The notes under the pieces were generated by a model, which was given only the letters and a program-made list of their open reading frames with translations, was not told the origin of the DNA and did not search any database. The position numbers and the translations under genes were made by a program. A DNA stretch of 64,000 nucleotides from a virus. Taxonomy: Duplodnaviria > Heunggongvirae > Uroviricota > Caudoviricetes. The stretch is from positions 165,318 through 229,317 of IMG/VR virus record IMGVR_UViG_3300014208_000001; one strand, written 5' to 3'. Positions within the stretch are counted from its first letter, which is position 1. Every line of letters begins with the position of its first letter. This document shows positions 1 to 64,000 of this stretch, one piece after another.

Positions 1-356
1 GCTGGTTGGCTCATTGGTTGGACACCAACGAGGTTGTCAGCGATTAGCTTGGGGTAGCTTTTGCGGAGCAGTGGTAGGGCAAACCGTGTGAAGTCTGCGA
101 TGTCTGCTGTTGTGGTTTGGGTTTCTGTCAGCAGGCGGCTTTTGCCGTTTGGTGACATGTGGTTGTATTGGTTCTCGAGGATGGCGGCCATTAAACCAAA
201 TTTCTTTGGTTCAATTTCTGGACATTTGGCGAGAACTGGTGACCACTTTTTGACATATTCGTTGCGTTTTGATTCGCTGAATAGTCGTGCTTTGTGGGGG
301 TCGGCGTTGAAGTTTTCTGTTAGCGTTGATTGTCTGGAACTTCTTGTTGGTAACAT
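1..356 (-). CDS. major capsid protein, gp23-like (N-terminal ~118 aa; gene continues past window start)
   Basis: Minus ATG at 356 with an AAAGGGA RBS. Translation MLPTRSS...KKWSPVLAKCPEIEPKKFGLMAAILENQ...RKSYPKLIADNLVGVQPMSQPA matches T4 gp23 NKWKPLLEGEGLPEI...IFENQ...RRAIPNLIAFDICGVQPMNSPTG. Confidence 0.8.
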   Translation of the reverse strand, partial: MLPTRSSRQSTLTENFNADPHKARLFSESKRNEYVKKWSPVLAKCPEIEPKKFGLMAAILENQYNHMSPNGKSRLLTETQTTTADIADFTRFALPLLRKSYPKLIADNLVGVQPMSQP

Positions 357-403
357 TCTGATCCCTTTTATGACCAATTTTTCAGATTATTAGGGTATTG
401 CAA

Positions 404-1042
404 TTAGTCGAGTCCGTCGGCTATTGCGGCGATTGGGTTGCGGTTCTGGTTTTCGAGGATAGTTGGTCTCGTTGATTGGGCCTTTGCGGGCTTATTACGA
501 TTTTGGTCTATTCTCTTTGTTTGACCAGTACCTTCTGTTAGCGTTTTGGCTGGTGTAGCCTTCGATTCATTGAGTTTTCTCTCAATGGTTCGATTACGTT
601 GGAGTGCTTTTTCAGCTAGTGCATTGGCTCTATTAGCCCGTGCGATTGCTGTGTCGCGCTCCTCTTTTAGAGTTGCCATTTGGTCATGCAGGGCTTTAGA
701 ATCCTTATCGCTTTCTCCAATTGTTATGCCCTCTAACGACTGACGTATGTCGCGGAGCTTGGATAGAGCATCGGATTCCTTAAGGGCCGAACTCTTGATG
801 AGTTTTCTTTCGATAGCGGACACTTGGCTCTCAAAGAAGATTTGGACTTTGCGAGCTAGATCACGCTTATGAGTGTCGACTTCTTCGACACAGATTTTTT
901 TGGCTTCTTTGATCTTTTCTTTTAGTTCAAGATCGGCCTGTTCTCTGATATCTTTCCGATACTTTTCTAAACTCTCAACTATTTGAGATGATAAAGTTTC
1001 GGAAACACCAGCTTGTTTGAACAGTTCACGAATCTTTTCCAT
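404..1042 (-). CDS. prohead scaffold/core protein (gp22-like, coiled-coil, K/E-rich)
   Basis: A 212-aa charged, heptad-rich protein lying immediately upstream (on the minus strand) of the gp23-like gene, as gp22 does in T4. Confidence 0.45.
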   Translation of the reverse strand: MEKIRELFKQAGVSETLSSQIVESLEKYRKDIREQADLELKEKIKEAKKICVEEVDTHKRDLARKVQIFFESQVSAIERKLIKSSALKESDALSKLRDIRQSLEGITIGESDKDSKALHDQMATLKEERDTAIARANRANALAEKALQRNRTIERKLNESKATPAKTLTEGTGQTKRIDQNRNKPAKAQSTRPTILENQNRNPIAAIADGLD

Positions 1043-1164
1043 TATACTATCCTTAAGGTAATCGAAGGTTCTGTAATAACTTTGCTGGAGAGCTTATAAT
1101 TTTATTTAATTCTAAATATATATTTGAGCGAATTAAATAATTGTTATTTAATTAAACAATAATG

Positions 1165-1380
1165 CTATTTGCGAATAATAAGATACAATATAAAACATAG
1201 ATATATAACATTAATAACAGGGCAAAAAGCAATAAACAAACAGTACACCAAAACAGTAATGTCGCTAGTAACTATACCATCATTAATCATAGTATCAGCA
1301 TATTGATCAAAAAACATATAGAAATATAAACATGCAATAGCAGCTGGCAATAAGTATGAATAAAATATCATATCGATCAT
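1165..1380 (-). CDS. small 2-TM membrane protein
   Basis: A 71-aa ORF with two hydrophobic segments; no recognisable motif. Confidence 0.3.
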   Translation of the reverse strand: MIDMIFYSYLLPAAIACLYFYMFFDQYADTMINDGIVTSDITVLVYCLFIAFCPVINVIYLCFILYLIIRK

Positions 1381-2154
1381 TTGATTAAACTCTCAAAATT
1401 TCGTATTCCAATCGACATGACAAAAACACAATGGCGCATTTCATTAAATAAAATGATTATTGATGATTTGTGCGAATATTTTCCTGGATTATCTTCTAAT
1501 CCAGAATATTATAATGATTATACATCACGCGAATCAACAGTGACTTTTAAATTACTATGTAAAAACGCTATAGCATTAATGATAGAAATTGAACATATAA
1601 CAGTATCACCACAAGATACTATAAAAGTAACTATCTATGTTGATACCGTATTGGCGTCAAAATATCACAAAAATATTTTGTGCTTTAAATTATTTCACAA
1701 AAGAGCTTTTACTCAAACGCAATATATCAGTAAACAACGTTATGCACATTTCAAATTGAAAACGTATTCATTTACAGAAGCAAGAGAATTCGATGCGACA
1801 ATGTATGATAATTTCTTCGCTATGGCACGTTCTAGAGTTAAATATATGTGTCTTAATATAATGAGTAGTATTAATAATTTGATATTATTACACCACTTGC
1901 TTGAAGAAACCAAGATATTTAGACACGACAATATTGATATATATAACTTATATAAAGATTACTTATCAGAGTATTCATGTGTATTTAAAATACCATATAA
2001 AAATAATACTTATACATTAGATACTTATAGTAATAAAATTAATTTCATAGAAAATATTCAAAAAGGAGAAAATATAGAATTAGTGCGTGATATAATACTA
2101 TACCATCCACCAAAATTATTCAACTTGCTTGATATGTTATTGGAACCAAAATGA
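1381..2154 (+). CDS. hypothetical protein (plus-strand island)
   Basis: A 257-aa ORF, ATGA-coupled to the next plus-strand ORF. Confidence 0.4.
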   Translation: MIKLSKFRIPIDMTKTQWRISLNKMIIDDLCEYFPGLSSNPEYYNDYTSRESTVTFKLLCKNAIALMIEIEHITVSPQDTIKVTIYVDTVLASKYHKNILCFKLFHKRAFTQTQYISKQRYAHFKLKTYSFTEAREFDATMYDNFFAMARSRVKYMCLNIMSSINNLILLHHLLEETKIFRHDNIDIYNLYKDYLSEYSCVFKIPYKNNTYTLDTYSNKINFIENIQKGENIELVRDIILYHPPKLFNLLDMLLEPK

Positions 2155-2579
2155 CTTCATTATGTTGGTTATATGATTGTAAACAAGTAATTCATTACGG
2201 ATTACTACGAACTACAGATGTTAAATTAGATGATTATTTTTCTGGTGTATTAGATATATTAATCGAAAATACGCGGTATGGAATCACATCGTCAACAATG
2301 ATGTTTAGAAACAATGAAATAATTATTTCATTTCAAAATATATCTGAATTATTTAAAATTGAAATTAGAATTACTGCTGCCAAAATCCGTTTAAATATGA
2401 TAAATTCACACACAGATGATACATTAACTAAATTAAATGAAGACATGGTGTATTTTAACAGTGATTTAGCTGTTAAAATTTACAAATGTATCAGATGCAT
2501 AAAATACTTGTATACGGCAGTTGAATCATCTGATAATACTGAATTATTACTTTTAGGAGACAAATTAGAACTATTTTAA
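2151..2579 (+). CDS. hypothetical protein
   Basis: A 142-aa ORF with a 4-nt overlap on the upstream ORF. Confidence 0.35.
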   Translation: MTSLCWLYDCKQVIHYGLLRTTDVKLDDYFSGVLDILIENTRYGITSSTMMFRNNEIIISFQNISELFKIEIRITAAKIRLNMINSHTDDTLTKLNEDMVYFNSDLAVKIYKCIRCIKYLYTAVESSDNTELLLLGDKLELF

Positions 2580-3068
2580 TAGCTCGTATACCCCATATGC
2601 AAAAAATATGCAACACATTGATAACAATGGTATAATATGTATGTATTTTATATTTTTAGAGATATATGCTGCAATAATTTGTAATGTTGCAAACACTGAT
2701 ACACACAATTTTAATAATTCGTTTTGTAATATTGCGCTAAGTATAATAATACAACCTAATAATATGGTTATTATTATAATCATTGCTGCTTTAATGAAGA
2801 AATGATGCCTCTTATTAAATTTTTTATATGCCTCTTTAACAATATCAATGATCGAATCATCAATCAATTCTATTTTATATGGCGCTTTTTCAATTATATC
2901 ATTTATACATGAATAGCTATATGTCTCTGAAATATACAAATATCGTTCATCTACAAGAAATATTATTACAGTACTCCCGTTAAATACTTGTATAAGTTTA
3001 AGCTCACGACCATCATATATTCTGACCTTTTTAAGTTTTAATTCATTTTGTATTATATTTAAGATCAT
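2571..3068 (-). CDS. hypothetical membrane protein (C-terminal TM helices)
   Basis: A 165-aa ORF with a hydrophobic C-terminal third. Confidence 0.35.
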   Translation of the reverse strand: MILNIIQNELKLKKVRIYDGRELKLIQVFNGSTVIIFLVDERYLYISETYSYSCINDIIEKAPYKIELIDDSIIDIVKEAYKKFNKRHHFFIKAAMIIIITILLGCIIILSAILQNELLKLCVSVFATLQIIAAYISKNIKYIHIIPLLSMCCIFFAYGVYELLK

Positions 3069-3463
3069 TGGCTGACCAATGCTATTATTATAAGTAGTGC
3101 TATTTTAATAATCATTTGGATAAAACCAATGATGATTAATACTATTGAAGTATCACGTATTAATTCTACCATACGTGCACAATAATATAAATATTTAATA
3201 ATATTATATCTTCTTTTGGCTTTGTCTAGGATTAATGGATCGTATAAATTTATACCATTATTAAGATAACGGATAGCTTCGACTTCATCTACGTCTTGTT
3301 GCAATCTCTTTATATATAAATTATTTTTATCTGTTATAATGTATATATTATGTTTATCAATTATGAATGATGTTTGCAATTGTGAAGGAAATAGTGTGTA
3401 TACTCCATAAGCATGATATTCAATTCCGATATGATCAGCTATTGCTTCTATTATATCACTCAT
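3065..3463 (-). CDS. hypothetical protein with C-terminal TM anchor
   Basis: A 132-aa ORF with a 4-nt overlap on its neighbour. Confidence 0.35.
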   Translation of the reverse strand: MSDIIEAIADHIGIEYHAYGVYTLFPSQLQTSFIIDKHNIYIITDKNNLYIKRLQQDVDEVEAIRYLNNGINLYDPLILDKAKRRYNIIKYLYYCARMVELIRDTSIVLIIIGFIQMIIKIALLIIIALVSQ

Positions 3464-3626
3464 TGTCTCTTAATACTTTTAGAAATAATTCAGTTCCTTC
3501 TTTACATCTTAGTGATATTGATTTTTGAATATCTTTCTCTTCTGCCGCTTTATCACATTGTTTACATTTCCTAATATGCCATACTAATTGATACATTGGA
3601 GATTTTTCATTATATTCAATTTTCAT
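3456..3626 (-). CDS. small Cys-containing ORF (CxxC, zinc-ribbon-like), unannotated in ORF track
   Basis: A hand-translated 56-aa ORF, MKIEYNEKSPMYQLVWHIRKCKQCDKAAEEKDIQKSISLRCKEGTELFLKVLRDNE, filling the 3464-3615 gap. Confidence 0.25.
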   Translation of the reverse strand: MKIEYNEKSPMYQLVWHIRKCKQCDKAAEEKDIQKSISLRCKEGTELFLKVLRDNE

Positions 3627-3822
3627 TTTCGACGCTTTTGATTTTTAATCTTGCGGTGCCAAGTCTTAAAGCCTCTTCTATTGTTTTAGCCTGACTATTT
3701 GTTAATTTGTATTCTTTTAATGATAATTCTCCTCTAGATAATGGCTTATTTATTTTAACGATTTTGTATATTTTACGTTTCATAAATTGCACCAACACAT
3801 GAACGACATGAATGCGAACCAT
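3616..3822 (-). CDS. hypothetical small basic protein
   Basis: A 68-aa ORF. Confidence 0.3.
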   Translation of the reverse strand: MVRIHVVHVLVQFMKRKIYKIVKINKPLSRGELSLKEYKLTNSQAKTIEEALRLGTARLKIKSVENEN

Positions 3823-4022
3823 AATGTTGTTATCAACATTAACGGAAGCATACCACGCATAGCATCATATGTTCTTTTTGCTTCTTCATCTGGTAAATGT
3901 TCAACGTCCCATATTTTCCTATACAATTTAGGTCTTTTCATAGTAAACATCATTATCATTGTTATTATTGTGAACAACCCTATAAAGATTGCCGTAAAAC
4001 CATTAGCGATAACTGTGATCAT
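3780..4022 (-). CDS. small membrane protein (2 TM)
   Basis: An 80-aa ORF with two hydrophobic helices. Confidence 0.3.
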   Translation of the reverse strand: MITVIANGFTAIFIGLFTIITMIMMFTMKRPKLYRKIWDVEHLPDEEAKRTYDAMRGMLPLMLITTLWFAFMSFMCWCNL

Positions 4023-4318
4023 AAATTTCCTACATTGTTAATGTAATCAACTGCTTCGTCGGCACATACGCCACACATACTCTCTGAATATCCTTCAACA
4101 GTATATAATGTTCTCGTCAACATTGAGCATTCACATTCATGAAATCCATATTCATCGACTAGTAAATCGACTATAGCATCTTTCATCACTACGCCAACTG
4201 CCATATCCAAATCGTCTGATGTGATAGTATCATCTATATCGTTAATAAATTCTTCAAATTGGCTCTTTGTGAAATTTATTGATAATGTGACTATTCCTTG
4301 TCTTGCTCTTTTAGGCAT
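4019..4318 (-). CDS. acidic Cys-containing hypothetical protein
   Basis: A 99-aa ORF with ECECS...CGVC, overlapping the DUF433 gene. Confidence 0.35.
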   Translation of the reverse strand: MPKRARQGIVTLSINFTKSQFEEFINDIDDTITSDDLDMAVGVVMKDAIVDLLVDEYGFHECECSMLTRTLYTVEGYSESMCGVCADEAVDYINNVGNL

Positions 4319-4563
4319 CTGATAATCTCCTGTTTGTTCTTGTTGCTGTACTTTATCGCGTCATTAATTTGAGATATTGTCAAAAATGGGTAACATTCTA
4401 ATATTTCATTAACTGATAGTCCCAATATTTTATACTTATAAATCACCCAAACTGGTATACGAGTACCTTTAATTGTGGCATCACCGCCACAGACTCCTTT
4501 AATATGTGTTATTGCCATTTTACGTATCTCAAATTTTTGAAATATAAACAATACCGCAAGCAA
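4291..4563 (-). CDS. DUF433 domain protein
   Basis: GVCGGDATIKGTRIPVWVIYKYKILGLSVNEILECYPFLTISQINDAIKYS matches the DUF433 consensus (G.P.I.GTRI.V...L..G.S.EEIL..YP.LT...I..AL.Y). Confidence 0.5.
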   Translation of the reverse strand: MLAVLFIFQKFEIRKMAITHIKGVCGGDATIKGTRIPVWVIYKYKILGLSVNEILECYPFLTISQINDAIKYSNKNKQEIIRCLKEQDKE

Positions 4564-4576
4564 ATGGAGAGTATTT

Positions 4577-5023
4577 ATGACAAGTTTGTTTTATTCAACA
4601 AACCGCGATAAAGATGATATAATATGGCCGATTATAGATATGTTCGCTGAAAAAGCACGCAAATCAAATGTTACAATATCTGTCGATATAAACGATTCAA
4701 AACATATCGCTATCATATTTGATTACGGTTATAGAATTAAAATATACACCGAATTAGATAATGATGGTACAGTTCTAACACCTGTTTATAGTATTTTAAA
4801 ATCATATACATTATTGAAATTCCAAAATAGCACTTTAAAATTGCGAGCACAAACAAATAGCATATTAGATATCAATGAAAATACTGTTAATAATATAATT
4901 GATGGTTCTTTATTGCATATCGAAGCATGGACTATGTTAGATCAATTACCTATACATGACCTTAAAGAGACAGTAAATTTTATGTTTAATTTATCGAATG
5001 ATATAACACAAGATCCGTTCTAG
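4577..5023 (+). CDS. hypothetical protein
   Basis: A 148-aa plus-strand ORF convergent with the QueC-like gene. Confidence 0.4.
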   Translation: MTSLFYSTNRDKDDIIWPIIDMFAEKARKSNVTISVDINDSKHIAIIFDYGYRIKIYTELDNDGTVLTPVYSILKSYTLLKFQNSTLKLRAQTNSILDINENTVNNIIDGSLLHIEAWTMLDQLPIHDLKETVNFMFNLSNDITQDPF

Positions 5024-5664
5024 ACAATCTCATTATCTATAGCTGTTTTCGCTATACTATTTGTTATACATGGTACACATTTTTTACAATTTTTACCATT
5101 GACTGGGTTTTCGCACCACCAAACTTTATTGTGTAATTTGTATGATTTTAAATTTTTTAATATGTCATATTTATGTTGCCATTCTAATGGTGCTATTAAT
5201 TTACCAGTACCGCCTCTAATTTTTTGCATATTGTCGAACATAGCATATATTTCATGCTTATAATGCCATACGCAATCGCCATGTATATATCCAACATATA
5301 AATCTTCATATGGTCTGAGATAATTCACTGCTATTGGCAACCATATCAGTGGTTGCGATAATCCATTATTTTCGCCTATACATACGTTGCCATTGTCTGA
5401 TGCTATGGTAACTTCGAAATTATGAAAAGTCCATTTAAGTCTATTGGTATATTTTATGAATTTATTACGCGCTAATTTATTTTCTTCTGCCGCGTTAATT
5501 CGGTCATGTATTATTGATATTGTTGATACTGTTTGATGAGGTTCTAATTTATGATTACCTCTTGTAACATATTGATCATATAATAATGTGTATAATAAAT
5601 ATGTTGAATCACAACCACCTGACCATAACACTAGCATTTTGATGCGCTCCTTTGAACGCATCAA
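5020..5664 (-). CDS. queC: QueC-like PP-loop ATPase (7-cyano-7-deazaguanine synthase family)
   Basis: N-terminal SGGxDS PP-loop (VLWSGGCDSTYLL). C-terminal 4-Cys zinc motif CENPVNGKNCKKCVPC, like QueC CxxC..CxxC. Confidence 0.5.
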   Translation of the reverse strand: MMRSKERIKMLVLWSGGCDSTYLLYTLLYDQYVTRGNHKLEPHQTVSTISIIHDRINAAEENKLARNKFIKYTNRLKWTFHNFEVTIASDNGNVCIGENNGLSQPLIWLPIAVNYLRPYEDLYVGYIHGDCVWHYKHEIYAMFDNMQKIRGGTGKLIAPLEWQHKYDILKNLKSYKLHNKVWWCENPVNGKNCKKCVPCITNSIAKTAIDNEIV

Positions 5665-5674
5665 ATACAGTCAA

Positions 5675-6388
5675 TTACGAATTAAAATATTTTTTGATTT
5701 CGTCAACTAACATACTTTCATAAACCACTTTTTCAAATTGTGGTTTAATTTTTGATTTTTCATTCTTTTTGGCGAATCTATCTTTAACTGATTCTTTAAT
5801 GTGCATTATCGCGCTGCGGACGCTCGGCTCTGATACCGCGTCCCAAGTGACGAAAGTATACCCTGGTAACACTCTATATGTTTCGTGGCCATGTGCTTCG
5901 ACCATTTCCATATCACCGACGCCGCGAGATGAGATCCCAACTCTTACTTTATGCTCGAACAATCCTTTGAGCATAGCCCCACATGGCATTCTATCTAGTA
6001 CTTCGGCTTCGCCATAGACTTTGCGGCCTTCTACCCAAATATTTGTGATTAAGTGGCTTATTCTATCCATGTGAATTTTGGCGTCTGCTGGATGGTCTAA
6101 TTCGCCAACTACTGCTCGTTGTGCGACATCTTCTCTGATATCATTGACAGCGGGTACTAATACTTCTTTAGTTGGGTAGACTCTTCCATTAGCGTTTTCT
6201 TTATCACCTTCTTGAAATATACCGGTTATTTTTAGAACATTGGCACCGTTCATACTTTCTTTTATTATTTTGGTTTCTAATGGTTGAAAGACAAATGTAT
6301 CCCTAATCATTTGCATACCAGTTGGTATTTCGCCTGTTTCAGCGATTAATCCACGATTGATAATTATTTGTGATCGTGTTGGAAGCAT
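5675..6388 (-). CDS. prohead core protease, gp21-like
   Basis: NGRVYP...GELDHP...GISSRG motifs reminiscent of T4 gp21 (S77 family). Sits in the head-morphogenesis neighbourhood. Confidence 0.55.
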   Translation of the reverse strand: MLPTRSQIIINRGLIAETGEIPTGMQMIRDTFVFQPLETKIIKESMNGANVLKITGIFQEGDKENANGRVYPTKEVLVPAVNDIREDVAQRAVVGELDHPADAKIHMDRISHLITNIWVEGRKVYGEAEVLDRMPCGAMLKGLFEHKVRVGISSRGVGDMEMVEAHGHETYRVLPGYTFVTWDAVSEPSVRSAIMHIKESVKDRFAKKNEKSKIKPQFEKVVYESMLVDEIKKYFNS

Positions 6389-6430
6389 AAAATTCCTTTC
6401 GTGATAATTTATATTTGCCTATATTTTTAT

Positions 6431-6970
6431 TTAAATTAATGATATTTTCTTTTTAGTACCATTTTTATTAGAGAAAGTCAATTCATCGAATTTATATTCT
6501 TTGCCAATCAATTTATGTAATGTGATATATTTACTACCTAGTCCTGGCTTTACATATGCTAAAGTTAAGTGAGGTTTATACACATATTTATTTGTTACTT
6601 CTGTTGAATCATTAATTAATTTATTTAATTTACATAGATCTTTACTTGTTACTTCTATTTTAACAACATCATTCTCATTAGATTTAAACAATGATATTTT
6701 GCCAAGTTTGATTTTGATGGGTCCGAATTTTTTGACAATATCTGATATGATACTAGAATTACTTGTATGTATTCCGTATAATACAGTTATATGAAAATCA
6801 GTTTCTTTGCCATCCGCTGCTAAATCATCGTCGTCTATATTATCGACTAATTTTTGTAATTCTTTGATTGGATTATCTATTGATATATCTGACATATCAA
6901 CTTGTGTACTACTATAATCATACTTACTCTCGGTTATTGCTTGTAATTTCATACAATATTTTCTCATCAA
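6431..6970 (-). CDS. 2H phosphoesterase superfamily protein (LigT-like)
   Basis: Two H-x-T/S-x motifs, HITVLY and HLTLAY, spaced about 90 aa apart. Confidence 0.45.
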   Translation of the reverse strand: MMRKYCMKLQAITESKYDYSSTQVDMSDISIDNPIKELQKLVDNIDDDDLAADGKETDFHITVLYGIHTSNSSIISDIVKKFGPIKIKLGKISLFKSNENDVVKIEVTSKDLCKLNKLINDSTEVTNKYVYKPHLTLAYVKPGLGSKYITLHKLIGKEYKFDELTFSNKNGTKKKISLI

Positions 6971-7337
6971 GACTATTCGATTGTGGTGCTGTTAATCCAA
7001 AAAGCAATTCTAAAAATTTGCTTACACCACTACATACACAAAATTTAACTCCAGAAACATATTTATATTTAAATATTAATAATATCTTATCGAAAATTTC
7101 AGGATCATTGTATGATATATAATATTCCATATATCCTCTACGAAACCAATGATAATATACTCCTGATATTCTAACCGAGTCACTACCGCATAGAATACAA
7201 ATATTATTAGCATATATCATATATTTATAGAATCGTTCATAGTACTGATCATGTACTTTAACATCATAATTATTACTTTTTAATTCTTCTGCTATTAAAT
7301 GTAACATATCAAAATTCATCGGTAGTATTAATCCCAC
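6924..7337 (-). CDS. hypothetical protein
   Basis: A 137-aa ORF. It overlaps the downstream gene by 47 nt unless that gene starts at an internal Met. Confidence 0.35.
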   Translation of the reverse strand: MGLILPMNFDMLHLIAEELKSNNYDVKVHDQYYERFYKYMIYANNICILCGSDSVRISGVYYHWFRRGYMEYYISYNDPEIFDKILLIFKYKYVSGVKFCVCSGVSKFLELLFGLTAPQSNSLDEKILYEITSNNRE

Positions 7338-7677
7338 TTATATGCCCGATAAATATAACCACTTTAATCATTAAAGCGATTGGAAAAAACAACATCATTG
7401 GTATGAACCATTTATTTCGTAATCGATATTTATATATAAATTTATCTATTTCGCTAAATATATCATCATGGTATTTCACATCAATATATCCATGCGCTCG
7501 ATCCCAAAACCATGTTATCGTTTCATATTTCATTCTTAAATAATCATTTTTAATTATTAACGTTATATTATAAACAATGATTCTATTACACACATCGCAT
7601 TCACATTGGTTATTACACGTGACCCTATACTTTTTTTCTATAAGAAAATCAATTATTGCTGATTTCATAATATTCAT
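7309..7677 (-). CDS. hypothetical protein, CxxC x2 plus C-terminal TM
   Basis: CNNQCECDVCNR motif, then a hydrophobic tail. Confidence 0.35.
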   Translation of the reverse strand: MNIMKSAIIDFLIEKKYRVTCNNQCECDVCNRIIVYNITLIIKNDYLRMKYETITWFWDRAHGYIDVKYHDDIFSEIDKFIYKYRLRNKWFIPMMLFFPIALMIKVVIFIGHISGINTTDEF

Positions 7678-8213
7678 ATATCACCACTACTCACATTTTG
7701 AAGTATATTAATCAAATAGTCATTAAATCTATTGGCTTTGTTTAACAATATTGTTAATATAGCGTGGGCCATATAAATAAATATAGTAACTATAGCAACA
7801 ATACTTAATAAAGAGATCATTATGGCTGTCATACTCATTCCGGCAATAAACATTATAGTATTGATTAATACATTATTTGTGGTACCGCATACTTTTTTAA
7901 AAGCGTATATGATAAGCAACATTTTATGCTTACATATAAAATTGAGTATTTTACTATCAAATTCTATATCAGTATATTCAATACATTCACTAGTTTGTGT
8001 TAAGTCTCCATTAATAAATTTAATATTGAAGGCGTTAATCATTATAAAATTAGGCTCAATATCTATTGATATATTATTTATTCTAAAATGCTGCTTATAT
8101 CCAACACTTATTACATTATTTATGCTACGTACTGGCCAACCGCTAGTTTTTGGTTCATAAATTATTTTGTTTTCATTTAATAAGTGTTCAATTATTTCAT
8201 GTATTTGAGCCAT
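7674..8213 (-). CDS. hypothetical protein with C-terminal TM helices
   Basis: A 179-aa ORF. Confidence 0.35.
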   Translation of the reverse strand: MAQIHEIIEHLLNENKIIYEPKTSGWPVRSINNVISVGYKQHFRINNISIDIEPNFIMINAFNIKFINGDLTQTSECIEYTDIEFDSKILNFICKHKMLLIIYAFKKVCGTTNNVLINTIMFIAGMSMTAIMISLLSIVAIVTIFIYMAHAILTILLNKANRFNDYLINILQNVSSGDI

Positions 8214-8248
8214 ACTGTGTGTTTCTTTTGAATATCAATACGTAAACG

Positions 8249-8275
8249 CCAACAGCCCCGAATAGGGGCTGTTGG
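8249..8275 (-). terminator. 11-bp perfect hairpin (ccaacagcccc-gaata-ggggctgttgg) just downstream of the large acidic gene
   Basis: Read directly from the sequence. No clear U-tract on either strand. Confidence 0.35.
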
Positions 8276-8297
8276 GCATTCGAGGTTACAATTTCAA

Positions 8298-11219
8298 TTA
8301 CTTATTTTTCTTGCCTGCTGGCTTATGTTTGGTACCAGTCCCATCATCTTGTTTTGGGCTTGTGCCAATACCTTCGAGTTCTTCTCTCGACCCATCAACT
8401 TTTGATTTTGCCGGGTCTGATCTTTTATCTTCATCAGCGTGTGATGTGTATTTCTTATTGCTTGGATCGGTCATATCACGATCTTCAGCCAATCCATCAT
8501 CTTCATCATCAAAATCAGGCATTTCTGATTCTTCTGAATCATCCTCAATCGGATTCACAGTGTCAACCGGCTTCATATCGCCTTCGACACCTTCAATATC
8601 ACCTTCAACGTCAGCGACGTCACCTTCGATAGCTTCTTCGTCATCTTCAAGCGATTCAACATCACCTTCTAACTCATCGCCTTCAATACCTAATTCATCT
8701 TCACCTTCAAGATCGCCACCGAATGGTTCTTCACCACCCATCATCTCATCTTCTGGTTCTGTAATAACTTGATCACCGTCGCTGTCGACATTGACGTCAC
8801 CGTCGACACTTACACTTATTGTTCCATCACTACTGGCTGTGATTGTGGCCACAGCTTCATCTAGTAATGCACGATCTTCTTCTGTCAGAGGAGCTAATTG
8901 CTCCAAATTTTCTGATAACCAATCACAGAATGGTTGGGCATCAGCTTTAGTGACTCCAGCGGCAGCTAATGCTGACTTTCTTAGCATTTTTGGCACTGGG
9001 ACACTAATATCACCGCTTTCATTCATAACTATGGCGTCGACATTAGCCGATGGAATACCATGGTCTAGAATAAAATTGACACCATTAGCGGTACCAGCAA
9101 CACCATCTTTTTGTCTAGTTGTCCACTGAATATCTTCAGAAGTCAACTTCTCAGACAATTTATTTATTGAAGACCGCTTATAGCCAGCCTTCTTAATTTT
9201 TGGGCTCTTGTATTGGTCTTCAACGACGCCCTCATTGCCAAATTCGGCATCGTTATCACAAGAGCCATCATCGCAATCTTCGTCTTCATCGTCATCATTT
9301 TCCCAAGGTTTCCCGCTCTCCATGAAAGCTTTAGAAACTTGTTCAATGGCGAAGAATGCTTTATTAGCTGGAATTGTCACTCCAACAGCTTCTATAGCCG
9401 CTTTGGATAATTCCGTCAAATTCTCATTTATTGTTGAACCATTTATATCGTTCTCTTCAGCTAATCGACCCATCATGGTGATGATTTTGGTCAATATTTT
9501 CTTATCGGTGATGACTGGCTTGCCATAATCAAACATCTGGCGAGCTTTTGTTTGTTTAAATGCATATGGGTCAAATGATTCGCCTAGTCCTTCGTCATTT
9601 CCAAACTCGGCATTGCCTGTCTGACCGCCACCAGCGCCACCTTGTAGCATATCTGGTCCGCCACCTTCTCCAAGGTCGAATTCACCAGTATCATCGATAC
9701 CCTCATCGTCATCGATATCTAGATCATCGCCAGCGAAATCGTCTTCACCACCGCCGCCACTGGTTCCACCTATTTGAATCAATGGTGAGTTGATCACAAT
9801 TTGTGGTGGCTTATCTTCATGGTCATCACCACCTAAATCTAGATCTTCGCTAGCATCGTCATTGCCCATGTCGATGTCTTTGGCGAAATTGTCGTCACCT
9901 GGGATCGCATCGAAATCTTTGAGATTTTCATTAGCCGACAACTCTTCTTGAATTGTAGCAATTAAATCTTCTGCTTCATAAATCGATGCGTCATCGAATG
10001 CTGGTTCTCTTAATCTTGTGATTAAGTCATTTAATCTCGATGATAGATCATGCGATTCTTTAATTCTTGGCGTTCTATTTTTCAGAACGTCAAGTGTCGT
10101 GGCTAGTGCTTCTGCAGTAACTTCACGGTTCGAGATAGCTTCGAAGATCATTTCAAGGAATCTATCATATGCACCGTTAAAATCAGATGCACCACTTAAT
10201 TTATCGACATTTTCAAGTAACGTGGCATGTTCAGAAGCGATAGCTATTTTCCGCCATTCTCTGACTATTGTGTTCTTATTGACTTTCAAGTTAGTCTTAT
10301 ATAGTAGTGATGCGGTATTTTTAGCCAGATCTTCGTTAAAGCATGCTTTAGTGGCTAGGGCATTTCCGACTAATGTATCGATTTCACTTCTTTTCAGAAG
10401 TGTAAATTCCTCATTTTCTTTCAGGAATGGTCCGACTAATTTAATTGCTTCTTCTATTTTATTGTCATAAATCAACTGTGCGGTTTCGTATATTCTGTTT
10501 TGGAAACCGGTTGATTTATATGCTTCTTTTGCAGCTTCTTTCATGTGTTTGCCAATGAGCTTCTTTGAGGCCCATTTGGTAACTGGCAGCTTGATTGGTT
10601 TTCCATCATTGAATGAGCATGATAGTGTACCACCATGTTCAACAATGACTTTATTATTCAGTGACTCGACGATGTATTGAACGATTTTTTCTTTTGCTTC
10701 TGCGGAGACAGCTTGGCCACCACTGACTTTGATTTTTCTGGCAACGCCATCTCTGGTTCTGACAATACCATGTTCTGGTATTATTTTGCCAGAGAATCTC
10801 TGGCTTGCTATTTTGTCAAATGCCGATGACATACCATTTTGATTATTACTTTCTATGGCATCTATTAATTGTAGACATGAACTTTCGAATAGTGATTGTT
10901 TTTCTTCTTCTATAATTTCTATTTTGACTATATTCTCGATTACGACTCGACCGCCTTTTTCACGGCGGAAATCTGCCTTGTAATAGTCATTTGTGTCAAC
11001 ATCTTCGATGAAGAGGTCACCACCGTACTGTTGATCGCGATTAATCTGCTTTAATCTGAAAGAGGCAAGTTTCCAATTCTTGCCTATTGAAGATCCCATT
11101 TCTGAGATCTTGCTTTCAAACAGAGCTTTTTTAGCGTCAACAGATTCATTGATACTAGCCAGAAACTTACGGGAATCCATTCTAGTTGGATTCACCACCG
11201 TGTTCTGATTCTTAGCCAT
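8298..11219 (-). CDS. large (~974 aa) highly acidic protein with Gly/Asp-rich disordered segments (candidate internal head/prohead core protein)
   Basis: The likely start is the internal Met at 11219, with an AAGGAG RBS 9 nt upstream. The ORF track's start at 11381 overlaps the divergent sigma gene. Has long DDxDLGGDD / EGDxEG runs. Confidence 0.55.
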   Translation of the reverse strand: MAKNQNTVVNPTRMDSRKFLASINESVDAKKALFESKISEMGSSIGKNWKLASFRLKQINRDQQYGGDLFIEDVDTNDYYKADFRREKGGRVVIENIVKIEIIEEEKQSLFESSCLQLIDAIESNNQNGMSSAFDKIASQRFSGKIIPEHGIVRTRDGVARKIKVSGGQAVSAEAKEKIVQYIVESLNNKVIVEHGGTLSCSFNDGKPIKLPVTKWASKKLIGKHMKEAAKEAYKSTGFQNRIYETAQLIYDNKIEEAIKLVGPFLKENEEFTLLKRSEIDTLVGNALATKACFNEDLAKNTASLLYKTNLKVNKNTIVREWRKIAIASEHATLLENVDKLSGASDFNGAYDRFLEMIFEAISNREVTAEALATTLDVLKNRTPRIKESHDLSSRLNDLITRLREPAFDDASIYEAEDLIATIQEELSANENLKDFDAIPGDDNFAKDIDMGNDDASEDLDLGGDDHEDKPPQIVINSPLIQIGGTSGGGGEDDFAGDDLDIDDDEGIDDTGEFDLGEGGGPDMLQGGAGGGQTGNAEFGNDEGLGESFDPYAFKQTKARQMFDYGKPVITDKKILTKIITMMGRLAEENDINGSTINENLTELSKAAIEAVGVTIPANKAFFAIEQVSKAFMESGKPWENDDDEDEDCDDGSCDNDAEFGNEGVVEDQYKSPKIKKAGYKRSSINKLSEKLTSEDIQWTTRQKDGVAGTANGVNFILDHGIPSANVDAIVMNESGDISVPVPKMLRKSALAAAGVTKADAQPFCDWLSENLEQLAPLTEEDRALLDEAVATITASSDGTISVSVDGDVNVDSDGDQVITEPEDEMMGGEEPFGGDLEGEDELGIEGDELEGDVESLEDDEEAIEGDVADVEGDIEGVEGDMKPVDTVNPIEDDSEESEMPDFDDEDDGLAEDRDMTDPSNKKYTSHADEDKRSDPAKSKVDGSREELEGIGTSPKQDDGTGTKHKPAGKKNK

Positions 11220-11266
11220 CTCTATCGGACTCCTTGTTAAACTAACATGACTATTAATAATTTTGA

Positions 11267-12316
11267 ATGGAACGTACTCTAATGAATCCATCATACATAA
11301 TTTATGGTGATTACAATCGTAATAACGGGTCAATGCTACTACGTAAAATACGTTCCTATGCCAGATTTGAAACAGACCCATATTATTTGGCTAAAGTAAA
11401 ACAAGCAGTAGCAGAACGAGTATATTTGGACGATGACTCAACTTTCGACGCGATAATAAAGTATCAAAATGGTGATATATCACAATTAGACCCATTGTTC
11501 AAAGCATATCATTTATTAATATTAAAATTATCAGCGGGCGCATTACGAATATACAAAAAACGAGGCCAAATAGACGAAATACTATCATTATCATATTCTA
11601 CATTCTTAACATGCTTAAAAAAATACACAGTATCTGAAAAATTAAGCAGATTTTCAACATATCTATCAACAGCAATATTACATAATATAATACATTATAT
11701 ACCATTTGAACACACCAGAATACGTTATAGAATACAACACATATCAGCTTTGGATAATATAATATTAAATGATTTATCTATAAATCCAAATCAATCTATA
11801 CACGATATATTACCAGATGATACTATTAAGAAATATTGGAAACATATTAATTATTTGACAATTGTAAACGTCTACAAACAAAATCACATACCAATTAAAG
11901 TGTCAGACCAACCATTAATGCATATTGATATTGATGAGTGCTTTAAAAATTTAAATGATAGACAAAAAAGAATATTAACACGCAGATTAAATGGAGATAT
12001 ATTGCATGATATAGGTATTGATGAAAATATCACCAGAGAAAGAGTGCGTCAAATAGAGGCACAAGCATTATCAAAAATCAAAAAAATTATCGAAAGCCAA
12101 AATAGATTACCAATTAAACCGATTAAATTACCTGAAAAACAACAAGTCATACTGTTAACATATGATGAAGCTAAAAAATTTATAAAATTACATTATATAA
12201 AATCTAGAGCCGCATATATACGCTTTGCAAGAATATGTGTACAATTACCTTTAAACCCACGTTCAACTTATAAGCATTCATGGAAAGGTTGGAAATCATT
12301 CTTATCTAGGAGGTAA
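11267..12316 (+). CDS. sigma-70 family RNA polymerase sigma factor with C-terminal extension
   Basis: Region 4.2 HTH LNDRQKRILTRRLNGDILHDIGIDENITRERVRQIEAQALSKIKK. Region 2-like YKKRGQIDEILSLSYSTFLTCLKKY. Confidence 0.6.
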   Translation: MERTLMNPSYIIYGDYNRNNGSMLLRKIRSYARFETDPYYLAKVKQAVAERVYLDDDSTFDAIIKYQNGDISQLDPLFKAYHLLILKLSAGALRIYKKRGQIDEILSLSYSTFLTCLKKYTVSEKLSRFSTYLSTAILHNIIHYIPFEHTRIRYRIQHISALDNIILNDLSINPNQSIHDILPDDTIKKYWKHINYLTIVNVYKQNHIPIKVSDQPLMHIDIDECFKNLNDRQKRILTRRLNGDILHDIGIDENITRERVRQIEAQALSKIKKIIESQNRLPIKPIKLPEKQQVILLTYDEAKKFIKLHYIKSRAAYIRFARICVQLPLNPRSTYKHSWKGWKSFLSRR

Positions 12317-14152
12317 ATCATATATAGTTATCTCTGAATCATCAGCATTTTCATAATTTGCTAATTCTTCTGATATAAGCGCTTTAGCGATATTTTTAGC
12401 GCCATTAGCTTCTTCAATATCAATAGTTGATTCAATCAGCACTAATGGGTCAGAATTAGTACCATAATTCGAATCATTAATATTATTACCCTTAGACAAT
12501 GCATCTAATTCATTTATAGTCATAAAATAATCGAATCCACTATTCAGTTCGCGTTCATTTAATTTCTCTAATATCTTCTTGCTACGTAATCTTTTATCTA
12601 TACGCATCTCATTGATTACACGTTTTTCACTTGCGTAATCATATCCTTCTAACGGTGGTTCAGTATCTTCTTCAGCATCAGGTGCTAATAAATCATTATC
12701 TTGCCCTGGAATTTCGGGTGTTTCATCATCCATACCAAGATCTAATCCTCCTAAACCGCCTCCACCGCCACTGGGTGCCATAGATTCGGCTTCAACATCT
12801 TTTAAATCTTCGATTTCATCCGGGGACAAGTCAGTGAAGTGTGTGACAATCCAATCTTTGGGGAACCATCCAAGATCTTTAAGAGTCGCCATGACATCAG
12901 CTCTTGTTTGCCATGTCTCAATTCGATATAATTCTTCGAGAGCTGATGTGGCTGTTAATGTGATTTCAAATCCTTTTAGATCTTCAACAGAATAACCACG
13001 TAGTGCTAAATGAACCAGCGCGACTTTAGTTAATCCTTTTGCCACTTCTCTCTGAATCCATTGTACTGCTTTTGCAAACTCAGCGTGGCTCTGTGATAAT
13101 GATTTTTCATTCTGTTCACCAGCGCCTTCTCCTAGTCCAACTCTGGCAAATGGAATCTTAAGAGGTGCTATCATTTTCTTTTTGAAATATTCGATATCCG
13201 CTATTTGATCTAAATTTTCGGCTCCTGGTAACGAATCAACATCAGGGCCAGTACCATCAGCTCTTACAGGTAAAAAATAATCATCTTCTTGAATAAGAGG
13301 TGAATATCGCTCGTCAAATGTACCGGTCGTTGGGTTATAGAATCTCTGTCTTTTCATAGTCCTTGCAATAGCTGCTATATATTCAGGTATTTGATTAGTT
13401 GGTATATTACCAACTGGTATTTTGAATTTCCTTCTCTCAGGTGCTCTAGTAATACGATATATCAATGCACTATCTTCCATTAATCGCAATTGTTTAAATG
13501 CTTTACGTCCACCATCTAATATACTAATACCATATGGGTGATATATATTTTCAAATGAGGTTAATCTAGTATGCATCACTTGCCATGGATGCATGAATAT
13601 TGGCTCTGGGTATATTGGATCTTGATAATAAAATCCAACCAAATCACCAAATCTTGTTTCAATTCTTGTAAAATTATAGATATTCATAAATCTTAAACTT
13701 GATACACATGTTCTGTTTTCATTTGGTATTATTTCAGCGCCAAAATCGCCATATTTACATAAATATCTAATTGTGGGTCTACAATGTGTGTCCCACTGTA
13801 GAGTGTTAAAAAATAATTCTTCTAATTCTCTTTTTAATCGTTTATTTCTTGCTCTTATTATTATTGTGTGCTTGCGTTCTGAATCAACTAAACTAGCTTC
13901 GTCAGCATATAAATCTAATGCTAAACTAATTTCACCTGTTTGTGCCATTAGTTCATAATCTCTATACCTTTCTAATCTATTTATTTGAACATTGGTTTGA
14001 TCTAGAATGGATTGTTGATCCAAATCTAAATTGCCAGTATGGGCAATTCGATCAAGTTGAGTTTGGTCTTGTAATGTTCTTTCTGATTGAAATATATTAT
14101 GATTTTTAATCAGAGTTCGAACACGATCAAACACAAACCAATTGCTGGGCAT
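12302..14152 (-). CDS. portal vertex protein, gp20-like
   Basis: LIYRITRAPERR...DSLPGAENLDQI aligns with T4 gp20 VIYRITRAPDRR...DTLPGADNTGNM. AGGAG RBS. Confidence 0.9.
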   Translation of the reverse strand: MPSNWFVFDRVRTLIKNHNIFQSERTLQDQTQLDRIAHTGNLDLDQQSILDQTNVQINRLERYRDYELMAQTGEISLALDLYADEASLVDSERKHTIIIRARNKRLKRELEELFFNTLQWDTHCRPTIRYLCKYGDFGAEIIPNENRTCVSSLRFMNIYNFTRIETRFGDLVGFYYQDPIYPEPIFMHPWQVMHTRLTSFENIYHPYGISILDGGRKAFKQLRLMEDSALIYRITRAPERRKFKIPVGNIPTNQIPEYIAAIARTMKRQRFYNPTTGTFDERYSPLIQEDDYFLPVRADGTGPDVDSLPGAENLDQIADIEYFKKKMIAPLKIPFARVGLGEGAGEQNEKSLSQSHAEFAKAVQWIQREVAKGLTKVALVHLALRGYSVEDLKGFEITLTATSALEELYRIETWQTRADVMATLKDLGWFPKDWIVTHFTDLSPDEIEDLKDVEAESMAPSGGGGGLGGLDLGMDDETPEIPGQDNDLLAPDAEEDTEPPLEGYDYASEKRVINEMRIDKRLRSKKILEKLNERELNSGFDYFMTINELDALSKGNNINDSNYGTNSDPLVLIESTIDIEEANGAKNIAKALISEELANYENADDSEITIYDLPPR

Positions 14153-14190
14153 AAATAACTCCTCAAAATATATTTACAGGATGATCAATT

Positions 14191-14730
14191 ATGAATAGAT
14201 TCATCAAATTGTCTGATTTAGTAAAATTTATCGCTGATATTATAAAATACTTATCACGTAAAAAACCAATCCCCCCAGAACCAAAACCAATTCCAACCCC
14301 GGAACCACCTCCAAAGCCAACCCCAATTCCACCTCCAGAGCCAACCCCAGAACCCACGCCTAAAACACCAACCGAATTAGCGATTGATCAATTATTATCA
14401 TCACACAATAAACTACGGCAGACACCATTAACCATTAATACTAAATTAACGGCAGCAGCTCAAAAACATGCCGAATGGATGGCGTTTAATAATACATTAT
14501 CGCATGTCGGTGATAAAAGATCACAGCCATGGACAAGAACATCATGGGAAGGCTATGAAAATGGATTCGTTGGTGAAAATATCGCATTCGCTTACTCATT
14601 AGACCAAGTGATGCCAATGTGGTTACAATCACAAGGACATAGAAGAAATATTTTAGATTCTAATTATAAAAACATAGGAATAGGTATTAAAAATAATTAC
14701 TATTGTGTTGTATTTGGAGGTGGTGATTAA
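14191..14730 (+). CDS. CAP/SCP (PR-1, YkwD-like) domain protein with Pro/Thr/Glu-rich linker
   Basis: HN..R, GENIAFAYS and GHRRNIL..NYKNIGIGI motifs, plus a PEPKPIPTPEPPPKPTP linker. Confidence 0.6.
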   Translation: MNRFIKLSDLVKFIADIIKYLSRKKPIPPEPKPIPTPEPPPKPTPIPPPEPTPEPTPKTPTELAIDQLLSSHNKLRQTPLTINTKLTAAAQKHAEWMAFNNTLSHVGDKRSQPWTRTSWEGYENGFVGENIAFAYSLDQVMPMWLQSQGHRRNILDSNYKNIGIGIKNNYYCVVFGGGD

Positions 14731-15149
14731 TTAGAAGTCCATTCAGATTCTATTTTTTTATTAGACAATTGATTAAATTGATTAAATTCATCCTCACATA
14801 AATTAAATTCTATATGCCTTTTATCAATATATCTAACATTGGACATCACAACCATATCAACCATACAATAATATAATACATACGTGCCATTTAAATCTTT
14901 ACCAGACAATTCACAATATATTGATTGAGTCGGCTTAAAATTTTTTATCAATCTATTCTTTATTTCTTCTCCGCAATTTTCACAACAATCGATACTTTTA
15001 ATAATACGTTCTAATAATATTGATCTTATTTCTGGCTTATGATTTACAACATTTACTTTTCTAAAATCCATTGAATAATATGTAAATTGCGATTTAACCT
15101 CTATTTTACACAAGTCACATACTATTCCATCTTTTGATTTATTAAGCAT
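14727..15149 (-). CDS. Cys-rich hypothetical protein (CxxC ... CCxxC)
   Basis: A 140-aa ORF coupled to the terminase stop. Confidence 0.4.
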   Translation of the reverse strand: MLNKSKDGIVCDLCKIEVKSQFTYYSMDFRKVNVVNHKPEIRSILLERIIKSIDCCENCGEEIKNRLIKNFKPTQSIYCELSGKDLNGTYVLYYCMVDMVVMSNVRYIDKRHIEFNLCEDEFNQFNQLSNKKIESEWTSN

Positions 15150-18100
15150 TATTCACCTTTTCGTTTAAAATAATATTTTGGTGGTGTTACAATAGGACCA
15201 TTTTTAGACATTGGTATAGCACCTAACTGATAAGTAAATGCATCTAATTGACGCTGAATATTTTGTTCAGGCATTTCATCTGGCGTGCCAACAAATGGTA
15301 AAAATGGATTACCAGTCGCATTTACTAATTGTTTATGGTATTGAACCATTTGATCATCAGTAAAGATAGTAGGCCCAGCCAAACTAGTAAAATCAGAAGA
15401 TGATAACACCGGCCCAGCAGAAACCGATGAAAGTGCAAACGAATCATTAATAGCCACCAACGCTAACGCAAAAGCCATAACAAGATCGTCAAAATTATTA
15501 GCACCTTCTTCAGCTTCAGTCTTTCCAGTATCCCTACCAGATTTGTCTCTTTTTCTAACATACGTATTAAATTGCTTCAATAATCTCCTGCTATAAACTT
15601 TATACCCAGCATCATCTTCGTCTCTAACATAATCTATTAATAACCTGTTCAAAATCGGTTTAGATGCCATAGTAGTAAAGAAACCATATCTATCAATTTT
15701 CATAGCTCGCTGTGTACTACTCGATGGTCTAGGTTTATCATTGATGTCCTTTTTGCGCCATATATTAGGATAATTAAATTCATGTCGTAGAGCATCTATT
15801 AAATTATCACCACCATTATTGCGTTCTAATACTAACATAGCATTGTTATAATATCTTCCCAAATAATCAACAAATCGTAAAAATTGTTTTGGTAAGCATC
15901 TTACCATCATTTCAGCTACTTGTTCCATTGTTATTGCATCTAATATTTCTAATGCATGATAATCTTTACCTTTACCAGTTGCAAAGTCGACACCCATAAC
16001 ATATATATGAGGTGGTTCACCTGGTGATATTATTTGATTATTTCGCATTTTTGCTGGTTTTGCTTGTATCGGATGCTCCCACACCCACAAACCAGATTCA
16101 GATTCTTGCTCATTGAAACTTAATTCTTCTGATTCTCCTGTGCTTGGATTTGTGTATAATATTGTATTAGTGACTCTATCTGGTTCTTTCATAGTTGTAG
16201 CTAATTTAGTTAATACTGATCTAGTTATAACTGTATTACCAGAGCCAATAAATGATGCTAAAACTTCCTGGTTAAATTTCCATCCTTCACCTTTTTCTTG
16301 CAGACCGCGCCATTGTTCTTCTAACCATGGTGACCAATATGGACCATATTTATCTTCTTCTTCTTTAGTGGTACATTTTCTCAATCCGTCTCTTGGTGCT
16401 ATCCGTACTAATTCTCTACTTAAACTATCTCTATATTCAATATTCCAATCCATATCCCACCAATTAACACATATCGGATTAAATACATTATCGCCAGCTT
16501 CAGCTTCTGTCCACGTGCCCCAATACCAGTTGCCGACTCCATTCGTATTCGCGTGTACAGTGCAGTCACCGATAAAAGTGTGTGTGTTTGGTAATGTGAA
16601 ATCATATACTTCCGCTTCAGAATCTTCTAATGATTTAACCTCATTGAACCAATCATATTCTAATAATTTAATAAGAGAATCATAAGCGTCATTACCTTCA
16701 TATGAAATCTTACTCATAAACGAAGCGAGACGATCTTTAGTTATCCTTGATCTTGATCCATAAAGAACATTTGGGGCTAATCCCAATTTAGTCATTTTAG
16801 CGATTGAAAGATCAGTTGTGTCTTTTAATTGTTTTAAAAGATTCTTAACAACTGGTGGCATTAACTCAGACCAAACTGACGTCTTATTTTTTTGTAAAGC
16901 TTGTTTTCTACCCAAATCAAAACCAATAAGATCATAAAACAAATTTGTAAAATTGTTAGAAACATATAATCGATATGATTCACGAGTATCATGTGTAGTG
17001 GTCTCACCATTATTACGTTTAAATGACGTCATACCAGGCGGCGATATTTCTAAATATGTATGTATTCCATAATTAAATAATAACATCCTAACTTGTTTAA
17101 TAAGTTTTTTAGATGTAGAAGTATAACAAACTTGCCCTTTTCTCGTTAAAGCAGCACCATCACCATCAAACAATCCTCTAAGAAAATTCCTTATTATTGG
17201 TTCAGAACATTGTAATAATCTTTTTGGTATAGTTTTAAATGGTGCTATTGTACATTCAACACCAAGATATTTAAGAAATCTAACAAACATAGGTGATGAA
17301 CATACCGTAACATAATCTTGCCCTTTTCTTCCTCTATTCCAATTAATATTGCCCCAAGATTCGCATCGATCTAGAACTTTAGAATCACCACACGACAATA
17401 CCACTTCAGCAGTAATTTTACCATTTTTTCTAATTGTTTCTCTTACATGACCTTCAGCTATAATAACACCAAGCATATAAGCAATATCTTCATCCATCTT
17501 TTTTATTTGAAAAATTGGTGAGTTTAAATTATCATCTCTATAACTCTTATTACGATCTTCATAATTTAATATATCATTATTTCCGAAAACCATTTGCCCA
17601 GCTTTAACTGGCAGGAAGTCTCCGATCTGTAAATCTTGAATATATTTATTATTTATAGTCCCATTAGATGACACAACTGGCAATTTGTGTAATAATGATG
17701 CTTCGAATTCATAGCAACAAGATGTTTTAACAATTTTAGTTGCTTCTTTTGGTCTTTTATAAAATTTAGTAGCTGGTTCTAAACCATCAATCCCAACAAT
17801 ATCTGGCCCCTTATAATCAGTATGATAATAACCATCATCAAAGCCATCGTATTCATGAGGTGCTAAATCTTGTATTTCACATAAACCGTTTGCAGTATTA
17901 ATTAAAGTATCTGGTGCCACACATGTACTAATTACTATTGTACTACCACCGTGAGTCATGGTTGAATAACCGGCTGCCCACATCACATCCATATCTTGAA
18001 TAAATGCTGCTTCGTCTATTATATTCAATGATGATGCATTTGATCGTAAAACATCTGGGTGTGATGTCATAGATTTTATAACTGTACCATTAGTAAATGC

Positions 18101-19516
18101 TATTGCGTGTTCATTCCATCCTTTTCTGCCTGTGGTGCCTATACGTGGTGCCCATATATCTTGCATCCACTCTGGTAAGTTATTAAATAAGAACGCCACA
18201 TTCTCTTTCAGAAATCCTTTGGCGTCTTCATCTCTACGAGAAACGATTAATATTGTTTTATTTGGGTTGAACATCGCAAACCATAATGCGAATGCCCCAG
18301 ATACTTTCGATATACCACAGTTATGAACAACAGCCCCATCAACAATATAATTATTATATGGTGGAACATTTAAATCATAAACACATCCATCACCTTTAAC
18401 ACGTTTAATAGATTTAATATCACCTTTTTCTCTATTAAAAAAGAATCCCTTAGTTATTTGATTACGTGGCTTTTTACCATAAATACCAATATATTGTACA
18501 AATCTATTAAAATCATCTTTACCAATTATACGTAATTTTGGTATTGTTGTGGTCGTGCGTGGATAATATACAGCATTAATATTAAATCTAGTTAATAATT
18601 GCTTCAGCTGATGAAGCATTGTAACCGATTCTAATCCTATTCCAGCTTCATTACAATTGCCGCCAGAATACCATCCATCACCGGCAAACATCCTATTAAT
18701 TAATACTGCTATTGATTTATTGTCCCATTTAAACACATCGCTCGGTATTGTTTTATCAGCTTTTATCTTATTAAGTATATTATATCGATCTGCCCAACAC
18801 GTAGCAGCAACACATGTAGTTTGCAATCTATAATTCTTAGTCGATTCTGGTTTAAATCCACTCTCATGTTTTCGTATTGTTAATTGTAATCCGAATCTAT
18901 TTTTAAAACATTTTTGATATTCTAATAAATATTTCCAACATGAATTATTAAATGTGACAAATCTGCCAGTTGATCCATCAGTCAATAAGTATCCTAATAA
19001 TATTGGATCATTATGATTAGGAGTATATCCATATCTTTCAATATCATTGATTTCTATTAACTTCTTATTGCCTATCAAATCACCAGCTTTTATATATCCA
19101 TTATTTGTTAAATACTCATGGTCATATGTGGCTATTGATCTATGTCCAGATTTGGATCGCACTTCTACAAGATTATCAGAAATACCATTATTATAAACAT
19201 CATTTACTGGTACTGCTTCTATGGCGTTGGTATGATAATTTAATGTATAAACCAAATCACCTTTATTAATCTGATCTATGCGTTTTGGACCATTTGGTCC
19301 CCAAACCATTTGGTCACCAGCAAAACACTGTCTACATTTTTTAAATATATTAAATCTATGCTGTTTAAATGCATTCAACGCCATTTTCTGATAGCTGAAT
19401 AATTTAAACGGTAATATACCAGCAGACGGATGCTTTACTTTACCAAAATTCTCTAAAAACCACGATATCGATTGTCTAGATCGTAAAATAACTTGTTTTT
19501 GAGTATCATTCATCAA
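15149..19516 (-). CDS. terminase large subunit, gp17-like, interrupted by two inteins
   Basis: The extein sequence FKKCRQ/CGISKVSGAF...IIDEAAF...IVIST/TNGVGNWYW parallels T4 gp17 SRQLGKTT...IYIDECAF...IIITTTPNGLNHFYDIW. The nuclease half HALEILD matches gp17 HALHIID. Confidence 0.9.
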   Translation of the reverse strand: MMNDTQKQVILRSRQSISWFLENFGKVKHPSAGILPFKLFSYQKMALNAFKQHRFNIFKKCRQCFAGDQMVWGPNGPKRIDQINKGDLVYTLNYHTNAIEAVPVNDVYNNGISDNLVEVRSKSGHRSIATYDHEYLTNNGYIKAGDLIGNKKLIEINDIERYGYTPNHNDPILLGYLLTDGSTGRFVTFNNSCWKYLLEYQKCFKNRFGLQLTIRKHESGFKPESTKNYRLQTTCVAATCWADRYNILNKIKADKTIPSDVFKWDNKSIAVLINRMFAGDGWYSGGNCNEAGIGLESVTMLHQLKQLLTRFNINAVYYPRTTTTIPKLRIIGKDDFNRFVQYIGIYGKKPRNQITKGFFFNREKGDIKSIKRVKGDGCVYDLNVPPYNNYIVDGAVVHNCGISKVSGAFALWFAMFNPNKTILIVSRRDEDAKGFLKENVAFLFNNLPEWMQDIWAPRIGTTGRKGWNEHAIAFTNGTVIKSMTSHPDVLRSNASSLNIIDEAAFIQDMDVMWAAGYSTMTHGGSTIVISTCVAPDTLINTANGLCEIQDLAPHEYDGFDDGYYHTDYKGPDIVGIDGLEPATKFYKRPKEATKIVKTSCCYEFEASLLHKLPVVSSNGTINNKYIQDLQIGDFLPVKAGQMVFGNNDILNYEDRNKSYRDDNLNSPIFQIKKMDEDIAYMLGVIIAEGHVRETIRKNGKITAEVVLSCGDSKVLDRCESWGNINWNRGRKGQDYVTVCSSPMFVRFLKYLGVECTIAPFKTIPKRLLQCSEPIIRNFLRGLFDGDGAALTRKGQVCYTSTSKKLIKQVRMLLFNYGIHTYLEISPPGMTSFKRNNGETTTHDTRESYRLYVSNNFTNLFYDLIGFDLGRKQALQKNKTSVWSELMPPVVKNLLKQLKDTTDLSIAKMTKLGLAPNVLYGSRSRITKDRLASFMSKISYEGNDAYDSLIKLLEYDWFNEVKSLEDSEAEVYDFTLPNTHTFIGDCTVHANTNGVGNWYWGTWTEAEAGDNVFNPICVNWWDMDWNIEYRDSLSRELVRIAPRDGLRKCTTKEEEDKYGPYWSPWLEEQWRGLQEKGEGWKFNQEVLASFIGSGNTVITRSVLTKLATTMKEPDRVTNTILYTNPSTGESEELSFNEQESESGLWVWEHPIQAKPAKMRNNQIISPGEPPHIYVMGVDFATGKGKDYHALEILDAITMEQVAEMMVRCLPKQFLRFVDYLGRYYNNAMLVLERNNGGDNLIDALRHEFNYPNIWRKKDINDKPRPSSSTQRAMKIDRYGFFTTMASKPILNRLLIDYVRDEDDAGYKVYSRRLLKQFNTYVRKRDKSGRDTGKTEAEEGANNFDDLVMAFALALVAINDSFALSSVSAGPVLSSSDFTSLAGPTIFTDDQMVQYHKQLVNATGNPFLPFVGTPDEMPEQNIQRQLDAFTYQLGAIPMSKNGPIVTPPKYYFKRKGE
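16547..17923 (-). mobile_element. intein 2 (459 aa, LAGLIDADG) in terminase before the T(P)NG motif
   Basis: Starts CVAPDTLI and ends TVHAN, followed by Thr. Has MLGVIIAEGHV and LRGLFDGDGAA motifs. Confidence 0.75.
18320..19327 (-). mobile_element. intein 1 (336 aa, LAGLIDADG homing endonuclease) in terminase Walker A P-loop
   Basis: Starts CFAGDQMVWG and ends VVHN, followed by Cys. Has LLGYLLTDGS and FAGDGWYS dodecapeptides. Codon boundaries were verified on the DNA. Confidence 0.8.
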
Positions 19517-20901
19517 TTACTCCACATACTATCATTTCTATCTTTATTTACCTTCAAATATGTATCATATCTAAAAGCACTATTTTTATCATCAATATCA
19601 AGATAATGCTGTCTCAATTCTGGCCATGGAGCTTTAATATTTTTAAACATATATTCAATTTGATCTTGAAATTCTCCATATTTAATAATAAATGGCTCGG
19701 CTTCAACCCATCTAAATCCCAACTTATGGCAGTAGTCAATTATCGTATTTATTAAATTTTTAACACCATATGGTAATTTATTATAAATCGATGGTTCAAA
19801 TGATTCAAGCAATGATTTCTCTAATTCTGGCCACCGTTTAAATTGTCCAGTCTTATTAACAATATCTTCTAAATAAACTTTATCAAAATATTGTATAATA
19901 TCGCCAGAATACCACCTTATGATCAATTTTTCAAATATTGGCACTCTACCATATTTAATAGCATATTTAATAGCATATTCACCCTCCCTAGATATCAACC
20001 TTTCTAATTTAGGACATCTCTTCCCAATCATCATAGAATATATATATGCCCAACTCATTTTATTATAATTAATCAATACTTGCTCATAATCACTATTTTC
20101 TCTTCTGTAAACTTTAACCATATAATTTCTAAGCATATTTAATACATCAGTCAATGGCCCCTCAAAATCAGTAGGTTCCTGTGGTACAGATAATTCTTTC
20201 ATTGTTTTTAAAGGAAACGTTGGAACTAAATCGACATACTCAGTCAATCTGACGGCATCATCATTAACATCCATTATCTGATCAAAATCAGATGTAAATT
20301 GGATTATTGGCTTATTACCATCCCAAATTTGATATATATGATCATATTCATGTATATAAGTACCGGCCATACAATCATCACCATATGACCCTCTAGTACA
20401 CCACTTAGTCCCCTCGCCTAACTGCTTCAAAGAATCAACATTATCAATTTCAAATGACCTATAATTACCCCTAGTGGCTACTAATTCAACTCCTGGTAAT
20501 TTAGTGGGATCTAGAATATCAGATCCGCCTTTTCTTTTACTTGTCGATCCTATTAATGGTTCAATTGCATTTTCTAAATCATTTAATGTTTTATAACTGA
20601 GTAAGTCTTTATTTGGTAATCTTGGTTTAACGCTATGAAAGTTAGTTAATGTTTCTTTTATTCTTGGGCCGTCTTCTGGGAGTCTTATATTGCTTTTAGC
20701 CCATTGTCTGATGACGAATTGTGAATATTTTGGATTTACTGAGTATTTGTTTATTATTTCTTTTATTTGTTCTGGTGGTATATTATTTCTAGTTGATATA
20801 ATATTTATTAGGTCTTCTACTGTTTCTAGCAATGTTGATAATTTCATAAAATAAAATTTACTTATTCGCCATACTTTTAAAATATTTTTTGATAAGCGCA
20901 T
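19513..20901 (-). CDS. hypothetical protein upstream of terminase (position of a small-terminase gene, but 462 aa and no recognisable motif)
   Basis: ATGA overlap with the terminase start. Confidence 0.4.
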   Translation of the reverse strand: MRLSKNILKVWRISKFYFMKLSTLLETVEDLINIISTRNNIPPEQIKEIINKYSVNPKYSQFVIRQWAKSNIRLPEDGPRIKETLTNFHSVKPRLPNKDLLSYKTLNDLENAIEPLIGSTSKRKGGSDILDPTKLPGVELVATRGNYRSFEIDNVDSLKQLGEGTKWCTRGSYGDDCMAGTYIHEYDHIYQIWDGNKPIIQFTSDFDQIMDVNDDAVRLTEYVDLVPTFPLKTMKELSVPQEPTDFEGPLTDVLNMLRNYMVKVYRRENSDYEQVLINYNKMSWAYIYSMMIGKRCPKLERLISREGEYAIKYAIKYGRVPIFEKLIIRWYSGDIIQYFDKVYLEDIVNKTGQFKRWPELEKSLLESFEPSIYNKLPYGVKNLINTIIDYCHKLGFRWVEAEPFIIKYGEFQDQIEYMFKNIKAPWPELRQHYLDIDDKNSAFRYDTYLKVNKDRNDSMWSN

Positions 20902-21334
20902 CTGGAATAGTAGCTAATACTATATCATTATTTGCCATAATTGTATATGGCGAATTACTGGCATGCGCCCAATTACTTAGTTGTTCTACGCTTAATTTGC
21001 CATATACTTCAATAATTCTATTTATTAAAGCTTCAACAAATGGGTCTTTAACCATTTCAATATATTGTCTAAATTCATCGTCGGCATAAATTATATCAGG
21101 TAAATATATCTTAATTAATTTATCACCATAATTAATCAGTCTATCATAGACTATTTTACTAATCGGCCCATATTCATCGGCAAATATGCCGCACGACAAT
21201 AATGGGGTACCATTAATCGCTAAATGCCATCCATGGGCAGCATATAATAATCTTTGCAATTTTAGATTACTTATATATCCATGACCCATATAATGATGTA
21301 TAAACATATTAGCTACATGTATTGGGTCATGCAT
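20858..21334 (-). CDS. Panacea domain (DUF4065, SocA-like) protein
   Basis: KLQRLLYAAHGWHLAINGTPLL resembles the DUF4065 signature KLQKLLYYAQGWHLA. Confidence 0.5.
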   Translation of the reverse strand: MHDPIHVANMFIHHYMGHGYISNLKLQRLLYAAHGWHLAINGTPLLSCGIFADEYGPISKIVYDRLINYGDKLIKIYLPDIIYADDEFRQYIEMVKDPFVEALINRIIEVYGKLSVEQLSNWAHASNSPYTIMANNDIVLATIPDALIKKYFKSMANK

Positions 21335-21336
21335 AA

Positions 21337-21528
21337 TTAATTTTCGATTGTGTTACAATAATCTATGAAAGATTTATACAAAATCTTTCCAGTATCACAA
21401 CATTTATTATAAGTTATTTCATTAGCATTCTCGACTTGGCAAAATCTAGTCCTGCATGCAATTGCGCATTGCTTGCATTGTTTTAGATGATCGAGCCAAA
21501 TTACTCGATCATTTTTTGTATTATCCAC
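21337..21528 (-). CDS. small Cys-rich protein
   Basis: A 63-aa ORF with CKQCAIACRTRFC...CCDTG. Confidence 0.3.
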   Translation of the reverse strand: MDNTKNDRVIWLDHLKQCKQCAIACRTRFCQVENANEITYNKCCDTGKILYKSFIDYCNTIEN

Positions 21529-21537
21529 AATAATACC

Positions 21538-22008
21538 TTATATGCTTTTTGCTTTATAAAGAGCACTTACTTCGAAGAAATCTCTGGACCAATCCCATAT
21601 ATCTCTAACAAAGCATTGGAATTCAGCGTATGTCAGTGTCAATGTATCTCTAACGTCCCATTTTGCCATTGCGATAGCTGCATCATATTCATCAGAGAAG
21701 TTACGTGGGACTTTTAATTGAACATTTATACCTTCAACTAAAACCAAATAATCAGATGTCCGCATTGGATCATTTGGGTTGAATTCTTCTAACGATAAAA
21801 TACCTTTTTGAACGTTCTTTTCTAATGTGACTTTGGCTTGTTCATATGCTTGTTGCAATTTTTCGGTAGCCATTGCTTTATAGCCATCTAATGCTTCTTG
21901 ATAATTAGCTATATGTTTAGCTTTATTTTCTTCTAATATAGTAATCAATTTATTACGGTCAACTTCGATTTCTCTTTGCTTGTGGGCAGCCAGTGCGTGA
22001 TTAGCCAT
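21538..22008 (-). CDS. hypothetical protein
   Basis: A 156-aa helical ORF. Confidence 0.4.
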   Translation of the reverse strand: MANHALAAHKQREIEVDRNKLITILEENKAKHIANYQEALDGYKAMATEKLQQAYEQAKVTLEKNVQKGILSLEEFNPNDPMRTSDYLVLVEGINVQLKVPRNFSDEYDAAIAMAKWDVRDTLTLTYAEFQCFVRDIWDWSRDFFEVSALYKAKSI

Positions 22009-22099
22009 TGATCGATCCCCCTCAAATTAGTTCTTTGTTAACACCCGATTTTAAACACGCTTCCGAAAATAACGTATTAAATCGATGTAAAAATATATT

Positions 22100-22636
22100 A
22101 TGAAATTATCATTGATGTTAGAGTCGAAAGTATCAAAAGCTATAAAGCGTATGAAACCTATATTAAAAGAATTGCCAAAGAAGAAAATAAAGCATTCGAT
22201 TAATGTTGCTAATGAATTAAAAGATCATAACAAAACAGCGATATATGCCGCATTAGGACATGATTATTTGGAACGTGGCGGTAATTTAGAAGAGTTAATA
22301 GATCATTTAATATTAAATGATATCCCATTAAATGTAATACGTATTATCAAAGCACTTAGCCAAGATGATCATATTGATAGTGAGAATGAACCATTGACTC
22401 ATATATCGCATGAATTATCTCAATTGCACAATGATGATATCAAAAATACTATTATTCTTATTAAATTATCAGATAGATTAGATAATATTAAGAAAAAATT
22501 ACGAACAGGTAAACTAACAAAGAAATATATAAAAAAGAGTATTAATTTATGTGATTTCTTATCAAATGAATATACAGGATCTGATGCGATATTTTATAAA
22601 TTGATTAGAAAATTGTCTAAATATCTGAATCTTTAA
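22100..22636 (+). CDS. HD-domain hydrolase, SpoT/Mesh1-like small alarmone ((p)ppGpp) hydrolase candidate
   Basis: H...ALGHD...IKLSDRLDN follows the RelA/SpoT hydrolase pattern H..AALLHD...IKLADRLHN. Confidence 0.5.
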   Translation: MKLSLMLESKVSKAIKRMKPILKELPKKKIKHSINVANELKDHNKTAIYAALGHDYLERGGNLEELIDHLILNDIPLNVIRIIKALSQDDHIDSENEPLTHISHELSQLHNDDIKNTIILIKLSDRLDNIKKKLRTGKLTKKYIKKSINLCDFLSNEYTGSDAIFYKLIRKLSKYLNL

Positions 22637-23102
22637 GTGGTGTATTCAACATAGCATTGAGTTCTGCAATATCACCGGTATTAGTATTATTATTGGTTAT
22701 ACTAACTTTGGCTTTACCAGCTGATATTAATTTAGCACCACCATCTAATATTTTAATATAATTAGTATTAATATTAGCTTTCACTTGAATTGCTTGAACC
22801 CATGCTTCTACTAATGTAGCGTTTGGTGGTTTGCCGCCATTCACCATTTTTGTTAATTCTGTATCGCAGAAATCTATAGCTTTTTGAGCTTCGGTTCTGT
22901 CTGATCTTACTGATGATACTATTTCTAGTACACCGTCTTCATATCTTTTTACGAATTCTTCTAATATTATTGGATCTTGTGTTTCTGGTTGAATCGGTTC
23001 GCTTAATTCAGAATTCATTAATACGATTGGTTCTACTGCCGGTATAGTTGATTCAACCGGTTCATTTAATTGATTTAAAATTTCTTCTAATTCATCAGGC
23101 AT
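22617..23102 (-). CDS. hypothetical acidic protein
   Basis: A 161-aa ORF. Confidence 0.4.
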   Translation of the reverse strand: MPDELEEILNQLNEPVESTIPAVEPIVLMNSELSEPIQPETQDPIILEEFVKRYEDGVLEIVSSVRSDRTEAQKAIDFCDTELTKMVNGGKPPNATLVEAWVQAIQVKANINTNYIKILDGGAKLISAGKAKVSITNNNTNTGDIAELNAMLNTPLKDSDI

Positions 23103-23610
23103 TTTTAGCGTTTCTTATTTGTGATTGCGTACTTCTTTTATGTCCAGATTTTCCACGATGCCGCATTTGTGATGATGCGTGTTTATCATGTTTTGGAGTT
23201 ATTCTATCTGTCATATTTGGTGATGATAATGGTTGATGGCCAGTTACATTATCTATATGTTTTTCAGCAGGGTCTCGTCTAACTCGCCGTTGTACCCTAT
23301 CTAATATAGATGATTTAAATGTCTCATCTATTAATTTATCTAAATCTTCACATGTTATTGTGCCTTCATCGATTTTTTTGCTTAATTCGTCGGGTTTTTC
23401 CGAGGATTTCTCCGAGGGTTTCTCTTGTGGCTTCTCGGCTGGCTTTACTTTTTCTGGTATTTTGGGTTTCGGCGTGCTTGGCGTTTCTTTTGCCGGGTTT
23501 TCTTTTAGCTTTTTTAAATGATCGATATAATATAATTTATCATATGATGGCACATTATCATTGTTTTCAAGATCTTTAATTAGTTCGTCGATTGTCATTA
23601 AACACCCCAT
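23095..23610 (-). CDS. hypothetical Lys/Pro-rich basic protein
   Basis: A 171-aa ORF with PKPKIPEKVKPAEKPQEKP. Confidence 0.4.
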   Translation of the reverse strand: MGCLMTIDELIKDLENNDNVPSYDKLYYIDHLKKLKENPAKETPSTPKPKIPEKVKPAEKPQEKPSEKSSEKPDELSKKIDEGTITCEDLDKLIDETFKSSILDRVQRRVRRDPAEKHIDNVTGHQPLSSPNMTDRITPKHDKHASSQMRHRGKSGHKRSTQSQIRNAKNA

Positions 23611-23618
23611 AATATATT

Positions 23619-24635
23619 TTATTCATCATCATCAATACTAAAAATTGATTTAGTGTCATATTGAGCTTCACTGCGTCTATTTAATGGTGAATCAGAAAAT
23701 TCATAACTACGTAATTTTATGTATCTAAAAAAGCTTGATATTACTTGTCTATTACATCCAGTAATTTTAGCTAATTTCGATACCATTCCATCATGTGGTC
23801 TATCATCATAAGTAATTAATGTTTCTAATCCATTTATTACTGATATAAAATCTGGATTATATTTGCATATTTCTGATGCTTCTGCTACAAATCTCTCTAA
23901 AACTGATGAATTAGCTTTATGTTTATTGCCCAAATGAGAAATATATGATGTAGAATTCTTACGATCTCTTGCTTCTTTTTTAATATATGCTAATATCACT
24001 GTTCTAGCTATTTGGCTCCACATATTAAATACTTTTGATAATCCTCTATACAATACTGTATCACTACCACCATATAAATCAAGTTCTGCTTCTATTAATG
24101 GATATTTTGTTAGTTTTGTTTTACATTTAGGGCATTCATCAATAATAGTTAATAATCTATCTAATGTTATTACATCATATTCTAATGGTTTTGGATCATA
24201 TAATGATGAGTCAGATGGTCTCTCATGATGAAAGCATTTCCTGCAGTGTGGTTTGGCTCTATATTTATATAGGACTCGTTCTACTTGACACCATGCCGTT
24301 TGGAGTAAATCTCCGAATGCTGATTCTTCTCTTCCTGGGTAAATTTCATGTAATTTTTGTTTTCTTATTATTTGTCGTATTAATTCTGATGCGTGAGACA
24401 TTATATTGTCTCGTAGTGTAACACTTGTGCATCCTGTCCATAAATATTGTGTTAATAACCATTCTACATGTTCATTTATAAAATACATTCTTTTGGTCGT
24501 TCTTGGTGACGACCTATGAATTATTATATTATCATCATCATTTGAAAGTTGGGATTCTGAATCGTCTTCTAATAAAATCGGCACCATCAATTGATCCATT
24601 TTTAAACAAAATTGTCGATTTATAACCTGAATCAA
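23619..24635 (-). CDS. hypothetical protein with two CxxC zinc-ribbon motifs; possible transcription regulator
   Basis: CRKCFHH...CPKCKTK, a helical N-terminal half and a C-terminal HTH-like segment. Confidence 0.35.
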   Translation of the reverse strand: MIQVINRQFCLKMDQLMVPILLEDDSESQLSNDDDNIIIHRSSPRTTKRMYFINEHVEWLLTQYLWTGCTSVTLRDNIMSHASELIRQIIRKQKLHEIYPGREESAFGDLLQTAWCQVERVLYKYRAKPHCRKCFHHERPSDSSLYDPKPLEYDVITLDRLLTIIDECPKCKTKLTKYPLIEAELDLYGGSDTVLYRGLSKVFNMWSQIARTVILAYIKKEARDRKNSTSYISHLGNKHKANSSVLERFVAEASEICKYNPDFISVINGLETLITYDDRPHDGMVSKLAKITGCNRQVISSFFRYIKLRSYEFSDSPLNRRSEAQYDTKSIFSIDDDE

Positions 24636-26112
24636 CGATTATTTTAAGACGATTCCTGGCATGATCATATAAATACCGGTTGCACAGGAACAGAAAATCA
24701 AATACTTTACTCTTACCTTTAGTATTTATCCTTACAGCACGCCCTATCTGTTGTATAAATGTTGATTGTAATTTACCACCGGTTGCGATAATTAAATTAT
24801 CACAACCACCTTTCAAATCTAATCCTCTATTAACAATTTTACCACCAACCAACACTTTAAACTTTTTATCTTCAAAATTCTTTAACACTTCACGACGTTT
24901 TGGCTTAGGAGTCTTACCATAAATATAGTGGGCTTCAATTCCAATTTGAGCAAGCTTTTCAACCAAAATCAGACCAAGTGTTTCCCTCTCTACCAATATC
25001 ATAGTAGAATCAGTACTATAAATTTTGCATATATTTAGAATCTTCTTATGAAATTCATTATTATTAACTATAAAATCATCAATAGCCATATCATATACAG
25101 TCCTATCATCTTTAGACCCATTCTCACCAATAGACATCATATAATATTCTATTGGAATAATACGCCCAATATTTTGCAAATTACTAACAGATTCCTCATG
25201 AATAACAGACCCTAAATGGGCAGTAACTTGCATATTTTGTATCGGTTTAGCCGGATCATATGGTGTCCCACTAAATCCATATCTCCTACGACCTTTAAAA
25301 TGATTTTTAAATATTTCTTTCCATTGGCCACTAACAGCTTTATCAGCCTCATCAACAATTAACATATCAGCATTTTTAATATATTTTAATAATTTCTTAG
25401 AATTCTCTATTCTAGTAGCATATGCTACTAAAGATTTTTGATGCCTATCTAATTTCTTCTTAAAATCACTATCATCATCTGATTCATCTCTAATTGGCTT
25501 TTTAGGTTTAAATCTTGGTGGCACTAACGATTGAATAGTACCAACTACAATCGTCTCACCATTTGGTCTAGACCCAGCATAAAACATTCCTACTGTATCA
25601 ATAATATCTCTTAATTCTATACGTTTCTTTAATTGCTCAACAACAATAGTTTGATCAGCCAATATCACAGTAGGACATTGTATAACTTTGCACGTACCAG
25701 CTATTAACTCACCTTTACCAGATCCAGTTGGCGCTTTGCACAAACCACATTCAGAAGATGTGGTCAATTTTAACCAATCAACTTGATGATCATCTAATGT
25801 TATATCAGGTAAAAATTTATTATCTATAGTATCTTTATCAATAGGTGTATATTTAGGTTCTTCTCTAGCGTCAATAACTTCTAATGGTAATGCATGTTTA
25901 TCACATACACTTTTTAACATTGCAAGAAATGGTCTAGCTAATTTTCTTCTGCTTTTATTATAAAATCTATATATTCCATCCCATGCTGTTATTGTGTCTA
26001 TAAATCGTGCTTTTTTATCAGCAACACTAAATTCACGCCATAAAATATCTTCCTCATGTGTTGATATTGTATCAAAATGTATCCATTGATTATCGACAAT
26101 TATCGCGCGCAT
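24538..26112 (-). CDS. superfamily II DNA/RNA helicase (UvsW-like)
   Basis: Motif I CKAPTGSGKGE, motif II LIVDEADK, motif VI QQIGRAVR. Confidence 0.75.
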   Translation of the reverse strand: MRAIIVDNQWIHFDTISTHEEDILWREFSVADKKARFIDTITAWDGIYRFYNKSRRKLARPFLAMLKSVCDKHALPLEVIDAREEPKYTPIDKDTIDNKFLPDITLDDHQVDWLKLTTSSECGLCKAPTGSGKGELIAGTCKVIQCPTVILADQTIVVEQLKKRIELRDIIDTVGMFYAGSRPNGETIVVGTIQSLVPPRFKPKKPIRDESDDDSDFKKKLDRHQKSLVAYATRIENSKKLLKYIKNADMLIVDEADKAVSGQWKEIFKNHFKGRRRYGFSGTPYDPAKPIQNMQVTAHLGSVIHEESVSNLQNIGRIIPIEYYMMSIGENGSKDDRTVYDMAIDDFIVNNNEFHKKILNICKIYSTDSTMILVERETLGLILVEKLAQIGIEAHYIYGKTPKPKRREVLKNFEDKKFKVLVGGKIVNRGLDLKGGCDNLIIATGGKLQSTFIQQIGRAVRINTKGKSKVFDFLFLCNRYLYDHARNRLKIIVDSGYKSTILFKNGSIDGADFIRRRFRIPTFK

Positions 26113-26340
26113 TCAAAATCCTTAATTAAAATCACGTCAAATTTGTAAATACGACACAAATGTTAATATCAATATGGGTTGGGCAAATAAGCAATAATAC
26201 TAATATAGATCGCCACTATTATTATTGATGGGTATATACGTATATCAAAATTCATTTCTGCTAATCGCATTGTTACGAATATTATCGCTGCACATATTAT
26301 ATTTATTTGATATCGTTTTATCAATTATGACCTTATAAAA

Positions 26341-26374
26341 ATGAACCACACCACCGATTGGTGGTGTGGTTCAT
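26341..26374 (-). terminator. intrinsic terminator: perfect 15-bp stem, 4-nt loop, followed on the minus strand by TTTTATAA
   Basis: atgaaccacaccacc-gatt-ggtggtgtggttcat. Confidence 0.6.
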
Positions 26375-26520
26375 CCCTGCTCTCAGGGTGTCACGTGCCT
26401 CATTTCGAACTGAGGGTTTCGGCCTACGTCTACCTGTGCCTATTGCGTCATGTGCTCCTGTCGGTAAAGCATTCGCTAAACGTCACCCCACACAGGCCAG
26501 ATGGGGTCGGAGACATCCAG
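26375..26520 (-). ncRNA. GC-rich (~55%) structured 3' element / candidate sRNA between operon stop and terminator
   Basis: Sharp GC jump against AT-rich flanks, several local stems (ccctg...caggg; cctca-8nt-tgagg) and no coding ORF. Confidence 0.25.
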
Positions 26521-26880
26521 TCAAGTCTCTTTATGGGACTTGACAATTTCTTCAATTGCCAACACAATCCTAGCACGTGTCATTGGATCTGACTTCAAAA
26601 CATTGACTTGTTTCTCAATCTCACCGCCGAACCGCTGAACCAATGTTTTTGCAAGGTTCGAGCGAACTGCGGCAGCGATATGGTTACGGAATTCATCATC
26701 CGCAACCGCAGACCCGATCGCATTCTCAAGCAATTCACGAAAAGCACTGTTGTGCTTCTCAATTGCTGCAGTTAAAAGTTTGTCGATTGGGCTATTATAC
26801 CCCTTCAACTTATCAGTAACTGACTCCCTGATTCCGTCATGGATAGCACGACTAAGAAGCTCATCAGCGTTGATTTCCAT
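26521..26880 (-). CDS. hypothetical all-helical protein, last gene of the PspA/SPFH operon
   Basis: A 119-aa ORF. GC-richer than the genome background. Confidence 0.4.
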   Translation of the reverse strand: MEINADELLSRAIHDGIRESVTDKLKGYNSPIDKLLTAAIEKHNSAFRELLENAIGSAVADDEFRNHIAAAVRSNLAKTLVQRFGGEIEKQVNVLKSDPMTRARIVLAIEEIVKSHKET

Positions 26881-26910
26881 AATACCTCCTACTTTGGTAG
26901 TGAATATGTG

Positions 26911-35514: not shown

Positions 35515-35898
35515 TTACAAGCCGTTAAATGGCGACGTATGATCATTAGCTAATTTATATTCCGCTAATTTATATGCCGCAAATTGATCTAATGCTTTAT
35601 AACATGTTACAATTGCCGAGTTCACAACATTTTCAATAACGTCATTGTCTATTAATTGGATTGTATATTCTATAATTTTTGAATATGTATATGTGCCCAT
35701 TGGCGAACTATACATAATTATGATATCTGCTCCTGATATTTCTATTTGTACCATGAATAAGTGATGTGTATATAATAATATATGCATATCAGAACCTAAT
35801 ACTTCAACTATATCGAATCTATAGTGTGATTTTTTGTCTAATTCTTCTTTTATTATTTTAATTATATTGTTATGCAAGCTCACATTTGTCGCCGTCAC
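35515..35898 (-). CDS. hypothetical protein
   Basis: A 127-aa ORF overlapping the RNR 3' end by 29 nt. Confidence 0.35.
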   Translation of the reverse strand: MTATNVSLHNNIIKIIKEELDKKSHYRFDIVEVLGSDMHILLYTHHLFMVQIEISGADIIIMYSSPMGTYTYSKIIEYTIQLIDNDVIENVVNSAIVTCYKALDQFAAYKLAEYKLANDHTSPFNGL

Positions 35899-38800
35899 AG
35901 AATTTGCTGCCTATAGCTTCATTTATAAAAGATGAAAAATCTAATTGTTTGATTTTGCTATTATATTCGATGACTTCTTCTCTTGTACATGGTTCATATG
36001 GCGCTTGCTGATAACCGTGATCGGTGTGAGGAAGAAAACTTATCCCTTTTAATTTGTCTTCGAATACTTCACAAACTTCAGCTAATGTGTGGGCTTCTTC
36101 TTTTTTAAATTTTATTGTGCAACTAACTTGATTGTCTGCCCAATATGCTTGATAATCAGATGCTAACGCCATTTGACTGTACATCGAAACTTCTTCGACT
36201 GGTTTAACACGTTCATCGGAAATCGCGAATTTAGCGACCATTGTGTTTGGGTCACCAATCATTGGTTCGATATGATATCCTGCATCTTTCAAAATATCGA
36301 CTAAAATTGAATCTTTTGATAATCTCATGCGACGCCAATAATTTTTAGCTTCCGGGTAGTGAATACCAGGTGTTGCGCCAGCAACTAGACTGACCGATCC
36401 ACTTGGTTTGACCGATGTCACTTTTATAGATCCGTTCACGCATAGCCATTCACTATAAATGTTATCCCAATGTTTAATTTCTTTATAACCATTATCACAG
36501 AAATCGCGTAATAATTTTCGACGGCCAAATTTTGCTATAGCTTGAACGATTCCACTTTGTGATAAGCCTATTCTTCTATTTCTTAACATAACTTGGTTTG
36601 TGCGAGGGTTATGTGTTGGTAATAATGTAACTGTTTTGCCATATAAGTATGCATATTTAAGAGTACGCATATAATCTTCAGATGATTCATGATTGGCTGG
36701 GAAAGTTTCTACTAATGTGCATAATTCATGGTCTTCTAACGTTTGTTCGCTACATTGGCCTATTTGATATCCATTAATTACTATTTGGTTATTAATCGGC
36801 TCTGTTAAACAAAACGTATCTTGTTTGCCAATATATTCAATCGATTTCACTTTAACATACTTACCTGTGTCTGAATTATTTGATCCACAATGCTTTGATA
36901 GCCATTCTCTAGCATTTATTGATTTCCAATCTTGAATAAAACCAATTTGATCTAAAAATGCTGTTACTTGTTTCATACCAGAAATTATTAATTCCCAATT
37001 TGCCTTACGATTATATAGTTTTCGACCACCATTCCCATCATTCATAAGTTGCTTGCCAGCAGACTTTCTAAATTGCACAGTGCTAGCGATATTAAATTGG
37101 TTCAATAATAATCTGCAGTCAGACAGCAAATCACGATTAGATTGATTGATTCTAACCGAAATCGTGCCGTTATCAGATATTAAAACGCACCCATCGGCGG
37201 ACGCTAACCCTTTGATAAATGCACTAATAGTTTCCCTATCGCCATTCCATATACTAGATGGAATAGCATGCTTATTTCCGTTAACAATCCCATCGTTTTT
37301 CAACATTCTACCAAGAACATTAGATCCAACTCTGACTTCATCATGATCAAAATGTTCTTGATCTCTATGCCACCCGGCATATGCCGGCGACTGCACAGAT
37401 GATTTATTATGAATATAATATAATTCAGTTAACAATGCAGTGATACGTGGTAAAACATTTTCGACATCAGATTCATAACATGTACATTCGGCTCTGACTT
37501 GCCCATCTGATTTTGGCGATAGAGAGCCATCACCAATGCACCACCCTGCTAATTCAGCATACACAGTATTACGATATGTGCCAAAATGAACTGTCTGATT
37601 CAATGGTACCATATCACCAACTGAGAGTTCATTTAAATGAACTCTATTTTCATTGTATCTCACTCTTTTCTTACCATTTATTCTAATAGATTTCTTATTT
37701 AATTTTATAAAATTATGATTGGCTGTGGCATCAACATATGAATTATCATCAAATATCACACGCCACAAATCGATATTTTGGCCTGTTCTGTATACTTTGG
37801 TCGCTTCAACAACGCCGTTTCTGTTTACAACATTTTGACTTCCATATTTTAATATTGGATTATCAGTTAATCCATTATATTCTTGCATACCTGATTGAAG
37901 CCATAAGTCAATTAATTGGATATATCCATTAGCAGTTAATAGCTTGTTTGATCCGGCTAAACACGGATTACTTCCGACAGCCCTACCATCAACGCCAGGA
38001 TTAAATCCATCTATCATTCTACCATAATCTCGCATATTATCTAACCATATAAAACCTGGCTCACCATTTACAGCTATGCTAGCTGCATATTTAGTATAAT
38101 CCATTCCAACATGAGCAACTATCGAATTATTCGACGCCCATCTATGCGCATTTAAATAATTCCATGTTTTAACACAATAATCTAATTTATCGCCTTTAAT
38201 ACACGTATCTTCAAAATCACCATACACAGCAACATATCTATCAATATCATATAATTTAGTCGTTACTTTATAAAAGTCAGCAACTTCATCTTTTGTAAAC
38301 CCTGCAACTGGGTTTTTCATATTTATATAGTCATTGTCGTCATATTCTCCGAATGTGATTTGTGCGGTTCTACGCACGTTGCCAGCGACAACACATTTGC
38401 CAATAATATTCATTAAATCAGTTATATCAACACTCGTCAAATACCGATCAATTCGCGATTCAAGTAATTGTCTTATAGAATTATGCAACGATATTAATAT
38501 TTGCGCACCACTAGCTTTACCGCCAAATCCTTTAATATCTGACCCAGCCGGCCTAATATGATCATATTCAAATTCCATATATCCTAAATTAGGATATTTT
38601 GTATATGATTCAATAAGCAATCGTAACGATTCTACCCATGATTCACGCGAATCACCAATTACAAATGTATTTGCGGTATCATCATATGGAGAGCGTACTA
38701 ATAATTTATTCGCCCCTTTGGTATCGAATCCGACACCAACGCCGAGCATTGACATATCCATCATAAAGCAGAATGGTTCTGCTGGTTCAGTATCTATATT

Positions 38801-39256
38801 ATTAGTGGATATCATAGCGCAATTATTTAATGCTGCGCTTCCTCTACTCCACATAAATTCTGTACCCATCATCCATAGACCACGTCCTGGGGGCAAGAAT
38901 TTGAAATCCCACATTCTCTGAAACATTTCCATCGCTGATGGAACTGCTTTGTCATAACTCCATGGGATATGTAATTTTTTGCAGTGCCTTCTTTGTATCT
39001 CGTATGTGCCTTCTGTCACACGCCTTAATGTGTCTTCGAAGTTTTCTTTTGAATTGTCGGCTTTTAATCGTGAATATGTTCTGTAATAAACTATTTCACC
39101 TAATCCGTTGAATCCGAAATTAGGCTTTCTTCCTCTATATTGATTTATAAAATCTTCTGGTAATTGAAAATAATCATCTTCGACTGATGAGTAAGAACTG
39201 AAATAATTTTCTGATATTTTTTGATTCACTATTGAGGACATTAAACATTTCTCCAA
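35870..39256 (-). CDS. nrdA: ribonucleotide reductase large (alpha) subunit with one intein
   Basis: The extein is 725 aa. The intein splits the active-site motif, and the spliced product reads GSNP-CSEQ (compare SNLCSEI / NPCGE). The C-terminal tail has CDGDKC. Confidence 0.8.
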   Translation of the reverse strand: MEKCLMSSIVNQKISENYFSSYSSVEDDYFQLPEDFINQYRGRKPNFGFNGLGEIVYYRTYSRLKADNSKENFEDTLRRVTEGTYEIQRRHCKKLHIPWSYDKAVPSAMEMFQRMWDFKFLPPGRGLWMMGTEFMWSRGSAALNNCAMISTNNIDTEPAEPFCFMMDMSMLGVGVGFDTKGANKLLVRSPYDDTANTFVIGDSRESWVESLRLLIESYTKYPNLGYMEFEYDHIRPAGSDIKGFGGKASGAQILISLHNSIRQLLESRIDRYLTSVDITDLMNIIGKCVVAGNVRRTAQITFGEYDDNDYINMKNPVAGFTKDEVADFYKVTTKLYDIDRYVAVYGDFEDTCIKGDKLDYCVKTWNYLNAHRWASNNSIVAHVGMDYTKYAASIAVNGEPGFIWLDNMRDYGRMIDGFNPGVDGRAVGSNPCLAGSNKLLTANGYIQLIDLWLQSGMQEYNGLTDNPILKYGSQNVVNRNGVVEATKVYRTGQNIDLWRVIFDDNSYVDATANHNFIKLNKKSIRINGKKRVRYNENRVHLNELSVGDMVPLNQTVHFGTYRNTVYAELAGWCIGDGSLSPKSDGQVRAECTCYESDVENVLPRITALLTELYYIHNKSSVQSPAYAGWHRDQEHFDHDEVRVGSNVLGRMLKNDGIVNGNKHAIPSSIWNGDRETISAFIKGLASADGCVLISDNGTISVRINQSNRDLLSDCRLLLNQFNIASTVQFRKSAGKQLMNDGNGGRKLYNRKANWELIISGMKQVTAFLDQIGFIQDWKSINAREWLSKHCGSNNSDTGKYVKVKSIEYIGKQDTFCLTEPINNQIVINGYQIGQCSEQTLEDHELCTLVETFPANHESSEDYMRTLKYAYLYGKTVTLLPTHNPRTNQVMLRNRRIGLSQSGIVQAIAKFGRRKLLRDFCDNGYKEIKHWDNIYSEWLCVNGSIKVTSVKPSGSVSLVAGATPGIHYPEAKNYWRRMRLSKDSILVDILKDAGYHIEPMIGDPNTMVAKFAISDERVKPVEEVSMYSQMALASDYQAYWADNQVSCTIKFKKEEAHTLAEVCEVFEDKLKGISFLPHTDHGYQQAPYEPCTREEVIEYNSKIKQLDFSSFINEAIGSKFCDGDKCELA
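36755..37963 (-). mobile_element. RNR intein (403 aa, LAGLIDADG) inserted at the catalytic Cys; non-canonical C-terminus ...NGYQIGQ/C
   Basis: Starts CLAGSNKLLTANGY. Has LAGWCIGDGS and IKGLASADGCV motifs. Ends Gly-Gln rather than His-Asn, with Cys at +1. Boundaries were verified codon by codon. Confidence 0.75.
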
Positions 39257-39918
39257 TCATTAGCTAAAATTTCAGTGATGTTTCTGACAAAATTAGGATC
39301 ACGAGCTATTAACTTTGATCTCTCAACAAACAAATCAATCATAGATGGCAATAAGTGAGCATCATTTATCTTATTATCATTTAAGTATAATACAACTCTG
39401 GCGCAGCTATACGATAATGACATGTACTGTATTGATAATTTTTTGGATAAGTACAGGTTTGTGATTGCATATGATCTATTGTGCTTCTCTTTTATTAATA
39501 ATGCGGCTACGATGTCTTTTTTAAGCACACCACCGTTAGTTTTTTCAAGCAATACTGATCGAGATGAATTAATTATATTGATCAATCGCTCTGATGTCGA
39601 ATTTTCTTTTATTAATTCTTTATAAACATACTCTATTGTTGATTTCTTATTTAATGCTGATAGTCCTTTACACAATAATTTCATATTTTTAATATGTTTT
39701 ACAGCAATATGAATAAATCTATCTATCGAATAATCATCAAGACCATATTTTTCAAAATTGTTATGTAATGATAATAAATGACGCCAATGATATGTTTTAT
39801 GTGGGTCTGTATTGGCTGGAAATTTGAGCTTGTACCCATATTGTAAATACACTCTGAAGCATTTGTCCCATAATTGCATAACACGTTCATCAACCGTATT
39901 ATCAATATTCGACACCAT
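39241..39918 (-). CDS. hypothetical protein
   Basis: A 225-aa ORF, overlapping the RNR start by 16 nt. Confidence 0.4.
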   Translation of the reverse strand: MVSNIDNTVDERVMQLWDKCFRVYLQYGYKLKFPANTDPHKTYHWRHLLSLHNNFEKYGLDDYSIDRFIHIAVKHIKNMKLLCKGLSALNKKSTIEYVYKELIKENSTSERLINIINSSRSVLLEKTNGGVLKKDIVAALLIKEKHNRSYAITNLYLSKKLSIQYMSLSYSCARVVLYLNDNKINDAHLLPSMIDLFVERSKLIARDPNFVRNITEILANDWRNV

Positions 39919-39965
39919 TCCGATTTGCCTCCACGATTTAAATACGACAAAAAGAAAGATGATAC

Positions 39966-40208
39966 ATGCCCAATAACGAATCCAAAGACAATTTTGACAA
40001 TACTGAAGGTAATGATAAAATTTTAATTGGTGCTATAGAAAGTATCGCACCAATTTTAGAAAAAAGTGGATTAGAATGTATGATAATTATAAATACAGAA
40101 CCTAAACCAATAGTATGGACAGTAGGTAAACCATTTGATTTAGTTAAAATGAGTGCTCCTATTATCAGAGCACTCAAAGATGATATATTCAAATCTATAG
40201 ATTGTTAA
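39966..40208 (+). CDS. small hypothetical protein (plus strand)
   Basis: An 80-aa charged ORF. The competing antisense ORF 39938..40192 is hydrophobic and less protein-like. Confidence 0.25.
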   Translation: MPNNESKDNFDNTEGNDKILIGAIESIAPILEKSGLECMIIINTEPKPIVWTVGKPFDLVKMSAPIIRALKDDIFKSIDC

Positions 40209-40421
40209 TTATTCAAACGAATCAATATGCCATTGTATATCAGTGCCTCTGGCTGCATCTAATTTTTCGTATTCTCTATTTTTCATAGTTCTGATAGCAT
40301 GACCACAAATAATTTTTAACTGCTTAGTGTCAACATTATCTATAATTCTTATAATCTGATACATAGTATCGTCTGGTACTTTAATTCTATTAGACACTTC
40401 TTCTATTAATGAAATTTTCAT
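40209..40421 (-). CDS. hypothetical small protein
   Basis: A 70-aa ORF. Confidence 0.3.
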   Translation of the reverse strand: MKISLIEEVSNRIKVPDDTMYQIIRIIDNVDTKQLKIICGHAIRTMKNREYEKLDAARGTDIQWHIDSFE

Positions 40422-40777
40422 AATGTATCTTTAATTCCATTGGTGTCCAAACGAGTTATATCATTTTCATCGTATGTTTCATCAGAAATATAAATTTCAT
40501 ATAATATACTATCAGAAACCGCTATAAATTTATGATAAACAGTTGGATTAACTACTATAGGTTTCCATAAAGTTAAATCATATTCAACTACATGATTACT
40601 ATCTATAATCGGCAATACATTAAGTTTTACTGCACCTTTGACAAGTATAAATTTATTATATGATTTACTATGCATATGAGTAGATGAATATCCACCTTTT
40701 TTCAATTTCATATGAAATAACGCATATCCATCTGTATCGTACAATTTTAATGATGTTCCCCATGGTTTTACAATCAT
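40418..40777 (-). CDS. cupin-fold protein (ManC C-terminal cupin-like)
   Basis: VKPWGTSLKLYDTDGYALFHMKLKKGGYSSTHMHSKSYNKFILVKGAVKL resembles ERPWGSYEVL...[33 protein letters not shown]. Confidence 0.45.
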   Translation of the reverse strand: MIVKPWGTSLKLYDTDGYALFHMKLKKGGYSSTHMHSKSYNKFILVKGAVKLNVLPIIDSNHVVEYDLTLWKPIVVNPTVYHKFIAVSDSILYEIYISDETYDENDITRLDTNGIKDTL

Positions 40778-42369
40778 CGTGTAACCTTTTCATAATAGTA
40801 ATTAATCGTGCTTGATCCTTCAACAATTATTTCATTAACAGCTATTTGATACTGAACAGATACTGTGTCAGAATCAATAATTAATCCATTAGCTAAAACA
40901 TTGTCAGTTGGATTAAACAAATCAACATATTTAACACCAGACACATTTTCAATTACTTTTATAAAATTAGAAATATAAAATGGTTGGCCCATATCCCATT
41001 TGCTAATATCGAAAAAATTTTGAATGGCGGCTTCAACATTGCTTTTAACGATATTAGCGTCAGAATTAATACTAACAACAATATTAGCATTAATATCAAT
41101 TGGCTTCATAAATCCATCGTATATTACTACATCGTCTGTGGCGACATTTATACTATCTATATATGTTTTTAATCCATATTTCAAACCAGCGCTTGGCGCA
41201 ACTGGCCTATCATCATTCCCGACTGCCAATGCATATATTTCTATTCTATTGGCATTTAAACTAGTTCTAACAGCAGCTACAGCTTTACTAACGGTACCAA
41301 ACACTGGATGCGAATAGCTGATACTAGCTTGTGCATAATCTGATTCAGTCGTAATACTATTATGTATCGAAAAGTCTCTCGGCGCTCTTTTCTTAGCTTG
41401 CTCTATAGTTTCACGATCTGTGCCACCCATTGATGGCGTAATGTTACGAAATCTAACTGAGACGCTCGCGTTAGCTGGCGGCAATGGAGTTATCGGTAAC
41501 GATGAATCGATCTGTCCAACGCCAATTCTGCCTCTAATACCTCCACCAACACGATACATAATTTCAATAGTTTGTCCAGATAATGGTGCAACACCATTAA
41601 TATCATCACCAAATTTAAACACAGCACTAGTATCATAAAAAACGACTTCGACAACTTTATCAGTCGATGAATATCGTTCTATAGGATCATAAATCACTTT
41701 CCATGAATCCCTTGACGATCCTGAAATAATAGTAACATATATTGGCTGTTCTAATATATTAGTATCAGTGATGATATATTGCTGATTAGCACCCCCAGAA
41801 CTAACGAATGATACAGGTTCAACTGTTGATCCTTCTATACCATATGCAATTACACCTCTTTTATTAGCAGGAATAACGATTTTATTAGTAAAATCTAATG
41901 GTGATTTATATACTTCATATGTTATCGATGATCCATCTGGTCCATTTAATGAAAATTTCAAACCAGAATCGATTTGAATATCAGTTACTGTAGGCTGATT
42001 GATAGATATTTCAACATCAACAGTAGCTGGCGTTTGGCGTTTAAATCTTTGATTTATTAATGCCAAATGATTTACTACAGCAGCTTCTGATCTAGCTGTA
42101 CTAATAAACGCATCATCGGCTATCATATCAGCTCTTAAAGATAGCCTAGCTGTTACTGATGCTATCAATTCAGCCAGCATCATAACACCATTGCTGGCTA
42201 CGAAATCATTAAAAATATCAGGAAAATAAGTCTTAACATATTCAACAAAAGATCTAAGCGCTGTATCATAATCTAAAGCACTAAAATCAAACTTTCTTGA
42301 AGTTTGATCTGTTAATTGTACACTAAATCCTTGAGGATCAGCTGGCGTTTGAAAATATACGTCAGTCAT
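40774..42369 (-). CDS. baseplate wedge protein, gp6/Baseplate-J-like
   Basis: A 531-aa ORF immediately upstream of the gp25-like gene. Call rests on position and size only. Confidence 0.4.
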   Translation of the reverse strand: MTDVYFQTPADPQGFSVQLTDQTSRKFDFSALDYDTALRSFVEYVKTYFPDIFNDFVASNGVMMLAELIASVTARLSLRADMIADDAFISTARSEAAVVNHLALINQRFKRQTPATVDVEISINQPTVTDIQIDSGLKFSLNGPDGSSITYEVYKSPLDFTNKIVIPANKRGVIAYGIEGSTVEPVSFVSSGGANQQYIITDTNILEQPIYVTIISGSSRDSWKVIYDPIERYSSTDKVVEVVFYDTSAVFKFGDDINGVAPLSGQTIEIMYRVGGGIRGRIGVGQIDSSLPITPLPPANASVSVRFRNITPSMGGTDRETIEQAKKRAPRDFSIHNSITTESDYAQASISYSHPVFGTVSKAVAAVRTSLNANRIEIYALAVGNDDRPVAPSAGLKYGLKTYIDSINVATDDVVIYDGFMKPIDINANIVVSINSDANIVKSNVEAAIQNFFDISKWDMGQPFYISNFIKVIENVSGVKYVDLFNPTDNVLANGLIIDSDTVSVQYQIAVNEIIVEGSSTINYYYEKVTR

Positions 42370-42370
42370 C

Positions 42371-42754
42371 TTATCCCTTCATCGATAGATACTGCTCTAT
42401 CGTAACCAATTTAGTCGGATCAATCGAAAATTTAGCTAATATTTTAACATACAACTGCTTTGTCGCATAATTAGGGTCCATGACCACATTTACAGATACA
42501 ACTCTCTTATCAGAATTCTTAATACCTTCAGCCAAATCAGAAGACAATGTGGTAATAGTAATATCATCAAGAGGTTCAAATAATGATGGTATCAATAACG
42601 TGCCGAAATTCGGCCTCATAACACGTTCACCTTTAACAGTTAAAATAAACTGTAATATATCATTCTTAATAAGCTGTTCATCTTCTTGACGAGACAGCAC
42701 ATTCTGTGCTCCGCCAAAAAATGGCGGATTCATGCCAAAATATGTAGCACTCAT
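42371..42754 (-). CDS. baseplate wedge protein gp25-like (GPW/gp25 family)
   Basis: FGGAQNVL....NDILQFILTVKGERVMRPNFGTLLIPSLFEPLDD is the typical gp25 signature. Confidence 0.65.
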   Translation of the reverse strand: MSATYFGMNPPFFGGAQNVLSRQEDEQLIKNDILQFILTVKGERVMRPNFGTLLIPSLFEPLDDITITTLSSDLAEGIKNSDKRVVSVNVVMDPNYATKQLYVKILAKFSIDPTKLVTIEQYLSMKG

Positions 42755-43461
42755 CTGACCACCATCGCAAGAGATCTAATTTTATCAGTTGTCGTTGCGA
42801 TCAACAAACTGTATTGATCAGCTAATACAATCTGTTCTTGTAATTTATTGTTATAATCACTTAAACTGGAATTAAGTATATCTATACTACCTTGTATAGT
42901 ATTATCAAATTCTAATAGTACAATCAAACTAGCGATAGATCTATTTAATTCATTAATGGTACTCTGATAAGTAGAAATCAATTTTTTAGAATCAAATAAT
43001 TGTTGCTTATATGAATTTAACATATCTGATAATTGTTTGTAAGCATTATTCGCAGATGATGAAACTTTATCAGTATCAACACCATATAATGATAAATCAG
43101 AATAAAATGAATCATGTCTTATTTCCATAGATTCTGTAGTTGATATATCATTTATTTCTGTTACCGCTATATCTTCAAAAGATAATATGGTACCGGTTTC
43201 ATATTGGAGAGCATTAGTACCAGTTTCTAATCTGCTCGATTTTGATACTGTTGCAACTAACGTACCAATCGCTTTACGTTTAAAATCATATGATATTATA
43301 GGTATATCTCTTTTTTGACCATCTATGGCTTTAGGTATCTTTAATATAGTTGAATTTGATCTTGGTGGTGCGCTGTTACTTATTAAATATGTTACATTAC
43401 CTATGCCACTTATAGTTGGCAGAACATTTGAGTACAATCCAGTCGGATATTTGATAATCAT
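42751..43461 (-). CDS. baseplate-associated hypothetical protein
   Basis: A 236-aa ORF coupled within the baseplate operon. Confidence 0.35.
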   Translation of the reverse strand: MIIKYPTGLYSNVLPTISGIGNVTYLISNSAPPRSNSTILKIPKAIDGQKRDIPIISYDFKRKAIGTLVATVSKSSRLETGTNALQYETGTILSFEDIAVTEINDISTTESMEIRHDSFYSDLSLYGVDTDKVSSSANNAYKQLSDMLNSYKQQLFDSKKLISTYQSTINELNRSIASLIVLLEFDNTIQGSIDILNSSLSDYNNKLQEQIVLADQYSLLIATTTDKIRSLAMVVR

Positions 43462-43481
43462 GATCGCCTCTAATTCTATTT

Positions 43482-45572
43482 TTATACAGATGTACTTGTG
43501 CTGGTGCTTGTACTAGTATTATATGGATGCCTAACTTCATCTAATGGACATTCTTCAAATGGTCCGTTTGTGGTTTTGCCACGATCATCAGGAGACAATT
43601 GGTCTGGAACCAATATCTCATCAAGAACATTTAATGGTTCAACTTGGCCATCGGCACCAGGTATTAATGCAGCATAAATACTATCACAATGAACATCATT
43701 ACTAAACGTTGCGTCTGTTCCTCGTAAAGACATTGTACATGTACCACCTTTAAATTTAATCGATTCGTCAGCATTTAATGTTATAGAACCACCGGATTTA
43801 AAATTAATATCGCCATTAGAAATAATATCTATCTTAGTGCCAGAGTAAATCTTAACATCCCCATTATTATTATATAGTGTGATATTACGATTTATTTCAT
43901 CTATCCATACATATGCTTCTGTGTCATCGCTTGCTCTCATAATAGCTAATTTATATCTATCTGATAGCCAGACACCACGATTATTCTTACCAACCATTTC
44001 TACCCATGGGCCATCACCATCTCTAGCTTCGATGCCTTGATTATTATTATCAGCTGTTTTCAATCTTACGTATTGGTTTATATCGTCTAATTTCAAATGA
44101 TATGATGTGCTTTCTGCATCTCCAAACATTAACGGTTTTCTGATAAATTCATTATCTTTTGTTCCTTGCCATTCTGGTGCCCATTCAGTGCCCATTGATG
44201 CCGACAGCATAAGATAGCCATATCTGTCATTTAATTCTATCGATCTGCCATTAGGTGTACCCCATGATGTATGATTAGCTTCGTCATTTTCATTAAATTC
44301 CCAATAAAATCCTTGTGATACTGTTGATCTTACAGCAGCTCGCCGTCCTTTTATCAGTATACCATTGCCATGCGGCGTTTGTTCAGTACCAGCATCAATA
44401 GCACTAGAACCCCTATCATCTAACACTATTTTAAATCCATGCCTAGATACTGTCCGTATTTGTCTAGCGTCTCTGTCTTTCCATATTTCTACTTCATTTT
44501 CTACTTTATCAGATATTTCATCAATTAATTTTCTACTAATTGCTGTATCTCTACCTGGGTCTGATCCAACATCTATCATTTGCCATAACATACCACCTTT
44601 AGATCTTATTTTAATCCATCGCATATCACGTTCTGATTTTGATAAATATTTTAATCCCTCTCCATATTCATCACGAGATTTAGAATCAAATGGTAATTTT
44701 TGAGCCCATCCAGTATCTCTCATTTCAAATAAGTGACCATATCTAGTTAACATGGCGATTCTGCGTGAATCGCCTTCTGGTGTATTTTCATTTAATAACT
44801 TCTGATAATATTTCCATCTATCAGTTTCAAATTTTTCATCGTTATCAAAATCACCCTCAAATTCACCATATTCGCTATCAGATTTCCAATAATAGCCTTG
44901 ATCACTTTGTATAAAAATCATTCCATATTTCGATACACGTGCCATATATTTTTTATCTGGCTTGTTTATTTCTGGTTTATTACCTTTCGATTCGAATGAT
45001 TTACCCGATATTGCATCATGGCCTGGTGGCGGTGGTGTAATATCGTGCTCTCTAGGATAAAAACCAACTGACGACACTATATCAAGGTTACCATAACGAT
45101 CATTGGTTCCGGTGCTCATTGGGCGACGATCAGATGGCAAATAAGTTATATCATAATCATCTGGTTTTTTATCTGGCTTACCATCTTGATTCACAGATAC
45201 TGGAGATTCTGTATATAATGATGGATATGAATACATTCTACGTCTAGTCGCATTAGCAAAGCCAGTGCAAATCGGTGAATATGGGTGTCCCTTTTCAAAT
45301 TCTATTACTATTAAGTCACCTATGCATGGGTGAGTCCAGAATCCGGCTCTCTTACCACCTAAATGAAATGCTACAGTTGCCCATGGCGCTTCTTCTACTT
45401 TGATATCCCAATCATGTAATTCTGGGCATTTAAATTTTATACGATGCATATTTAATGGATCATTAGTTTCAACAACTTCAGCAATATATTGTCCACTAAA
45501 TCTATCATTTAGCGGTGTCTTTCTGGCCGCTAATACTTTATTTAAGTAAAGATCAGTGATATCAGACATCAT
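43482..45572 (-). CDS. baseplate central spike/hub protein, gp5/VgrG-like OB-fold N-terminus
   Basis: HPCIGDLIVIEFEKGHPYSPICTGF resembles the gp5/VgrG motif vGdeVlVaFe.GDpdrPiviG. The C-terminus is (TS)n. Confidence 0.5.
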   Translation of the reverse strand: MMSDITDLYLNKVLAARKTPLNDRFSGQYIAEVVETNDPLNMHRIKFKCPELHDWDIKVEEAPWATVAFHLGGKRAGFWTHPCIGDLIVIEFEKGHPYSPICTGFANATRRRMYSYPSLYTESPVSVNQDGKPDKKPDDYDITYLPSDRRPMSTGTNDRYGNLDIVSSVGFYPREHDITPPPPGHDAISGKSFESKGNKPEINKPDKKYMARVSKYGMIFIQSDQGYYWKSDSEYGEFEGDFDNDEKFETDRWKYYQKLLNENTPEGDSRRIAMLTRYGHLFEMRDTGWAQKLPFDSKSRDEYGEGLKYLSKSERDMRWIKIRSKGGMLWQMIDVGSDPGRDTAISRKLIDEISDKVENEVEIWKDRDARQIRTVSRHGFKIVLDDRGSSAIDAGTEQTPHGNGILIKGRRAAVRSTVSQGFYWEFNENDEANHTSWGTPNGRSIELNDRYGYLMLSASMGTEWAPEWQGTKDNEFIRKPLMFGDAESTSYHLKLDDINQYVRLKTADNNNQGIEARDGDGPWVEMVGKNNRGVWLSDRYKLAIMRASDDTEAYVWIDEINRNITLYNNNGDVKIYSGTKIDIISNGDINFKSGGSITLNADESIKFKGGTCTMSLRGTDATFSNDVHCDSIYAALIPGADGQVEPLNVLDEILVPDQLSPDDRGKTTNGPFEECPLDEVRHPYNTSTSTSTSTSV

Positions 45573-45886
45573 TATCCTAATAATTCTGGAAAAACAACAC
45601 GCTCACTAGGATATTTAATAATCGAACCTGTCTTGGGCCATCCAAACGGCTCAGCATTGTTATAAGAAATAATAACCCAATCTAATAATGGCGTACCATA
45701 AATTAAATTAGCTATCATATCAGCTTTGCCTTCATATTCTGATGTTACATAGAATGTCCCTTCTTTATCTGTAGTCAATTTTTGTGATAACCACGTGGGT
45801 TGTGCCCATTTATCTAAGGTTGATATACCTTGATAATTAACTAATTGTGTCTGGCGAAATCTAGAGAAATCACTAAATTGTGGCAT
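45572..45886 (-). CDS. hypothetical tail/baseplate protein (start probably internal Met MPQFSDF)
   Basis: ORF track gives 45572..45967. An internal start at 45886 removes the 80-nt overlap. Confidence 0.3.
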   Translation of the reverse strand: MPQFSDFSRFRQTQLVNYQGISTLDKWAQPTWLSQKLTTDKEGTFYVTSEYEGKADMIANLIYGTPLLDWVIISYNNAEPFGWPKTGSIIKYPSERVVFPELLG

Positions 45887-45887
45887 T

Positions 45888-46658
45888 TTAATACCAATCA
45901 ACAGGTATAGTATCAAGAAGTCCCGGTAAAGGAACAACAGGATCAGATTCTGGCTCCTCAACTTCACCCAATTGCGTCCATAATCTTAAATTAAGAGTAA
46001 CATCAGTTCTCAATGGAAAAGCATTAGCATATGTTGTTGTGCTAATATCTAAATACTCATTACCATTATTATTTGTAAAATTACCATTCGAAACAGTTCT
46101 GTCTTCTAATCCAGAATTGCTCGCAACTAACGTGTCACTATATTTAACATTAACATCAATTATACGACCGGTCATAATTGAAAAACCACCCATACCCGCC
46201 AATTTCATTTTAACAATTAATTTAGCGAACCCACCATCACCACCAATTGCTTTATCACGCATTAAAACGAAATATCCTCGTAATTTCCTTAATTGCCTAT
46301 GGATTTTTTCTGCTGTCCATCTATTATCAACTGTAGCGCCGCCGCCAATCTGATTGGTTTGTCTGAAATTAATATCATCTGAATTACTACCATGTGTTAC
46401 TATATATGAAAAATGCATACTTATATCTCTAGGGCCAGCGGTCATAAATATAGCAATAGGTTCAGCACCGCCTGGTACACCAGTATCTTTCCAATTACCA
46501 CGCTTACTATCAGTAGAAATTTTAGGCGGAAATTGAAATTCTATAACACCGCCAAGTGATTGTAATTGTGGGCTATTTGGTACTTTTAATACCAATGAAA
46601 AAGCATCTTTTACTTTTTGATCAAAAAATGTATATGACATCGTCATTATTGGACCCAA
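45888..46658 (-). CDS. hypothetical tail/baseplate protein
   Basis: A 256-aa ORF directly downstream of the tape measure gene. Confidence 0.35.
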   Translation of the reverse strand: MGPIMTMSYTFFDQKVKDAFSLVLKVPNSPQLQSLGGVIEFQFPPKISTDSKRGNWKDTGVPGGAEPIAIFMTAGPRDISMHFSYIVTHGSNSDDINFRQTNQIGGGATVDNRWTAEKIHRQLRKLRGYFVLMRDKAIGGDGGFAKLIVKMKLAGMGGFSIMTGRIIDVNVKYSDTLVASNSGLEDRTVSNGNFTNNNGNEYLDISTTTYANAFPLRTDVTLNLRLWTQLGEVEEPESDPVVPLPGLLDTIPVDWY

Positions 46659-49600
46659 CCATTAAGAGTAGAACCAAATCCAGAATGAATTTGCCTAACT
46701 TCTGACTTAGTTTTAATAGTATTAATTAATTCGTCAATTTTATCGCTACCACCAGACATATCCTTGATATATTCAAGAATTTGAACAGTAACTTCAGTTT
46801 GAACTAATATAGCATCCAACAGCTTATTTGGTGTTTCCTTTTCATCTCTTTCAAAAATTTTAACATTTGATATTGTTTTGGCTTCAACATCTCCAATTCC
46901 ATCTCTGACTGTGGCTACGGCTTTCGAAACGCTAGAACCAATAGCACTTTGAATAGATTCCATATGTGAATCAACTGTTAATTGCATATTATCTGTTTCA
47001 TCATTTATAATATCACTAATATTGGCTAAATGCTTCCTCACATCACCAACAGGTGATTTAGCATTACTTATACCTTCAGAAAACGTATCAATTAACGCAG
47101 TACCACTACTGGTCAAATCAGATAATGGGCCAGTTTTAGCATCAGAAAATGGTAAATATCTCCTAATTTCAGCCAACACCGCACCAACAGCACCAACAGC
47201 ACTACCAGCAGCAGATTTAATACCGCTAGCAAATGTATTAATCATTTTCATACCGCTATCGAACAGATCCAATTCTGACATAGCATCAAGACTACTGTGT
47301 AATAATCCAAGTGATAATGCTAATGTTGTAATACCGCCAGCTAATGCGTATGTGGCTGGCGTAGCACCAATTGCTGCAATACTAAATGCTACAATAGCTA
47401 TATTAAACGATACTATCGGCACAACCGCATAAATCATAGCTCCAGACATTGTTACTAAAGCACCTGAAAATCTAATCATTAAACCAGGTAACGCATCAAT
47501 AGAATTCCTTAATAAATCCATACTATGCGCTAATTTAGTAACTGGCGTATTAGCTAAATATGCAACAATAGCAAATGCACCAATTGCTAATGATGCTGGG
47601 ATCAGGGCTAATCCAGCCACACCTAACCCTAAAAATGATATTGATAATAATGATACAGCCGCAGACAACATCATGACTTGATCATATGGTACAGCTTTAA
47701 CAGATGCAACAAATGCTCCCAGGGCAGCTGGGATAGCTTCGATAATTCTGGCAAATTTGTCAATAACAAATGACACAGACATCATAGCGGCAGCAAATGC
47801 TATTAAAACAATAGCGGCAATGCCAAATCCAAGAGGGAAAAATTGCGCTGCGGCACCAAGTACAATAAGTGCCACTGTGACAACACCGATTATAGCGGCC
47901 ACAGCGCCAAATGATTCCCACATTTTATCGCCTAAAGATGCAATAACTTGCATAGCTTCGGCAACTATATAAGTAGCACCGGCTACGCCTAAAACTGCAA
48001 CAGTTAATGCTAATATGCCCGGCGCAACTCTCATAGCAGCACGCCCGACAGTTAGTATAGCTGTCGCGAATCCTCTTGCTAGCACAACTGTCGCTCTACT
48101 CGCCGCTATAGCCACTCGCATTAAAGCACTTGACGCGCTAGCGGCTATAGTGGTGACACCACGCATTGATGCTGCAAATAATGTAAACACTTTAACACCA
48201 ATACCGACAGCCAATAATAATGGCGTTAACACTATCATTATACCGCCGATTGCTATTGCTGTTAACGCCATCGCTTTGGTGAGATATTTGGCTGCTGTCT
48301 CTAGCCACGGAAACGCTACTTTAGCTTTAGCCCACATTGCTTGAATGTGAGCGGTCATTTGCTGTATCGTTTCCCCAGCGAATTTAATATATCCTACAAC
48401 ATCTCTCAGTGCCGGTGCAAATACTTTATCAAGTTCTATACCAACATTATGGACCCATCTAGTTAATTCTTGAATTATTAATGTCCATTGCATGTATGTC
48501 GATGCATTAGCTTCCGCATTGGTTTCGGCCAATGGCTTTTGCAAATTAACTAATTCTTTATTAAGATCTTTTACATTTTTAACATTGAATTTTATCGCCA
48601 TAGAGTTAGCGTCAAATTGTAATAAGAATTGCTGCGCATCTTGCTCTGATATACCGAATGCTTCTGATATTGCGCTCAGAGCCATTTGAGCTTCAACACT
48701 ACCAGCACCGAATTGTTTAACCATATTAGTATACCTATCTGATAATTTCGGTAATAATCCAATCATATCTTCAGTAGATTTAATATTTAATGCTTCAGGG
48801 CCAACTAACCCCATTAATTTGGCTCTTGCTTCTCCGCTTGTGACTAACCTATCGAACACGCCACTCATAGCTTCTGCACTTAAATTCATACTTTTAGCTA
48901 ATCCTGCAGCTACTATTTTTCCTCTATTAAAATCGTCTAATGATATTTTAAATGCTGCTCCTAAATTGGTAGCATTAACTGATGTATCACCCATTACTTT
49001 GTTTACATCAGCACTAGTCAGCCCAAATTTTCTTTGTGCTTCTGATACATATTGGAATGTTGCTGTTATTTGTGCTATGCCCATTCCGGCTTGGCGCATT
49101 GATTTCACGAATGTGGCGATATCATTTACTGATGTTTGTGTTGTACGTTGAAATTGTGATATTGATCCTACCAATGCGTCCATTTGATCTTTTGGCACAT
49201 TTAATTGTGCCATTGCTATAAACGCTTCTTCTGCTGTTTCTTGTAAAACATTATACTCATGAGCCATATTCATTATTGATTGTCGTATTTCTTGTTGTGA
49301 TCCATATTGTCTATAATTTATTGCGACAAATTTTTCGCCAGCTTTACTAGCCACATCTAATTCTTTGGCCAGTAATCGCAAATCATCTACTAAACTGCTT
49401 AATATTTCTTTTGTATCAACAAATGAGTCGGCCCATCCTCCAAACCCATGTGTTAATTCTTTAACAGCTATTTCTTCAGTTTTAACCAAGTCTATTTCAT
49501 CTTGATGTGCTTCATTTTTCTTTTCTATCACACCTATTAACCTAGTAATTTTTTCAAATATACCATCTATAATATTGTCTTCTTGTGCATATTGTTTATT

Positions 49601-50050
49601 TAATCCTTTTGATAATATTAATCTGCTTTGATCAGCTTTAATTAATTTAGTAGTTGTTTTGTTAATTGATTGGATTAATTCAAATGATGTATTTGATAAT
49701 TTATTATCTTTGTTATGTAAAATAATCATTTTATTTGTATTATCTAATATATCTTCATTAGTTTCTGCAACTCCTTCAAATGATTTATGCGTTAATTTTA
49801 AGATATCATTTATGGCTCCTGTGTTATCTCTTACAAGTACAGCATTCTCACTTATTTTAATAAATTGCGTGTTAGCCATCATTGATGATGATGCTATTTG
49901 ATCTATAATTTTATTTATTGATACTAATAATTCATCTTGGATCTTATAAAAAACATCTACAACATCGTCGATGTCTTTTTTGAGTTGTGACGTATCGCCA
50001 GACAATGCTAACGATAAGTTTAACGCACTCAATTCTGGGTCCATATACAA
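46646..50050 (-). CDS. tail tape measure protein
   Basis: 1134 aa. The N-terminal half is helical/coiled-coil and the centre has long Ala/Gly/Ile-rich hydrophobic stretches. Lies next to the baseplate genes. Confidence 0.65.
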   Translation of the reverse strand: MYMDPELSALNLSLALSGDTSQLKKDIDDVVDVFYKIQDELLVSINKIIDQIASSSMMANTQFIKISENAVLVRDNTGAINDILKLTHKSFEGVAETNEDILDNTNKMIILHNKDNKLSNTSFELIQSINKTTTKLIKADQSRLILSKGLNKQYAQEDNIIDGIFEKITRLIGVIEKKNEAHQDEIDLVKTEEIAVKELTHGFGGWADSFVDTKEILSSLVDDLRLLAKELDVASKAGEKFVAINYRQYGSQQEIRQSIMNMAHEYNVLQETAEEAFIAMAQLNVPKDQMDALVGSISQFQRTTQTSVNDIATFVKSMRQAGMGIAQITATFQYVSEAQRKFGLTSADVNKVMGDTSVNATNLGAAFKISLDDFNRGKIVAAGLAKSMNLSAEAMSGVFDRLVTSGEARAKLMGLVGPEALNIKSTEDMIGLLPKLSDRYTNMVKQFGAGSVEAQMALSAISEAFGISEQDAQQFLLQFDANSMAIKFNVKNVKDLNKELVNLQKPLAETNAEANASTYMQWTLIIQELTRWVHNVGIELDKVFAPALRDVVGYIKFAGETIQQMTAHIQAMWAKAKVAFPWLETAAKYLTKAMALTAIAIGGIMIVLTPLLLAVGIGVKVFTLFAASMRGVTTIAASASSALMRVAIAASRATVVLARGFATAILTVGRAAMRVAPGILALTVAVLGVAGATYIVAEAMQVIASLGDKMWESFGAVAAIIGVVTVALIVLGAAAQFFPLGFGIAAIVLIAFAAAMMSVSFVIDKFARIIEAIPAALGAFVASVKAVPYDQVMMLSAAVSLLSISFLGLGVAGLALIPASLAIGAFAIVAYLANTPVTKLAHSMDLLRNSIDALPGLMIRFSGALVTMSGAMIYAVVPIVSFNIAIVAFSIAAIGATPATYALAGGITTLALSLGLLHSSLDAMSELDLFDSGMKMINTFASGIKSAAGSAVGAVGAVLAEIRRYLPFSDAKTGPLSDLTSSGTALIDTFSEGISNAKSPVGDVRKHLANISDIINDETDNMQLTVDSHMESIQSAIGSSVSKAVATVRDGIGDVEAKTISNVKIFERDEKETPNKLLDAILVQTEVTVQILEYIKDMSGGSDKIDELINTIKTKSEVRQIHSGFGSTLNGWVQ

Positions 50051-50103
50051 TATCTCCTATTGTATATTTATTTCCCAGAAAATACAAACTTATATATTAA
50101 TTA

Positions 50104-50529
50104 TTAAAAAAGACGCCCGCCACGATTGTGATATTCATCGATAATAATGGTATCAACCATATGGTGCCTGATTTCATTTCTATACCATCCTAAGAAATTA
50201 AGAAATCCACCAACTAATGAATATGTCGGTTGTTCTTGATTAGTTTCCATAGCTAAATAATTCTTGCGCATATTAATTATTTTTTGTTTCATTTTAGCAT
50301 ATTCTGAATTATCATACCCACTAATATTATTAATCATGTATTGATGAGTATCTTCTTCTGCAGCTACTTCGCCATATGACATATTCCATATTCTCTGTAG
50401 CATCTCATGTTGATATGGCCATTCGATGAAAATACTAGTAATATCATCTGTATATGGCTGTTTAAACGGTTTTGATTTTGTACCTTTCCATTCATTGTAT
50501 CCAACACAAAATTCTGCGTCTGATATCAT
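50104..50529 (-). CDS. hypothetical protein (tail assembly chaperone position)
   Basis: A 141-aa ORF upstream of the tape measure gene. Confidence 0.3.
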   Translation of the reverse strand: MISDAEFCVGYNEWKGTKSKPFKQPYTDDITSIFIEWPYQHEMLQRIWNMSYGEVAAEEDTHQYMINNISGYDNSEYAKMKQKIINMRKNYLAMETNQEQPTYSLVGGFLNFLGWYRNEIRHHMVDTIIIDEYHNRGGRLF

Positions 50530-51392
50530 TTTTTAAAACCTTTTACTTTTAAATTCTGATAGTTTTTTATTACATCATCCCTATTTTTTGCATCGATTGT
50601 TTGTGGGTTAAATTTATCAGGATCAATAACGAATATTTTGTGAGTATTACAATAATTAATTAATAGATCTGGATATAGCTCTAAATATTGTTCAATTTCT
50701 TCAACTTTCTTTCTATAGGTTATCGCATATCTACATGCTTGTTTATACAATTTCTCATCTAATAATATTTTAATAATATCATGATTATATGGTATTTTAA
50801 GTTCTTGGAAAAATGAATTCCAGTATCTCTTGCTTTTAGCGATTGGTAGTTCGAATATTTTGGAATATTTTGGATATACTTTACATAATACAGCGACTAA
50901 TTTTGAAATATCAATTTTAGAGAATATAGTTTTACCAGCAATAAGTCTAATTAAAAATTCTATATAATATGCTGGAACATCATTTTTACTTAAATATTCT
51001 TTGGCGAAAGACCTCATACGTCCAGATGCTGTGTCATATTTTTCATTAAATATCATTTGATGATATGCATATAATGCGTATTCTCCTAATGATTCCCCTA
51101 TATCAATATCCATAATGTTGAATTTATTCTTCATAATCATGTGTCTTGTATCGCCTACTATACTATAAAATGTTACATTAATAACAGAAGCATTGATATC
51201 ACCAAATTCATTAATTGATAATGCGATATTTAGATCTTCAAAAGATATAGCTAAGAATTCAGATACAAGTGTACGCGTATCATGCCTGAGTAAAATTTTG
51301 ACATCACATGGAATGTTTATACAATCAGCTAATGCTTCAATCAGAATTCGACGATCTGTATCCAACTTTAGTGGAATTCGCGTCATAATCAT
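50526..51392 (-). CDS. hypothetical protein
   Basis: A 288-aa ORF with a 4-nt overlap on its downstream gene. Confidence 0.35.
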   Translation of the reverse strand: MIMTRIPLKLDTDRRILIEALADCINIPCDVKILLRHDTRTLVSEFLAISFEDLNIALSINEFGDINASVINVTFYSIVGDTRHMIMKNKFNIMDIDIGESLGEYALYAYHQMIFNEKYDTASGRMRSFAKEYLSKNDVPAYYIEFLIRLIAGKTIFSKIDISKLVAVLCKVYPKYSKIFELPIAKSKRYWNSFFQELKIPYNHDIIKILLDEKLYKQACRYAITYRKKVEEIEQYLELYPDLLINYCNTHKIFVIDPDKFNPQTIDAKNRDDVIKNYQNLKVKGFKK

Positions 51393-52674
51393 ACCTTGTA
51401 CAATACAAATTAGTGGTCCACAATCCGCGTGTTACAACATGATGGAACCCGTAAACTAACCAATTACCAGTCATAAACCACAAATTAGATCCACCATCAA
51501 CAGTCCCTGATGGTCTAGTCCATTTAACAAATACAGTATCTGACCCTAATCCTTCACAACTATTCCAAATATGATGACCAACACATTCGAATTTAACACG
51601 CATAGCTCTATTTGCTAATCCTAACCACAAACTTCTAGCTCGACCGTCTATATATTCATCATATCTAATACCTAAGTCGCCAGCAGAATATATTTCTGGT
51701 ATACTACTAATATTAGTATATCCAACCGTTGGATATTTATTAATACCTGATTTTGAAAATGATTGTTTATTAGTTGTGTCTGCTGTTAATTTATTACCAG
51801 TTGTATCATCATCTACTACAACTTTATTGTGTTTTTGATCAGTAATACTATCTAAATATTGCCCAGATACTCTAGATATCCCTTGAGTTATTAATTTACT
51901 TGTTAATATATTAATAGTATTATCAGCAACATATGACCAATTTAGTATTGTACTTGCTTTATTAGCTTGTCTTGTTAAATATGCACGTGGTTTACTAGGC
52001 AATTTACCTTGTTCTTTGATCGATAAATTTAACCCATTTGACTGAATCATCCAATTAGTTTTAGATTGTGTTACTGAACTACCCCATTCTAATATAGACA
52101 TTATAAATGTTTTTGGGTCTTGCCGCATCATATACCAATACGTATCAGATGAATCTTTAGTTTCTGATATATCGAGTTTAATTAATGGTGCATATTCTTT
52201 AGTCACATTTTTAATTATTTGGCTAACGCGGCCTTTGTATGCTTTACCGCTAGCATTACCCACATTTAAGAACCATGACGGTGGGTCTATCGCTGTTAAT
52301 TTTATGGATGCACTATTTTCCGATTCTCCAATGGCTTCTATATTGGTAACATATGCTATTTGAGTATCTGTTTGTATTTCATTGCTTTCAGCATTTCCTT
52401 TTATTTTGAATTTCATTTCTAATATTGATTTTCTTGATACTGAAAAATATCCATCAACTATTAAATCATCCATGTTGGCAAAGTGTGCATCTGCGAATAT
52501 TGCTTCTACTGTGTAACCACCATTCATCATAGCTTTAAAATCAAATTTTGTAAATATTGTACCCCAATTTCTGTCAATTTTTTTAACTTCTGTGCCATCA
52601 CCATTTATAAATCTAAACTTGATGTCTATTGTTGGACGATCAAGAATTGCTGGCGTCGACAAATCAATTACCAC
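51337..52674 (-). CDS. hypothetical structural protein
   Basis: A 445-aa beta-rich ORF. Confidence 0.35.
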   Translation of the reverse strand: MVIDLSTPAILDRPTIDIKFRFINGDGTEVKKIDRNWGTIFTKFDFKAMMNGGYTVEAIFADAHFANMDDLIVDGYFSVSRKSILEMKFKIKGNAESNEIQTDTQIAYVTNIEAIGESENSASIKLTAIDPPSWFLNVGNASGKAYKGRVSQIIKNVTKEYAPLIKLDISETKDSSDTYWYMMRQDPKTFIMSILEWGSSVTQSKTNWMIQSNGLNLSIKEQGKLPSKPRAYLTRQANKASTILNWSYVADNTINILTSKLITQGISRVSGQYLDSITDQKHNKVVVDDDTTGNKLTADTTNKQSFSKSGINKYPTVGYTNISSIPEIYSAGDLGIRYDEYIDGRARSLWLGLANRAMRVKFECVGHHIWNSCEGLGSDTVFVKWTRPSGTVDGGSNLWFMTGNWLVYGFHHVVTRGLWTTNLYCTRYDYDANSTKVGYRSSNSD

Positions 52675-52683
52675 GAGGTCACC

Positions 52684-52947
52684 ATGTTAATGATTGAAGC
52701 TAATTACAATTCTAAAAATATATTACTTCTCGAAATAGGTCGATCAGATACCAAATTGTACGCACTTGATACATCTAAAATACATGACACAGATAGAGAA
52801 TTAGTCAAAACATCAAAAGAAATATTAAAATCATTAGATAGCCACCAACGGTATCAATGGTTAAAAGATAATTGCAAATCATTAAAAGATTGCTATCGCA
52901 CATATTCTTTAAACAAAATGAAAATCATAAACACACATGAATTATGA
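52684..52947 (+). CDS. small hypothetical protein (plus strand, 87 aa)
   Basis: Internal Met of ORF 52483..52947, with a GAGG RBS. It lies in the gap between two minus-strand genes. Confidence 0.3.
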   Translation: MLMIEANYNSKNILLLEIGRSDTKLYALDTSKIHDTDRELVKTSKEILKSLDSHQRYQWLKDNCKSLKDCYRTYSLNKMKIINTHEL

Positions 52948-53961
52948 TCTTATTTTCTTTAATATTTTAGCATATTTAGCAAGTGATAAATACTCTTTTG
53001 ATGTTAATTTTTTAATTCCGTCATTAAATTCTTTTCGTATATCATTTAATGACATTTTGGCGTCAGTATATAATTCATTCCAATCTTTTAATAATTTACC
53101 ATCTATTTCAATTTCTGGCGGTAAACTATAATACAACTCATAATTTGATAGCACTGACTTATTTACCAATATACTCATAATACCTGCATAATCAAGATCA
53201 GCGGCCAATATAATACCATCTTTTGGTCCAATAGCTTTGATTTTCTTATATTGCCCATCAGTTACTGTAGCCCCTCCTATCGCCACTGTTTGATCGCCTA
53301 AAGTATGTGCGTCGAATATCGCTTCTACTATTATTAAATAACTAGCTGGTTCAACATTATCAAACCCATAAATATACTCACCTTTATTTGTGCCAGTAGG
53401 AAATGTGAAAATTTTCCCTAAGCATGATCTTGATTGCCAATATACTAATTCGTCATATTCATAATATGGCCATATTACATCAAATCCAGAATAATGCAAT
53501 GAATTTTCTTTAATTTTATCTGCTGTCAAACCTCTCGATTTCAACCATTTATTGACTCGTTTTGTAAAAACATCATCATTATCACTTATTAGTTTACTAT
53601 TATTAGGTAATTCTATTGAATATTTCTGTTCAACTTTCTTATCTTTTATATAATCGTATATATATCCTGCGCCTAATATTTCTTTTAATGCTTGCGAATA
53701 CGTTACTTTTCTATATAATTGGACAAATTTTATAAATGAACAATTACGTTTACCAGTTATCGAACTTGGCGCGCCCGCCCATCTTTCATTTCCTCGCCAA
53801 TCATTACATAATGCTAATTCAGTGTTTATATTAAATTTATAATGCCTATCATCATCAAATGGCGAACATATTAATAATTCTTCACCATTTTTGCGTTCTT
53901 TATATGTAAAATTCTTAGATACCCAATTTTTAATCGCTCGCGGTGGTATTTTGACTTTCAT
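52942..53961 (-). CDS. DNA primase, gp61-like (zinc ribbon + TOPRIM)
   Basis: C-terminal LSLAKYAKILKK matches T4 gp61 MRLSKYAKI. Also IIVEAIFDAHTL versus YVLEGPIDSLFI, an N-terminal CSPF...H...C zinc motif and DLDYAG. Confidence 0.75.
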   Translation of the reverse strand: MKVKIPPRAIKNWVSKNFTYKERKNGEELLICSPFDDDRHYKFNINTELALCNDWRGNERWAGAPSSITGKRNCSFIKFVQLYRKVTYSQALKEILGAGYIYDYIKDKKVEQKYSIELPNNSKLISDNDDVFTKRVNKWLKSRGLTADKIKENSLHYSGFDVIWPYYEYDELVYWQSRSCLGKIFTFPTGTNKGEYIYGFDNVEPASYLIIVEAIFDAHTLGDQTVAIGGATVTDGQYKKIKAIGPKDGIILAADLDYAGIMSILVNKSVLSNYELYYSLPPEIEIDGKLLKDWNELYTDAKMSLNDIRKEFNDGIKKLTSKEYLSLAKYAKILKKIRS

Positions 53962-54202
53962 GAAATATCGCTTTCACTCTTTCAATACAAAGCGGATCGA
54001 TTATACTTATTTCATCTCTAATATCATATCCATTTTTAATTATAATTAATTGATTATTTAAGAATATTGTATATTTAACATTTGATGATACTTTTGTGAT
54101 GCAATCAACTTTTTGCCATTGATCAGATATTTTAAAAAATGATGACTTGTACTCTTTGCTACCTGATAATGAATCATATATAGCACAAATGATTTCATTC
54201 AT
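53930..54202 (-). CDS. hypothetical protein
   Basis: A 90-aa ORF. Confidence 0.3.
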   Translation of the reverse strand: MNEIICAIYDSLSGSKEYKSSFFKISDQWQKVDCITKVSSNVKYTIFLNNQLIIIKNGYDIRDEISIIDPLCIERVKAIFHESQNTTASD

Positions 54203-54803
54203 GTGCCTGGCCCAATTGCATTATTGACCCGACAAAACTAACTACATTTCCTTTATTGTTTTTTATTACATGACAAGCACCTCTGACTTTTATTTTGCCA
54301 CCATTTTTACGATTTATAAAATATTCACCAACAAAATCACGCTCTTGATTTACAGCATCACGCCACTCTCTCCATATTCTGTCACGGTCATCTTCATGGA
54401 TACTAATTATCCATCCGCTACCATATGCCTCTGATGGCAATAAACCTGTCAAAACACACCATTGATTGTTAACATTTATACAATCACCATTATGATCGGT
54501 TTCATAAAATCCTATATTCATATGATATGATATATCATGAATTTGATTTTCTAATTTATGTTGGGTTTTATCAATTTTATCAATAACATCTCTTAATGTT
54601 AAACCATTATCAGAGTGAAATTCCTCACTGATTGATATTAATACTGGAATATATTTGTTAATTTTTCTGGCTGCTTTTAATACTGGTATTAAAAAATATT
54701 TATAAAAGAATACTATTATGACTAATATAGTTATAGCATCTGATGCCCATACCAATCCATTTTTATCTAATATATTAAGCCATCGATTGTTGAAACTTTC
54801 CAT
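54195..54803 (-). CDS. membrane-anchored PAS-domain protein
   Basis: N-terminal TM ITILVIIVFFYKYFLIPVL. PAS-like GSGWIISIHEDDRDRIWREW...GEYFINRKNGGKIKVRGACHVIKNNKGNVVSFVGSIMQL. Confidence 0.5.
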   Translation of the reverse strand: MESFNNRWLNILDKNGLVWASDAITILVIIVFFYKYFLIPVLKAARKINKYIPVLISISEEFHSDNGLTLRDVIDKIDKTQHKLENQIHDISYHMNIGFYETDHNGDCINVNNQWCVLTGLLPSEAYGSGWIISIHEDDRDRIWREWRDAVNQERDFVGEYFINRKNGGKIKVRGACHVIKNNKGNVVSFVGSIMQLGQAHE

Positions 54804-54811
54804 ATGTAACT

Positions 54812-55657
54812 TTACGAGATCGTGAACATGAACTTGCGACTTACTCGTGTTGTTCCATCTGGTATTACAAGTTTAATCGAATATTCATACGTTCCTTTTA
54901 AAAATAATGATGTATCTAGATTATATCTTAATACCCATGGATTAGTTCTATAATATCCTTGTGCTAATCCTATTGTCATTTCAGCATTATCGATTAACAA
55001 TTCATTATGCTGTGTTTTAATAGTTATAGATGGCTGCAAATATGGTATCATTGGTGCAACTAAGTTATAATTATACTCATATAACGGCAATGGCATTAAA
55101 CTAATTTCTAGTGGTTTCACTTCCGGATAATGAAAATGCAAATTCAATGGATTAAATGAAAAGTTTACAGTTTGTAACCCATCATCACATAACCATTCAT
55201 CTGGAAAAACTATAAATCTCTTACAGCACTTTAATAATTCACTCTCATGTAATGTTAAATCGCACCCACCAGTGACTTCTGATGTACCATCATTAGTACA
55301 TGGATCATTTGGATAATAATACCATACATCAATAAATGTGTCTGGGACAGATACTGTATTTGGGACATCATAATAATAATGAAATTTGCCCGTTACTGGT
55401 TCAATACTGGTAACAGGCGCTGTCCCACAATCACCAGTTTCGGTTGCTATATATTCGCGTTCTACTGGTGCTGGGTATAGCGGATTATCAACAGATATAA
55501 CTGGTATCGATGCTATTAAATTGCCTGGTGTATATTTAGTTTTATAAATTTCGACTTTATATATCGCATATGGATCTGTTGGAACGCCATTATTATAAAA
55601 TGTAACATTAAGGTCTACTTCATGACCTCTTCTACCAGATATTCTTGGATATGCCAT
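54812..55657 (-). CDS. hypothetical (possibly structural) Cys/Pro/Tyr-rich protein
   Basis: A 281-aa ORF. Confidence 0.35.
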   Translation of the reverse strand: MAYPRISGRRGHEVDLNVTFYNNGVPTDPYAIYKVEIYKTKYTPGNLIASIPVISVDNPLYPAPVEREYIATETGDCGTAPVTSIEPVTGKFHYYYDVPNTVSVPDTFIDVWYYYPNDPCTNDGTSEVTGGCDLTLHESELLKCCKRFIVFPDEWLCDDGLQTVNFSFNPLNLHFHYPEVKPLEISLMPLPLYEYNYNLVAPMIPYLQPSITIKTQHNELLIDNAEMTIGLAQGYYRTNPWVLRYNLDTSLFLKGTYEYSIKLVIPDGTTRVSRKFMFTIS

Positions 55658-55878
55658 GTGATCATGCCTTTTAAAAATTCTATTTTATTTTTAAATGGCA
55701 TAGTTATGGCTACTTGGTACCCCTCCTCTGACGTTCTTCATCTTTTTTATCCTCTTCATGGATACGATTGATCCACCAAGAGCGTTCTTCTGGTGTCATA
55801 TACCATAATTCATGCATAGTAAAATGACCATATCGCTTAAGAAAAAATTTCTGCTCTAATAACCTATTATATTCATTC

Positions 55879-56832
55879 TCATACTCGAGCGGGTTTCTTC
55901 TTACGAAAAAAGGATTCAGTCACTGGTAATGCTATACTAGAAACTTCATCACATGACGGGCAGTTAACCTCTACTGTAGCATCAAGCCCAGGTGTGTTGT
56001 CTTTAAGCCAGTCACGAATGGTCTGACGATCAGCAGACGATAACCTGTTACACACTTCACGTATTTTCATAAGATCAGAATTACCAAGAACACTTACAAC
56101 ATTATTATCAACATTAGCTAATATCAATGCTGTATTATCTTCTGAAGTCTTTTTATTAAATGTACCAGGCTTAGAGGCTCTACCAATACCAGTAGCTTTA
56201 CTCAATGATTTCTTTCTTGCTAATAATGTGATCATATCTGACCGTCTAGTAAATCTTAACCCGACAGTCACTTCACGACCAACACGTTCACTAATATCAG
56301 GTAAAACAATTTCAACTGGTTCAACCATACCCTGTTTGGCATATCTAACAAATTGTGACAAGTTAGATAGATCATAAGAATATGTTGATGATTCATTGCA
56401 ATGTGGACATTGCATTATAAATTCATAATCTTTACCATACGATATACCTCTTATATAATAAATTAGATAAGTGGTGTCTCCAACAATGAGATCTGATGGA
56501 TCAAACCCTTGTGGAAATTCACAACATGCTTTAATCATGTTGTCAATATTTTCACCAGTGGCGGCAGTTCTTTGGTTTAAAAGTGCTTGTTCAGCCATAG
56601 TTCCAATTGGTCTAACTTTAATTAGACCAGATGGCCATCCATAAAATTGACCATGGCTAGGTAATTCAACAGTCTCCAGAGGCAATAATGCATCTTCTGG
56701 CAGTTGAATAATATGTTCTAATAATTCAGCCGCTGTCGATCCAGGATCTAATTTGAGTGCTGGATCTATTTCCTTTGCAGGTGATTTTTCTGTAACTGGT
56801 GTTTCAGAAAATTTATGAATCTCTTTTGCCAT
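55879..56832 (-). CDS. hypothetical protein with two CxxC pairs (CPHC...CPSC), tail-module neighbour
   Basis: A 317-aa ORF downstream of the tube paralogs. Confidence 0.4.
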   Translation of the reverse strand: MAKEIHKFSETPVTEKSPAKEIDPALKLDPGSTAAELLEHIIQLPEDALLPLETVELPSHGQFYGWPSGLIKVRPIGTMAEQALLNQRTAATGENIDNMIKACCEFPQGFDPSDLIVGDTTYLIYYIRGISYGKDYEFIMQCPHCNESSTYSYDLSNLSQFVRYAKQGMVEPVEIVLPDISERVGREVTVGLRFTRRSDMITLLARKKSLSKATGIGRASKPGTFNKKTSEDNTALILANVDNNVVSVLGNSDLMKIREVCNRLSSADRQTIRDWLKDNTPGLDATVEVNCPSCDEVSSIALPVTESFFRKKKPARV

Positions 56833-56871
56833 TGTTACCTCATATATAAAGAGTTATCAATATTTACGCAA

Positions 56872-57447
56872 TTATGGGGTTGATTGACTACGTACACTAC
56901 CTTCAACTTCTTCTTCGGCCCAGTCATATGATAGGCTAACTTCTACAATTTTAATTTCAGATGATGTATATGATAATTCGCCGTGCCGTATCGATGATGG
57001 CCAACTATTTTTTAATCTAAATATTTGAACAGGTCCACTATCCTCACCACTATCTAAATATGATCGTAATATTGATTCCCTTTTATAACTATTAGGTGGT
57101 TTCAACCCAGCCGCTGATGTCCATATTTGTTTACGCCATTCAGTTAATATTTCGAATAAACCAGTACTATCATACCACGTTAATTTAACATCTTCCCATG
57201 CAACTGATTTAGCAAATTTATATTCTAAATTAGCTCCCATAACTTTTTCACTATTAACTATAAATGTTGGTAATGTCGCATCTTTAAGATATATCAATGC
57301 TCTATTGTTAGACCCCAATGGATCATATAAGTCAAATAATGATTCTATTTCCCATGAGTATGATGTATAAAATTCAGCTGTACTAACTGGATGGACATTC
57401 CCCAATCGTGATTCATCACCCAATTTGTCAACTCTAAATCCAGGCAT
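56872..57447 (-). CDS. tail tube protein family (gp19-like), paralog 3
   Basis: MPGF N-terminus. The C-terminus WPSSIRHGELSYTSSEIKIVEVSLSYDWAE resembles T4 gp19 LWPTNVGELQLDWDSNNEIQTFEVTLALDYWE. Confidence 0.65.
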   Translation of the reverse strand: MPGFRVDKLGDESRLGNVHPVSTAEFYTSYSWEIESLFDLYDPLGSNNRALIYLKDATLPTFIVNSEKVMGANLEYKFAKSVAWEDVKLTWYDSTGLFEILTEWRKQIWTSAAGLKPPNSYKRESILRSYLDSGEDSGPVQIFRLKNSWPSSIRHGELSYTSSEIKIVEVSLSYDWAEEEVEGSVRSQSTP

Positions 57448-57455
57448 TTTATCCC

Positions 57456-58067
57456 TTATGGATTAACATTTGGGTTTATCTCTAAAGCTTTATTATATGA
57501 TATTGTCAATGTTATACATTGGATCGATGATGATGAATAATCCAATTCATCTGGTGTAATATTCATAGGCCACGCATCAAATAATTGGTACTTCCATGCC
57601 GATTTGCCTAATCCATCTTCTAACGATATTATTAAATCTCGTAAATACCCATCAGGTTTTACTGGTTTATTTATTATCGACTTTTTAAAATCGGCTACAC
57701 CTTTGGCACTATTAACCCACTTGTATATTGTTTCAGCGGTGGTATTTACTGGAACATCTCCAGGCTTATCAACTATTTCATAAAATGTAACTGTTATTGG
57801 TTGCCATCTGTATTTTCCTGGCCTATATATTTCTTCTAAACCATTATTAATTACCATTCTATCAAATTCAATTATCGGTCTTTGTGCTCTATGTGCATAC
57901 ATTAATATTTTATCAAAATCTGATAATACTTCTATTTTATATCTATGTGACCGTATTGTTTCAACAGTATGCAATGGTAATGTTGATGTTGATAAAGTAT
58001 TATTAGTTGGTATATCGCTAAAACCACATGTACTGTCTGCTTGAGATGGTATATTGAAACCTGGCAT
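57456..58067 (-). CDS. tail tube protein family (gp19-like), paralog 2
   Basis: MPGFNIPSQ...AWPMNITPDELDYSSSSIQCITLTISYNKA. Confidence 0.65.
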   Translation of the reverse strand: MPGFNIPSQADSTCGFSDIPTNNTLSTSTLPLHTVETIRSHRYKIEVLSDFDKILMYAHRAQRPIIEFDRMVINNGLEEIYRPGKYRWQPITVTFYEIVDKPGDVPVNTTAETIYKWVNSAKGVADFKKSIINKPVKPDGYLRDLIISLEDGLGKSAWKYQLFDAWPMNITPDELDYSSSSIQCITLTISYNKALEINPNVNP

Positions 58068-58083
58068 TTCACTTCCTATAAAA

Positions 58084-58106
58084 ACGGGGGAGTATTACTC
58101 CCCCGT
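58084..58106 (-). terminator. intrinsic terminator hairpin (acgggggag-tatta-ctcccccgt) followed on the minus strand by TTTTATAGG
   Basis: Lies between tube paralogs 1 and 2. Confidence 0.5.
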
Positions 58107-58161
58107 CAATTGACTTGCCCATTATGCACATCACTTTAAAAGGAGCGGTGCAGCAAGTGTA

Positions 58162-58734
58162 TTAACATGTTGGAACATTAGCTGCCGGAACTGGTGCGGC
58201 TTGACATGTTCTAATCGCTCTATCATATCTCATCGTCACTTCAATCGTTAGTATTTCAGATGAAGTGTAATTGAGTTCTTGCCAATTTGATTGAGCAGGC
58301 CATGTACCATACATCATCCATCGTTCTGATGGCTGCCCGGCACCATTTAATAATGCCAAAGAAGCAGTACGCTTATAATTGACAGGCGCTGCAACAACTA
58401 TCGTCGACATATTGACAATAGTTTCAATCCACTGATAAATACTACGCGAAACGTCTGGATTCTGTTCAGCATCATACCAAACTAGATTAACTGGTTCCCA
58501 ATCTTGTTTACCAGCGAATCTCGCCACTTCTTGGTTATGATGCATCTCAGGCTCTTCGAATTTAATATTCGGCCTGGATGCTGATTGTAGTATTAATAAT
58601 TCAGCTTCGGTAAAGCTACCAGCGCCTTTACCAATATATTCAAAAATCCACCGATGTTTACGGCGAGTTTCTATAGTATTTGATGGTCCGCTAGTAAAAC
58701 CACCACCCAATCCACCGATATTGAATCCTGGCAC
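58162..58734 (-). CDS. tail tube protein, gp19-like, paralog 1 (GTG start)
   Basis: NQEVARFAGKQDWEPVNLVWYDAE and YGTWPAQSNWQELNYTSSEILTIEVTMRYDRA align with T4 gp19. The start codon is GTG with a GGAGG RBS. Confidence 0.7.
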   Translation of the reverse strand: MPGFNIGGLGGGFTSGPSNTIETRRKHRWIFEYIGKGAGSFTEAELLILQSASRPNIKFEEPEMHHNQEVARFAGKQDWEPVNLVWYDAEQNPDVSRSIYQWIETIVNMSTIVVAAPVNYKRTASLALLNGAGQPSERWMMYGTWPAQSNWQELNYTSSEILTIEVTMRYDRAIRTCQAAPVPAANVPTC

Positions 58735-58916
58735 TTGAAACCTCCAAATCTAACGTATTAGAAACTGAAACCAGTTTCAACGCCATTTGTCTTGGGGTTA
58801 TGTCTTCAGATTATGAAAACTGTAAGCAAAATGCTTATTACTTAATATTTGCTTAAAATGTATTAAACCTACAAATAATATCAACGTCAAATTATATAAT
58901 AATATATTATCAAAAA

Positions 58917-59426
58917 TTAATAACTATCATCACTATCGAATGCGTCATAATCATCACCAGCATCATCTTTAATATTAAATAATGCAGTCAATTCACTTCT
59001 AGATGATAAAGCAGACTTAATCATATTACGTTTATGTCCATAGGATAACGCTACCATACCTTCAGAAACAACTGGGTATAATCTATCTAAATCCTCATTA
59101 GATAAATCCTCAATTTTCACACCATTAATTTCAATATGTGAATCACTCTCAGAATTATACTCAACCTCAAAATGGTATTGTATGCCATCAATTGTCATAT
59201 TAGCAGACACACCAACATGATTATAACCACATGCTGATTCAACATCAGCCAATTTAAATTGATTATGACTATCATCGACTGATTCATCACTTAAATCATA
59301 TCCATACATTCTAGCAATGTTTTTAATATTTAATACAATATTAGTATATGCGCCGTTTGATATACTACCATTTATAAATTTATAATTAGCATCATTAAAA
59401 AGATTTTCAAAATCTTCACGTTTCAT
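58917..59426 (-). CDS. hypothetical acidic-tailed protein (start probably internal Met MKREDF)
   Basis: ORF track gives 58917..59510. An internal start at 59426 leaves an 11-nt overlap with the upstream gene. Confidence 0.3.
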   Translation of the reverse strand: MKREDFENLFNDANYKFINGSISNGAYTNIVLNIKNIARMYGYDLSDESVDDSHNQFKLADVESACGYNHVGVSANMTIDGIQYHFEVEYNSESDSHIEINGVKIEDLSNEDLDRLYPVVSEGMVALSYGHKRNMIKSALSSRSELTALFNIKDDAGDDYDAFDSDDSY

Positions 59427-59895
59427 CTGTCGAATCCAGAATGGTTTTGATCTTGTTGATAACACGTTCGTTAACAACTTTTGTAAATTGTGCTTCGATC
59501 GCTTTATCAATATACTTGGTTATATCTTCTGTGTTTAAACGCTGTGTGATCAGTTTATCAACAACAGATCGAACCACTCTATCAATATCAGAATATGATC
59601 TAACATTTCCATTAGAATCACATTGCTTAAGTATTGCTGTATGAATATTGGTTTTCATATTATCGATAACAGCAGAAACCACTTCATTGGCTAATTTCAT
59701 ACCAAACCCATCAGCCATCTGATTGGCAACACTTTTCAAATGCTTTTTGGAAAATGTATTAACGATAGCTTGCCTTAAATCAACTTCGACTTGTGTATCG
59801 TTGCCGATAAGCGATTTAAGAGCATTATAATCGAGAAAAATCCTTGTCATAGTCATAAACTCCTCACTTTTCCAGCTACTAAAGCACTGTTCCAT
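59416..59895 (-). CDS. hypothetical protein
   Basis: A 159-aa ORF. Confidence 0.35.
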   Translation of the reverse strand: MEQCFSSWKSEEFMTMTRIFLDYNALKSLIGNDTQVEVDLRQAIVNTFSKKHLKSVANQMADGFGMKLANEVVSAVIDNMKTNIHTAILKQCDSNGNVRSYSDIDRVVRSVVDKLITQRLNTEDITKYIDKAIEAQFTKVVNERVINKIKTILDSTDET

Positions 59896-60677
59896 TTTGA
59901 AACAAAATCGTGTTTGTGATTGATTATATCAGCAAAGTAATCAATCGCAAACTCTCTAAACCACCCTTTGGTTAACGTAGTACAAATACGTCGCATAGCA
60001 TTTAAAAACGCCATATTTGGATTGATATTGTCTGGAATAATATACCTTTCCAACGCGATGACAAATGCTTCTTCTCTGACTAAATTGCACTTGTCTTCAA
60101 ACGGTAAATCGCAAAACATATCATACTCTACCATAGCTCTAGATTTATCTCTTTTTATAGATTGATATAATGGAATATCATAAATAGCCACAGCAGCATG
60201 GATATCATCATGAACATATCGTCTATTAACACTACATTGGCTTTTATTAAAAAATTCATCATTAGTCATATTAAGAGAAACATTCGTTATAGTATCCATT
60301 TCACTACGGCGCACTTTATAAAATTCACTAGCGTTAACATCCATTATTTGTATATTACGTATCATATTGACATAATCTTCAATATGTTTAAACCATTTAA
60401 TATCTCTATGTAAATGAGCACGTTTAATCAGCGCTAAATATTGAAATGGTATGACTTTAACATTAGTAAAATGCGGCAAATCGACTACTACAGTTGAAAT
60501 ATCATTTAAAAAATTATAAGCATCGCAACACGAAAATTCATATTTTATTCCATTTTTCTTAAATATTTTGCCATATTTATCTAAATCATTTTGAGTTGAT
60601 AATATATCCCAATCAGATTTTGCTAATCGCATATTACGCGACCAATAAGACGCAGCACGTGATCCATACAAAAGCAT
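59853..60677 (-). CDS. hypothetical protein with minimal nucleotidyltransferase-fold signature
   Basis: N-terminal LLYGSRAASYWSRNMRLAKSDWDIL fits the GS-x(9-13)-DxD pattern. Confidence 0.3.
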   Translation of the reverse strand: MLLYGSRAASYWSRNMRLAKSDWDILSTQNDLDKYGKIFKKNGIKYEFSCCDAYNFLNDISTVVVDLPHFTNVKVIPFQYLALIKRAHLHRDIKWFKHIEDYVNMIRNIQIMDVNASEFYKVRRSEMDTITNVSLNMTNDEFFNKSQCSVNRRYVHDDIHAAVAIYDIPLYQSIKRDKSRAMVEYDMFCDLPFEDKCNLVREEAFVIALERYIIPDNINPNMAFLNAMRRICTTLTKGWFREFAIDYFADIINHKHDFVSKWNSALVAGKVRSL

Positions 60678-60686
60678 ATGGTATTA

Positions 60687-61076
60687 TTACAGACTCTCAA
60701 TTTCACGTAAAACGACATCTTTTAATGATACTAATTGATCATAAGATGCCAAATTTATAAAATGACGCATACTTACAATTTGAAATAATTCTTTAATCGT
60801 ATTATCGTTGATATTTTTAATATCAATTTCTATATCATTTCCATATCCACAAGTCGAATCAGTTGATCTAGCCGTAATGCTAATAGTTTTATCAGTTACT
60901 TTAATCGTTTCATCGGCGCATACTAATTTTAATATTTTGTTTTCAAATGTTATGTTGGCGATTTGCCAATATTTAAGTATTTCACTCAACAATGCCGCAT
61001 ACGACTCCGGTAATGGCTTACCAACCTGTGTTTCTGAATATATTACCCTTGATGTATTATACAACCACTTCTTCAT
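60687..61076 (-). CDS. hypothetical protein, tandem paralog (start likely internal Met MKKWLY)
   Basis: LPESYAALLSEILKYW and NDNTIKELFQIVSMRHF are paralogous to LPELFAAILNECMLHC and TGDTIKNLFRISELRNY in 61078..61557. Confidence 0.35.
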   Translation of the reverse strand: MKKWLYNTSRVIYSETQVGKPLPESYAALLSEILKYWQIANITFENKILKLVCADETIKVTDKTISITARSTDSTCGYGNDIEIDIKNINDNTIKELFQIVSMRHFINLASYDQLVSLKDVVLREIESL

Positions 61077-61077
61077 A

Positions 61078-61557
61078 TCACCATGCTTTTTTAGGTAGTA
61101 ATTTGGCTTTTGGGTCATATAAATGTATAGTATCAAATACGTCAAAGAATTTAATCGAATCTTCATACGTACACTTATACATAAAATAATTCCTTAATTC
61201 AGATATTCTGAATAAATTTTTGATCGTATCACCAGTCATATTAGCTATTTCAACTCTTACAATCGGAATTGAATTAGGCCCATGCATATTATATATATCG
61301 ATATATTTATCACTAATTATTACTCTTTCATCTAAACATATTATATTAATTACTTTATTATCGTATCCAGTAACTTTCTTATATAGAATACGTTCAACTG
61401 TTGAACAATGCAACATACATTCATTCAAAATAGCCGCAAATAATTCTGGTAAAACTGTTGCTCCAACATCATTAATAGATGTATATATTATTGAATCATT
61501 ATCAGTATCAGTATAATACATCCATCGCTTACGAGTGTTCATATAACTGTATTTCAA
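61078..61557 (-). CDS. hypothetical protein, tandem paralog
   Basis: See 60687..61076. Confidence 0.35.
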   Translation of the reverse strand: MKYSYMNTRKRWMYYTDTDNDSIIYTSINDVGATVLPELFAAILNECMLHCSTVERILYKKVTGYDNKVINIICLDERVIISDKYIDIYNMHGPNSIPIVRVEIANMTGDTIKNLFRISELRNYFMYKCTYEDSIKFFDVFDTIHLYDPKAKLLPKKAW

Positions 61558-61697
61558 TAACGCCGCTTCACGTAAATGACGAAATATAAATACATAATTA
61601 ACACGGACTGAGAATCACAACTTCAACCCGTGATAGATCCCAACAACAACCCCAATTATCATACCCAACGCTATAACGAGGATTGTCTTGAATCCGC

Positions 61698-61853
61698 CTA
61701 GAATAATGTCATCGGTTGATGACGTCGGCATGGTGGAGATGGAAACCAACGGTTACATACCAAGGCGACCAACAACCCAAGCAGTCCGCCAACGCCGGCA
61801 TAAAGCACGGCGAAGGCTATAACAGCGAAAATTGTTACGATGATTTGCATCAT
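61698..61853 (-). CDS. small single-pass membrane peptide (51 aa) in a GC-rich island, unannotated
   Basis: Hand translation MMQIIVTIFAVIAFAVLYAGVGGLLGLLVALVCNRWFPSPPCRRHQPMTLF. Local GC is well above the flanking genes. Confidence 0.3.
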   Translation of the reverse strand: MMQIIVTIFAVIAFAVLYAGVGGLLGLLVALVCNRWFPSPPCRRHQPMTLF

Positions 61854-61875
61854 CTCTAAATCCAACTAGCTTTTG

Positions 61876-63969
61876 CTATAGACTGCCATTCACCACAACA
61901 CCACCAGCCACTAAAACTTCATTAGCTGAGAATGATGCACTATCGCGGAGTCCGACCAAATTCAGAATTATGAATTCGGCGGCGGTTGTCGGTTGGACTA
62001 ACACAGTCACCCACAACTCTTTTCTTGCTTGTCTTTCTGGTGTATTATTCGACTCATCACAGATTAATTTGTACGCTGTAATGCCTCGTCTATTTTGAAC
62101 ATCAGACAAGTATGGGTCAAGAGTTGCAACTACTTGTCTCCACAGCACTTTATCATTTGGTTCCATGATAAAGTTTCTGAGAGATCTTTGCATGGTCTTC
62201 TTGAGGCCAGAAAACAACATCCGAACGTTGGCCCTATCGAACACCGATTCGCTTCTTAATAGTGTTCTCTGACCAAAAACAACTATTCCATCTTGTGGGA
62301 ATTTGGTAATAGCATTAACAGCATTACCAGACCCATAAAGAAGATCACGCTCGCCTTGAGATGGTGCGTATTCAACATCTCTAGCTGTTAAGAGACGACC
62401 ACGTCTAATACCAGCAGGAGCGTACCATTGTTCTGCAACTCTAGAGGTTCTAGAGTACACAGCAGTAACGTGCCCAGATGGTGGTATCCACAATTCTTGC
62501 TGCGAAAACTGGTCATAAATTTTAACCCATGACCAATATAACGCACCATAGCTGCTATTAATAGCAGCATTTAAATCAGACAGTAGAATCCCATTATGCC
62601 AATCAACAACTTGCTGTGGTCGCAAACCAAATGGCGGATCAACAATGTAAAGCACATCACCACGCGATTCACACATTTGAAGTGCTGTGCCGATCACTTG
62701 ACCACTTGAAAATCCTGGGATTGCAAGTAAATTAATATCAATCGTTTCTGGATTTTGGAAAGCATAAATGCCTGTGCTCAATGCTGGATTACCAATCACA
62801 GCGGCATCTAAATTGCTCGAGAATGCAGCGTTGGTTGGAATACCATTCGCAGAACCGGCAAATTCACGATTGGCGAATTGTGACGGCTGCCGTGGCACAT
62901 ATGATGCCAATGTTGGATCATTATCCAAAAATGCTGGGCGATCTTCCCAATTCACAAATGTGTTACCATTACGACCACCATAGGTAGTCCCAGGGTTTAA
63001 CACATCAGAGATAAATCTCGTTGAATTCTGATCGAATGACACATCATTGATCGATTCAACGACTGCGCCATTAGAATCTCTAATGGTGACGGTATATCTG
63101 CCAGCAACTTCACCAACACCAGTTGTGAATAATGATAGCGAAAGAGTATTGCTATCAATCCATGTGCCAGCAGTTGGTGCAACAAACCACCCAACAATAT
63201 TGTCATAATAGCTTGAGTCAACAGCACAATCGGCACCAGCGGGATCTGTTTCACAGCTAAGTGGTGTTGATGCGCTAGATGTACCAGCATCTGGAAGCGA
63301 TGTTCTAATATCATTAAAACCACGGTAAGCTGATTGGTATGGGCTTAAAATATCAAGCTCTTCAGCGAACCGTAACGTTTTGATATTAGAGTAATTCGCT
63401 AATAATTGTAAAGTATCGGTTTTGTGAGTTGTCGTTGTCAGTATTACCACATGTTCTTTACCAGTCGGTAATGTTATTGACAACGATTCAAAATAACTTT
63501 CAGTACCAACTGTCCCTGCAGCATCTATAACTGACGCTGTCGAAACAGTGCTTAAACTACTAGCAACCGGCATACTGAATTGAACATTAGCCGTTTCAGT
63601 ACCAATTATATTGATTGAGACTCTGTTATTCTGTGATGTGAAAACATATGGCCCATAATGAGTTGCTAATAAATATGCTCTTGGAATATCCCATTCATAG
63701 AGTTGAATTCCAAGCTCTAAAGCCCATGCTTCAGAACCGGTCATTTGTATCCATTCACCAGCGGTTCTGGTTCTTATTTGAGGAACAACTGTTCCATCTG
63801 TTAAAGTAGTCGTAGTTGCTAAGTAATCATCACCGCTGACTAACGCATTCACCGCAGCTATAAATGTCGCAGCGGTGGTGTACGTCGCCGCAGTCATTGT
63901 GTATTCAGTTGGTGTATCATTTTCAACAGCGAATTTGAATACTCTGTTATCTGGATGAACATCAAACAC
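61876..63969 (-). CDS. tail sheath protein, gp18-like
   Basis: The C-terminal domain DINLLAIPGF...YGALYWSWVKIYD...WIPPSGHVTAVYSRTSRVAEQWYAPAGIRRG is the conserved sheath signature (LLavPG ... ALYyPWv ... vPPSg..aG..ArtD...GvwkAPAG). Confidence 0.85.
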   Translation of the reverse strand: MFDVHPDNRVFKFAVENDTPTEYTMTAATYTTAATFIAAVNALVSGDDYLATTTTLTDGTVVPQIRTRTAGEWIQMTGSEAWALELGIQLYEWDIPRAYLLATHYGPYVFTSQNNRVSINIIGTETANVQFSMPVASSLSTVSTASVIDAAGTVGTESYFESLSITLPTGKEHVVILTTTTHKTDTLQLLANYSNIKTLRFAEELDILSPYQSAYRGFNDIRTSLPDAGTSSASTPLSCETDPAGADCAVDSSYYDNIVGWFVAPTAGTWIDSNTLSLSLFTTGVGEVAGRYTVTIRDSNGAVVESINDVSFDQNSTRFISDVLNPGTTYGGRNGNTFVNWEDRPAFLDNDPTLASYVPRQPSQFANREFAGSANGIPTNAAFSSNLDAAVIGNPALSTGIYAFQNPETIDINLLAIPGFSSGQVIGTALQMCESRGDVLYIVDPPFGLRPQQVVDWHNGILLSDLNAAINSSYGALYWSWVKIYDQFSQQELWIPPSGHVTAVYSRTSRVAEQWYAPAGIRRGRLLTARDVEYAPSQGERDLLYGSGNAVNAITKFPQDGIVVFGQRTLLRSESVFDRANVRMLFSGLKKTMQRSLRNFIMEPNDKVLWRQVVATLDPYLSDVQNRRGITAYKLICDESNNTPERQARKELWVTVLVQPTTAAEFIILNLVGLRDSASFSANEVLVAGGVVVNGSL

Positions 63970-64000
63970 AAATGTGTCATTGACGTCTAAATCGCCAACC

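Follow-up and report, generated by a model that had tools for sequence, protein, structure and literature searches.

A variable accessory gene region at the protease-scaffold junction of an uncultured jumbo phage

Hyperplastic, or plastic-periphery, regions have reportedly been described in phages of the T4 superfamily by Comeau et al. in 2007 and by Arbiol et al. in 2010, and the morons of lambdoid phages are said to go back to Juhala, Hendrix et al. The 4.5-kb island analyzed here, positions 1165-5664 of a 64,000-nucleotide stretch (the window) from an uncultured jumbo phage (genome about 356 kb, head module of the T4 type), can be compared with both; it belongs to the ordinary variable regions of phage genomes and is not a new kind of system. 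Like the hyperplastic regions, it holds small, AT-rich, fast-evolving ORFans, often membrane proteins, with overlapping start and stop codons, it is placed between conserved core genes, and it differs among close relatives. It departs from them in lying inside the head-gene block, directly beside the prohead protease gene, and in possessing single hairpins at two upstream boundaries instead of repeated promoter-plus-stem-loop cassettes. Moreover, its phage is only distantly T4-like, with a capsid protein at most 37% identical to that of any GenBank phage; T4, used as the reference in the initial annotation, is consequently too distant for this purpose. As with morons, extra genes that the core function does not need stand between neighbors adjacent in relatives. 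However, a lambdoid moron forms one transcription unit, with a promoter and a terminator of its own, whereas the island comprises 12 genes on two strands with a codon-level composition that is not foreign.

The island is bounded by the head-protease gene and the scaffold gene, the latter followed by a Gp23-family capsid gene. Eleven small ORFs on both strands had initially been counted; both strands are indeed used (nine ORFs on the minus and three on the plus strand), but the number is 12, covering about 97% of the interval. The features are listed below, where L004 denotes a strain 99.4% identical to the window and L091 the nearest relative with flanking sequence.

404-1042, minus: scaffold gene at the gp22 position, lower island boundary
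1043-1164, minus: 122-bp spacer upstream of the scaffold gene, compared with the spacers of 16 relatives
1165-1380, minus: acidic protein of 71 aa with two predicted transmembrane (TM) segments; two synonymous and no non-synonymous differences from L004
1417-2154, plus: ORFan of 245 aa, encoded opposite to the head genes; reading frame open as far as a TTG at 1381
2151-2579, plus: protein of 142 aa, ATGA overlap with the 245-aa gene; homologue in L091
2571-3068, minus: protein of 165 aa, soluble N-terminal part and two C-terminal TM segments; 9-nt tail-to-tail overlap with the 142-aa gene
3065-3463, minus: protein of 132 aa anchored by a C-terminal TM segment; overlaps the following gene by ATGA
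3456-3626, minus: basic protein of 56 aa with a CxxC pair; intact in L004
3616-3783, minus: basic protein of 55 aa; with this start, ATGA overlap with the gene upstream; reading frame open as far as 3822 (68 aa)
3780-4022, minus: protein of 80 aa with two TM segments; GC at third codon positions (GC3) of 0.37, above the island average
4019-4318, minus: acidic ORFan of 99 aa, pI 4.1, four Cys arranged as CxC...CxxC
4291-4518, minus: DUF433 (COG2442) antitoxin-like protein of 75 aa
4577-5023, plus: acidic protein of 148 aa on the opposite strand, GGAG ribosome-binding site; 4-nt tail-to-tail overlap with the QueC-like gene
5020-5637, minus: stand-alone, divergent QueC-like PP-loop ATPase of 205 aa starting at the ATG at 5637; the ORF reaches a TTG at 5664 (214 aa)
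5638-5665, minus: RNA hairpin between the protease stop and QueC-like start codons, GGAG ribosome-binding site in its 3' arm
5675-6388, minus: gp21-like prohead protease gene of the S77 family (Pfam Peptidase_S77, 4.5e-20), upper island boundary
6431-8213, minus: second AT-rich island, beyond the protease gene, with a 2H/LigT-like phosphoesterase gene and three small genes

The ORF at 404-1042 had no match in a Pfam search; we regard it as the scaffold gene because tblastn aligns it, at 29-51% identity, with the ORF intervening between protease and capsid genes at the gp22 position in at least some 40 related loci. It is 72% identical to a partial ORF in L091. ATGA overlaps, as initially noticed, are present at four island junctions, and tail-to-tail overlaps in two plus/minus pairs. 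The several small membrane peptides noted at the outset correspond to four genes with predicted products of one to two TM segments each, and the Cys-rich acidic protein to the 99-aa product.

Several lines of evidence indicate that the ORFs are real genes. All 12 are intact in L004, and their lengths of 55-245 codons compare with a stop codon expected about every 12 codons, an estimate from base composition at 27% GC. Within the island ORFs, substitutions between the window and L004 amount to about 24 synonymous and 8 non-synonymous changes, the plus-strand ORFs included: the 245-aa and 142-aa genes each show a synonymous to non-synonymous ratio of 3:1, while the 165-aa and 99-aa genes have three and two synonymous changes, respectively, and no non-synonymous one. 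Indels between the two strains, of 9 and 39 bp, are all multiples of three; L004 carries a 9-bp in-frame insertion in the 165-aa gene and a 13-aa in-frame insertion that brings its version of the 148-aa protein to 161 aa. Judged from this pattern, the twelve island genes are under purifying selection. At the same time, the island accumulated 7.3 substitutions per kb between the strains, the flanking core genes about 2.5.

Annotation was possible for only two of the 12 genes, those for the DUF433 and QueC-like proteins, and an informative homologue is lacking for the other ten. The two unannotated genes probed in depth are, by the sequence searches made, ORFans: among 1.84 billion representative proteins, the 245-aa protein matched only itself, as did the 99-aa protein among 5.8 billion proteins. 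A tblastn search of phages with the 245-aa protein was equally without match, and its AlphaFold single-sequence model (pLDDT 37) is unusable. No match was obtained in HMM searches with the 71-aa protein, in a GenBank phage search with the 142-aa protein, or in a search of GenBank phage DNA with the island. The check initially proposed for the membrane peptides, against holin, Imm or superinfection-exclusion families, gave no match in the HMM libraries searched.

The DUF433 assignment was borne out by Pfam (63.4 bits, cut-off 23.6; 1.7e-17). The gene heads a seven-gene minus-strand run with overlapping junctions, and the closest genomic homologues of its product, from Planctomycetales, Methanophagales, Prochloron and Thermotogae, are 39-54% identical. 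Some of these have a gene of about 115 aa directly downstream, a position that suggests a partner toxin. DUF433/COG2442 proteins are antitoxin partners of PIN toxins (PMC3834315, PMC2701414), and apparent pairs of the PIN-DUF433 type are present in the bacterial loci L099 and L104. The island protein has the typical domain size of such pairs but differs in the missing partner: no PIN toxin gene adjoins it, and the acidic 99-aa protein downstream is an ORFan without a PIN or DUF5615 HMM match, so that no partner toxin was found.

The QueC-like protein, likewise recognized initially, was recovered by Pfam (6e-6), PHROG 1550 (1.9e-19) and PADLOC QueC (8e-6), whereas the TIGR00364 score, 13.7 bits, stayed far below the cut-off of 150. 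Its gene starts 38 nt past the protease stop codon. The family alignment retains SGGCDS and a C-x8-C-x2-C-x2-C motif; the PP-loop SGGxDS is common to canonical QueC, Cap9 and QatC (PMC13329287), and the zinc motif and, according to the predicted model, the QueC-family fold appear to be shared with them as well. Cap9 and QueC are the solved structures nearest to this model (pLDDT 88), with an E-value of 6e-8 and a TM-score of 0.59-0.69 for Cap9 of type IV CBASS. Unlike QueC and Cap9, however, the family lacks the motifs YxQxHxxE, VPxRN and YPDC; the extensions of QatC are also missing, and none of the partner genes of QueC, Cap9 or QatC lies beside the window gene. PHROG 1550 proteins of jumbo phages, such as SP-15 gp114 (Bacillus phage) and PS119XW gp244 (Pseudomonas phage), are of the same size class and 26-29% identical over about 90% of the length. 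Their genes also stand alone, amid small or replication genes and without queD, queE, folE or tgt in the vicinity, while the window gene is placed in the head module and its product sits in a separate metagenomic subgroup with 32-41% identity.

The proposal that an accessory insertion splits the gp21 and gp22 genes holds for the related phages. The gap data come from metagenome loci that form a sample and not a census, and the locus counts are hence minimum numbers. In at least 29 loci of the same uncultured clade, plus L002 read from its ORFs, the junction is tight (gap below 300 bp), with protease and scaffold genes spaced by 50-120 bp; among the matches listed, this is the majority state in a clade spanning 35-66% GC. 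At least 15 further loci have a filled junction with a gap of 1.0-4.9 kb and unrelated cargo, which makes up at least nine non-homologous sets. Some other lineages carry an ORF of about 500 aa with HTH, restriction-endonuclease-like and Mom-like parts at the same junction, and some others large acidic proteins. The island proteins had no homologue in 82 related loci among the matches listed. As read from these sequences, the accessory DNA separates genes that adjoin each other in most relatives sampled.

Synteny with close relatives, the check proposed initially, gave a divided answer. The arrangement is shared by strains at 99.4% identity. L091 (protease 81% identical) also has an island, of 2.6 kb, but its six genes form a different set, run on the opposite strand and include one for a 2OG-Fe(II) oxygenase. 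A single one of these, of 148 aa, has a match in the window, being 25.5% identical to the 142-aa protein over 141 aa (E 3.6e-10; z 16.5 against shuffles). In L093 (80%) yet another gene abuts the protease gene. Because the cargo differs among relatives, L091 included, the junction is a hypervariable hot spot at which genes are turned over, and the outcome points to a long-lived locus of this kind and not to one insertion.

The spacer upstream of the scaffold gene contains an element, TCAAATATATA, at about 1117-1127 that resembles the CAAA(A/T)ATA preceding this gene in relatives and can be read as a candidate late promoter. An 18-nt motif at 1092-1109 has a second copy upstream of the protease gene, and only these two copies exist in the 64 kb. 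For an AT-rich palindrome at 1140-1163, the predicted folding does not exceed that of shuffled sequence. The hairpin at 5638-5665, in contrast, reaches -16.9 kcal/mol (z -4.9), a folding equaled in 0 of 200 shuffles, and has a putative role in termination or translational control.

The evidence makes it likely, in our view, that the island is a lineage-specific, fast-evolving accessory set at a variable protease-scaffold junction. The initial annotation had instead spoken of a mobile moron cassette. A single insertion of one such element, either a strict moron or homing-endonuclease cargo, would fit the clean boundaries (38 nt past the protease stop, with 122 nt left to the scaffold start), the strong hairpin at the upper boundary, and the selfish appearance of the 500-aa ORF that other lineages have at the junction. 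Yet nucleases, integrases and transposases were absent from the matches in four HMM libraries, the ends of the island carry neither direct nor inverted repeats, promoter-like sites are no more frequent in it than in shuffled sequence, and GenBank phages provide no DNA match. The composition speaks the same language: the island GC3 of 0.14-0.26 is similar to that of ordinary genes of the genome (portal, 0.20), so that its low GC is no foreign signature, and the head genes (0.32-0.41) are the outliers. It is also heterogeneous internally, with GC and GC3 of the three-gene block 3780-4518 exceeding those of its neighbors. That the L091 island shares one gene only implies a piecemeal turnover; we therefore consider a single cassette improbable, and assembly of the island in several steps probable. 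Even less credence is due to the idea that its genes are ancestral head-assembly parts (prohead core, internal or membrane-anchoring proteins) lost elsewhere. Most are co-oriented with the head genes and packed tightly against them, and the large acidic junction proteins of other lineages could be head proteins; however, the cargo is non-homologous between lineages, the tight junction prevails across the clade, three genes lie on the opposite strand, and an enzyme, an antitoxin-like HTH protein and small membrane proteins are atypical for heads. An assembly chimera, to which the sharp GC change at both boundaries might point, is exceedingly improbable: the arrangement recurs in three independent assemblies (ENA, JGI and Logan) without a difference in the protease gene, the ENA and JGI contigs of about 356 kb are 100% identical to the window across the 16.4 kb compared, and a variant from a third data set, 99.4% identical, has the same gene order.

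A more specific proposal joins the island with the second one into an anti-defence locus. The latter, outside the region initially described, contains the phosphoesterase gene (6431-6952) and small genes of 137, 122 and 179 aa, the latter two with a predicted TM segment; the phosphoesterase gene also adjoins the protease gene in relatives at 77-81%, represented by short contigs only, with an identity of 43-52%, while L091 lacks the three small genes. In this proposal, the 2H phosphoesterase would break down cyclic-nucleotide immune signals, the QueC-like enzyme would either disturb immunity that depends on deazaguanine (type IV CBASS, Qat) or provide a deazaguanine for phage DNA, and DUF433 would neutralize host PIN toxins. 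Two HxT motifs and a weak Pfam Acb1 match (1.2e-3), the structural proximity to Cap9, and the PIN partnership of DUF433 proteins lend themselves to this reading. The Acb1 match, however, is below the Pfam cut-off and outscored by general LigT models, the TM-score to Cap9 is modest, the substrate motifs of Cap9 and QueC are missing, and QueC was the sole confident match of the PADLOC search. We thus regard a dedicated anti-defence locus as rather unlikely.

For the preferred reading, a lineage-specific accessory set, the comparison of loci gives the following history. A spacer of about 100 bp is usual in the wider clade as sampled, and many lineages have filled it independently with unrelated genes. 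In the sub-clade of the window the island has persisted, its genes being exchanged and rearranged and diverging at a much higher rate than the head genes on either side. It would be tolerated since the scaffold gene retains its own upstream element in the 122-bp spacer, so that head-gene expression should continue uninterrupted. Eight of the nine minus-strand island genes run with the late head genes; co-transcription with them, and even a virion-related role, may occur. The solitary DUF433 protein, presumably DNA-binding, could regulate its seven-gene run or neutralize a host PIN toxin, and the QueC-like protein would be a stand-alone ATP-pyrophosphatase with a remodeled substrate pocket; the remaining cargo would consist of the four small membrane proteins and several acidic or basic ORFans. 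Collectively, the cargo would most likely serve host takeover, anti-defence or exclusion, and not head assembly.

The source of the window is an uncultured jumbo phage. Over the window's first 16.4 kb, the sequence agrees at 100% with two contigs from metagenomes, 355,685 bp and 355,863 bp long (one ENA, one JGI; the 356-kb contig with the window sequence is ERZ27249449 k141_213174), and a third data set holds a 25.9-kb contig that is 99.3-99.5% identical to the same region. The head genes belong to T4-type families, namely Portal_T4 (PF07230), Peptidase_S77 (4.5e-20) and Gp23 (PF07068), and they form a T4-type head-gene module: T4-type portal, S77 protease and Gp23-family capsid protein are encoded together in a single block, with the portal first and, further along, protease, scaffold and capsid in succession. 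The distance from cultured phages is large, with identities of at most 36% for the protease and 37% for the capsid protein to anything in GenBank, and megablast of window positions 1-8300 against GenBank phages returned no DNA match. From the portal gene downward, the block is organized as follows:

12302-14152, minus strand: portal gene
11267-12316, plus strand: gene for a protein with a sigma-70 region-4 domain, flanked by the portal and acidic-protein genes and opposite to the head genes
8298-11219, minus strand: acidic protein of about 1000 aa
8244-8281, minus strand: GC-rich hairpin (-26.6 kcal/mol, z -5.5)
6431-8213, minus strand: AT-rich second island
5675-6388, minus strand: prohead protease gene
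5638-5665, minus strand: second hairpin (-16.9 kcal/mol, z -4.9)
1165-5637, mixed strands: island under study, with ORFs filling 1165-5664
122-bp spacer, then 404-1042, minus strand: scaffold gene, followed by the capsid gene (minus strand)

On the far side of the portal gene, as seen from the acidic-protein gene, a CAP-domain protein gene (14191-14730, plus strand) also runs opposite to the head genes. At 15149-19516 (minus strand) lies a 1455-aa ORF with precomputed Pfam matches to Intein_splicing and LAGLIDADG_3, a further selfish element in the structural region. Neither Rfam families nor tRNAs were found in the whole 64-kb window.

The interval 1165-5664 is filled by twelve ORFs, nine on the minus and three on the plus strand. 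Hence, the initial annotation was right to place small accessory genes on both strands between the gp21-like and gp22-like genes, although it counted 11 of them. We take all twelve to be real genes because ORFs of this length are unexpected by chance at 27% GC, because each of them is intact in the 99.4%-identical strain (L004), because the two indels that separate the strains within the island (9 and 39 bp) are both in frame, and because the changes within the island ORFs are mostly synonymous (about 24 synonymous to 8 non-synonymous; 3:1 for each of the plus-strand 245-aa and 142-aa ORFs). The 39-bp indel is an insertion in L004 at window position 5011/5012; it carries GTACCA three times and lengthens the 148-aa plus-strand protein by 13 residues (YHFDDVPVPVPED) close to its C-terminus. 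ATGA overlaps, as previously described, join genes at four junctions, and each of the two plus-strand blocks ends by overlapping a minus-strand gene tail to tail. The gene for the DUF433 protein heads a run of seven overlapping genes, and the 58-bp divergent region at 4519-4576 contains the palindrome TCAAAttTTTGA.

The protein types originally recognized in the island were recovered as well: a DUF433 protein (1.7e-17), a QueC-like protein with profile matches, an acidic 99-aa protein (pI 4.1) with a CxC...CxxC pattern, and four proteins with one or two predicted membrane segments each. The HMM check that had been proposed for the small membrane proteins yielded no match to holin, Imm or Sp superinfection-exclusion families in Pfam or PHROGs (E up to 0.05-0.1). 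Apart from the DUF433 and QueC-like genes, the island genes (10 of 12) have no informative homologue. The two proteins searched in depth are ORFans: when 1.84 billion representatives were searched exhaustively by phmmer, the 245-aa protein returned the self-match only, as did the 99-aa protein in a word-indexed search. Likewise, the 245-aa, 142-aa and DUF433 proteins had no tblastn match among GenBank phages. Single-sequence prediction by AlphaFold gave an unusable model for the 245-aa protein (pLDDT 37).

Protease similarity of 31-64% identified at least 82 related loci in viral and metagenome collections, and a comparison with them provides a view into the history of this junction. About 60 of those listed belong to the same clade, with capsid proteins 62-81% identical to that of the window. 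The gap between protease and scaffold genes is below 300 bp, mostly 50-120 bp, in 29 of the loci listed, and a direct reading of the ORFs showed that it is tight in the related locus L002 too. With the two genes 50-120 bp apart in about 30 of the listed loci, the proposed accessory insertion is broadly supported. Many of the loci listed also have the acidic-protein gene directly against the protease gene. In 15 of them, 1.0-4.9 kb are present at the junction, the cargo falling into at least nine non-homologous sets, and no protein of the window island matched any of the listed loci. A tight junction is thus the common state among the loci listed, and cargo has entered the site independently on many occasions.

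Some of these loci carry conspicuous genes of their own. A protein of about 500 aa occupies the protease/scaffold junction in three lineages (L022 1721-3283, L023 3331-4905 and L042 10743-12236; 33-63% mutual identity) and joins an N-terminal HTH to a nuclease domain like REase_MTES_1575 and a GNAT (acetyltransferase) domain of the Mom family; in one lineage two methyltransferases stand beside it. It looks like a selfish, homing-type gene with an architecture that we did not recognize. In L002 (9974-11134), the protease gene reads through as one 386-aa ORF; about 150 aa are inserted behind its DHP motif and resemble an intein. In L058, L059 and L060 the protease match extends over about 1.8 kb rather than 0.7 kb.

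A protein search brought up closer relatives, with proteases 77-81% identical to that of the window (samples SRR14932583, ERR14949448 and GCA_054403495.1). One of these, the 4.4-kb contig L091, carries in order the acidic-protein gene (72%), a 2H phosphoesterase gene (52%), the protease gene (81%), a six-gene island and the scaffold gene (72%). Its island comprises six opposite-strand genes over 2.6 kb, one of them for a 2OG-Fe(II) oxygenase, and shares a single homologous pair with the window island, the L091 148-aa and window 142-aa proteins (25.5% identity, E 3.6e-10; z 16.5). A further relative (80%) has a different opposite-strand gene abutting the protease gene. The synteny comparison suggested by the initial annotation has a divided outcome: the 99.4%-identical strain shares the arrangement, and L091 likewise carries an island at this position, its genes differing apart from one homologue. 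An island at this position is therefore older than the split of these lineages. Since then its genes have been replaced and moved, and they have diverged much more quickly than those that flank it. Substitutions between the two near-identical strains number 7.3/kb in the island vs about 2.5/kb in the core. Taken together, the block is to all appearances a hypervariable accessory island, located at an insertion hot spot within the phage head genes; it is an ordinary but well-documented example.

It was also described as one of the mobile moron cassettes, and this part of the description is not supported. Like a moron in the strict sense, the island separates genes that are direct neighbors in related loci; it differs from one in lacking a foreign nucleotide composition. 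GC does fall from 43-47% to 24-31% (25-31% over the island in total), yet island GC3 (0.14-0.26) is like that of ordinary genes of this genome such as the portal gene and the large intein-containing gene (0.20 each). It is the capsid, scaffold, protease and acidic-protein genes that are enriched, with a GC3 of 0.32-0.41, and the remaining GC difference resides in first and second codon positions, that is, in the AT-rich amino-acid usage of ORFans. The sharp drop stems from the GC-enriched third codon positions of the highly expressed head genes, together with the AT-rich amino acids that the ORFans use. Low GC is therefore ruled out as evidence of recent horizontal transfer, since island GC3 equals the genome background, and the common inference from such a drop to foreign DNA is corrected for this case. 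Nor are there signs of mobility: no nuclease, integrase or transposase was found among the island ORFs (Pfam, PHROGs, NCBIfam and PADLOC; the 55/68-aa and 56-aa ORFs by Pfam only), and no repeat pair brackets 1165-5664 in the manner of terminal repeats or a target-site duplication. Within the island, the block 3780-4518 (80-aa, 99-aa and DUF433 genes) is richer in GC (0.34-0.35 vs 0.25-0.28) and in GC3 (0.26-0.37 vs 0.14-0.25) than the neighboring island genes, which suggests assembly in more than one step; this block may be a more recent addition.

Scans of 300-8400 for sigma-70-type promoters and terminators performed no better than on shuffled sequence, with 61 promoter-like sites vs 61.6 expected; there is no terminator at the lower end of the island, and a hairpin stands at its upper boundary. 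This hairpin (5638-5665) and that at 8244-8281 lie directly after the protease gene and the acidic-protein gene, respectively, each marking the upstream edge of one AT-rich island, and no shuffle folds as well as either of them. The hairpin at 5638-5665 buries the ribosome-binding site (GGAG) of the QueC-like gene. The 122-bp spacer before the scaffold gene retains a TCAAATATATA element resembling the CAAA(A/T)ATA element that relatives have 25-35 nt upstream of this gene. We infer that the scaffold gene may have kept its own expression signal in the retained spacer, which would explain the tolerance of the site for insertions. A general late-promoter motif, SCAAAWATAW, was dropped as it is rarer than chance in the window. 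An 18-nt motif, TTAAATAAAA(T/A)TATA(A/G)GC, has only two copies in the 64 kb (1092-1109 and 6417-6434, minus strand), 49 nt upstream of the scaffold and 28 nt upstream of the protease start codon.

The second island, at 24-29% GC, lies between the acidic-protein and protease genes. The phosphoesterase encoded by its first gene (2H/LigT-like, 173-179 aa) has two HxT motifs and matches Pfam Acb1 (anti-CBASS) weakly, and this gene is kept beside the protease gene in the relatives with 77-81% protease identity. L091 lacks the three small genes past it, two of which have a predicted TM segment. A 137-aa ORF (6924-7337, minus strand) shows 2 synonymous and 8 non-synonymous changes between the 99.4%-identical strains, the reverse of the pattern in every other ORF of the region; either diversifying or relaxed selection, or a miscalled frame, would account for this. 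All-against-all BLAST and Smith-Waterman comparisons with shuffles detected no mutual similarity among the three plus-strand island genes and one notable pair only: residues 44-71 of the 99-aa protein (4019-4318) are similar to the N-terminus of the second island's 122-aa protein (7309-7677) over about 30 residues (MKxAIxDxL...CEC; z 6.3 vs shuffles), which hints at gene-fragment exchange between the two islands. By eye, we spotted a candidate diverged module of about 90 aa, with an N-terminal 'IIxDHL', a C-terminal 'YxDxE[IL]FDK[IL]' and sometimes membrane segments after it, in up to five window proteins (2571-3463, 6924-8213) and three L091 proteins (2981-4055). With an HMM built from the L091 trio, the top-ranked of 304 ORFs was the 137-aa one of the window (E 0.0056), followed by the 122-aa one (E 0.36); all but the 137-aa ORF were non-significant, and iteration never recovered the island members at 2571-3463. 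A module shared by window and L091 proteins is thus suggestive only.

DUF433/COG2442 proteins are antitoxin partners of PIN toxins (PMC3834315, PMC2701414). The island member is a clear match to this family (63.4 bits vs a cut-off of 23.6), and its closest genomic homologues (39-54% identity) are scattered over bacteria and archaea. Directly downstream of some of them lies a gene of about 115 aa that we read as the partner toxin. No PIN or DUF5615 toxin was found among the ORFs neighboring the window gene, the downstream 99-aa protein being an acidic ORFan with no PIN match. We regard the DUF433 protein as a solitary antitoxin-like DNA binder.

The QueC-like protein most likely starts at the ATG at 5637 (MLVLWSGG...). 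About 20 metagenomic homologues share 32-41% identity with it, and across 20 family members the SGGCDS PP-loop and the zinc motif C-x8-C-x2-C-x2-C (C184/C193/C196/C199) are invariant. Canonical QueC motifs comprise SGGxDS, C-x8-C-x2-C-x2-C, YxQxHxxE, VPxRN and YPDC, the last three also kept in Cap9 (PMC13329287). These three are absent from the QueC-like family alignment, where QPxxW, EDLxxGY..D...H and PxEWxxK are conserved instead. The Pfam QueC match is confined to residues 153-201, and the curated QueC model TIGR00364 gives 13.7 bits vs a cut-off of 150.3, below the family score. A canonical QueC is ruled out by the missing catalytic motifs and this low score. The predicted model of the protein (pLDDT 88) has Cap9 of type IV CBASS as its closest solved structure (E 6e-8, TM 0.59/0.69), with QueC next, and the family profile matches QueC structures (2e-6 and 5e-5) ahead of Cap9 (3e-3). 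The likeness to Cap9 is structural only, seen in a predicted model, and an assignment to Cap9 is ruled out because the neighbors include no CD-NTase domain and the QueC-type substrate motifs are absent. QatC of QatABCD is ruled out by size, 205-214 aa vs about 400 aa with N- and C-terminal extensions, and by the lack of an ATPase or TatD neighbor (qatA, qatB, qatD). Within the part of the 356-kb genome examined, the island contains no queD, queE, folE or tgt/DpdA, nor do five homologue contexts; in each of those five, the gene is solitary, with small or replication genes around it. The family is solitary in many jumbo phages (SP-15, PS119XW, Noxifer, RSF1), and many jumbo-phage proteins annotated as QueC also match the predicted model. 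We assign the protein to PHROG 1550, an uncharacterized family of stand-alone phage proteins.

Relatives of QueC modify proteins in bacterial immunity, protein deazaguanylation having recently been discovered in type IV CBASS and QatABCD. A role of the island in host takeover or anti-defense may reasonably be read from the types of genes present, including the phosphoesterase of the sister island with its weak Acb1 match. It is a far bolder proposal, which we consider very improbable, that both AT-rich islands form an anti-defense locus in which the QueC-like enzyme, closest to Cap9 with a remodeled pocket, serves as a counter-measure against, or a mimic of, protein deazaguanylation by type IV CBASS/QatABCD. 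The enzyme might then act on the immune protein's N-terminus, by capping it or competing for it, or alternatively might consume 7-carboxy-7-deazaguanine.

The general understanding of phage genomes is unchanged by these results. They do show, as a worked example, at which sites a jumbo phage can accommodate new genes: on both sides of the prohead protease gene, short spacers have been repeatedly refilled with unrelated cargo across an uncultured clade. The QueC-like jumbo-phage family is worth experimental testing because of the part that QueC relatives play in immunity, and hot spots of this kind are practical places in which to seek host-takeover and anti-defense genes.

Follow-up and report, generated by a model that had tools for sequence, protein, structure and literature searches.

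A highly diverged sigma-70-family factor with a basic INT_rpt tail, encoded in the head-gene block of a 355-kb jumbo phage

What a sigma-like gene is doing on the opposite strand within the head genes of a large phage, and what purpose its C-terminal extension may serve, are the questions raised by a locus in the 64-kb window analysed here (the whole 64,000 nt stretch of DNA, to which all positions refer). The source genome is that of a 355-kb jumbo phage (a myovirus) which is distantly T4-like, its portal protein being 25–32% identical to that of any isolate. A preliminary description had reported a 349 amino acid (aa) plus-strand gene encoding a helix-turn-helix (HTH) and a particular C-terminal end, and the ORF is indeed found at 11267..12316 (+ strand), with ITRERVRQIEAQALSKIKK at aa 255–273 and the protein ending in ...LPLNPRSTYKHSWKGWKSFLSRR. 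Its location among the head genes but on the other strand was likewise borne out, as it is flanked by the gene for an acidic protein of the head module (8298..11219, - strand; 973 aa, pI 4.4, with long D/E/G-rich tracts) and by the T4-type portal gene (gp20 family, 12302..14152, - strand; Pfam Portal_T4, 6e-69). The gene is divergent from that for the acidic protein, as had been described, although the latter is 973 aa and not 974 aa long, counted from its true start at ATG 11219, which has an AAGGAG ribosome-binding site ahead of it. This acidic protein probably serves as a scaffold or as an internal component of the head. The divergent intergenic region measures 62 bp (11220..11281) and contains a block, TTGTTAAACTAACATGACTATTAATAATTTTGAATGGA, which is ~90% conserved in a DNA alignment of the window with L003, the locus of the only true relative of the sigma-like gene. 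A consensus scan identified in this region a candidate plus-strand sigma-70-like promoter (TTGTTA-N16-AATAAT, 11234–11261), a type of match of which many arise by chance in AT-rich DNA. On its other side the gene converges with the portal gene, the two 3' ends overlapping by 15 bp (12302..12316) with no terminator present between them; this overlap is also found in L003, where it is 26 bp.

The translational start is probably ATG 11282, giving a gene of 11282..12316 (+ strand, stop codon TAA at 12314–12316) and a protein of 344 aa, with the in-frame ATG 11267 as the alternative that gives 349 aa. ATG 11282 is preferred since it is chosen by the gene callers, and since in L003 the upstream ATG meets a stop after two codons. 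An identical 344-aa protein (P0001) is present on 355-kb contigs, and the 349-aa form has already been annotated as a sigma-70-family factor in IMG; all aa numbers given here refer to the 349-aa frame. The gene is compositionally native, with a GC3 of 0.19 that equals that of the portal, TerL and helicase genes, and recent horizontal acquisition was ruled out on the basis of the equal GC3 of the neighbouring genes.

The protein is a highly diverged sigma-70-family factor with both sigma2-like and sigma4 domains. Pfam Sigma70_r4 (PF04545) matches aa 226–273 with 36 bits (gathering cutoff 24.1; E 4.9e-9), which is far beyond chance, and this match includes the region 4.2 HTH (ITRERVRQIEAQALSKIKK) pointed out previously. 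The Sigma70_r2 profile (PF04542), which had been suggested alongside r4 as a check, did not match the full protein, nor the N-terminal 219 aa alone at E-values up to 10; the Pfam region 3 profile does not match either, and regions 1.1 and 1.2 are absent by profile. The more extended comparisons all cover both domains: the PHROG sigma family phrog_351 matches aa 58–291 (1e-12), TIGR02937 aligns over nearly the whole model to aa 75–274 (37.9 bits, under its cutoff of 42.9), and hhalign against canonical sigmas gives a probability of 98.2% (E 6e-14) over aa 86–279, collinear from region 2.1 to region 4.2. The region-2-like residues noted earlier could be placed in these alignments, with YQNGD (aa 66–70) and FSTY (aa 129–132) corresponding to regions 1.2/2.1 and 2.3, respectively. 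Among the NCBIfam models, RpoH, RpoS and RpoD score best. AlphaFold confidently modelled the sigma2 and sigma4 domains (pLDDT 81–95 and 79–97), and both the top 50 Foldseek matches in PDB, with alignments of 250–330 columns, and the top matches in BFVD are all sigma factors; the best sequence and structure matches include 5ipl_F (sigma S) and 8x6g_H (SigB). The original assignment as a bona fide sigma-70-family factor is thereby upheld by Sigma70_r4, phrog_351, hhalign and the all-sigma Foldseek matches, whereas a generic LuxR-type HTH, which had been named as the outcome in case no Sigma70 profile matched, is ruled out by the collinear sigma2-sigma4 homology. There are no close cellular homologues, and the best cellular matches cover region 4 only, with E-values of ~1e-9 or weaker.

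The order of the domains is sigma2, a reduced sigma3 and sigma4, behind which come a basic, flexible linker and a single unit of INT_rpt. The sigma2-like domain (aa ~56–150, 11432..11716, + strand) is supported by hhalign, BLASTP and phmmer alignments, and includes YQNGD (regions 1.2/2.1), DEILSLSYSTFLTCLKKY (region 2.2) and FSTYLSTAILHNIIHYI (regions 2.3/2.4), the last of these standing where the canonical consensus is FSTYATWWIRQAITRAI. Of FSTY, just the F and Y are kept in region 2.3/2.4, and beyond this core the alignments show Trp-Trp replaced by Thr-Ala, Arg-Gln by Leu-His and Thr-Arg by Ile-His, so that the residues for melting and recognition of the -10 box are mostly replaced. Conservation is also lacking for the polar region 2.2 residues through which sigma 70 touches beta'. 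The adjoining segment (aa 151–219, 11717..11923, + strand) aligns to region 3.0/3.1 of canonical sigmas and represents a reduced sigma3-like region with a region-3.2-type linker, modelled with low confidence; it contains the lineage signature NPNQSIHDIL..D.IKK.W (aa 173–191, nt 11783–11839), which is invariant between this protein and its relative P0051. The sigma4 domain (aa 220–278, 11924..12100, + strand), with PDB region 4 matches to sigma S, sigma A and sigma 70, comprises LNDRQKRILTRRLNGD as region 4.1 and ILHDIGIDENITRERVRQIEAQALSKIKK as the region 4.2 HTH. Here the T-R-E-R-x-R-Q residues predicted to read the -35 box (TRERVRQ) match RpoD and RpoS exactly, and ITRERVRQIEA aligns with VTRERIRQIEA with the contacts to the -35 hexamer retained; in E. 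coli sigma 70 these contacts are R584, E585, R588 and Q589. The -35 recognition helix thus hardly differs from that of the primary sigmas.

The sigma4 domain is followed by a Pro/Lys-rich linker, NRLPIKPIKLPEKQQVI (aa 279–295, 12101..12151, + strand; pLDDT below 50), and by a single INT_rpt (PF14882) unit at aa 296–347 with a two-residue tail (aa 348–349, nt 12308–12313), together spanning 12152..12313 (+ strand). A C-terminal extension had been recognised before, but it is about 71 aa long (aa 279–349) rather than ~80 aa, and its INT_rpt identity had been missed. In an exhaustive phmmer search almost all of the 561 matches were obtained via aa 296–347, many of them in tandem arrays, and the proteins found in this way match Pfam INT_rpt as PF14882 arrays. 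While hmmscan of the lone unit against Pfam gave no match, the unit shares P38, P41, W49, W52 and F55, which are invariant in the repeat alignment, and it scores 65 bits with a local repeat HMM of which it is itself part; its AlphaFold pLDDT is 90. With a net charge of +11 over 54 aa against a mean of +2.5, the C-terminal module is assigned, by similarity to these repeats, as one very basic INT_rpt unit, the sole copy in the 64-kb window. INT_rpt is a widespread and uncharacterised repeat with hundreds of families, in which arrays adjoin helicases, endonucleases and integrases; its partner domains are mostly those of DNA enzymes (ResIII/DEAD helicases, Mrr and DUF559 nucleases), and some arrays are found in repeat proteins that are apparently secreted (P0024, P0103). 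No other sigma-INT_rpt fusions were found with a word-index search of limited sensitivity, in which a sigma4-INT_rpt query returned one plain sigma.

The only true relative of the protein is P0051 from locus L003, which is 29% identical, and the family has two members among 1.8 billion representatives. No relatives were found in IMG/VR, a JGI metagenome scan gave only bacterial dnaG-rpoD operons, the GenBank phage search gave region-4 matches only with at most ~35% identity, and a megablast search with 12 kb returned nothing. The slot of P0051 between the acidic protein and portal genes is the same, with conserved position and orientation, and the flanking proteins of the two phages are 48–89% identical (acidic protein 63–64%, portal 77%). 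Measured against these values, the sigma gene diverges much faster than its neighbours and is by far the fastest in an otherwise well-conserved head-gene block. Despite the 29% identity, the two proteins have both kept the FSTY core of region 2.3 and the helices of regions 2.1/2.2, while the stretch of region 2.3/2.4 which reads the -10 box is divergent in P0051 as well. The C-terminal modules differ, as P0051 has an unrelated domain of ~160 aa in the place of INT_rpt. The combination of the fastest-diverging gene of the head block with a swapped C-terminal module suggests that diversifying pressure acts in this phage lineage on promoter specificity or on adaptation to the host RNA polymerase (RNAP).

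Our preferred reading, to which we assign a probability of roughly 0.7, is that the protein is a phage sigma-70-family initiation factor acting in a 355-kb jumbo myovirus as follows. The gene would have a promoter of its own within the conserved 62-bp intergenic block and be read in the direction opposite to that of the structural genes, probably at a different, earlier time than these, since the 3' end of the sigma gene overlaps the portal gene head-on. The factor would supplant the host sigma on the host core RNAP, through contacts of sigma2 with the beta' clamp helices and of sigma4 with the beta flap, and the enzyme would be steered to a phage-specific class of promoters with a TTGACA-like -35 box and a non-canonical -10 box. 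Core binding and promoter melting are assumed in this scheme, as the region 2.2 contacts, the Trp dyad and the region 2.3/2.4 Gln and Thr are not conserved. INT_rpt, placed ~17 residues behind the -35 recognition helix, would most likely touch the DNA just upstream of the -35 box, where alpha-CTD and activators normally bind, and this contact may add affinity or specificity and so offset the degenerate surface for reading the -10 box. Reprogramming of host RNAP by sigma replacement, as had been proposed at the outset, is the most likely function.

The same replacements in sigma2 could also indicate a protein which is sigma-derived but no longer an initiation factor, serving as a repressor or activator through its sigma4 HTH and INT_rpt, or, as a non-productive "dead sigma" bound to the host's core RNAP, silencing host transcription. 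Such a role would fit with the altered key residues of regions 2.2, 2.3 and 2.4, with the missing Pfam r2 match and with the existence of other HTH proteins containing Sigma70_r4 ("sigma factor-like HTH DNA-binding protein", P0229 and related proteins). We consider it unlikely, as the entire sigma2 domain is kept, is confidently folded and is collinear with canonical sigmas, and its FSTY core and region 2.1/2.2 helices have been conserved with P0051; moreover, SPO1 gp28 and T4 gp55 are functional phage sigmas of similar divergence. A further alternative accepts the protein as a true sigma but takes the INT_rpt tail as a protein-protein tether or as an autoinhibitory or regulatory module instead of a DNA reader, either linking the holoenzyme to another phage factor on the DNA, much as T4 gp55 and gp33 attach to the sliding clamp by their C-terminal tails, or controlling sigma activity in the manner of the C-terminal ECF41 and ECF42 extensions. 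In ECF sigmas, domains appended at the C terminus do act as regulators (PMC8999054), the unrelated module of P0051 shows that this slot tolerates varied functions, and the INT_rpt arrays of the apparently secreted P0024 and P0103 ill suit a purely DNA-binding role. Against this, the partners of INT_rpt are mostly DNA enzymes, the copy described here is exceptionally basic, and neither a clamp nor a partner protein turned up in the window. We regard a tethering or regulatory tail as unlikely.

Finally, the gene could be a moron or selfish insertion in the head module, used for manipulation of the host rather than for expression of the phage genome, for instance by imitating an alternative sigma of the host like the SigF/G homologues of Bacillus phages. 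In the nearest isolated relatives the TerL, portal and protease genes form a continuous block, all in one direction, without a sigma gene; the gene lies on the opposite strand like other isolated low-GC plus-strand genes, and phage sigmas which alter host programmes have been documented (10.1101/2021.11.12.468384). This explanation is quite improbable in view of the native GC3 and of the position, which is conserved in a phage that is 48–89% identical in other proteins, and no specific host sigma seems to be mimicked, as there is no close cellular homologue and cellular matches are confined to region 4.

With regard to the targets of the proposed initiation factor, the search for promoter motifs that the preliminary description had recommended was unsuccessful: no shared motif in the intergenic regions of the window survived the controls, and no regulon was assigned. 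A k-mer enrichment in 29 upstream regions gave TTTACGT in five regions (0.1 expected), but this was rejected as a promoter because its total in the window is 11 compared to 8.9 by chance and its flanks have no consistent -35/-10 geometry. AAATATA/GTAAATATA boxes precede the portal gene in both phages, and also the protease gene and a tail gene, and are weakly enriched near gene starts (5/33, about 2 expected). The AATTTTGAR sequence ahead of first genes was rejected as a promoter, the simplest explanation for it being the context of a ribosome-binding site. For the T4 late box TATAAATA there is no enrichment, with 13 sites in the window compared to 19.3 expected and zero sites within 60 nt upstream of a start of a gene on the same strand.

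Phage sigmas are a classic means of taking over the host RNA polymerase, and one in a jumbo phage is to be expected; the protein is a phage sigma of known type, and its novelty lies in the INT_rpt tail and the fast divergence. The fusion of INT_rpt to a sigma provides a concrete hypothesis for the function of this repeat, namely DNA binding beside the -35 box. More speculatively, and with considerable doubt on our part, the locus might be a fast-evolving "specificity cassette", in which a sigma core with diverged promoter-reading surfaces and an exchangeable module after sigma4 occupies a conserved position flanked by the scaffold-like and portal genes, with INT_rpt reading the DNA upstream of the -35 box. 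If true, this would be the first sigma-70-family factor with a built-in DNA-binding domain resembling an UP-element or activator function, and a function would for the first time be assigned to the orphan INT_rpt repeat.

The sigma itself was previously considered odd in a T4-like background, and while the sigma stands, the T4-type framing is weakened, as this is a distantly T4-like jumbo phage and such sigmas are known. Jumbo phages of the gp23 type which lack their own RNAP all encode sigmas, including RpoD-like ones, often with gp33 orthologues (Iyer et al. 2021, PMC7824862), and BFVD contains entries of the sigma-70 type from Tenacibaculum jumbo phage PTm1 and from Synechococcus phage ACG-2014f; a sigma with region 4 is therefore expected here and not anomalous. 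No RNA polymerase genes were recognisable in the visible 64 kb of the 355-kb genome. The RpoD-like sigmas of group 2 jumbo phages (gp23-type capsid and no phage RNAP, such as PTm1) and the "RpoD/RpoS" proteins of Vibrio phage YC/GR28A resemble the present protein in the combination of sigma2 and sigma4, in their occurrence in large myoviruses and in dependence on the host core RNAP; several also extend past region 4, and the Vibrio phage YC protein shares the shortened 4.1–4.2 turn (RR.NGD.L..IG). They differ in that identity is at most ~35% and limited to region 4, whereas the present protein has no Pfam r2 or r3 match and carries INT_rpt. Among cellular factors the best matches are RpoS, RpoH and SigB/F/G (groups 2 and 3), with an identical region 4.2 helix TRER(V/I)RQIEA, but the phage protein has FSTYLSTAILHNIIHYI instead of FSTYATWWIRQAITRAI, a reduced region 3, no regions 1.1 and 1.2 by profile and an extra C-terminal domain. 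With T4 gp55/gp33/gp45 it has in common the replacement of the host sigma by a phage protein, and both phages have a gp20-type portal, a gp21-type protease and T4-type baseplate and sheath genes. T4, however, divides the task between gp55 (sigma2-like only), gp33 (a flap binder which makes no DNA contact) and the sliding clamp, and its late promoters consist only of the -10 sequence TATAAATA, while the present protein is a single chain with a full sigma4 and intact residues for reading the -35 box; gp55 or gp33 PHROG families were absent from the 45 ORFs scanned (18% of the genome visible). ECF sigmas with C-terminal extensions (ECF41, ECF42 and ECF44, among others; PMC8999054) also have an extra domain after sigma4, but there these are SnoaL-like, TPR or Cys-rich sensor or regulatory domains on two-domain cores, whereas the core described here is closest to groups 1–3, keeps a sigma3-like segment and ends in a 52-aa basic INT_rpt, placing it outside the ECF group. 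The INT_rpt array proteins ("integrase repeat-containing protein") share the pattern F.EA...V..L.IKS..EY......LP..P...YK..W.GW..FLG with the last 52 aa of the protein, but have 3–14 tandem units, usually together with a helicase, nuclease or integrase, compared to one unusually basic unit on a sigma factor in this jumbo phage.

The gene under study is a plus-strand ORF at 11267..12316, recovered with the 349 aa and the sequence features quoted in the preliminary description. Pfam profiles supported the proposed sigma identity in part: Sigma70_r4 matched aa 226-273 with 36 bits (gathering cutoff 24.1), whereas Sigma70_r2 had no match in the full protein or in the N-terminal 219 aa scanned alone. 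The phrog_351 family ('RNA polymerase sigma factor') aligned with aa 58-291 (1e-12), TIGR02937 aligned aa 75-274 with model positions 4-164 of 165 (37.9 bits, under its 42.9 cutoff), and in BLASTP searches remote metagenomic sigmas bearing PF04542 aligned with aa 56-273, including the YQNGD and FSTY motifs. Profile-profile comparison of the protein and its one true relative, P0051, with a profile of ten canonical sigmas gave 98.2% probability (E 6e-14) over 192 collinear columns, from region 2.1 to 4.2. An AlphaFold model built with a 13-sequence alignment had pLDDT values of 81-95 at aa 50-148 and 79-97 at aa 220-278; its top 50 Foldseek matches in the PDB were all sigma factors (250-330 aligned columns; sigma S 5ipl_F at E 6.6e-7, SigB and SigA), and the top matches in BFVD were exclusively phage sigma factors. 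A generic helix-turn-helix protein was rejected, since the profile, the collinear regions 2.1-4.2 and the fold all match sigma factors. The Sigma70_r4, phrog_351, profile-profile and Foldseek results thus bear out the identity first suggested: judged from sequence and modelled fold, the protein belongs to the sigma-70 family, its sigma2 and sigma4 separated by a reduced sigma3-like segment, and IMG also names it a sigma-70-family factor.

An identical protein (P0001, the 344-aa form called from the ATG at 11282) is encoded on metagenomic contigs of about 355.7-355.9 kb, and the genome is therefore that of a jumbo phage. In a DNA alignment with L003, the related phage locus carrying the P0051 gene, the window's first ATG (11267) falls in sequence that in L003 reads ATG GAT TAA and is non-coding, which favours ATG 11282 as the start. 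Upstream of the gene the two loci are ~90% identical up to TTGAATGGA, beyond which similarity collapses.

To the left lies a minus-strand gene for an acidic protein (8298..11219, 973 aa, pI 4.4, with an AAGGAG ribosome-binding site before its ATG at 11219), divergent from the sigma gene across a gap of 62 bp, and to the right a minus-strand T4-type portal gene (12302..14152, Pfam Portal_T4 6e-69), convergent with an overlap of 15 bp. As genes for a gp21-type prohead protease (5675..6388) and for a large terminase with intein sequence (15149..19516, -) flank this group, the preliminary description correctly placed the sigma gene within the head-morphogenesis block and on the strand opposite to it, and the divergent arrangement it reported was also found. 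The acidic protein, for which no family assignment was obtained, probably serves as a scaffold or as an internal component of the head; its N-terminal ~470 aa are well conserved, and beyond them come long low-complexity tracts rich in D, E and G, whose lengths are not the same in the window phage and the L003 phage. The terminase has 1455 aa vs 654 aa for its intein-free L003 homologue, with insertions at aa ~65-399 and ~532-976 splitting exteins otherwise 68-89% identical to L003; with Intein_splicing and LAGLIDADG_3 on its Pfam record, it appears to contain two inteins, of which at least one includes a homing endonuclease. Among the head genes and adjoining the protease are a QueC-like gene (7-deazaguanine pathway; 5020-5664, -) and a 2'-5' RNA-ligase-like gene (6431-6970, -).

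All six plus-strand genes in the window are isolated, low-GC insertions (26-37%, mostly <30%), the rest of the coding being on the minus strand. Short divergent junctions accompany them at 1381-1416, 4519-4576, 11220-11281, 14153-14190 and 22009-22099, with AATTTTGAR, probably ribosome-binding-site context, 10-25 nt before the first start codons. One encodes a CAP/SCP-domain protein (PF00188; 14191-14730, +), divergent from the portal gene, with a Pro-rich N-terminus containing PEPT repeats; its L003 homologue, 59% identical across the CAP domain, is also on the plus strand. On the minus strand, the intergenic gaps 8214-8297, 26113-26168 and 58068-58110 contain strong GC-rich hairpins with T-runs behind them (for example CAACAGCCCCTATTCGGGGCTGTTG 3' of the acidic gene, ATGAACCACACCACCAATCGGTGGTGTGGTTCAT and GGGGGAGTAATACTCCCCC), which from their sequence resemble intrinsic terminators separating operons of that strand.

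Searched exhaustively with phmmer, 1.84 billion representatives yielded 561 matches, nearly all covering only aa 296-347, and left a family proper of two members, the query and P0051; no relatives were found in IMG/VR, and a JGI scan returned bacterial rpoD only. P0051 (433 aa, Sigma70_r4 present, about 30% identity) ends in a different C-terminal domain of ~160 aa matched to no family, and its gene occupies exactly the same slot, on the plus strand between minus-strand genes for a large acidic protein and a T4-type portal, again with convergent genes overlapping. Divergence between the loci is very uneven, with protein identities of 77% for the portal, 68-89% for the TerL exteins, 63-64% for the acidic protein, 59% for the CAP-domain protein, 51% and 48% for ORFs of 140 and 462 aa, and 29% for the sigma. 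Recent import was ruled out, as the GC3 of the sigma gene (0.19) equals that of portal, TerL and helicase (0.19-0.20). The nearest isolates by portal, Microcystis phage Mel-JY01 and Flavobacterium phage immuto (about 31% identity), have an uninterrupted, co-directional TerL-portal-protease(-capsid) block without a sigma gene, by which comparison the gene is a lineage-specific insertion.

The region 4.2 recognition helix reads ITRERVRQIEAQAL, compared with VTRERIRQIEAKAL in primary sigmas. The residues contacting the -35 element are defined from established structure-function work on sigma 70, and on that basis all are retained, which predicts a -35 element resembling TTGACA. Region 2.3/2.4, in contrast, reads FSTYLSTAILHNIIHYI vs canonical FSTYATWWIRQAITRAI; neither the Trp dyad nor the Gln/Thr residues used for -10 recognition remain, and a differing -10 specificity is expected. 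Also absent are the polar residues of region 2.2 with which sigma 70 contacts beta'; we infer core binding.

The stretch at aa 296-347 corresponds to INT_rpt (PF14882, 'integrase repeat unit'), which in the matching proteins forms arrays, usually of several and up to 14 stretches per protein; NCBI calls one of these proteins 'integrase repeat-containing protein'. The arrays occur fused to ResIII/DEAD helicases and to Mrr-type and DUF559 nucleases, and through the Pfam name to integrases, which argues for a nucleic-acid-binding accessory role. The unit on the sigma, the only copy in the window, carries a net charge of +11 over 54 aa vs +2.5 on average for 26 other units, and a linker of about 17 aa, rich in Pro and Lys, connects it to sigma4. 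No other protein combining sigma4 and INT_rpt was present among 269 retrieved, and a dedicated search of limited sensitivity found no further fusions.

From the domain architecture, conservation pattern and gene arrangement a mechanism can be proposed. The sigma gene would be transcribed from its own promoter in the conserved intergenic block, where a candidate (TTGTTA-N16-AATAAT, 11234-11261) is a consensus match only. This transcription would oppose the structural genes and meet the portal gene head-on; no terminator is present between the two, and such an overlap fits temporal separation, the sigma being made before strong head-gene transcription. Once made, the protein would take the place of host sigma on core RNA polymerase and steer the enzyme to phage promoters whose -35 is canonical-like and whose -10 element is novel. 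The C-terminus of sigma 70 meets alpha-CTD and upstream DNA, and INT_rpt, which would sit at this point, could touch DNA upstream of the -35. In the window, TTTACGT, AAATATA-type boxes and TATAAATA all failed controls as a promoter class, and no gp55, gp33 or anti-sigma families were recognised among 45 ORFs scanned (the window being 18% of the genome). The boldest reading, at a probability of about 0.2, gives the sigma its own reader of upstream DNA and makes the locus a specificity cassette that evolves fast.

Elsewhere in the window, 26911-32768 (-) has a GC content of 0.40-0.41 vs 0.34 overall and holds genes for a PspA/IM30-family protein (26911-27645, -) and two paralogous SPFH/Band-7 proteins (29414-31012 and 31230-32768, -), membrane-remodelling or membrane-stress proteins that are an unusual set for a phage. 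A ribonucleotide reductase (35870-39256, -, 1128 aa) matches phrog_367 in two separate stretches and may contain another intein insertion.

The premise that a region-4 sigma would be anomalous in this setting was not supported. According to Iyer et al. 2021 (PMC7824862), the 'group 2' jumbo phages, with a gp23-type capsid and without a phage RNA polymerase, all encode sigma factors, among them both a minimal and an RpoD-like type, as well as orthologues of gp33. Phage sigmas are numerous in BFVD, where Tenacibaculum phage PTm1 and Synechococcus phage ACG-2014f are represented, and IMG had already named the protein a sigma. It is a real phage sigma factor of a well-known kind. So far as checked, no prior description was found of the sigma-INT_rpt fusion, of the extreme region 2.3/2.4 divergence, or of cassette-like sigma hyper-divergence in a conserved locus with C-terminal module exchange. 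C-terminal extensions of sigma factors are known in ECF41, ECF42 and similar groups (PMC8999054), but those are regulatory sensor domains, whereas the extension described here is an INT_rpt unit.

Follow-up and report, generated by a model that had tools for sequence, protein, structure and literature searches.

The locus described here raises the question of why a jumbo phage with T4-like head genes should carry, next to its portal gene and on the opposite strand, a gene for a CAP domain mounted on a proline-rich stalk. An HMMER scan with the CAP domain alone recovered 21,365 cluster representatives at E <= 1e-3 (1,684 at E <= 1e-10); bacterial-type CAP domains are thus very common, with essentially one experimentally studied member, DalA. 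A stalked CAP protein in a phage ties this very large and little-understood family of bacterial domains, in a testable way, to the manipulation of the cell wall by phages. The reading that we favour, with a probability of roughly 0.4, is that the gene encodes a membrane-tethered accessory protein of a T4-like jumbo phage clade, directed at the envelope or at peptidoglycan.

The window, the whole stretch of 64,000 nucleotides that was analysed (positions 165,318 to 229,317 of the viral record IMGVR_UViG_3300014208_000001), belongs to a jumbo phage of ~356 kb with T4-like portal, prohead protease, baseplate and sheath genes. This phage has no close cultured relative, the nearest cultured-phage portal being 32% identical. 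The window has the same sequence as the end of a 355,685-bp ENA contig. The CAP protein is present on a 355,863-bp contig as well, and identical copies of it lie on a 355.7-kb contig and two Logan contigs. Window positions 4191-20971 match contig L001 (ERZ27249449 k141_213174) at 100% up to the end of that contig and the window continues beyond it, from which it follows that the ~356-kb assembly is circularly permuted or complete.

Nearly all genes of the window lie on the minus strand, and the CAP gene lies on the plus strand (Table 1). An initial annotation of this DNA had placed the gene between the portal and terminase genes and opposite to both. The strand assignment holds, and both genes are neighbours, but a 140-aa Cys-rich ORF intervenes before the terminase; searches of Pfam, PHROGs, NCBIfam and PADLOC assigned this ORF to no family. 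An AGGA ribosome-binding site precedes the CAP start codon by 10-13 nt. The box listed on the portal side of the intergenic region comes from visual comparison with four relatives and is a putative promoter only. A GTA[AG]ATA-like box was seen in the same way before the portal gene in all five phages compared, with no clear rule for the CAP gene. Promoter and terminator scans gave no usable signal, chance matches in AT-rich DNA being dominant, and TAAATAT-type boxes were found before only four genes.

Table 1. Coordinates of the stalked CAP gene, its parts and its neighbours in the window
Feature	Position	Strand	Basis or remarks
Stalked CAP protein gene, complete, 179 aa	14191..14730	+	ATG start, TAA stop
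N-terminal amphipathic helix and basic cluster, residues 1-25, MNRFIKLSDLVKFIADIIKYLSRKK	14191..14265	+	AF2, hydrophobic moment
Pro-rich (PEPKP/PTPEP) linker, residues 26-61	14266..14373	+	composition, DNA repeat
CAP/SCP domain, residues 62-179	14374..14727	+	Pfam, AF2, Foldseek
T4-like portal, divergent conserved neighbour	12302..14152	-	PF07230, 6.1e-69
Divergent intergenic region, 38 nt, between portal and CAP start codons	14153..14190	.	both ribosome-binding sites; TAAATATA box on portal side
Cys-rich ORF, 140 aa, two CxxC pairs	14727..15149	-	convergent with CAP gene, stops overlap by 4 nt
Large terminase with two inteins	15149..19516	-	intein Pfams (LAGLIDADG and splicing domains), terminase PHROGs

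The arrangement portal (-), CAP (+), an optional ORF and terminase (-) recurs in five phages with GC contents of 34-60%: the window phage and four relatives, here labelled L061, L014, L015 and L063. L061 (GC 38%) is the closest, with 90% identity to the window in the portal, 61% in the CAP protein and 42% in the 140-aa ORF, in whose place the other three relatives carry different genes. Portal identity to the window is 60% in L014 (GC 49%), 62-77% in L015 (GC 56.5%, with inteins in both portal and terminase) and 66% in L063 (GC 60%, terminase 53% identical). Because the synteny spans this range of base composition, the CAP gene is long conserved and not a recent moron; its constant position shows that it stayed in place as its lineage passed between hosts that differ widely in base composition. 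Recent horizontal insertion was considered and ruled out by the synteny together with a third-position GC content ameliorated to the genome (0.24, against 0.18-0.20 in the neighbouring genes). The 61% identity of the CAP protein to its counterpart in L061, compared with 90% for the portal, shows that it diverges faster, at a pace resembling that of proteins at a host interface. At the strain level, the CAP genes of L002 and L003 differ by one synonymous change, a variation too low for a test of selection. In four of the five phages the CAP stop codon overlaps that of the next minus-strand gene by 4-6 nt, and a scan detected no terminator between the CAP gene and this convergent gene; overlapping stops without a terminator suggest that the CAP gene is expressed apart in time from the late operon, and its expression probably lies outside that operon.

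Several other features of these genomes were recorded. In relatives of the window phage (L015 3016-7776 and 8441-14113; L063 4776-7889 and 9485-12508) the portal gene carries inteins as well, and the 802-aa terminase of L014 is intein-free. A 349-aa sigma-70 region-4 protein is encoded on the minority strand of the window (11267-12316, +) between a 1027-aa acidic protein and the portal; its ORF overlaps the 3' end of the portal gene and is absent from that position in L014. The 1027-aa protein (8298-11381, -), which lies between the prohead protease and the portal and contains extremely acidic Asp/Glu/Gly-rich tracts, is 49% identical to the product of L014 1600-4362, has no family match and may be a scaffold or internal head protein. 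In a ribonucleotide reductase of 1128 aa (35870-39256, -) the match to the PHROG profile is broken into two parts, and this break suggests a further intein insertion. A group of genes at 26911-32768 (-), with a GC content of 0.40-0.41 against about 0.33 elsewhere, comprises a PspA/IM30 homologue (26911-27645; PF04012, 3.3e-13) and two SPFH/Band-7 paralogues (29414-31012 and 31230-32768), and looks like a membrane-repair or membrane-organising set. Its presence fits, weakly, with a phage that manages host membranes, as a co-occurrence only, 12-18 kb from the CAP gene. In L014 a membrane protein matching phrog_200 adjoins the CAP gene; that phage's SPFH-like gene next to CAP has no pairwise similarity to the SPFH genes of the window.

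The identity of the globular domain is clear. Residues 74-170 match Pfam CAP (PF00188) with an E-value of 1.2e-13 and 52.3 bits against a gathering cut-off of 21.1, PHROG 16914 matches the protein at 1.5e-10, and the AF2 model (pLDDT 92.8) has the alpha-beta-alpha sandwich fold of the CAP superfamily, so that the initial assignment as a CAP domain is borne out by profile and fold alike. Foldseek searches of the PDB place bacterial CAP structures in the lead (4ifa, 1.5e-8; 4d53, BB0689, 8e-8, TMt 0.79; 4h0a, SAV1118), followed by GAPR-1, with a probability of 1.0 for 4ifa, 4d53, 4h0a and 1smb. CAP proteins carry the signatures CAP3 (HNxxR) and CAP4 (G[EQ]N[ILV]); both are present here, as HNKLR (72-76) and GENIA (128-132), and are conserved in both family alignments. 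The domain also contains GHRRN at 149-153 and a single cysteine, at 172. Invariant positions are N73, A90, H105, E129, H150 and G163 across 16 homologues, and H72, R76, H93, H105, R116, Y122, E129, N130, W144, S147, H150 and N153 across 29 proteins of the same architecture. As judged from the alignments, the His/Glu/Glu/His tetrad of the CAP cavity is represented in part, by conserved H72, E129 and H150; no second glutamate was picked out, H93 and H105 being invariant instead. The domain is of the bacterial type, and in the alignments the conserved His/Glu/His residues of its pocket are intact.

Placement within a named bacterial family is another matter. The best NCBIfam match is the DalA model NF052539, with 59.5 bits where the cut-off is 200 (positions 53-154 of the 169 in the model); for the YkwD model TIGR02909 the score is 54.9 bits and the cut-off 171. 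Relatives score 36-84 bits with the DalA model, and phage relatives 46-92 bits with the YkwD model. Since both cut-offs are missed, the protein belongs to neither family: the earlier label "YkwD-like" stands in the loose sense of a shared fold and motifs, and fails as a family assignment. Because these models are matched far below their cut-offs, peptidoglycan binding can be transferred as an analogy only, and peptidoglycan or an L,D-transpeptidase would, on that analogy, be the target of the CAP domain. The PADLOC defence and counter-defence profiles did not match the CAP protein, and searches of PHROGs, the PDB (Foldseek) and BFVD revealed no sequence or fold likeness to known decoration proteins.

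Ahead of the CAP domain lies the stalk, described in the initial annotation as PT-rich and here delimited as a 36-residue linker with 20 Pro, 6 Thr, 4 Glu, 3 Lys and 3 Ile, encoded by a degenerate 24-nt DNA repeat (3.4 copies). If it forms a polyproline-II helix, it would span about 11 nm. The sole non-CAP profile matches of the protein are weak ones to models of the TonB Pro-rich spacer (residues 22-60, E 0.002-0.007), and no second Pro-rich stalk of similar kind occurs among the other proteins of the window. On the antisense strand of the repeat (14273-14320, -), just upstream of the portal gene, G/T-rich hairpins scored as terminator-like and are probably a by-product of the repeat. At its other end the protein finishes in GGGD and lacks the (L/V)PGG(I/L) motif. 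Such a tail, 15-25 residues past the CAP domain, is conserved in many helix-anchored CAP proteins of the 29-sequence alignment (e.g., L014 6607-7167, L015 7860-8444 and L065 3881-4408).

A secretion signal at the N-terminus is usual for the CAP superfamily, though not universal, and the absence of an obvious one had been remarked on before. The hydropathy values agree: the Kyte-Doolittle maxima of the protein are 1.02 (19 residues) and 1.31 (11 residues), compared with 3.3-3.5 for the signal peptides of homologues, no charge-free hydrophobic run exceeds six residues, and there is no lipobox. Hydropathy is far too low for residues 1-25 to be a transmembrane helix or a signal peptide, nor is the segment of the SAR (signal-anchor-release) type, in which basic residues precede a weakly hydrophobic, Gly/Ala-rich transmembrane stretch, given its 19-residue value of 1.02 and charges throughout. 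AF2 instead predicts a helix at residues 7-21, which is short and combines a high hydrophobic moment (0.78) with a net charge of +5 (Heliquest-type D 2.39). In the 29 helix-type proteins the helix averages 17.7 aa, with a moment of 0.61 and a charge of +2, and D exceeds 0.68 in 79% of them; these properties are comparable to those of the FtsA membrane-targeting sequence. The helix of the window protein is thus predicted to bind membrane. Basic residues come after the helix in nearly all proteins of the helix-stalk-CAP architecture, and with basic residues on that side the positive-inside rule would leave the CAP domain in the cytoplasm.

At the syntenic locus itself the anchor varies. Amphipathic helices are found in the window phage, L061, L014 and L063, and the L015 orthologue begins MRRRVLPGAIGAGLLGGLLWWL, that is, RRR and a Gly/Ala/Leu-rich 20-mer that fits the SAR type, its 19-residue hydropathy of 1.53 comparing with 1.75 for the SAR domain of T4 RI by the same calculation. 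Other phage copies carry lipoprotein or Sec signals, with lipoboxes in L012, L013, L020 and L027. The anchor is therefore variable across the relatives, as far as N-terminal sequences reveal it.

The same picture emerges in the wider family. The best 150 relatives were classified heuristically by their N-termini, and 86 of these are small proteins. About 37 of the 86 share the layout of the window protein, without a signal and with an aromatic amphipathic helix of 12-25 aa, a Pro-rich linker and the CAP domain (e.g., MEWFKNLLNKIFRIKTPKPIPTPEP and MALLDWFRNLFRPKPPTPPPP); another 25 have a lipoprotein signal, a Sec signal or a transmembrane anchor, often followed by a Pro-rich linker. In the 64 multi-domain relatives CAP is paired only with RTX, S8 (subtilase), Big_2, SLH, M23, T9SS-tail and dockerin modules, and cellular homologues carry signal peptides or transmembrane anchors; by these sequence features the relatives are extracytoplasmic in character. 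Every context of a helix-type protein that was examined is phage or phage-like, including IMG/VR contigs of 106-262 kb, the 595-kb huge phage LR756511.1 (GenBank) and metagenome contigs with phage genes. A search for the family motif AQKHAxWM in 185,579 species (one genome each) gave only 30 matches, mostly in Planctomycetota, and the Planctomycetota carriers have signal peptides or lipoboxes in the inspected N-termini where these were readable. The exception, L030 (5989-6489, on an Anatilimnocola sp. chromosome), has the order reversed, with CAP followed by a Pro-rich linker and a C-terminal amphipathic helix (RVGLIEWLLSLLGIK), which marks the helix as a movable module. This gene probably lies in a prophage, a phage-type ParB-methyltransferase being nearby.

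The rarity of CAP domains in phages, which the initial annotation had stressed, is true of reference collections (matches in 8 of 50,697 reference phage records and 3 in BFVD) and does not extend to large phages from metagenomes, in which a profile from a 13-sequence alignment subset found 23 IMG/VR loci and to which the 595-kb phage can be added. Phage CAP genes were known before; for the helix-anchored, stalked form and for the conserved portal-adjacent locus, literature searches turned up no description. Annotation of neighbours in the other phage loci (PHROG, Pfam) was largely empty, and guilt by association outside the syntenic clade gave nothing. In L066, which has a lipoprotein-type CAP gene (53% identity), an i-spanin-like ORF lies alongside (831-1244, -), its product having a transmembrane segment at the N-terminus and a long coiled-coil region; from the opposite strand this ORF overlaps the CAP gene at its 3' end.

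What argues for an envelope-directed accessory protein is the common logic of these variants. All consist of an anchor, a rigid spacer and a CAP domain, which points to a protein held on a membrane with CAP about 5-11 nm away, at the wall layer. In the mechanism that we propose, the amphipathic, basic-flanked helix of ~20 residues would act as an in-plane anchor holding the protein on the membrane surface, and the rigid Pro-rich rod of 36 residues would be a spacer of about 10-11 nm, like those of TonB or of Pro-rich lipoprotein tethers. The stalk would present the CAP domain to peptidoglycan and the outer-membrane layer, where it might bind peptidoglycan or a wall-remodelling partner, as does DalA, its nearest characterised relative. 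The site of action would be the envelope of the infected cell and not the virion, and the CAP protein may alter or stabilise that envelope during a long infection. Amphipathic helix, signal-anchor and lipoprotein signal would be interchangeable anchors among the relatives. A further step, which we regard as doubtful, would make the signal-less, helix-tethered CAP proteins a phage-specific class of envelope effectors that mimic or hijack DalA-like scaffolds of peptidoglycan and L,D-transpeptidases, would control wall cross-linking, outer membrane-peptidoglycan tethering or division in jumbo-phage infection, and reach their site by an unconventional, helix-dependent route.

Because an export signal is lacking and basic residues follow the helix, three other placements stay alive. 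The protein might, as the initial annotation also suggested, be a lysis-phase effector; like canonical endolysins it would build up in the cytoplasm and gain access to the wall only through holin lesions. The helix and CAP domain would then act on the outer membrane or on its links to peptidoglycan and help to break up the envelope, as a spanin or disruptin accessory would. The missing signal peptide and the cationic, amphipathic helix would suit this, as would the altered tethering and vesiculation that follow loss of DalA and, on inspection of the sequence, the i-spanin-like ORF flanking the lipoprotein variant in L066. We nevertheless consider it unlikely: in none of the five syntenic phages was a holin, endolysin or spanin recognised next to the CAP gene, that gene is on the strand opposite to the late structural genes, and orthologues with a signal-anchor or lipoprotein signal need no holin. 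Display on the virion, as proposed in the initial annotation, would have the helix dock on the capsid or neck, with the stalk holding CAP some 11 nm out for binding to surfaces. The CAP gene keeps its place by the portal, head-protease and terminase genes, and this position would suit a head-associated protein equally; exposed proteins typically have Pro/Thr-rich stalks, and in the lineage of L004 and L060 the CAP gene comes last in a run of large, co-oriented unknown genes next to a head module. What weakens this reading most is the signal-anchor-like N-terminus of the syntenic L015 orthologue and the lipoprotein or secreted form of other phage homologues, since proteins of these kinds cannot join virions assembled in the cytoplasm; the extracytoplasmic character of the multi-domain cellular relatives tells against it as well. 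Phages whose structural genes are unrelated share, moreover, the same generic helix, and a lipid target accounts for this better than a specific site on the capsid would; the gene runs antisense to the late operon and the stops overlap, and inspection of the N-terminus found no T4-type (L/I)xE prohead-protease site. We therefore think virion display quite unlikely. An internal head protein with a capsid-targeting sequence was also considered and was rejected on the absence of an (L/I)xE site from the N-terminus and on the opposite strand of the gene.

The basic residues found after the helix in almost every protein of this architecture would also be explained if the helix lay on the inner leaflet of the cytoplasmic membrane, in the manner of MinD, FtsA or GAPR-1, with CAP binding an intracellular ligand such as an anionic lipid or lipid-linked wall precursors. 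The single cysteine means that no disulfides are needed, and GAPR-1 is among the structural matches; against this, all relatives with a recognisable targeting signal point outward and a rigid 10-nm spacer has no obvious use at that face, so that a tether there appears improbable. That the gene is a dispensable passenger (moron) near mobile elements, inteins and homing endonucleases, and plays no role in the lytic cycle might be argued from the inteins in neighbouring genes, from the HNH homing endonuclease immediately upstream in L004 and from the regulatory, moron-like region that holds the CAP gene of Bacillus phage Staley. We find this hardly credible for a gene that keeps the same position in five phages across GC contents from 34 to 60%, with an intact ORF, invariant pocket residues and codon GC3 ameliorated to the genome (0.24 vs 0.20). 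The envelope-directed accessory protein remains our preferred reading.

A conserved, fast-evolving phage CAP protein with swappable anchors would be a compact handle on the envelope ligand of this domain and could reveal how large phages manage or breach the cell wall. PspA and SPFH proteins are encoded in the same genome, so that a wider set of genes for envelope maintenance may be present in this phage clade. Should virion display be true after all, the protein would be a new kind of capsid or neck adhesin.

Among known systems, the outer-membrane lipoprotein DalA (RSP_1200) of Rhodobacter sphaeroides is reported to bind non-covalently to peptidoglycan and to co-precipitate with L,D-transpeptidases, Pal, MltG and FtsZ; cells that lose it have fewer 3-3 (mDAP-mDAP) cross-links and outer membrane-peptidoglycan links, and they show outer-membrane blebs, vesicles and sensitivity to envelope-active agents (PMC10470522; PMC5442454). 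The phage protein resembles it in being small, with a bacterial-type CAP domain and a predicted N-terminal membrane tether, but DalA is cellular and has a lipoprotein signal, whereas the phage protein combines an amphipathic helix with a long Pro-rich rod and lacks a signal. YkwD-type CAP proteins (TIGR02909; 4IFA, 4H0A, BB0689 4D53) share the fold, the HNxxR, GEN and GHRxN motifs and the lack of a disulfide network, and differ in being secreted or lipoproteins. A CAP gene with no known role has been noted in Bacillus phage Stills (PMC4541274). The LysM-CAP proteins of Stills and Staley are likewise phage-encoded, but combine a signal peptide with LysM, come from the regulatory region of temperate siphophages of Gram-positive hosts and are 35% identical over 44% of the query. 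The resemblance to the TonB spacer, in which (E/K/T)-P repeats also follow directly on a membrane anchor and precede a globular C-terminal domain, is compositional only, the phage protein having neither the TonB C-terminal domain nor a transmembrane helix. The targeting helices of MinD and FtsA are similarly short and aromatic-rich, with comparable length, hydrophobic moment and positive charge, but they are C-terminal and act on the cytoplasmic face, whereas membrane binding by the phage helix is a prediction. GAPR-1 (PDB 1SMB) is a signal-less eukaryotic CAP protein that is myristoylated and held on the membrane by its N-terminus. It shares with the phage protein the CAP fold, the absence of a signal and, as predicted for the latter, an N-terminal hold on the membrane, and differs in its eukaryotic origin, its myristoylation, its lack of a stalk and a sequence identity of 22-24%.

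Follow-up and report, generated by a model that had tools for sequence, protein, structure and literature searches.

We conclude with high confidence that the gene at 15149..19513 on the minus strand of the window, i.e., of the 64 kb stretch of DNA analyzed here, encodes the large terminase (TerL, T4 gp17 type) of an approximately 355 kb T4-core myovirus known from metagenomes only, and that this gene has been invaded by two homing-endonuclease inteins. Both insertions have the sequence and fold characteristics of endonuclease-bearing inteins, and, judged from the sequences, removing them leaves precisely a T4-type TerL, colinear with 83 alleles that have no intein. Two in-frame LAGLIDADG inteins had been proposed in the initial annotation, and both were found, with lengths of 336 aa and 459 aa.

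The terL Open Reading Frame

The mechanically called ORF (15149..19516; all features described are on the minus strand) comprises 1455 codons, counted from a TTG at 19516. However, the likely start codon is ATG 19513; it overlaps with the TGA stop located upstream and is preceded by a GGAG at a distance of 7 nt. The precursor then has 1454 aa (165.5 kDa; stop codon at 15149-15151), which is also the length called for the terL product in public assemblies (P0001). Thus, the earlier count of 795 intein codons in 1455 is right in its sum, with an extein of 660 codons from TTG, but the total becomes 1454 from the likely ATG. The 4.4 kb ORF is free of stop codons and frameshifts. In the unspliced ORF, Pfam detected LAGLIDADG_3 (98 bits) and Intein_splicing (66 bits), and no terminase match was found. 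Profiles of homologous inteins cover aa 64-399 (E 1e-159) and aa 532-990 (E 1e-212) end to end; together with the Pfam scores on the ORF, this places the terL inteins far beyond chance. JGI labels this exact protein ‘intein/homing endonuclease’. A T4-type portal gene is located near terL, with just two small genes in between.

The metagenomic source could point to an assembly chimera or a sequencing artefact. However, the 1454 aa product is identical on four contigs from independent assemblies, with copies on a 355,685 bp contig (ENA), on a 63,127 bp contig (Logan, different run) and in JGI data, and the genes neighbouring terL are unchanged across the ENA, Logan and JGI copies. Further, the two codons concerned are also occupied by inteins in dozens of homologous terL alleles. 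The probability of an artefact is, therefore, negligible.

Excision in silico Restores a T4-Type Terminase

Removal of both inteins in silico results in a 659 aa protein (from the ATG) with a restored P-loop, KCRQ|CGISK, and a restored motif III, IVIST|TNG. The N-extein (19328..19513, 62 aa from the ATG) ends in KKCRQ (19328-19342), the first half of the P-loop. The middle extein (17924..18319, 132 aa) carries the other half of the P-loop, CGISK (18305-18319). It also contains Walker B (NIIDEAAF, 18002-18025), to which the catalytic Glu belongs, and IVIST (17924-17938), which is the first half of motif III. The C-extein (15152..16546, 465 aa) starts with the second half of motif III, TNG (16538-16546), and contains the rest of the ATPase domain followed by an RNase-H-like nuclease domain with its Asp (YVMGVDFATG, 15974-16003), Glu (LVLERNN, 15815-15835) and DD (NNFDDLVMAF, 15470-15499).

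The spliced protein matches Pfam Terminase_6N with 34.1 bits (cut-off 22), the match spanning both junctions. The alignment to T4 gp17 suggested earlier was run with phmmer and gave an E-value of 1.5e-24 (3CPE/3EZK), pairing ‘kkcrqcgiskvs’ with ‘nlsrqlgkttvv’ at Walker A, ‘niideaaf’ with ‘iyidecaf’ at Walker B and ‘stivistt.ng’ with ‘skiiitttpng’ at motif III. This agrees with the previous placement of intein 1 between CRQ and CGISKVS, at the position of SRQLGKTT in T4 gp17. For intein 2, the flanks IVIST and TNG were correctly named, but rather than simply preceding TNG, it splits motif III itself, also called the C or coupling motif. The mature extein and T4 gp17 (3CPE, 3EZK, 2O0H) are both two-domain ATPase-nucleases with the same motifs, at an identity of approximately 20–25%. 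They differ in Walker A (G-I-S-K with an upstream invariant Lys in the window, G-K-T-T in T4), in the approximately 90 aa C-terminal tail of the C-extein, which is poorly modelled, and in the inteins, of which T4 gp17 has none. In the deviant Walker A, K-x-R-Q-x-G-x-S-K, the residues K, R, Q, G and S are invariant across the family.

A comparison with intein-free alleles had also been proposed. We found 83 of them (630-699 aa), which align without gaps to the spliced protein at both insertion sites and read KCRQ[S/A/C/V]G[I/A/V]SK at that of intein 1 (site b) and IVISTTNG at that of intein 2 (site g). The nearest extein relative, P0121 (74% identical), has no intein; its DNA is identical at 47/60 nt around site b and at 50/60 nt around site g. 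The predicted structure of P0121 matches gp17 (3CPE) with an E-value of 3.7e-28, site b being in the loop that connects strand 54-59 to helix 65-79 and site g directly after strand 188-191. On the sequence level, Cys1/Cys+1 for intein 1 and Cys1/Thr+1 for intein 2 are the only nucleophile assignments that reproduce the uninterrupted alleles, as originally annotated.

Weak Pfam matches of the terL ORF to Hint_2 and PT-HINT might suggest non-splicing domains of the Hint/BIL type, or accessory domains of another kind, as permanent insertions in TerL. However, these matches are below the cut-offs and overlap the Intein_splicing match, and each insertion combines a complete LAGLIDADG endonuclease with a terminal Asn and a +1 nucleophile. 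In addition, inserts of 38 and 52 kDa in P-loop and motif III are incompatible with the ATPase fold, and the intein-free alleles are exactly colinear. Accessory domains are hardly credible and effectively refuted by the Pfam scores of the spliced protein, the colinear alleles and the Foldseek matches of intein 2.

Intein 1 Interrupts the P-Loop

Intein 1 (18320..19327; 336 aa, aa 64-399, CFAGDQ...VVHN) is of the class-1 type and includes a LAGLIDADG endonuclease. Block B reads ATYDH (19118-19132), the LAGLIDADG motifs are LLGYLLTDGS (18971-19000) and LINRMFAGDGW (18671-18703), and blocks F-G are VYDLNVPPYNNYIVDGAVVHN (18320-18382). The splicing residues are canonical (C1, TxxH, Asp and HN|C, with Cys as +1 residue). 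Pfam scores are 49.2 bits for Intein_splicing (cut-off 35.8) and 46 bits for LAGLIDADG_3, and the intein is similar to the DnaB mini-intein 4O1R. All 53 homologues share C1, B:10 His, F:4 Asp and the terminal His-Asn, and B:7 is Thr in all except one (52/53).

Intein 2 Interrupts Motif III and Lacks the Penultimate His

Intein 2 (16547..17923; 459 aa, aa 532-990, CVAPDT...TVHAN) also contains a LAGLIDADG endonuclease. Block B is EASLLHKL (17681-17704), the LAGLIDADG motifs are YMLGVIIAEGH (17447-17479) and FLRGLFDGDGA (17153-17185), and blocks F-G read VYDFTLPNTHTFIGDCTVHAN (16547-16609), followed by Thr as +1 residue. The penultimate Ala noted before is present in place of His, and B:7 is Ser in place of Thr; C1, Thr+1 and the terminal Asn are retained, as are His in block B and both Asp and His in block F. 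LAGLIDADG_3 scores 63.5 bits and Intein_splicing 25.1 bits, which is under the Pfam gathering cut-off of 35.8. All 20 homologues have C1, B:10 His and F:4 Asp, and 19 have the terminal Asn.

The endonuclease domain matches PI-PkoII in sequence (E 6e-8). An AlphaFold (AF2) model of the intein (pLDDT 90.2, pTM 0.90) predicts a HINT splicing domain, a two-motif LAGLIDADG endonuclease and extra helices. The top Foldseek match is TliVMA (7QSS; E 8.5e-24, TM 0.69-0.72), with further matches to PI-PfuI (1DQ3), PI-PkoII (2CW7) and PI-SceI (1VDE and others), and E-values against these solved endonuclease-inteins range from 8.5e-24 to 1e-10 (TM up to 0.72). Despite the shared predicted fold, sequence identity is 11-18%, and the solved inteins are of archaeal or yeast hosts (V-ATPase, RNR, DNA polymerase) and have the canonical His-Asn terminus.

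The penultimate Ala, the B:7 Ser and the Intein_splicing score under the cut-off could indicate that intein 2, perhaps also intein 1, is a remnant, either decaying or impaired in splicing, with a precursor that is non-functional or cleaved without ligation and a phage that is defective or uses another terminase. Indeed, a second, uninterrupted terL may be present elsewhere, since just 64 kb of the approximately 355 kb genome were viewed. However, site-g inteins without penultimate His form a clade of 11 of the 20 homologues, 53-79% identical to intein 2, and all 11 have Thr or Cys at +1 and retain Cys1, the terminal Asn, B:10 His and F:4 Asp. The block-F His (THTF/THTY) is found in all 11, but in only 3/9 of the His-bearing relatives, and presumably compensates for the missing penultimate His. 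Natural inteins lacking this residue do splice, according to the works referenced in PMC4031507 (Chen, Benner and Perler, 2000; references 74 and 87 therein), which also refers to a structure of one of them, Ssp DnaE (Sun et al., 2005); block-F residues are thought to assist Asn cyclisation instead. As in intein 2, these inteins have a residue other than His at position 6 of block G but keep both the +1 nucleophile and the terminal Asn. In contrast, they are located in unrelated host proteins, whereas in site-g TerL inteins the loss of His defines a whole clade. Compared with its relative in P0002, intein 2 has a dN of 0.15 and a dS of 1.95 (dN/dS approximately 0.08 over the whole intein), a pattern of purifying selection, and the ORF is open throughout. 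Both LAGLIDADG motifs of both inteins keep their acidic residues. Finally, TerL is indispensable, and the allele recurs across independent assemblies. We therefore consider a remnant improbable and favour two functional inteins.

Disulfide-controlled inteins exist, and splicing might be conditional, acting as a post-translational switch on packaging; this would complement splicing as the main explanation rather than exclude it. Junction 1 is flanked by three cysteines, KKC-RQ|C...N|C (C61, i.e., Cys-3, Cys1 and Cys+1), which could form a redox-sensitive trap, and slow Asn cyclisation in intein 2, with its non-canonical block G, could delay terminase maturation. Conditional splicing and selective intein retention at ATPase motifs are covered in the discussion of PMC5050341. 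However, C61 is an extein residue found in 78/83 intein-free alleles and, thus, not intein-specific. Approximately three quarters of the closest alleles are intein-free, and, since P0121 is one such allele, no regulatory need is evident. A switch is conceivable but unlikely.

Proposed Splicing and Homing

Since the 38 kDa insert splits the P-loop and the 52 kDa insert splits motif III, the precursor would be unable to bind or couple ATP. We infer from the sequence that both inteins splice and that both endonucleases cut. Each HINT domain would excise itself post-translationally by the standard class-1 pathway. After an initial N-S acyl shift at Cys1, the +1 residue, which is Cys in intein 1 and Thr in intein 2, would be the acceptor in a trans(thio)esterification; the terminal Asn would then cyclise, and an acyl shift would form the peptide bond. 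The predicted products are mature TerL of 75 kDa and the two LAGLIDADG endonucleases in free form. It is reasonable to assume that packaging strictly depends on splicing, as has been concluded before for the TerL inteins of mycobacteriophages (PMC5050341). In mixed infections, the freed endonucleases could cut intein-less terL alleles at both sites, and repair from the intein-bearing copy would spread the inteins (homing).

The distribution among relatives is consistent with mobility. In this TerL clade, an intein hotspot, insertions occur at no fewer than 10 sites, with one to five inteins per protein, and their distribution is patchy and incongruent. Inteins 77-79% identical to intein 2 are found in TerLs whose exteins share just 55-58%, and those closest to intein 1 (56-60%) reside in TerLs of just 44-48% identity. 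Intein and extein identity are negatively correlated (Spearman −0.34, p = 0.014). Synonymous sites are saturated between window and relatives (dS 1.4-2.1), so that the higher identity of intein 2 is undatable and may partly reflect constraint. Overall, this suggests that both terL inteins are mobile, and homing may still occur.

Comparison With Known TerL Inteins

In mycobacteriophage Terminase_6 proteins, such as gp6 of Chandler, TerL1-a/b inteins occupy the P-loop and TerL6-f the C-motif; they splice efficiently, their endonucleases are active, and a need of splicing for active site and oligomer formation was inferred (Kelley et al., 2016; mBio, PMC5050341). As in the window, inteins occupy the Walker A loop and the coupling motif, include LAGLIDADG endonucleases and are patchy among related phages. 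Alternative sites are adjacent in both cases, one residue apart in mycobacteriophages and one or three in the TerL clade of the window. In contrast, the mycobacteriophage hosts are small actinophages with one intein per TerL, not a phage of approximately 355 kb with two, and P-loop site a lies between Lys and Thr of GKT, whereas the window intein separates Q from the residue preceding Gly of the deviant motif. Further, splicing and cleavage were demonstrated there, while for the window inteins they are predicted.

Two inteins in one TerL were reported for a crAss-like phage, the Delta-group cMAG OBYQ01000140 (Yutin et al., 2021; PMC7886860). Again, a single ORF holds three in-frame extein pieces, and the phage is uncultured and rich in selfish elements, but phage order and TerL lineage are different, and the gene contains a recoded stop codon. 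No close sequence relationship of the terL inteins to those of mycobacteriophages is detectable; a search of deposited phage genomes gave, for each of the two, a best match of at most 26% identity. For intein 2, this is the LAGLIDADG intein in the TerL ATPase of Psychrobacillus phage Perkons (MT325768, ORF209), matched over full length at 26% identity; it differs in being inserted at the classic GFGK|T site of the P-loop, in a TerL of another type, and in ending with a canonical SHN|T. The two-intein terL is real, yet a well-known kind of arrangement: TerL inteins in P-loop or C-motif and two-intein TerLs are already published (PMC5050341, PMC7886860), and the interest initially assigned to it was overstated.

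A Third Intein in the Window

The initial annotation counted three large LAGLIDADG inteins, which is correct, as an intein-profile search of the window ORFs gave no match beyond the two in terL and one in a class II ribonucleotide reductase (RNR) gene (35870-39256). The latter intein (36755..37963, 403 aa, LAGLIDADG) has the junction GSNP|CLAG...IGQ|CSEQ, with a C-terminal Gln and a penultimate Gly. In an alignment with L. leichmannii RTPR, the +1 Cys falls on the cysteine of NPCGE, which places the insertion immediately ahead of the radical Cys of class II RNR.

The terL gene and its unspliced product

The open reading frame at 15149–19516 (minus strand) comprises 1455 codons when read from a TTG codon. 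However, translation of terL, the gene for the large terminase subunit, almost certainly begins with the ATG at 19513, since this codon shares bases with the TGA stop of the preceding gene, has a GGAG 7 nt upstream and gives the 1454 aa found in public gene calls (P0001, a public copy of the same product). The upstream gene encodes a 462-aa protein of unassigned function, and the overlap of its stop with the terL ATG (19511–19516, aatTGATGaat) suggests that the two genes may be translationally coupled. No recognisable small terminase gene was found adjoining terL.

Two inserts were found where the initial annotation had placed them (residue numbers are counted from the TTG). The insert extending from CFAGDQ to AVVHN (intein 1) covers aa 64–399 (18320–19327, 336 aa), and the insert extending from CVAPDT to CTVHAN (intein 2) covers aa 532–990 (16547–17923, 459 aa). 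Together they amount to 795 aa or 55% of the ORF, leaving 660 aa of extein if counted from the TTG. The proposed share of 795 in 1455 codons is therefore right for the inteins, but its denominator applies to the TTG and becomes 1454 with the likely ATG start. Three further ORFs in this region, 16113–16685 (+), 18132–18326 (+) and 16420–16605 (−), were set aside as low-complexity shadows of the long ORF.

In Pfam, the unspliced ORF matches intein-related families alone (LAGLIDADG_3, 98 bits; Intein_splicing, 66 bits) and no terminase family, and the JGI product name for the same protein is “intein/homing endonuclease” and nothing else. The extein fragments match PHROG TerL families; some of these profiles (890–940 positions) appear to include inteins themselves. 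TerL, which serves as a hallmark gene and as a phylogenetic marker for tailed phages, is hidden by inteins from Pfam and from one public pipeline in this case. Consequently, surveys of huge phages that rely on markers can overlook such genomes or place them wrongly if the inteins are not removed first.

The spliced protein is a T4-type large terminase

After splicing in silico, the protein matches Terminase_6N (PF03237) with 34.1 bits at a cut-off of 22, and the match crosses both junctions. An alignment with T4 gp17, as suggested in the initial annotation, gave an e-value of 1.5e-24 against 3EZK/3CPE and paired the ATPase motifs, namely Walker A (KKCRQCGISKVS with NLSRQLGKTTVV), Walker B with the catalytic Glu (NIIDEAAF with IYIDECAF) and motif III (STIVISTT-NG with SKIIITTTPNG). 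Two acidic residues of the nuclease (gvD, lE) also pair with gp17 columns. The ATPase motifs of the spliced TerL read K-C-R-Q-C-G-I-S-K, N-I-I-D-E and I-S-T-T, and the family shows no variation in their residues K, R, Q, G, S, D, E, S and T, nor in the nuclease acidic residues D381, E435 and D546-D547 (numbering of P0121, the closest intein-free TerL allele), with the third nuclease Asp assigned by conservation alone. The AlphaFold model of P0121 (pLDDT 78) matches gp17 3CPE with an e-value of 3.7e-28, and the modeled nuclease fold has a TM-score of 0.76 with the RB49 gp17 nuclease domain. Site b, the insertion site of intein 1, lies in this model in the loop between strand 54–59 and helix 65–79, i.e., the P-loop; site g, that of intein 2, lies directly past strand 188–191. 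The junction sequences that splicing would restore are QCGISK at site b and ...GGSTIVISTTNGVGNW... at the second junction.

The Walker A motif, K-C-R-Q-x-G-x-S-K (extein 59–68; 19328–19342 and 18305–18319), is deviant. At the position of the GK lysine of T4, the family has Ile, Ala or Val, and Lys does not follow Gly; an invariant Lys is located five residues ahead of the Gly and a near-invariant Lys after the Ser. This motif resembles the lambda gpA type; the match to Pfam GpA_ATPase is weak (e-value of 0.003).

Splicing and endonuclease elements of the two inteins

Intein 1 has the block A residue Cys64 (CFAGDQ), which is present in 53 of 53 homologs, and a block B of the form A-T-Y-D-H, whose Thr is conserved in 52 and His in all 53. 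Blocks F and G (VYDLN...VVHN) are followed by Cys at +1, with Asp, His and Asn retained in each of the 53 homologs. The splicing domain scores 49.2 bits with PF14890 (cut-off 35.8), its N- and C-terminal halves align with the DnaB mini-intein 4O1R, and both LAGLIDADG motifs (LLGYLLTDGS and LINRMFAGDGW; PF14528, 46 bits, cut-off 22.5) contain the Asp. Judged by these motifs, intein 1 appears to be a canonical class 1 intein.

Intein 2 carries C532, H610 (ASLLH), D972 (VYDFT) and N990, with T991 as the +1 residue; its block-F Asp and a His (H979) are found in VYDFTLPNTHTF. Cys1, the block-B His and the block-F Asp are present in all 20 homologs at site g, and the terminal Asn in 19. The LAGLIDADG motifs are YMLGVIIAEGH, with Glu, and FLRGLFDGDGA, with Asp (PF14528, 63.5 bits, cut-off 22.5), and the PF14890 score is 25.1 bits, under the cut-off of 35.8. 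The AlphaFold (AF2) model (pLDDT 90.2, pTM 0.90) matches solved endonuclease-inteins over the whole length, best TliVMA (7QSS, e-value of 8.5e-24) followed by PI-PfuI, PI-PkoII and PI-SceI, and also matches I-DmoI; thus, intein 2 is predicted to have a HINT fold. A comparison with its closest relative (dN 0.15, dS 1.95) indicates that the whole of intein 2 is under purifying selection. In inteins 1 and 2 alike, the two LAGLIDADG helices each end in a catalytic acidic residue, as in monomeric homing endonucleases of the two-motif type.

The penultimate His and the Thr at B:7 are assisting residues which are common in inteins, but not universal. Intein 2 lacks both, having Ala989 at G:6 and Ser607 at B:7. 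The penultimate His is absent from 11 of the 20 site-g inteins, being replaced by A, T, I, M or L, and these 11 are the nearest relatives of intein 2 (53–79% identity). None of these has lost the block-F His, Cys1 or the terminal Asn, whereas only three of the nine site-g inteins ending in His-Asn or His-Gln have the block-F His. Hence, the block-F His may compensate for the absent penultimate His, and the His-less clade could be a natural experiment in the catalysis of Asn cyclisation. Natural inteins without the penultimate His do splice, according to those statements in PMC4031507 which refer to Chen et al. (2000) and, for Ssp DnaE, to Sun et al. (2005) (its references 74 and 87). In view of these exceptions, the missing residue is a variation and does not disqualify intein 2.

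Intein-free alleles define the junctions

A search with the spliced extein gave 636 relatives at e-values up to 1e-10. About three quarters of the best 120 of these contain no insert and are 630–675 aa long. The initial annotation had also proposed a comparison with intein-free alleles, and 83 were found which are colinear with the spliced window protein at both sites without a gap, reading KCRQ[S41/A30/C6/V6]G[I/A/V]SK and IVISTTNG. The closest one, P0121, has a 74% identical extein, and its DNA is identical to the spliced window junctions in 47 of 60 nt at site b and 50 of 60 nt at site g. Since the intein-free alleles are colinear with the spliced protein and the junction DNA of P0121 is similar, the assigned boundaries are the only ones regenerating an uninterrupted protein. 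A misassignment of Cys1 or the +1 nucleophiles, which would have made the inserts non-splicing domains, does not agree with this result.

At site g, 82 of the 83 empty alleles have Thr, Ser or Cys at +1. At site b, the +1 residue is Ala or Val in 36 of 83, and these alleles, as judged from their sequence, could not support splicing. P0121 (locus L003, 1191–3155) has Cys at this position (CRQCGISK), as do only six of the 83 intein-free alleles, the others having Ser, Ala or Val. This Cys could have been left behind when an intein was precisely lost, or could represent a pre-adapted site. Both empty sites of P0121 are candidate endonuclease targets.

Proposed maturation of the terminase

Both junctions, the conserved catalytic residues and the folds agree with the original reading of two LAGLIDADG inteins in terL, one of them in Walker A, and we consider it very probable that both are functional. 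From their observed anatomy, junctions, conservation, folds and distribution, we infer protein splicing, endonuclease cleavage and present-day homing of inteins 1 and 2. In the 165.5-kDa precursor, folded domains interrupt both ATPase elements, one of 38 kDa the P-loop and one of 52 kDa motif III. Before excision of both inteins, ATP binding and coupling would be impossible, and so would pentamer assembly, following the argument of Kelley et al. Excision by the class-1 pathway would release a 75.2-kDa TerL and two free endonucleases of 38.3 and 52.1 kDa.

A third intein in the ribonucleotide reductase

The claim that the window holds three large inteins was borne out as well. The third is a LAGLIDADG-type intein of 403 aa (36755–37963, minus strand) within the class II ribonucleotide reductase (RNR) gene (35870–39256, minus strand), with the junction SNP/C...GQ/CSEQ. 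Its terminus is Gly-Gln where His-Asn is usual. The spliced RNR aligns with the Lactobacillus leichmannii enzyme RTPR (1L1L) across the junction with an e-value of 8.5e-89, and the +1 Cys aligns with the cysteine of NPCGE (NPC(G/S)E), which we take to be the thiyl-radical Cys408 of RTPR. With this Cys at +1, RNR would be a second window enzyme in which a catalytic residue doubles as splice nucleophile. Both the packaging motor and RNR would be expected to work only after splicing at catalytic residues, a logic shown before for actinophage terminases. Intein profiles applied to 138 six-frame ORFs of at least 80 aa detected no fourth intein in the window; hits were confined to terL and RNR.

Many intein insertion sites in the TerL family

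Insertions were mapped in 118 intein-bearing relatives, with sites numbered by the preceding extein residue. The mapped insertions start with Cys and end in Asn or Gln, followed by Cys, Ser or Thr. Site 182 is occupied most often (n = 65), followed by site b after residue 63 (n = 50), site a after residue 60 (K/CRQ, n = 23), site g after residue 195 (n = 20), site 188 (n = 13), site f after residue 194 (ending in HQ, n = 7) and site 177 (n = 5), while sites 189, 291 and 380, the last one in the nuclease domain, were each found once. A single intein is present in 64 of these TerLs, two in 45, three in eight and five in one. In more distantly related T4-type TerLs, sites 184 and 185 are occupied as well, and site 291 is used again. 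The sampled family has at least 10–11 insertion sites across approximately 330 residues, with one to five inteins per polypeptide. At e-values up to 1e-3, the family comprises 7116 homologs. The contigs carrying these alleles reach up to about 300–400 kb.

The TerL with five inteins, P0097, is a 1738-aa homolog with insertions after extein residues 63, 182, 188, 195 and 291 and an extein of 648 aa; four of its inteins are mini-inteins of 139–181 aa. NCBI assigns two other intein-bearing homologs, P0057 and P0113, to a Lokiarchaeota MAG and a Bacteroidia MAG, respectively, probably because phage contigs were included in these bins.

Sites a and b are three residues apart in the P-loop, and sites f and g one residue apart in motif III. 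No protein was found with both a and b, nor with both f and g, and full-length site-a inteins are 43–53% identical to intein 1 of the window. Homologous inteins at neighboring codons, together with the lack of co-occurrence in either pair, point to a drift of the insertion site between a and b and between f and g. It is possible, though less likely than not, that the TerL lineage of T4-core huge phages ranks among the protein hotspots with the highest intein density, an unsurveyed one with site drift. In any case, the family, with its numerous insertion sites and intein combinations as well as its empty alleles, offers material on intein homing, site drift, neighbor interference and splicing without a penultimate His.

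Intein and extein histories differ

Intein 2 is 77–79% identical to inteins whose TerL exteins are only 55–58% identical to that of the window. Likewise, the best relatives of intein 1 (56–60% identity) are located in TerLs merely 44–48% identical, whereas TerLs with exteins 58–62% identical contain inteins of only 47–53% identity; for intein 1, intein and extein identities are negatively correlated (Spearman −0.34, p = 0.014). Taken with the patchy distribution and the intact endonuclease motifs, such incongruence speaks in favor of homing of these inteins.

Synonymous divergence was examined in order to date the transfer of intein 2 and was rejected as evidence for a recent transfer because of saturation (dS of 1.9 in the intein and 2.1 in the extein). 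Third-position identity (0.53 versus 0.47–0.50) was likewise discarded as a sign of recent transfer, so that amino acid incongruence and patchy distribution remain as the evidence. In a search for a co-conversion tract, the 40 codons flanking intein 2 were 68–72% identical at the amino acid level when the window was compared with P0002, which is a TerL containing three inteins, one of them a relative of intein 2; this is slightly above the distal extein, as the flanks, being the most strongly conserved motifs, would show in any case. Base composition gave no argument for a foreign origin, since the differences are too small (GC 0.31–0.32 in inteins versus 0.355 in exteins; GC3 0.17 versus 0.23).

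Comparison with published TerL inteins

TerL was described as the commonest intein host in mycobacteriophages by Kelley et al. (2016; PMC5050341), who reported seven sites in the ATPase domain; two of these lie in the P-loop at a distance of one residue, and another lies in the C-motif of Terminase_6 proteins. The same authors demonstrated that such inteins splice and have active endonucleases, and they concluded that function requires splicing. A 2025 preprint (10.1101/2025.01.02.630785) lists 293 TerL inteins in actinophages, the TerL of a crAss-like phage consists of three in-frame pieces with two inteins between them (Yutin et al., 2021; PMC7886860), and a high content of introns and inteins was reported for huge gut phages (PMC12880540). 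Thus, TerL inteins and even a double-intein TerL are already known, and the case of the window is a variation in detail. The varying details are the precise P-loop position, inside the deviant K-x-R-Q-x-G-x-S-K, and the His-less site-g clade.

The phage and its genome neighborhood

An identical TerL with the same neighbors was found on contigs of 355,685 bp (ENA) and 63,127 bp (Logan) and in JGI data. The neighbors of terL are genes for a Cys-rich protein of 140 aa, a protein with a CAP domain (encoded on the opposite strand) and a T4-type portal. Other genes of the window code for a tail sheath, baseplate J, a gp5-like OB domain, a helicase and the class II RNR. The source is a T4-core huge myovirus without a close deposited relative. 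Using megablast, terL had no match in 50,697 deposited phage genomes, and tblastn against deposited phage genomes gave TerLs of at most 30% and inteins of at most 26% identity, so there is no cultured relative as a model. Group I or II introns and tRNAs were not detected in the whole window (Rfam gathering thresholds, ARAGORN). Identity with the jug-phages (PMC12880540) was rejected, as their terL is split by group I introns, unlike terL of the window.

A few further observations concern the surroundings. The CAP-domain gene (PF00188; 14191–14730, plus strand) in the terL–portal interval is antisense to its neighbors and its product has a Pro-rich repeat linker; a 179-aa gene with no Pfam match recorded occupies the same antisense position in locus L003, the locus of P0121. 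Adjoining genes at 29414–31012 and 31230–32768 (minus strand) encode paralogous SPFH/Band-7 proteins of 532 and 512 aa; they belong to a stretch at 26–33 kb in which the GC content is about 40%. Positions 1–1050 have 45% GC compared to 34% in the window and a strong T-over-A skew, and contain two minus-strand ORFs (404–1042 and one running off the window start). Since its composition is unlike the remainder, this segment may have been acquired recently. In LR756508.1, an uncultured 484-kb phage, the window portal matches in three pieces over 3.4 kb (146015–149428), which suggests that this portal gene may be interrupted by an intein or intron. Finally, the thymidylate synthase product encoded next to P0002 on its contig (locus L004, 9080–10714) has 544 aa, about twice the usual length, and may therefore also be invaded or fused.

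Follow-up and report, generated by a model that had tools for sequence, protein, structure and literature searches.

The minus-strand segment 26375-26520 encodes one representative of a family of structured ~150-nt RNAs that had not been catalogued before (the window, here and below, is the whole 64,000-nt stretch of phage DNA that was analysed). Its fold of six helices and two pseudoknots is supported by covariation among relatives. We consider that it most probably acts as a non-coding RNA borne in a 3'UTR with a discrete function at the RNA level, for example in processing or stability or as a recognition platform; we give this reading a probability of roughly 0.55. A preliminary description made from the letters alone had offered three options, namely an sRNA derived from a 3'UTR, a cis-regulatory RNA, or a relic of host DNA. 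The first fits the window best. The element is a structured RNA of the minus strand, located where a transcription unit ends and closed by a predicted terminator. The features of the locus are as follows.

26521-26880, minus strand: ORF of the 119-aa gene, whose UGA stop (26523-26521) abuts the RNA
26375-26520, minus strand: conserved structured RNA (P1 to P6, PK1, PK2), ~146 nt, 56.8% GC, matched by covariance model R1
26333-26374, minus strand: predicted intrinsic terminator: 15 perfect base pairs closed by a 4-nt loop (26374-26341), followed by UUUUAUAA
26296-26324, minus strand: sigma-70-like promoter TTGATA-17-TATAAT, 11 of 12 consensus matches, a consensus match only

The window comes from a 355,863-bp contig of a jumbo myophage with tail sheath, baseplate, portal, terminase and ribonucleotide reductase genes. 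The long ORFs around the element all lie on the minus strand, in the order of two SPFH genes, a GGSKSSFS-repeat protein, DUF350, a 185-aa ORF and PspA, followed by the 119-aa ORF (26880-26521), the GC-rich stretch, the hairpin, UUUUAUAA, the sigma-70-like site and a phage DNA helicase gene. The first six of these genes (26911-32768, minus strand) form a membrane-stress-like block of two SPFH/Band-7 proteins, the GGSKSSFS protein, DUF350, the 185-aa ORF and a PspA/IM30 homologue. The GGSKSSFS protein, secreted or anchored, has about ten repeats, with 24-nt tandem repeats at 29038-29301. The locus showed no DNA similarity to the GenBank phage collection.

The GC content was 55.6% over 26341-26520 and 56.8% over 26375-26520, the latter being the highest among all 146-nt windows of the 64 kb (mean 34.2%, standard deviation 6.5%). 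The region of about 145 nt and about 55% GC in AT-rich DNA that had been described beforehand is thus real (146 nt, 56.8% versus 34%), and so is its perfect 15-bp terminator hairpin with a minus-strand T-run. The arms atgaaccacaccacc (26341-26355) and ggtggtgtggttcat (26360-26374) are complementary at 15 of 15 positions around a 4-nt loop, and 26341-26374 is the longest perfect local hairpin within the window. On the minus strand it is followed by the U-run UUUU-A-U-AA at 26340-26333, so that a GC-containing stem-loop, a U-run and a gene end coincide at 26341-26374 as expected of a putative intrinsic terminator. The 15-bp terminator was not present in relatives, in which P6 itself usually precedes a U-run. 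The TTGATA-17-TATAAT site had the best score of any promoter-like site in 24400-33000, and it is placed for the downstream helicase gene (26112-24538). Because the terminator comes right after it and the promoter-like site next, 26375-26520 forms the 3' end of its transcription unit here. On the opposite strand, a terminator-like hairpin at 26520-26544 (GTCAAGTCTC...GGGACTTGAC, with a T-rich tail) shares sequence with the final codons of the 119-aa ORF and is probably incidental.

Stops interrupt all three minus-strand frames of the element. An ORF of 83 aa is open over it on the plus strand, and neither its frame nor its strand was kept among homologues; the lengths of the element in homologues differ by non-multiples of three. 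The earlier view that there is no convincing ORF therefore stands.

The RNA folds into the following parts.

26446-26516, minus strand: P1, a long-range helix enclosing P2 and P3, with 5' strand AUGUCUCC (26516-26509) and 3' strand within 26458-26446
26486-26506, minus strand: P2 hairpin, CCCCA (26506-26502) with UGGGG (26490-26486)
26438-26497, minus strand: PK1 pseudoknot, P2-loop GCCUGU (26497-26492) with AUAGGC (26443-26438)
26464-26481, minus strand: P3, a variable hairpin, AGC/GCU plus GU/AC, weak and AU-rich in the window
26421-26434, minus strand: P4, a short hairpin, GGU (26434-26432) with GCC (26423-26421), loop AGACGUAG
26393-26429, minus strand: PK2 (helix alpha), P4-loop ACGU (26429-26426) with ACGU (26396-26393)
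26398-26415, minus strand: P5 hairpin (helix 9), CCUCA/UGAGG with a G.A mismatch and apical UUCGAA (26409-26404)
26375-26392, minus strand: GACA linker (26392-26389) and P6 hairpin, CCCU(G)/(C)AGGG with loop GAGAG(C)

Single-sequence folding of the element gave a z-score of -3.7, most of which is due to the terminator; the real support is the covariation in relatives. We evaluated this in A6, a model-derived alignment of 33 distinct sequences and 42 pairs that was fitted to the nested helices and not to PK1 or P4. In A6, 82.7% of cells were paired compared to 61.6% in shuffles (0 of 500 reached the observed value), and 39 of the 42 pairs changed on both sides. The covariation score was 0.439, as opposed to 0.133 in shuffled alignments and at most 0.084 with slid partners; the shuffle controls overstate significance because the sequences share ancestry, whereas the slid-partner control is fairer and the difference is still clear. 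The minus strand is the RNA strand, as G.U pairs are abundant (for example, at columns 32/99 in 26 sequences). An unguided all-against-all scan of the columns recovered the same pairs and no competing or alternative helices. RNAalifold on a plain MAFFT alignment found P2 and P6 only, and the full fold needed the hand-derived structure and a covariance model. Lack of both a conserved structure and a stable transcript, or an origin as a fragment of a protein-coding gene, had been named beforehand as grounds against an RNA. The fold is conserved at 30 or more loci with compensatory changes in 39 of 42 pairs, and both the frame stops and the length differences speak against a gene fragment.

The individual helices differ in their variability. 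P1 (family helices 1 and 2) can adopt two registers in the window, GGAG-C-ACAU (26458-26450) or the family register GGA...GACG; it was 67-72% paired in the family, with double changes in 8 of 9 pairs. P2 (helix 3) was 93.3% paired and compensatory in 5 of 5 pairs, and it carries a conserved 11-nt loop, UCUGGCCUGUG (26501-26491), with the family form UCYGGCCnGUG. Part of this loop forms PK1 (helix 4; family form GCCnGU with AUn'GGC directly 3' of P1), which was 93.8% paired with compensation in 5 of 6 pairs, though it lies outside the alignment model; six pair types occur at its central pair, which ranks first among the column pairs of the unguided scan. P3 (helices 5 and 6) was 68-80% paired and P4 (helix 7; family loop (G)ACGCA) 73%, with double changes in all seven and all three of their pairs, respectively. 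PK2 (helix 8) is ACGC/GCGU in most relatives, the GCGU lying within the conserved AAGCGUGACA, and was 89.8% paired; the window shows a compensatory change from C-G to U-A. P6 (helix 10; family loop GAGAGA) was paired in 100% of cells and compensatory in 4 of 4 pairs. The window copy thus differs from the consensus in a compensatory manner in PK1 (GCCU/AGGC), PK2 (ACGU/ACGU) and P6 (CCCUG/CAGGG).

The relatives came from 55 loci encoding homologues of the 119-aa protein, sampled in viral, genome and metagenome collections, together with the two closest relatives. In about 30 of these loci, the ~150 nt after the stop codon could be aligned with the window element, and the family comprises at least 30 metagenomic phage loci. 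The covariance model R1 was built from 17 loci, and its E-values, like those of R2 below, are rough. In the window, R1 matched 26373-26522 on the minus strand with 106 bits (E about 1e-32, a rough value). Across 60 sources it found 34 sites (the window and 33 others), all sense to the upstream ORF, with 108-111 bits for the closest relatives L189 and L190. The preceding ORF, nearly always one for a homologue of the 119-aa protein, has its stop codon 1-7 nt before the start of the RNA. The genomes of the relatives have 53-60% GC. The window is the one AT-rich case, and this explains why its RNA is conspicuous by GC content.

None of the 295 homologues of the 119-aa protein has a known domain, and the protein is a member of no Pfam, PHROG or NCBIfam family. 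Its AF2 model consisted entirely of helices (pLDDT 82), and we found no PDB match, no solved relative and no fold match. The conserved neighbour of the RNA is this gene and not PspA/SPFH. Homologues of PspA, SPFH and DUF350 as well as the helicase were absent from all other RNA-bearing loci, so the PspA/SPFH neighbourhood is specific to this genome. The position downstream of the last gene of a PspA/SPFH operon, as first described, is correct for this genome; elsewhere the 119-aa gene occurs without PspA/SPFH neighbours. The suggestion of a relic of host DNA captured with the operon fails on the absence of PspA, SPFH and DUF350 from the other RNA loci and on the compensatory conservation in at least 30 of them. 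In relatives, the 119-aa gene lies in an early/replication region with integrase-like, HTH, AAA_24, RecD-like, ERF and PD-(D/E)XK genes. About 13 homologues of the gene were not accompanied by the RNA, and the link between gene and RNA is therefore facultative. In L032, another ORF is inserted between them, and its UGA again directly abuts the RNA.

Phage CsrA (PF02599) genes were present within 3 kb of the pair of RNA and 119-aa gene in at least 10 distinct loci, and directly downstream of the RNA in L008/L056 (10550-10747), L010 (3543-3701) and L190 (1891-2082). Another phage CsrA gene lies at 3237-3377 of L005, directly 3' or within 3 kb of the pair. Genes for tRNAs were also observed near the 119-aa gene, in L022 (887-959), L001 (2949-3022) and L002 (2250-2323 and 4056-4233). 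One of the L002 tRNAs spans 178 nt and may contain an intron, and in L022 the tRNA takes the place of the RNA 3' of the 119-aa gene.

The last third of the RNA, comprising the ACGC/GCGU helix, GACA and the hairpin with the GAGAGA loop, is a module of ~45 nt and two hairpins that is much more widespread. Its unit reads (G/C)AACGYC, a loop of 4-17 nt, GRCGU, GACA and GCCG(G)-GAGAGA-(C)CGGC-A. With the pattern GCGTGACAGCCGG(N)AGAGAC we found the module in at least 120 viral contigs, nearly all of those listed being without the 119-aa gene. The module loci are L058-L177 (IMG/VR), L184, L186-L188 and L191. When the 17-nt core pattern GCACAGGYGGACGCAAG was used on viral contigs, the additional matches fell in coding sequence and were due to chance. 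A second model, R2, was made for the module, and it also matched the 3' half of the full-length RNAs L012, L001, L040, L026, L004 and L189. Because R2 recognises this half, the stand-alone module and the 3' module of the full-length RNA are the same. In the stand-alone module, 97% of cells were paired, and 95% in PK2; the covariation of the module on its own is weak, since it was found by an exact 19-20-nt pattern and the sampling is biased likewise. One independent copy nevertheless carries the compensatory variant ACACC/GGUGU, and Planktothrix phage Pag-Yong1 has two copies in one operon leader with compensatory ACCGC/GCGGU and GACCG/CGGUC.

The module lies on the sense strand, and in most loci the next ORF begins 5-35 nt past it. 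The downstream ORFs belong to 83 PHROG families, including adaptors, tail proteins, helicases, methylases, recombinases, portal and HNH proteins, and in other loci a tRNA array begins ~10 nt past the module. Some leaders have two copies, and many stand-alone modules are without a U-run. Among cultured phages, in which it was never annotated, the module is found in those of Planktothrix, Synechococcus, Microcystis, Rhodobacter, Stenotrophomonas, Pseudomonas, Cronobacter, Acinetobacter and Morganella; E. coli genomes contained none. A promoter-like sequence, read by eye, precedes the module in Cronobacter phage CS01 and in the Morganella phage. We rejected the reading of the module itself as an ECF-sigma or T7/SP6-type promoter (AAC...CGT; GTGACA-N5-GAGAGA), because its spacer ranges from 4 to more than 17 nt, covariation is seen in both hairpins, and the range of hosts and phage types is too wide.

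Some module loci showed further peculiarities. L166 carries two tandem copies (10695-10800) and L170 a single hybrid copy (~2973-3010), whose junction lies inside the shared GUGACAGC core, as a recombinational deletion between L166-like repeats would give. A second motif, GGCGGCGUGGA-N4-6-GACACGC, occurs past the module in several unrelated loci (L044, ~1705-1740; L027, ~1615-1650; L070; L143; L164) and could form a GCGUG/CACGC hairpin. In Pseudomonas phage Medea1 (L188), 770 nt near the cI repressor (2192-2961 of the locus, 39452-40221 of the phage) have no annotated gene and contain one module copy. This stretch has a tRNA-like 3' end (GGTTCGAATCCGG...CCCACCA), called a tRNA by neither Rfam nor the annotation, which may be an attP tRNA fragment.

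The stem that had been noticed in the letters, cctca/tgagg enclosing ttcgaa, is present and corresponds to the conserved helix P5. The apical sequence had been likened to a T-loop. What relatives keep is its self-complementarity and not a T-loop sequence, and ARAGORN predicted no tRNA. An apical palindrome of at least 6 nt was found at P5 in 26 of 30 distinct relatives, with nine different hexamers in the 30 sequences (UUGCAA, 13 times; UCAUGA, UUCGAA, UGGCCA, UGUACA, AUCGAU, UCUAGA, GAAUUC and UCGCGA). The P3 control region had a palindrome in 5 of 30, and the chance for a random hexamer is 1/64. The hexamer is usually bracketed by a G.A or A.G mismatch. An apical loop that stays self-complementary through sequence change suggests homodimerisation via a loop-loop or extended-duplex contact. 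The intermolecular contact is the simplest reading, because intramolecular folding needs no self-complementary loop. RNAcofold gave -22.3 kcal/mol for a duplex of the isolated P5 hairpin compared to 2 x -6.3 kcal/mol for the monomers, a difference expected for any palindrome.

The HIV-1 DIS forms a symmetric homodimer through a self-complementary loop. It belongs to a packaged RNA genome, unlike the DNA phage transcript considered here, for which the dimer is a prediction from sequence. Natural RNAs are documented to form homodimers through palindromic pairing (PMC12990946). P5 resembles the HIV-1 DIS, and also HYER1/5 and OLE (PMC12990946), in its self-complementary apical hexamer with purine flanks, independent of the particular sequence.

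Comparisons with known RNAs did not assign the element to a described class. The Infernal/Rfam scan recommended in the preliminary description was run: with the 4227 models of Rfam 15 at gathering thresholds, the window had no match and 31 related loci matched only tRNAs. In E-value mode (E up to 10), the element gave only spurious miRNA and snoRNA matches. ARAGORN reported 0 tRNA or tmRNA genes, no cloverleaf was detected, and no T-loop UUCRANY is conserved among relatives. A metabolite riboswitch would have a consistent set of downstream genes, and the 83 PHROG families behind the module are no such set. The strings GCACAGG...GACGCAA and CGUGAC are reminiscent of the cores of GEMM-I c-di-GMP and ZTP riboswitches. 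However, there was no match to either at E up to 10, the helices bearing these strings are arranged differently here, and there is no gene association. Literature searches with conserved strings returned unrelated primers and keyword searches no description of the RNA, which may stand unnamed in the 10,006-csRNA catalogue; novelty is judged here apart from such large uncurated catalogues of phage RNA candidates (PMC10690425).

Several known systems share part of the architecture. Like sRNAs that derive from 3'UTRs and share the terminator of the mRNA, the RNA lies after a stop codon in sense orientation and appears to end at the terminator of its mRNA, with a promoter-like site of the next unit following. 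Typical seed-pairing sRNAs are simpler, whereas the RNA here has six helices, two pseudoknots and no evident single-stranded seed. The module recalls phage and rrn leader antitermination RNAs (lambda nut boxA/boxB, HK022 put) as a short two-hairpin element with a purine-rich loop, located on the sense strand of operon leaders and sometimes present in two copies. In contrast to them, it shows no sequence or model similarity and no boxA-like U-rich element, and many of its copies are intercistronic, right before a ribosome-binding site; R1 had no match in the HK022 genome at E up to 10. GOLLD and ROOL (PMC12286853, PMC12990946) are likewise phage-borne, associated with tRNA arrays (as is the module) and likely to self-associate. 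They are 500-800 nt long compared to ~150 nt for the RNA here and ~45 nt for the module, and no Rfam match to either was obtained. Resemblances to the hammerhead/HDV topology, a K-turn, the sarcin-ricin loop or a mimic of the 16S tail were considered, none of them convincing, nor was an RNase P minihelix, as a 3' ACC occurs in only ~38% of copies.

On the favoured reading of a 3'UTR-borne RNA, the RNA would be made as the 3'UTR of the 119-aa mRNA and would persist there or be released as a discrete, compact, nuclease-resistant non-coding RNA. It would act at the RNA level and not by controlling the next gene. Two molecules may pair through the P5 loop into a homodimer, by HIV-DIS-like kissing or as an extended duplex. 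The invariant single-stranded GACA and the GAGAGA-type loop could then present a recognition surface for a broadly conserved partner, with host RNA polymerase, the ribosome, an RNase or a common phage protein as candidates; the likeliest output would be control of transcript processing, stability or read-through. The occurrence of the module in phages of very different hosts, before both mRNAs and tRNAs, argues that the partner is universal or that the RNA acts on itself. If confirmed, the compact double-pseudoknot fold would join the short list of phage-encoded structured RNAs and bring with it a built-in, easily tested prediction of homodimerisation.

We also tentatively entertain a new phage RNA class with two layers, in which the ~45-nt module is general and the dimeric double-pseudoknot version belongs to the lineage with the 119-aa gene. 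The module would then work via a universal partner or through its own catalysis, as a new processing ribozyme or a leader directed at RNA polymerase or the ribosome. A module that is abundant, conserved and unannotated in phages from cyanobacterial ones to those of Enterobacterales would be expected to engage a universal process, be it transcription elongation, RNA processing or decay, or translation, and may itself be catalytic.

A cis-acting leader or attenuator is the foremost of the rival explanations, and we regard it as rather unlikely. The fold would sense a ligand or protein and set termination at P6 and the U-run before early/replication genes; the trigger might be the 119-aa protein, or a ribosome that terminates there and melts P1. 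In ~20 of 30 relatives a U-run comes after P6, and the P6 stem is lengthened in L033, L035, L036 and L008; most relatives have an ORF that begins 15-40 nt past P6 behind its own ribosome-binding site. With 1-7 nt between the stop codon and P1, this helix would be unwound by a terminating ribosome, and the stand-alone module is located in operon leaders. However, the ORFs downstream of the RNA differ between loci, and many stand-alone modules have no U-run. As an expression platform, P6 with its U-run is terminator-like; neither an anti-terminator pairing nor any other alternative helix covaries. A switch pairing of the P2 loop (UCCGG) with P6 was rejected, because it showed no covariation and fails in L023 and in the window. 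The window's terminator is separate from P6, and this apparently constitutive 15-bp hairpin and the new promoter-like site are predicted to part the RNA from the next gene. The cis-regulatory option put forward at the outset remains a live rival in relatives and is unlikely in the window. Since the layout of P6, U-run and ribosome-binding site is that of a leader or attenuator, a cis role is plausible in relatives, and the window is perhaps atypical.

It is improbable, in our estimate, that the RNA is a self-cleaving ribozyme or a processing signal at which polycistronic transcripts would be cut beside the module, such cuts setting the 5' ends of downstream mRNAs and tRNA precursors. The spread of the module resembles that of small ribozymes (unrelated phages, several host phyla, arbitrary intergenic sites, tandem copies, tRNA arrays), and its pseudoknotted core has ~15 invariant unpaired nucleotides. 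In double-hammerhead ribozymes, palindromic loops force dimers, which is a parallel to the P5-type palindromic loops. However, no ribozyme family of Rfam 15 matched, even at E up to 10, and the hammerhead and HDV topologies could not be mapped onto the RNA.

We give still less credence to a CsrA/RsmA-binding RNA, serving as a sponge or as the autoregulatory leader of phage csrA. The csrA genes near the pair at 10 or more loci and several GGA triplets in the consensus sequences are consistent with it, but these triplets are not conserved. CsrB/RsmZ-type RNAs have conserved GGA loops, and the window lacks GGA in the P4 loop, in P5 and its flank and in the P6 loop. Furthermore, there is no CsrA gene in the 64-kb window, and the module also precedes tRNA arrays. 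Finally, a functionless GC-rich spacer, captured host DNA or a decayed gene next to an ordinary terminator is scarcely credible: the PspA/SPFH block as a whole is somewhat richer in GC (41%) than the remaining window (33-34%) and the GenBank phage collection lacks the locus, but the element is far GC-richer than that block, and its sequence and structure are kept with compensatory changes at 30 or more loci whose flanks are unrelated to the window. If the RNA is confirmed, selection on its structure would explain the 57% GC island in a jumbo-phage genome of 34% GC, and not capture of host DNA.

Other parts of the window also drew our attention. Positions 61664-61839 and 1-199 are further local GC maxima (at least 52%), where neither R1 nor R2 had a match and no resemblance to the structured RNA was seen. 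Two minus-strand ORFs flank the 320-nt gap that holds the former, which on that strand reads as a short hydrophobic ORF. On the same strand, a 1455-aa ORF (15149-19516) showed terminase-large-subunit matches in separated segments together with endonuclease/helicase-like matches, a pattern that points to a terminase gene interrupted by an intein or by an additional domain.
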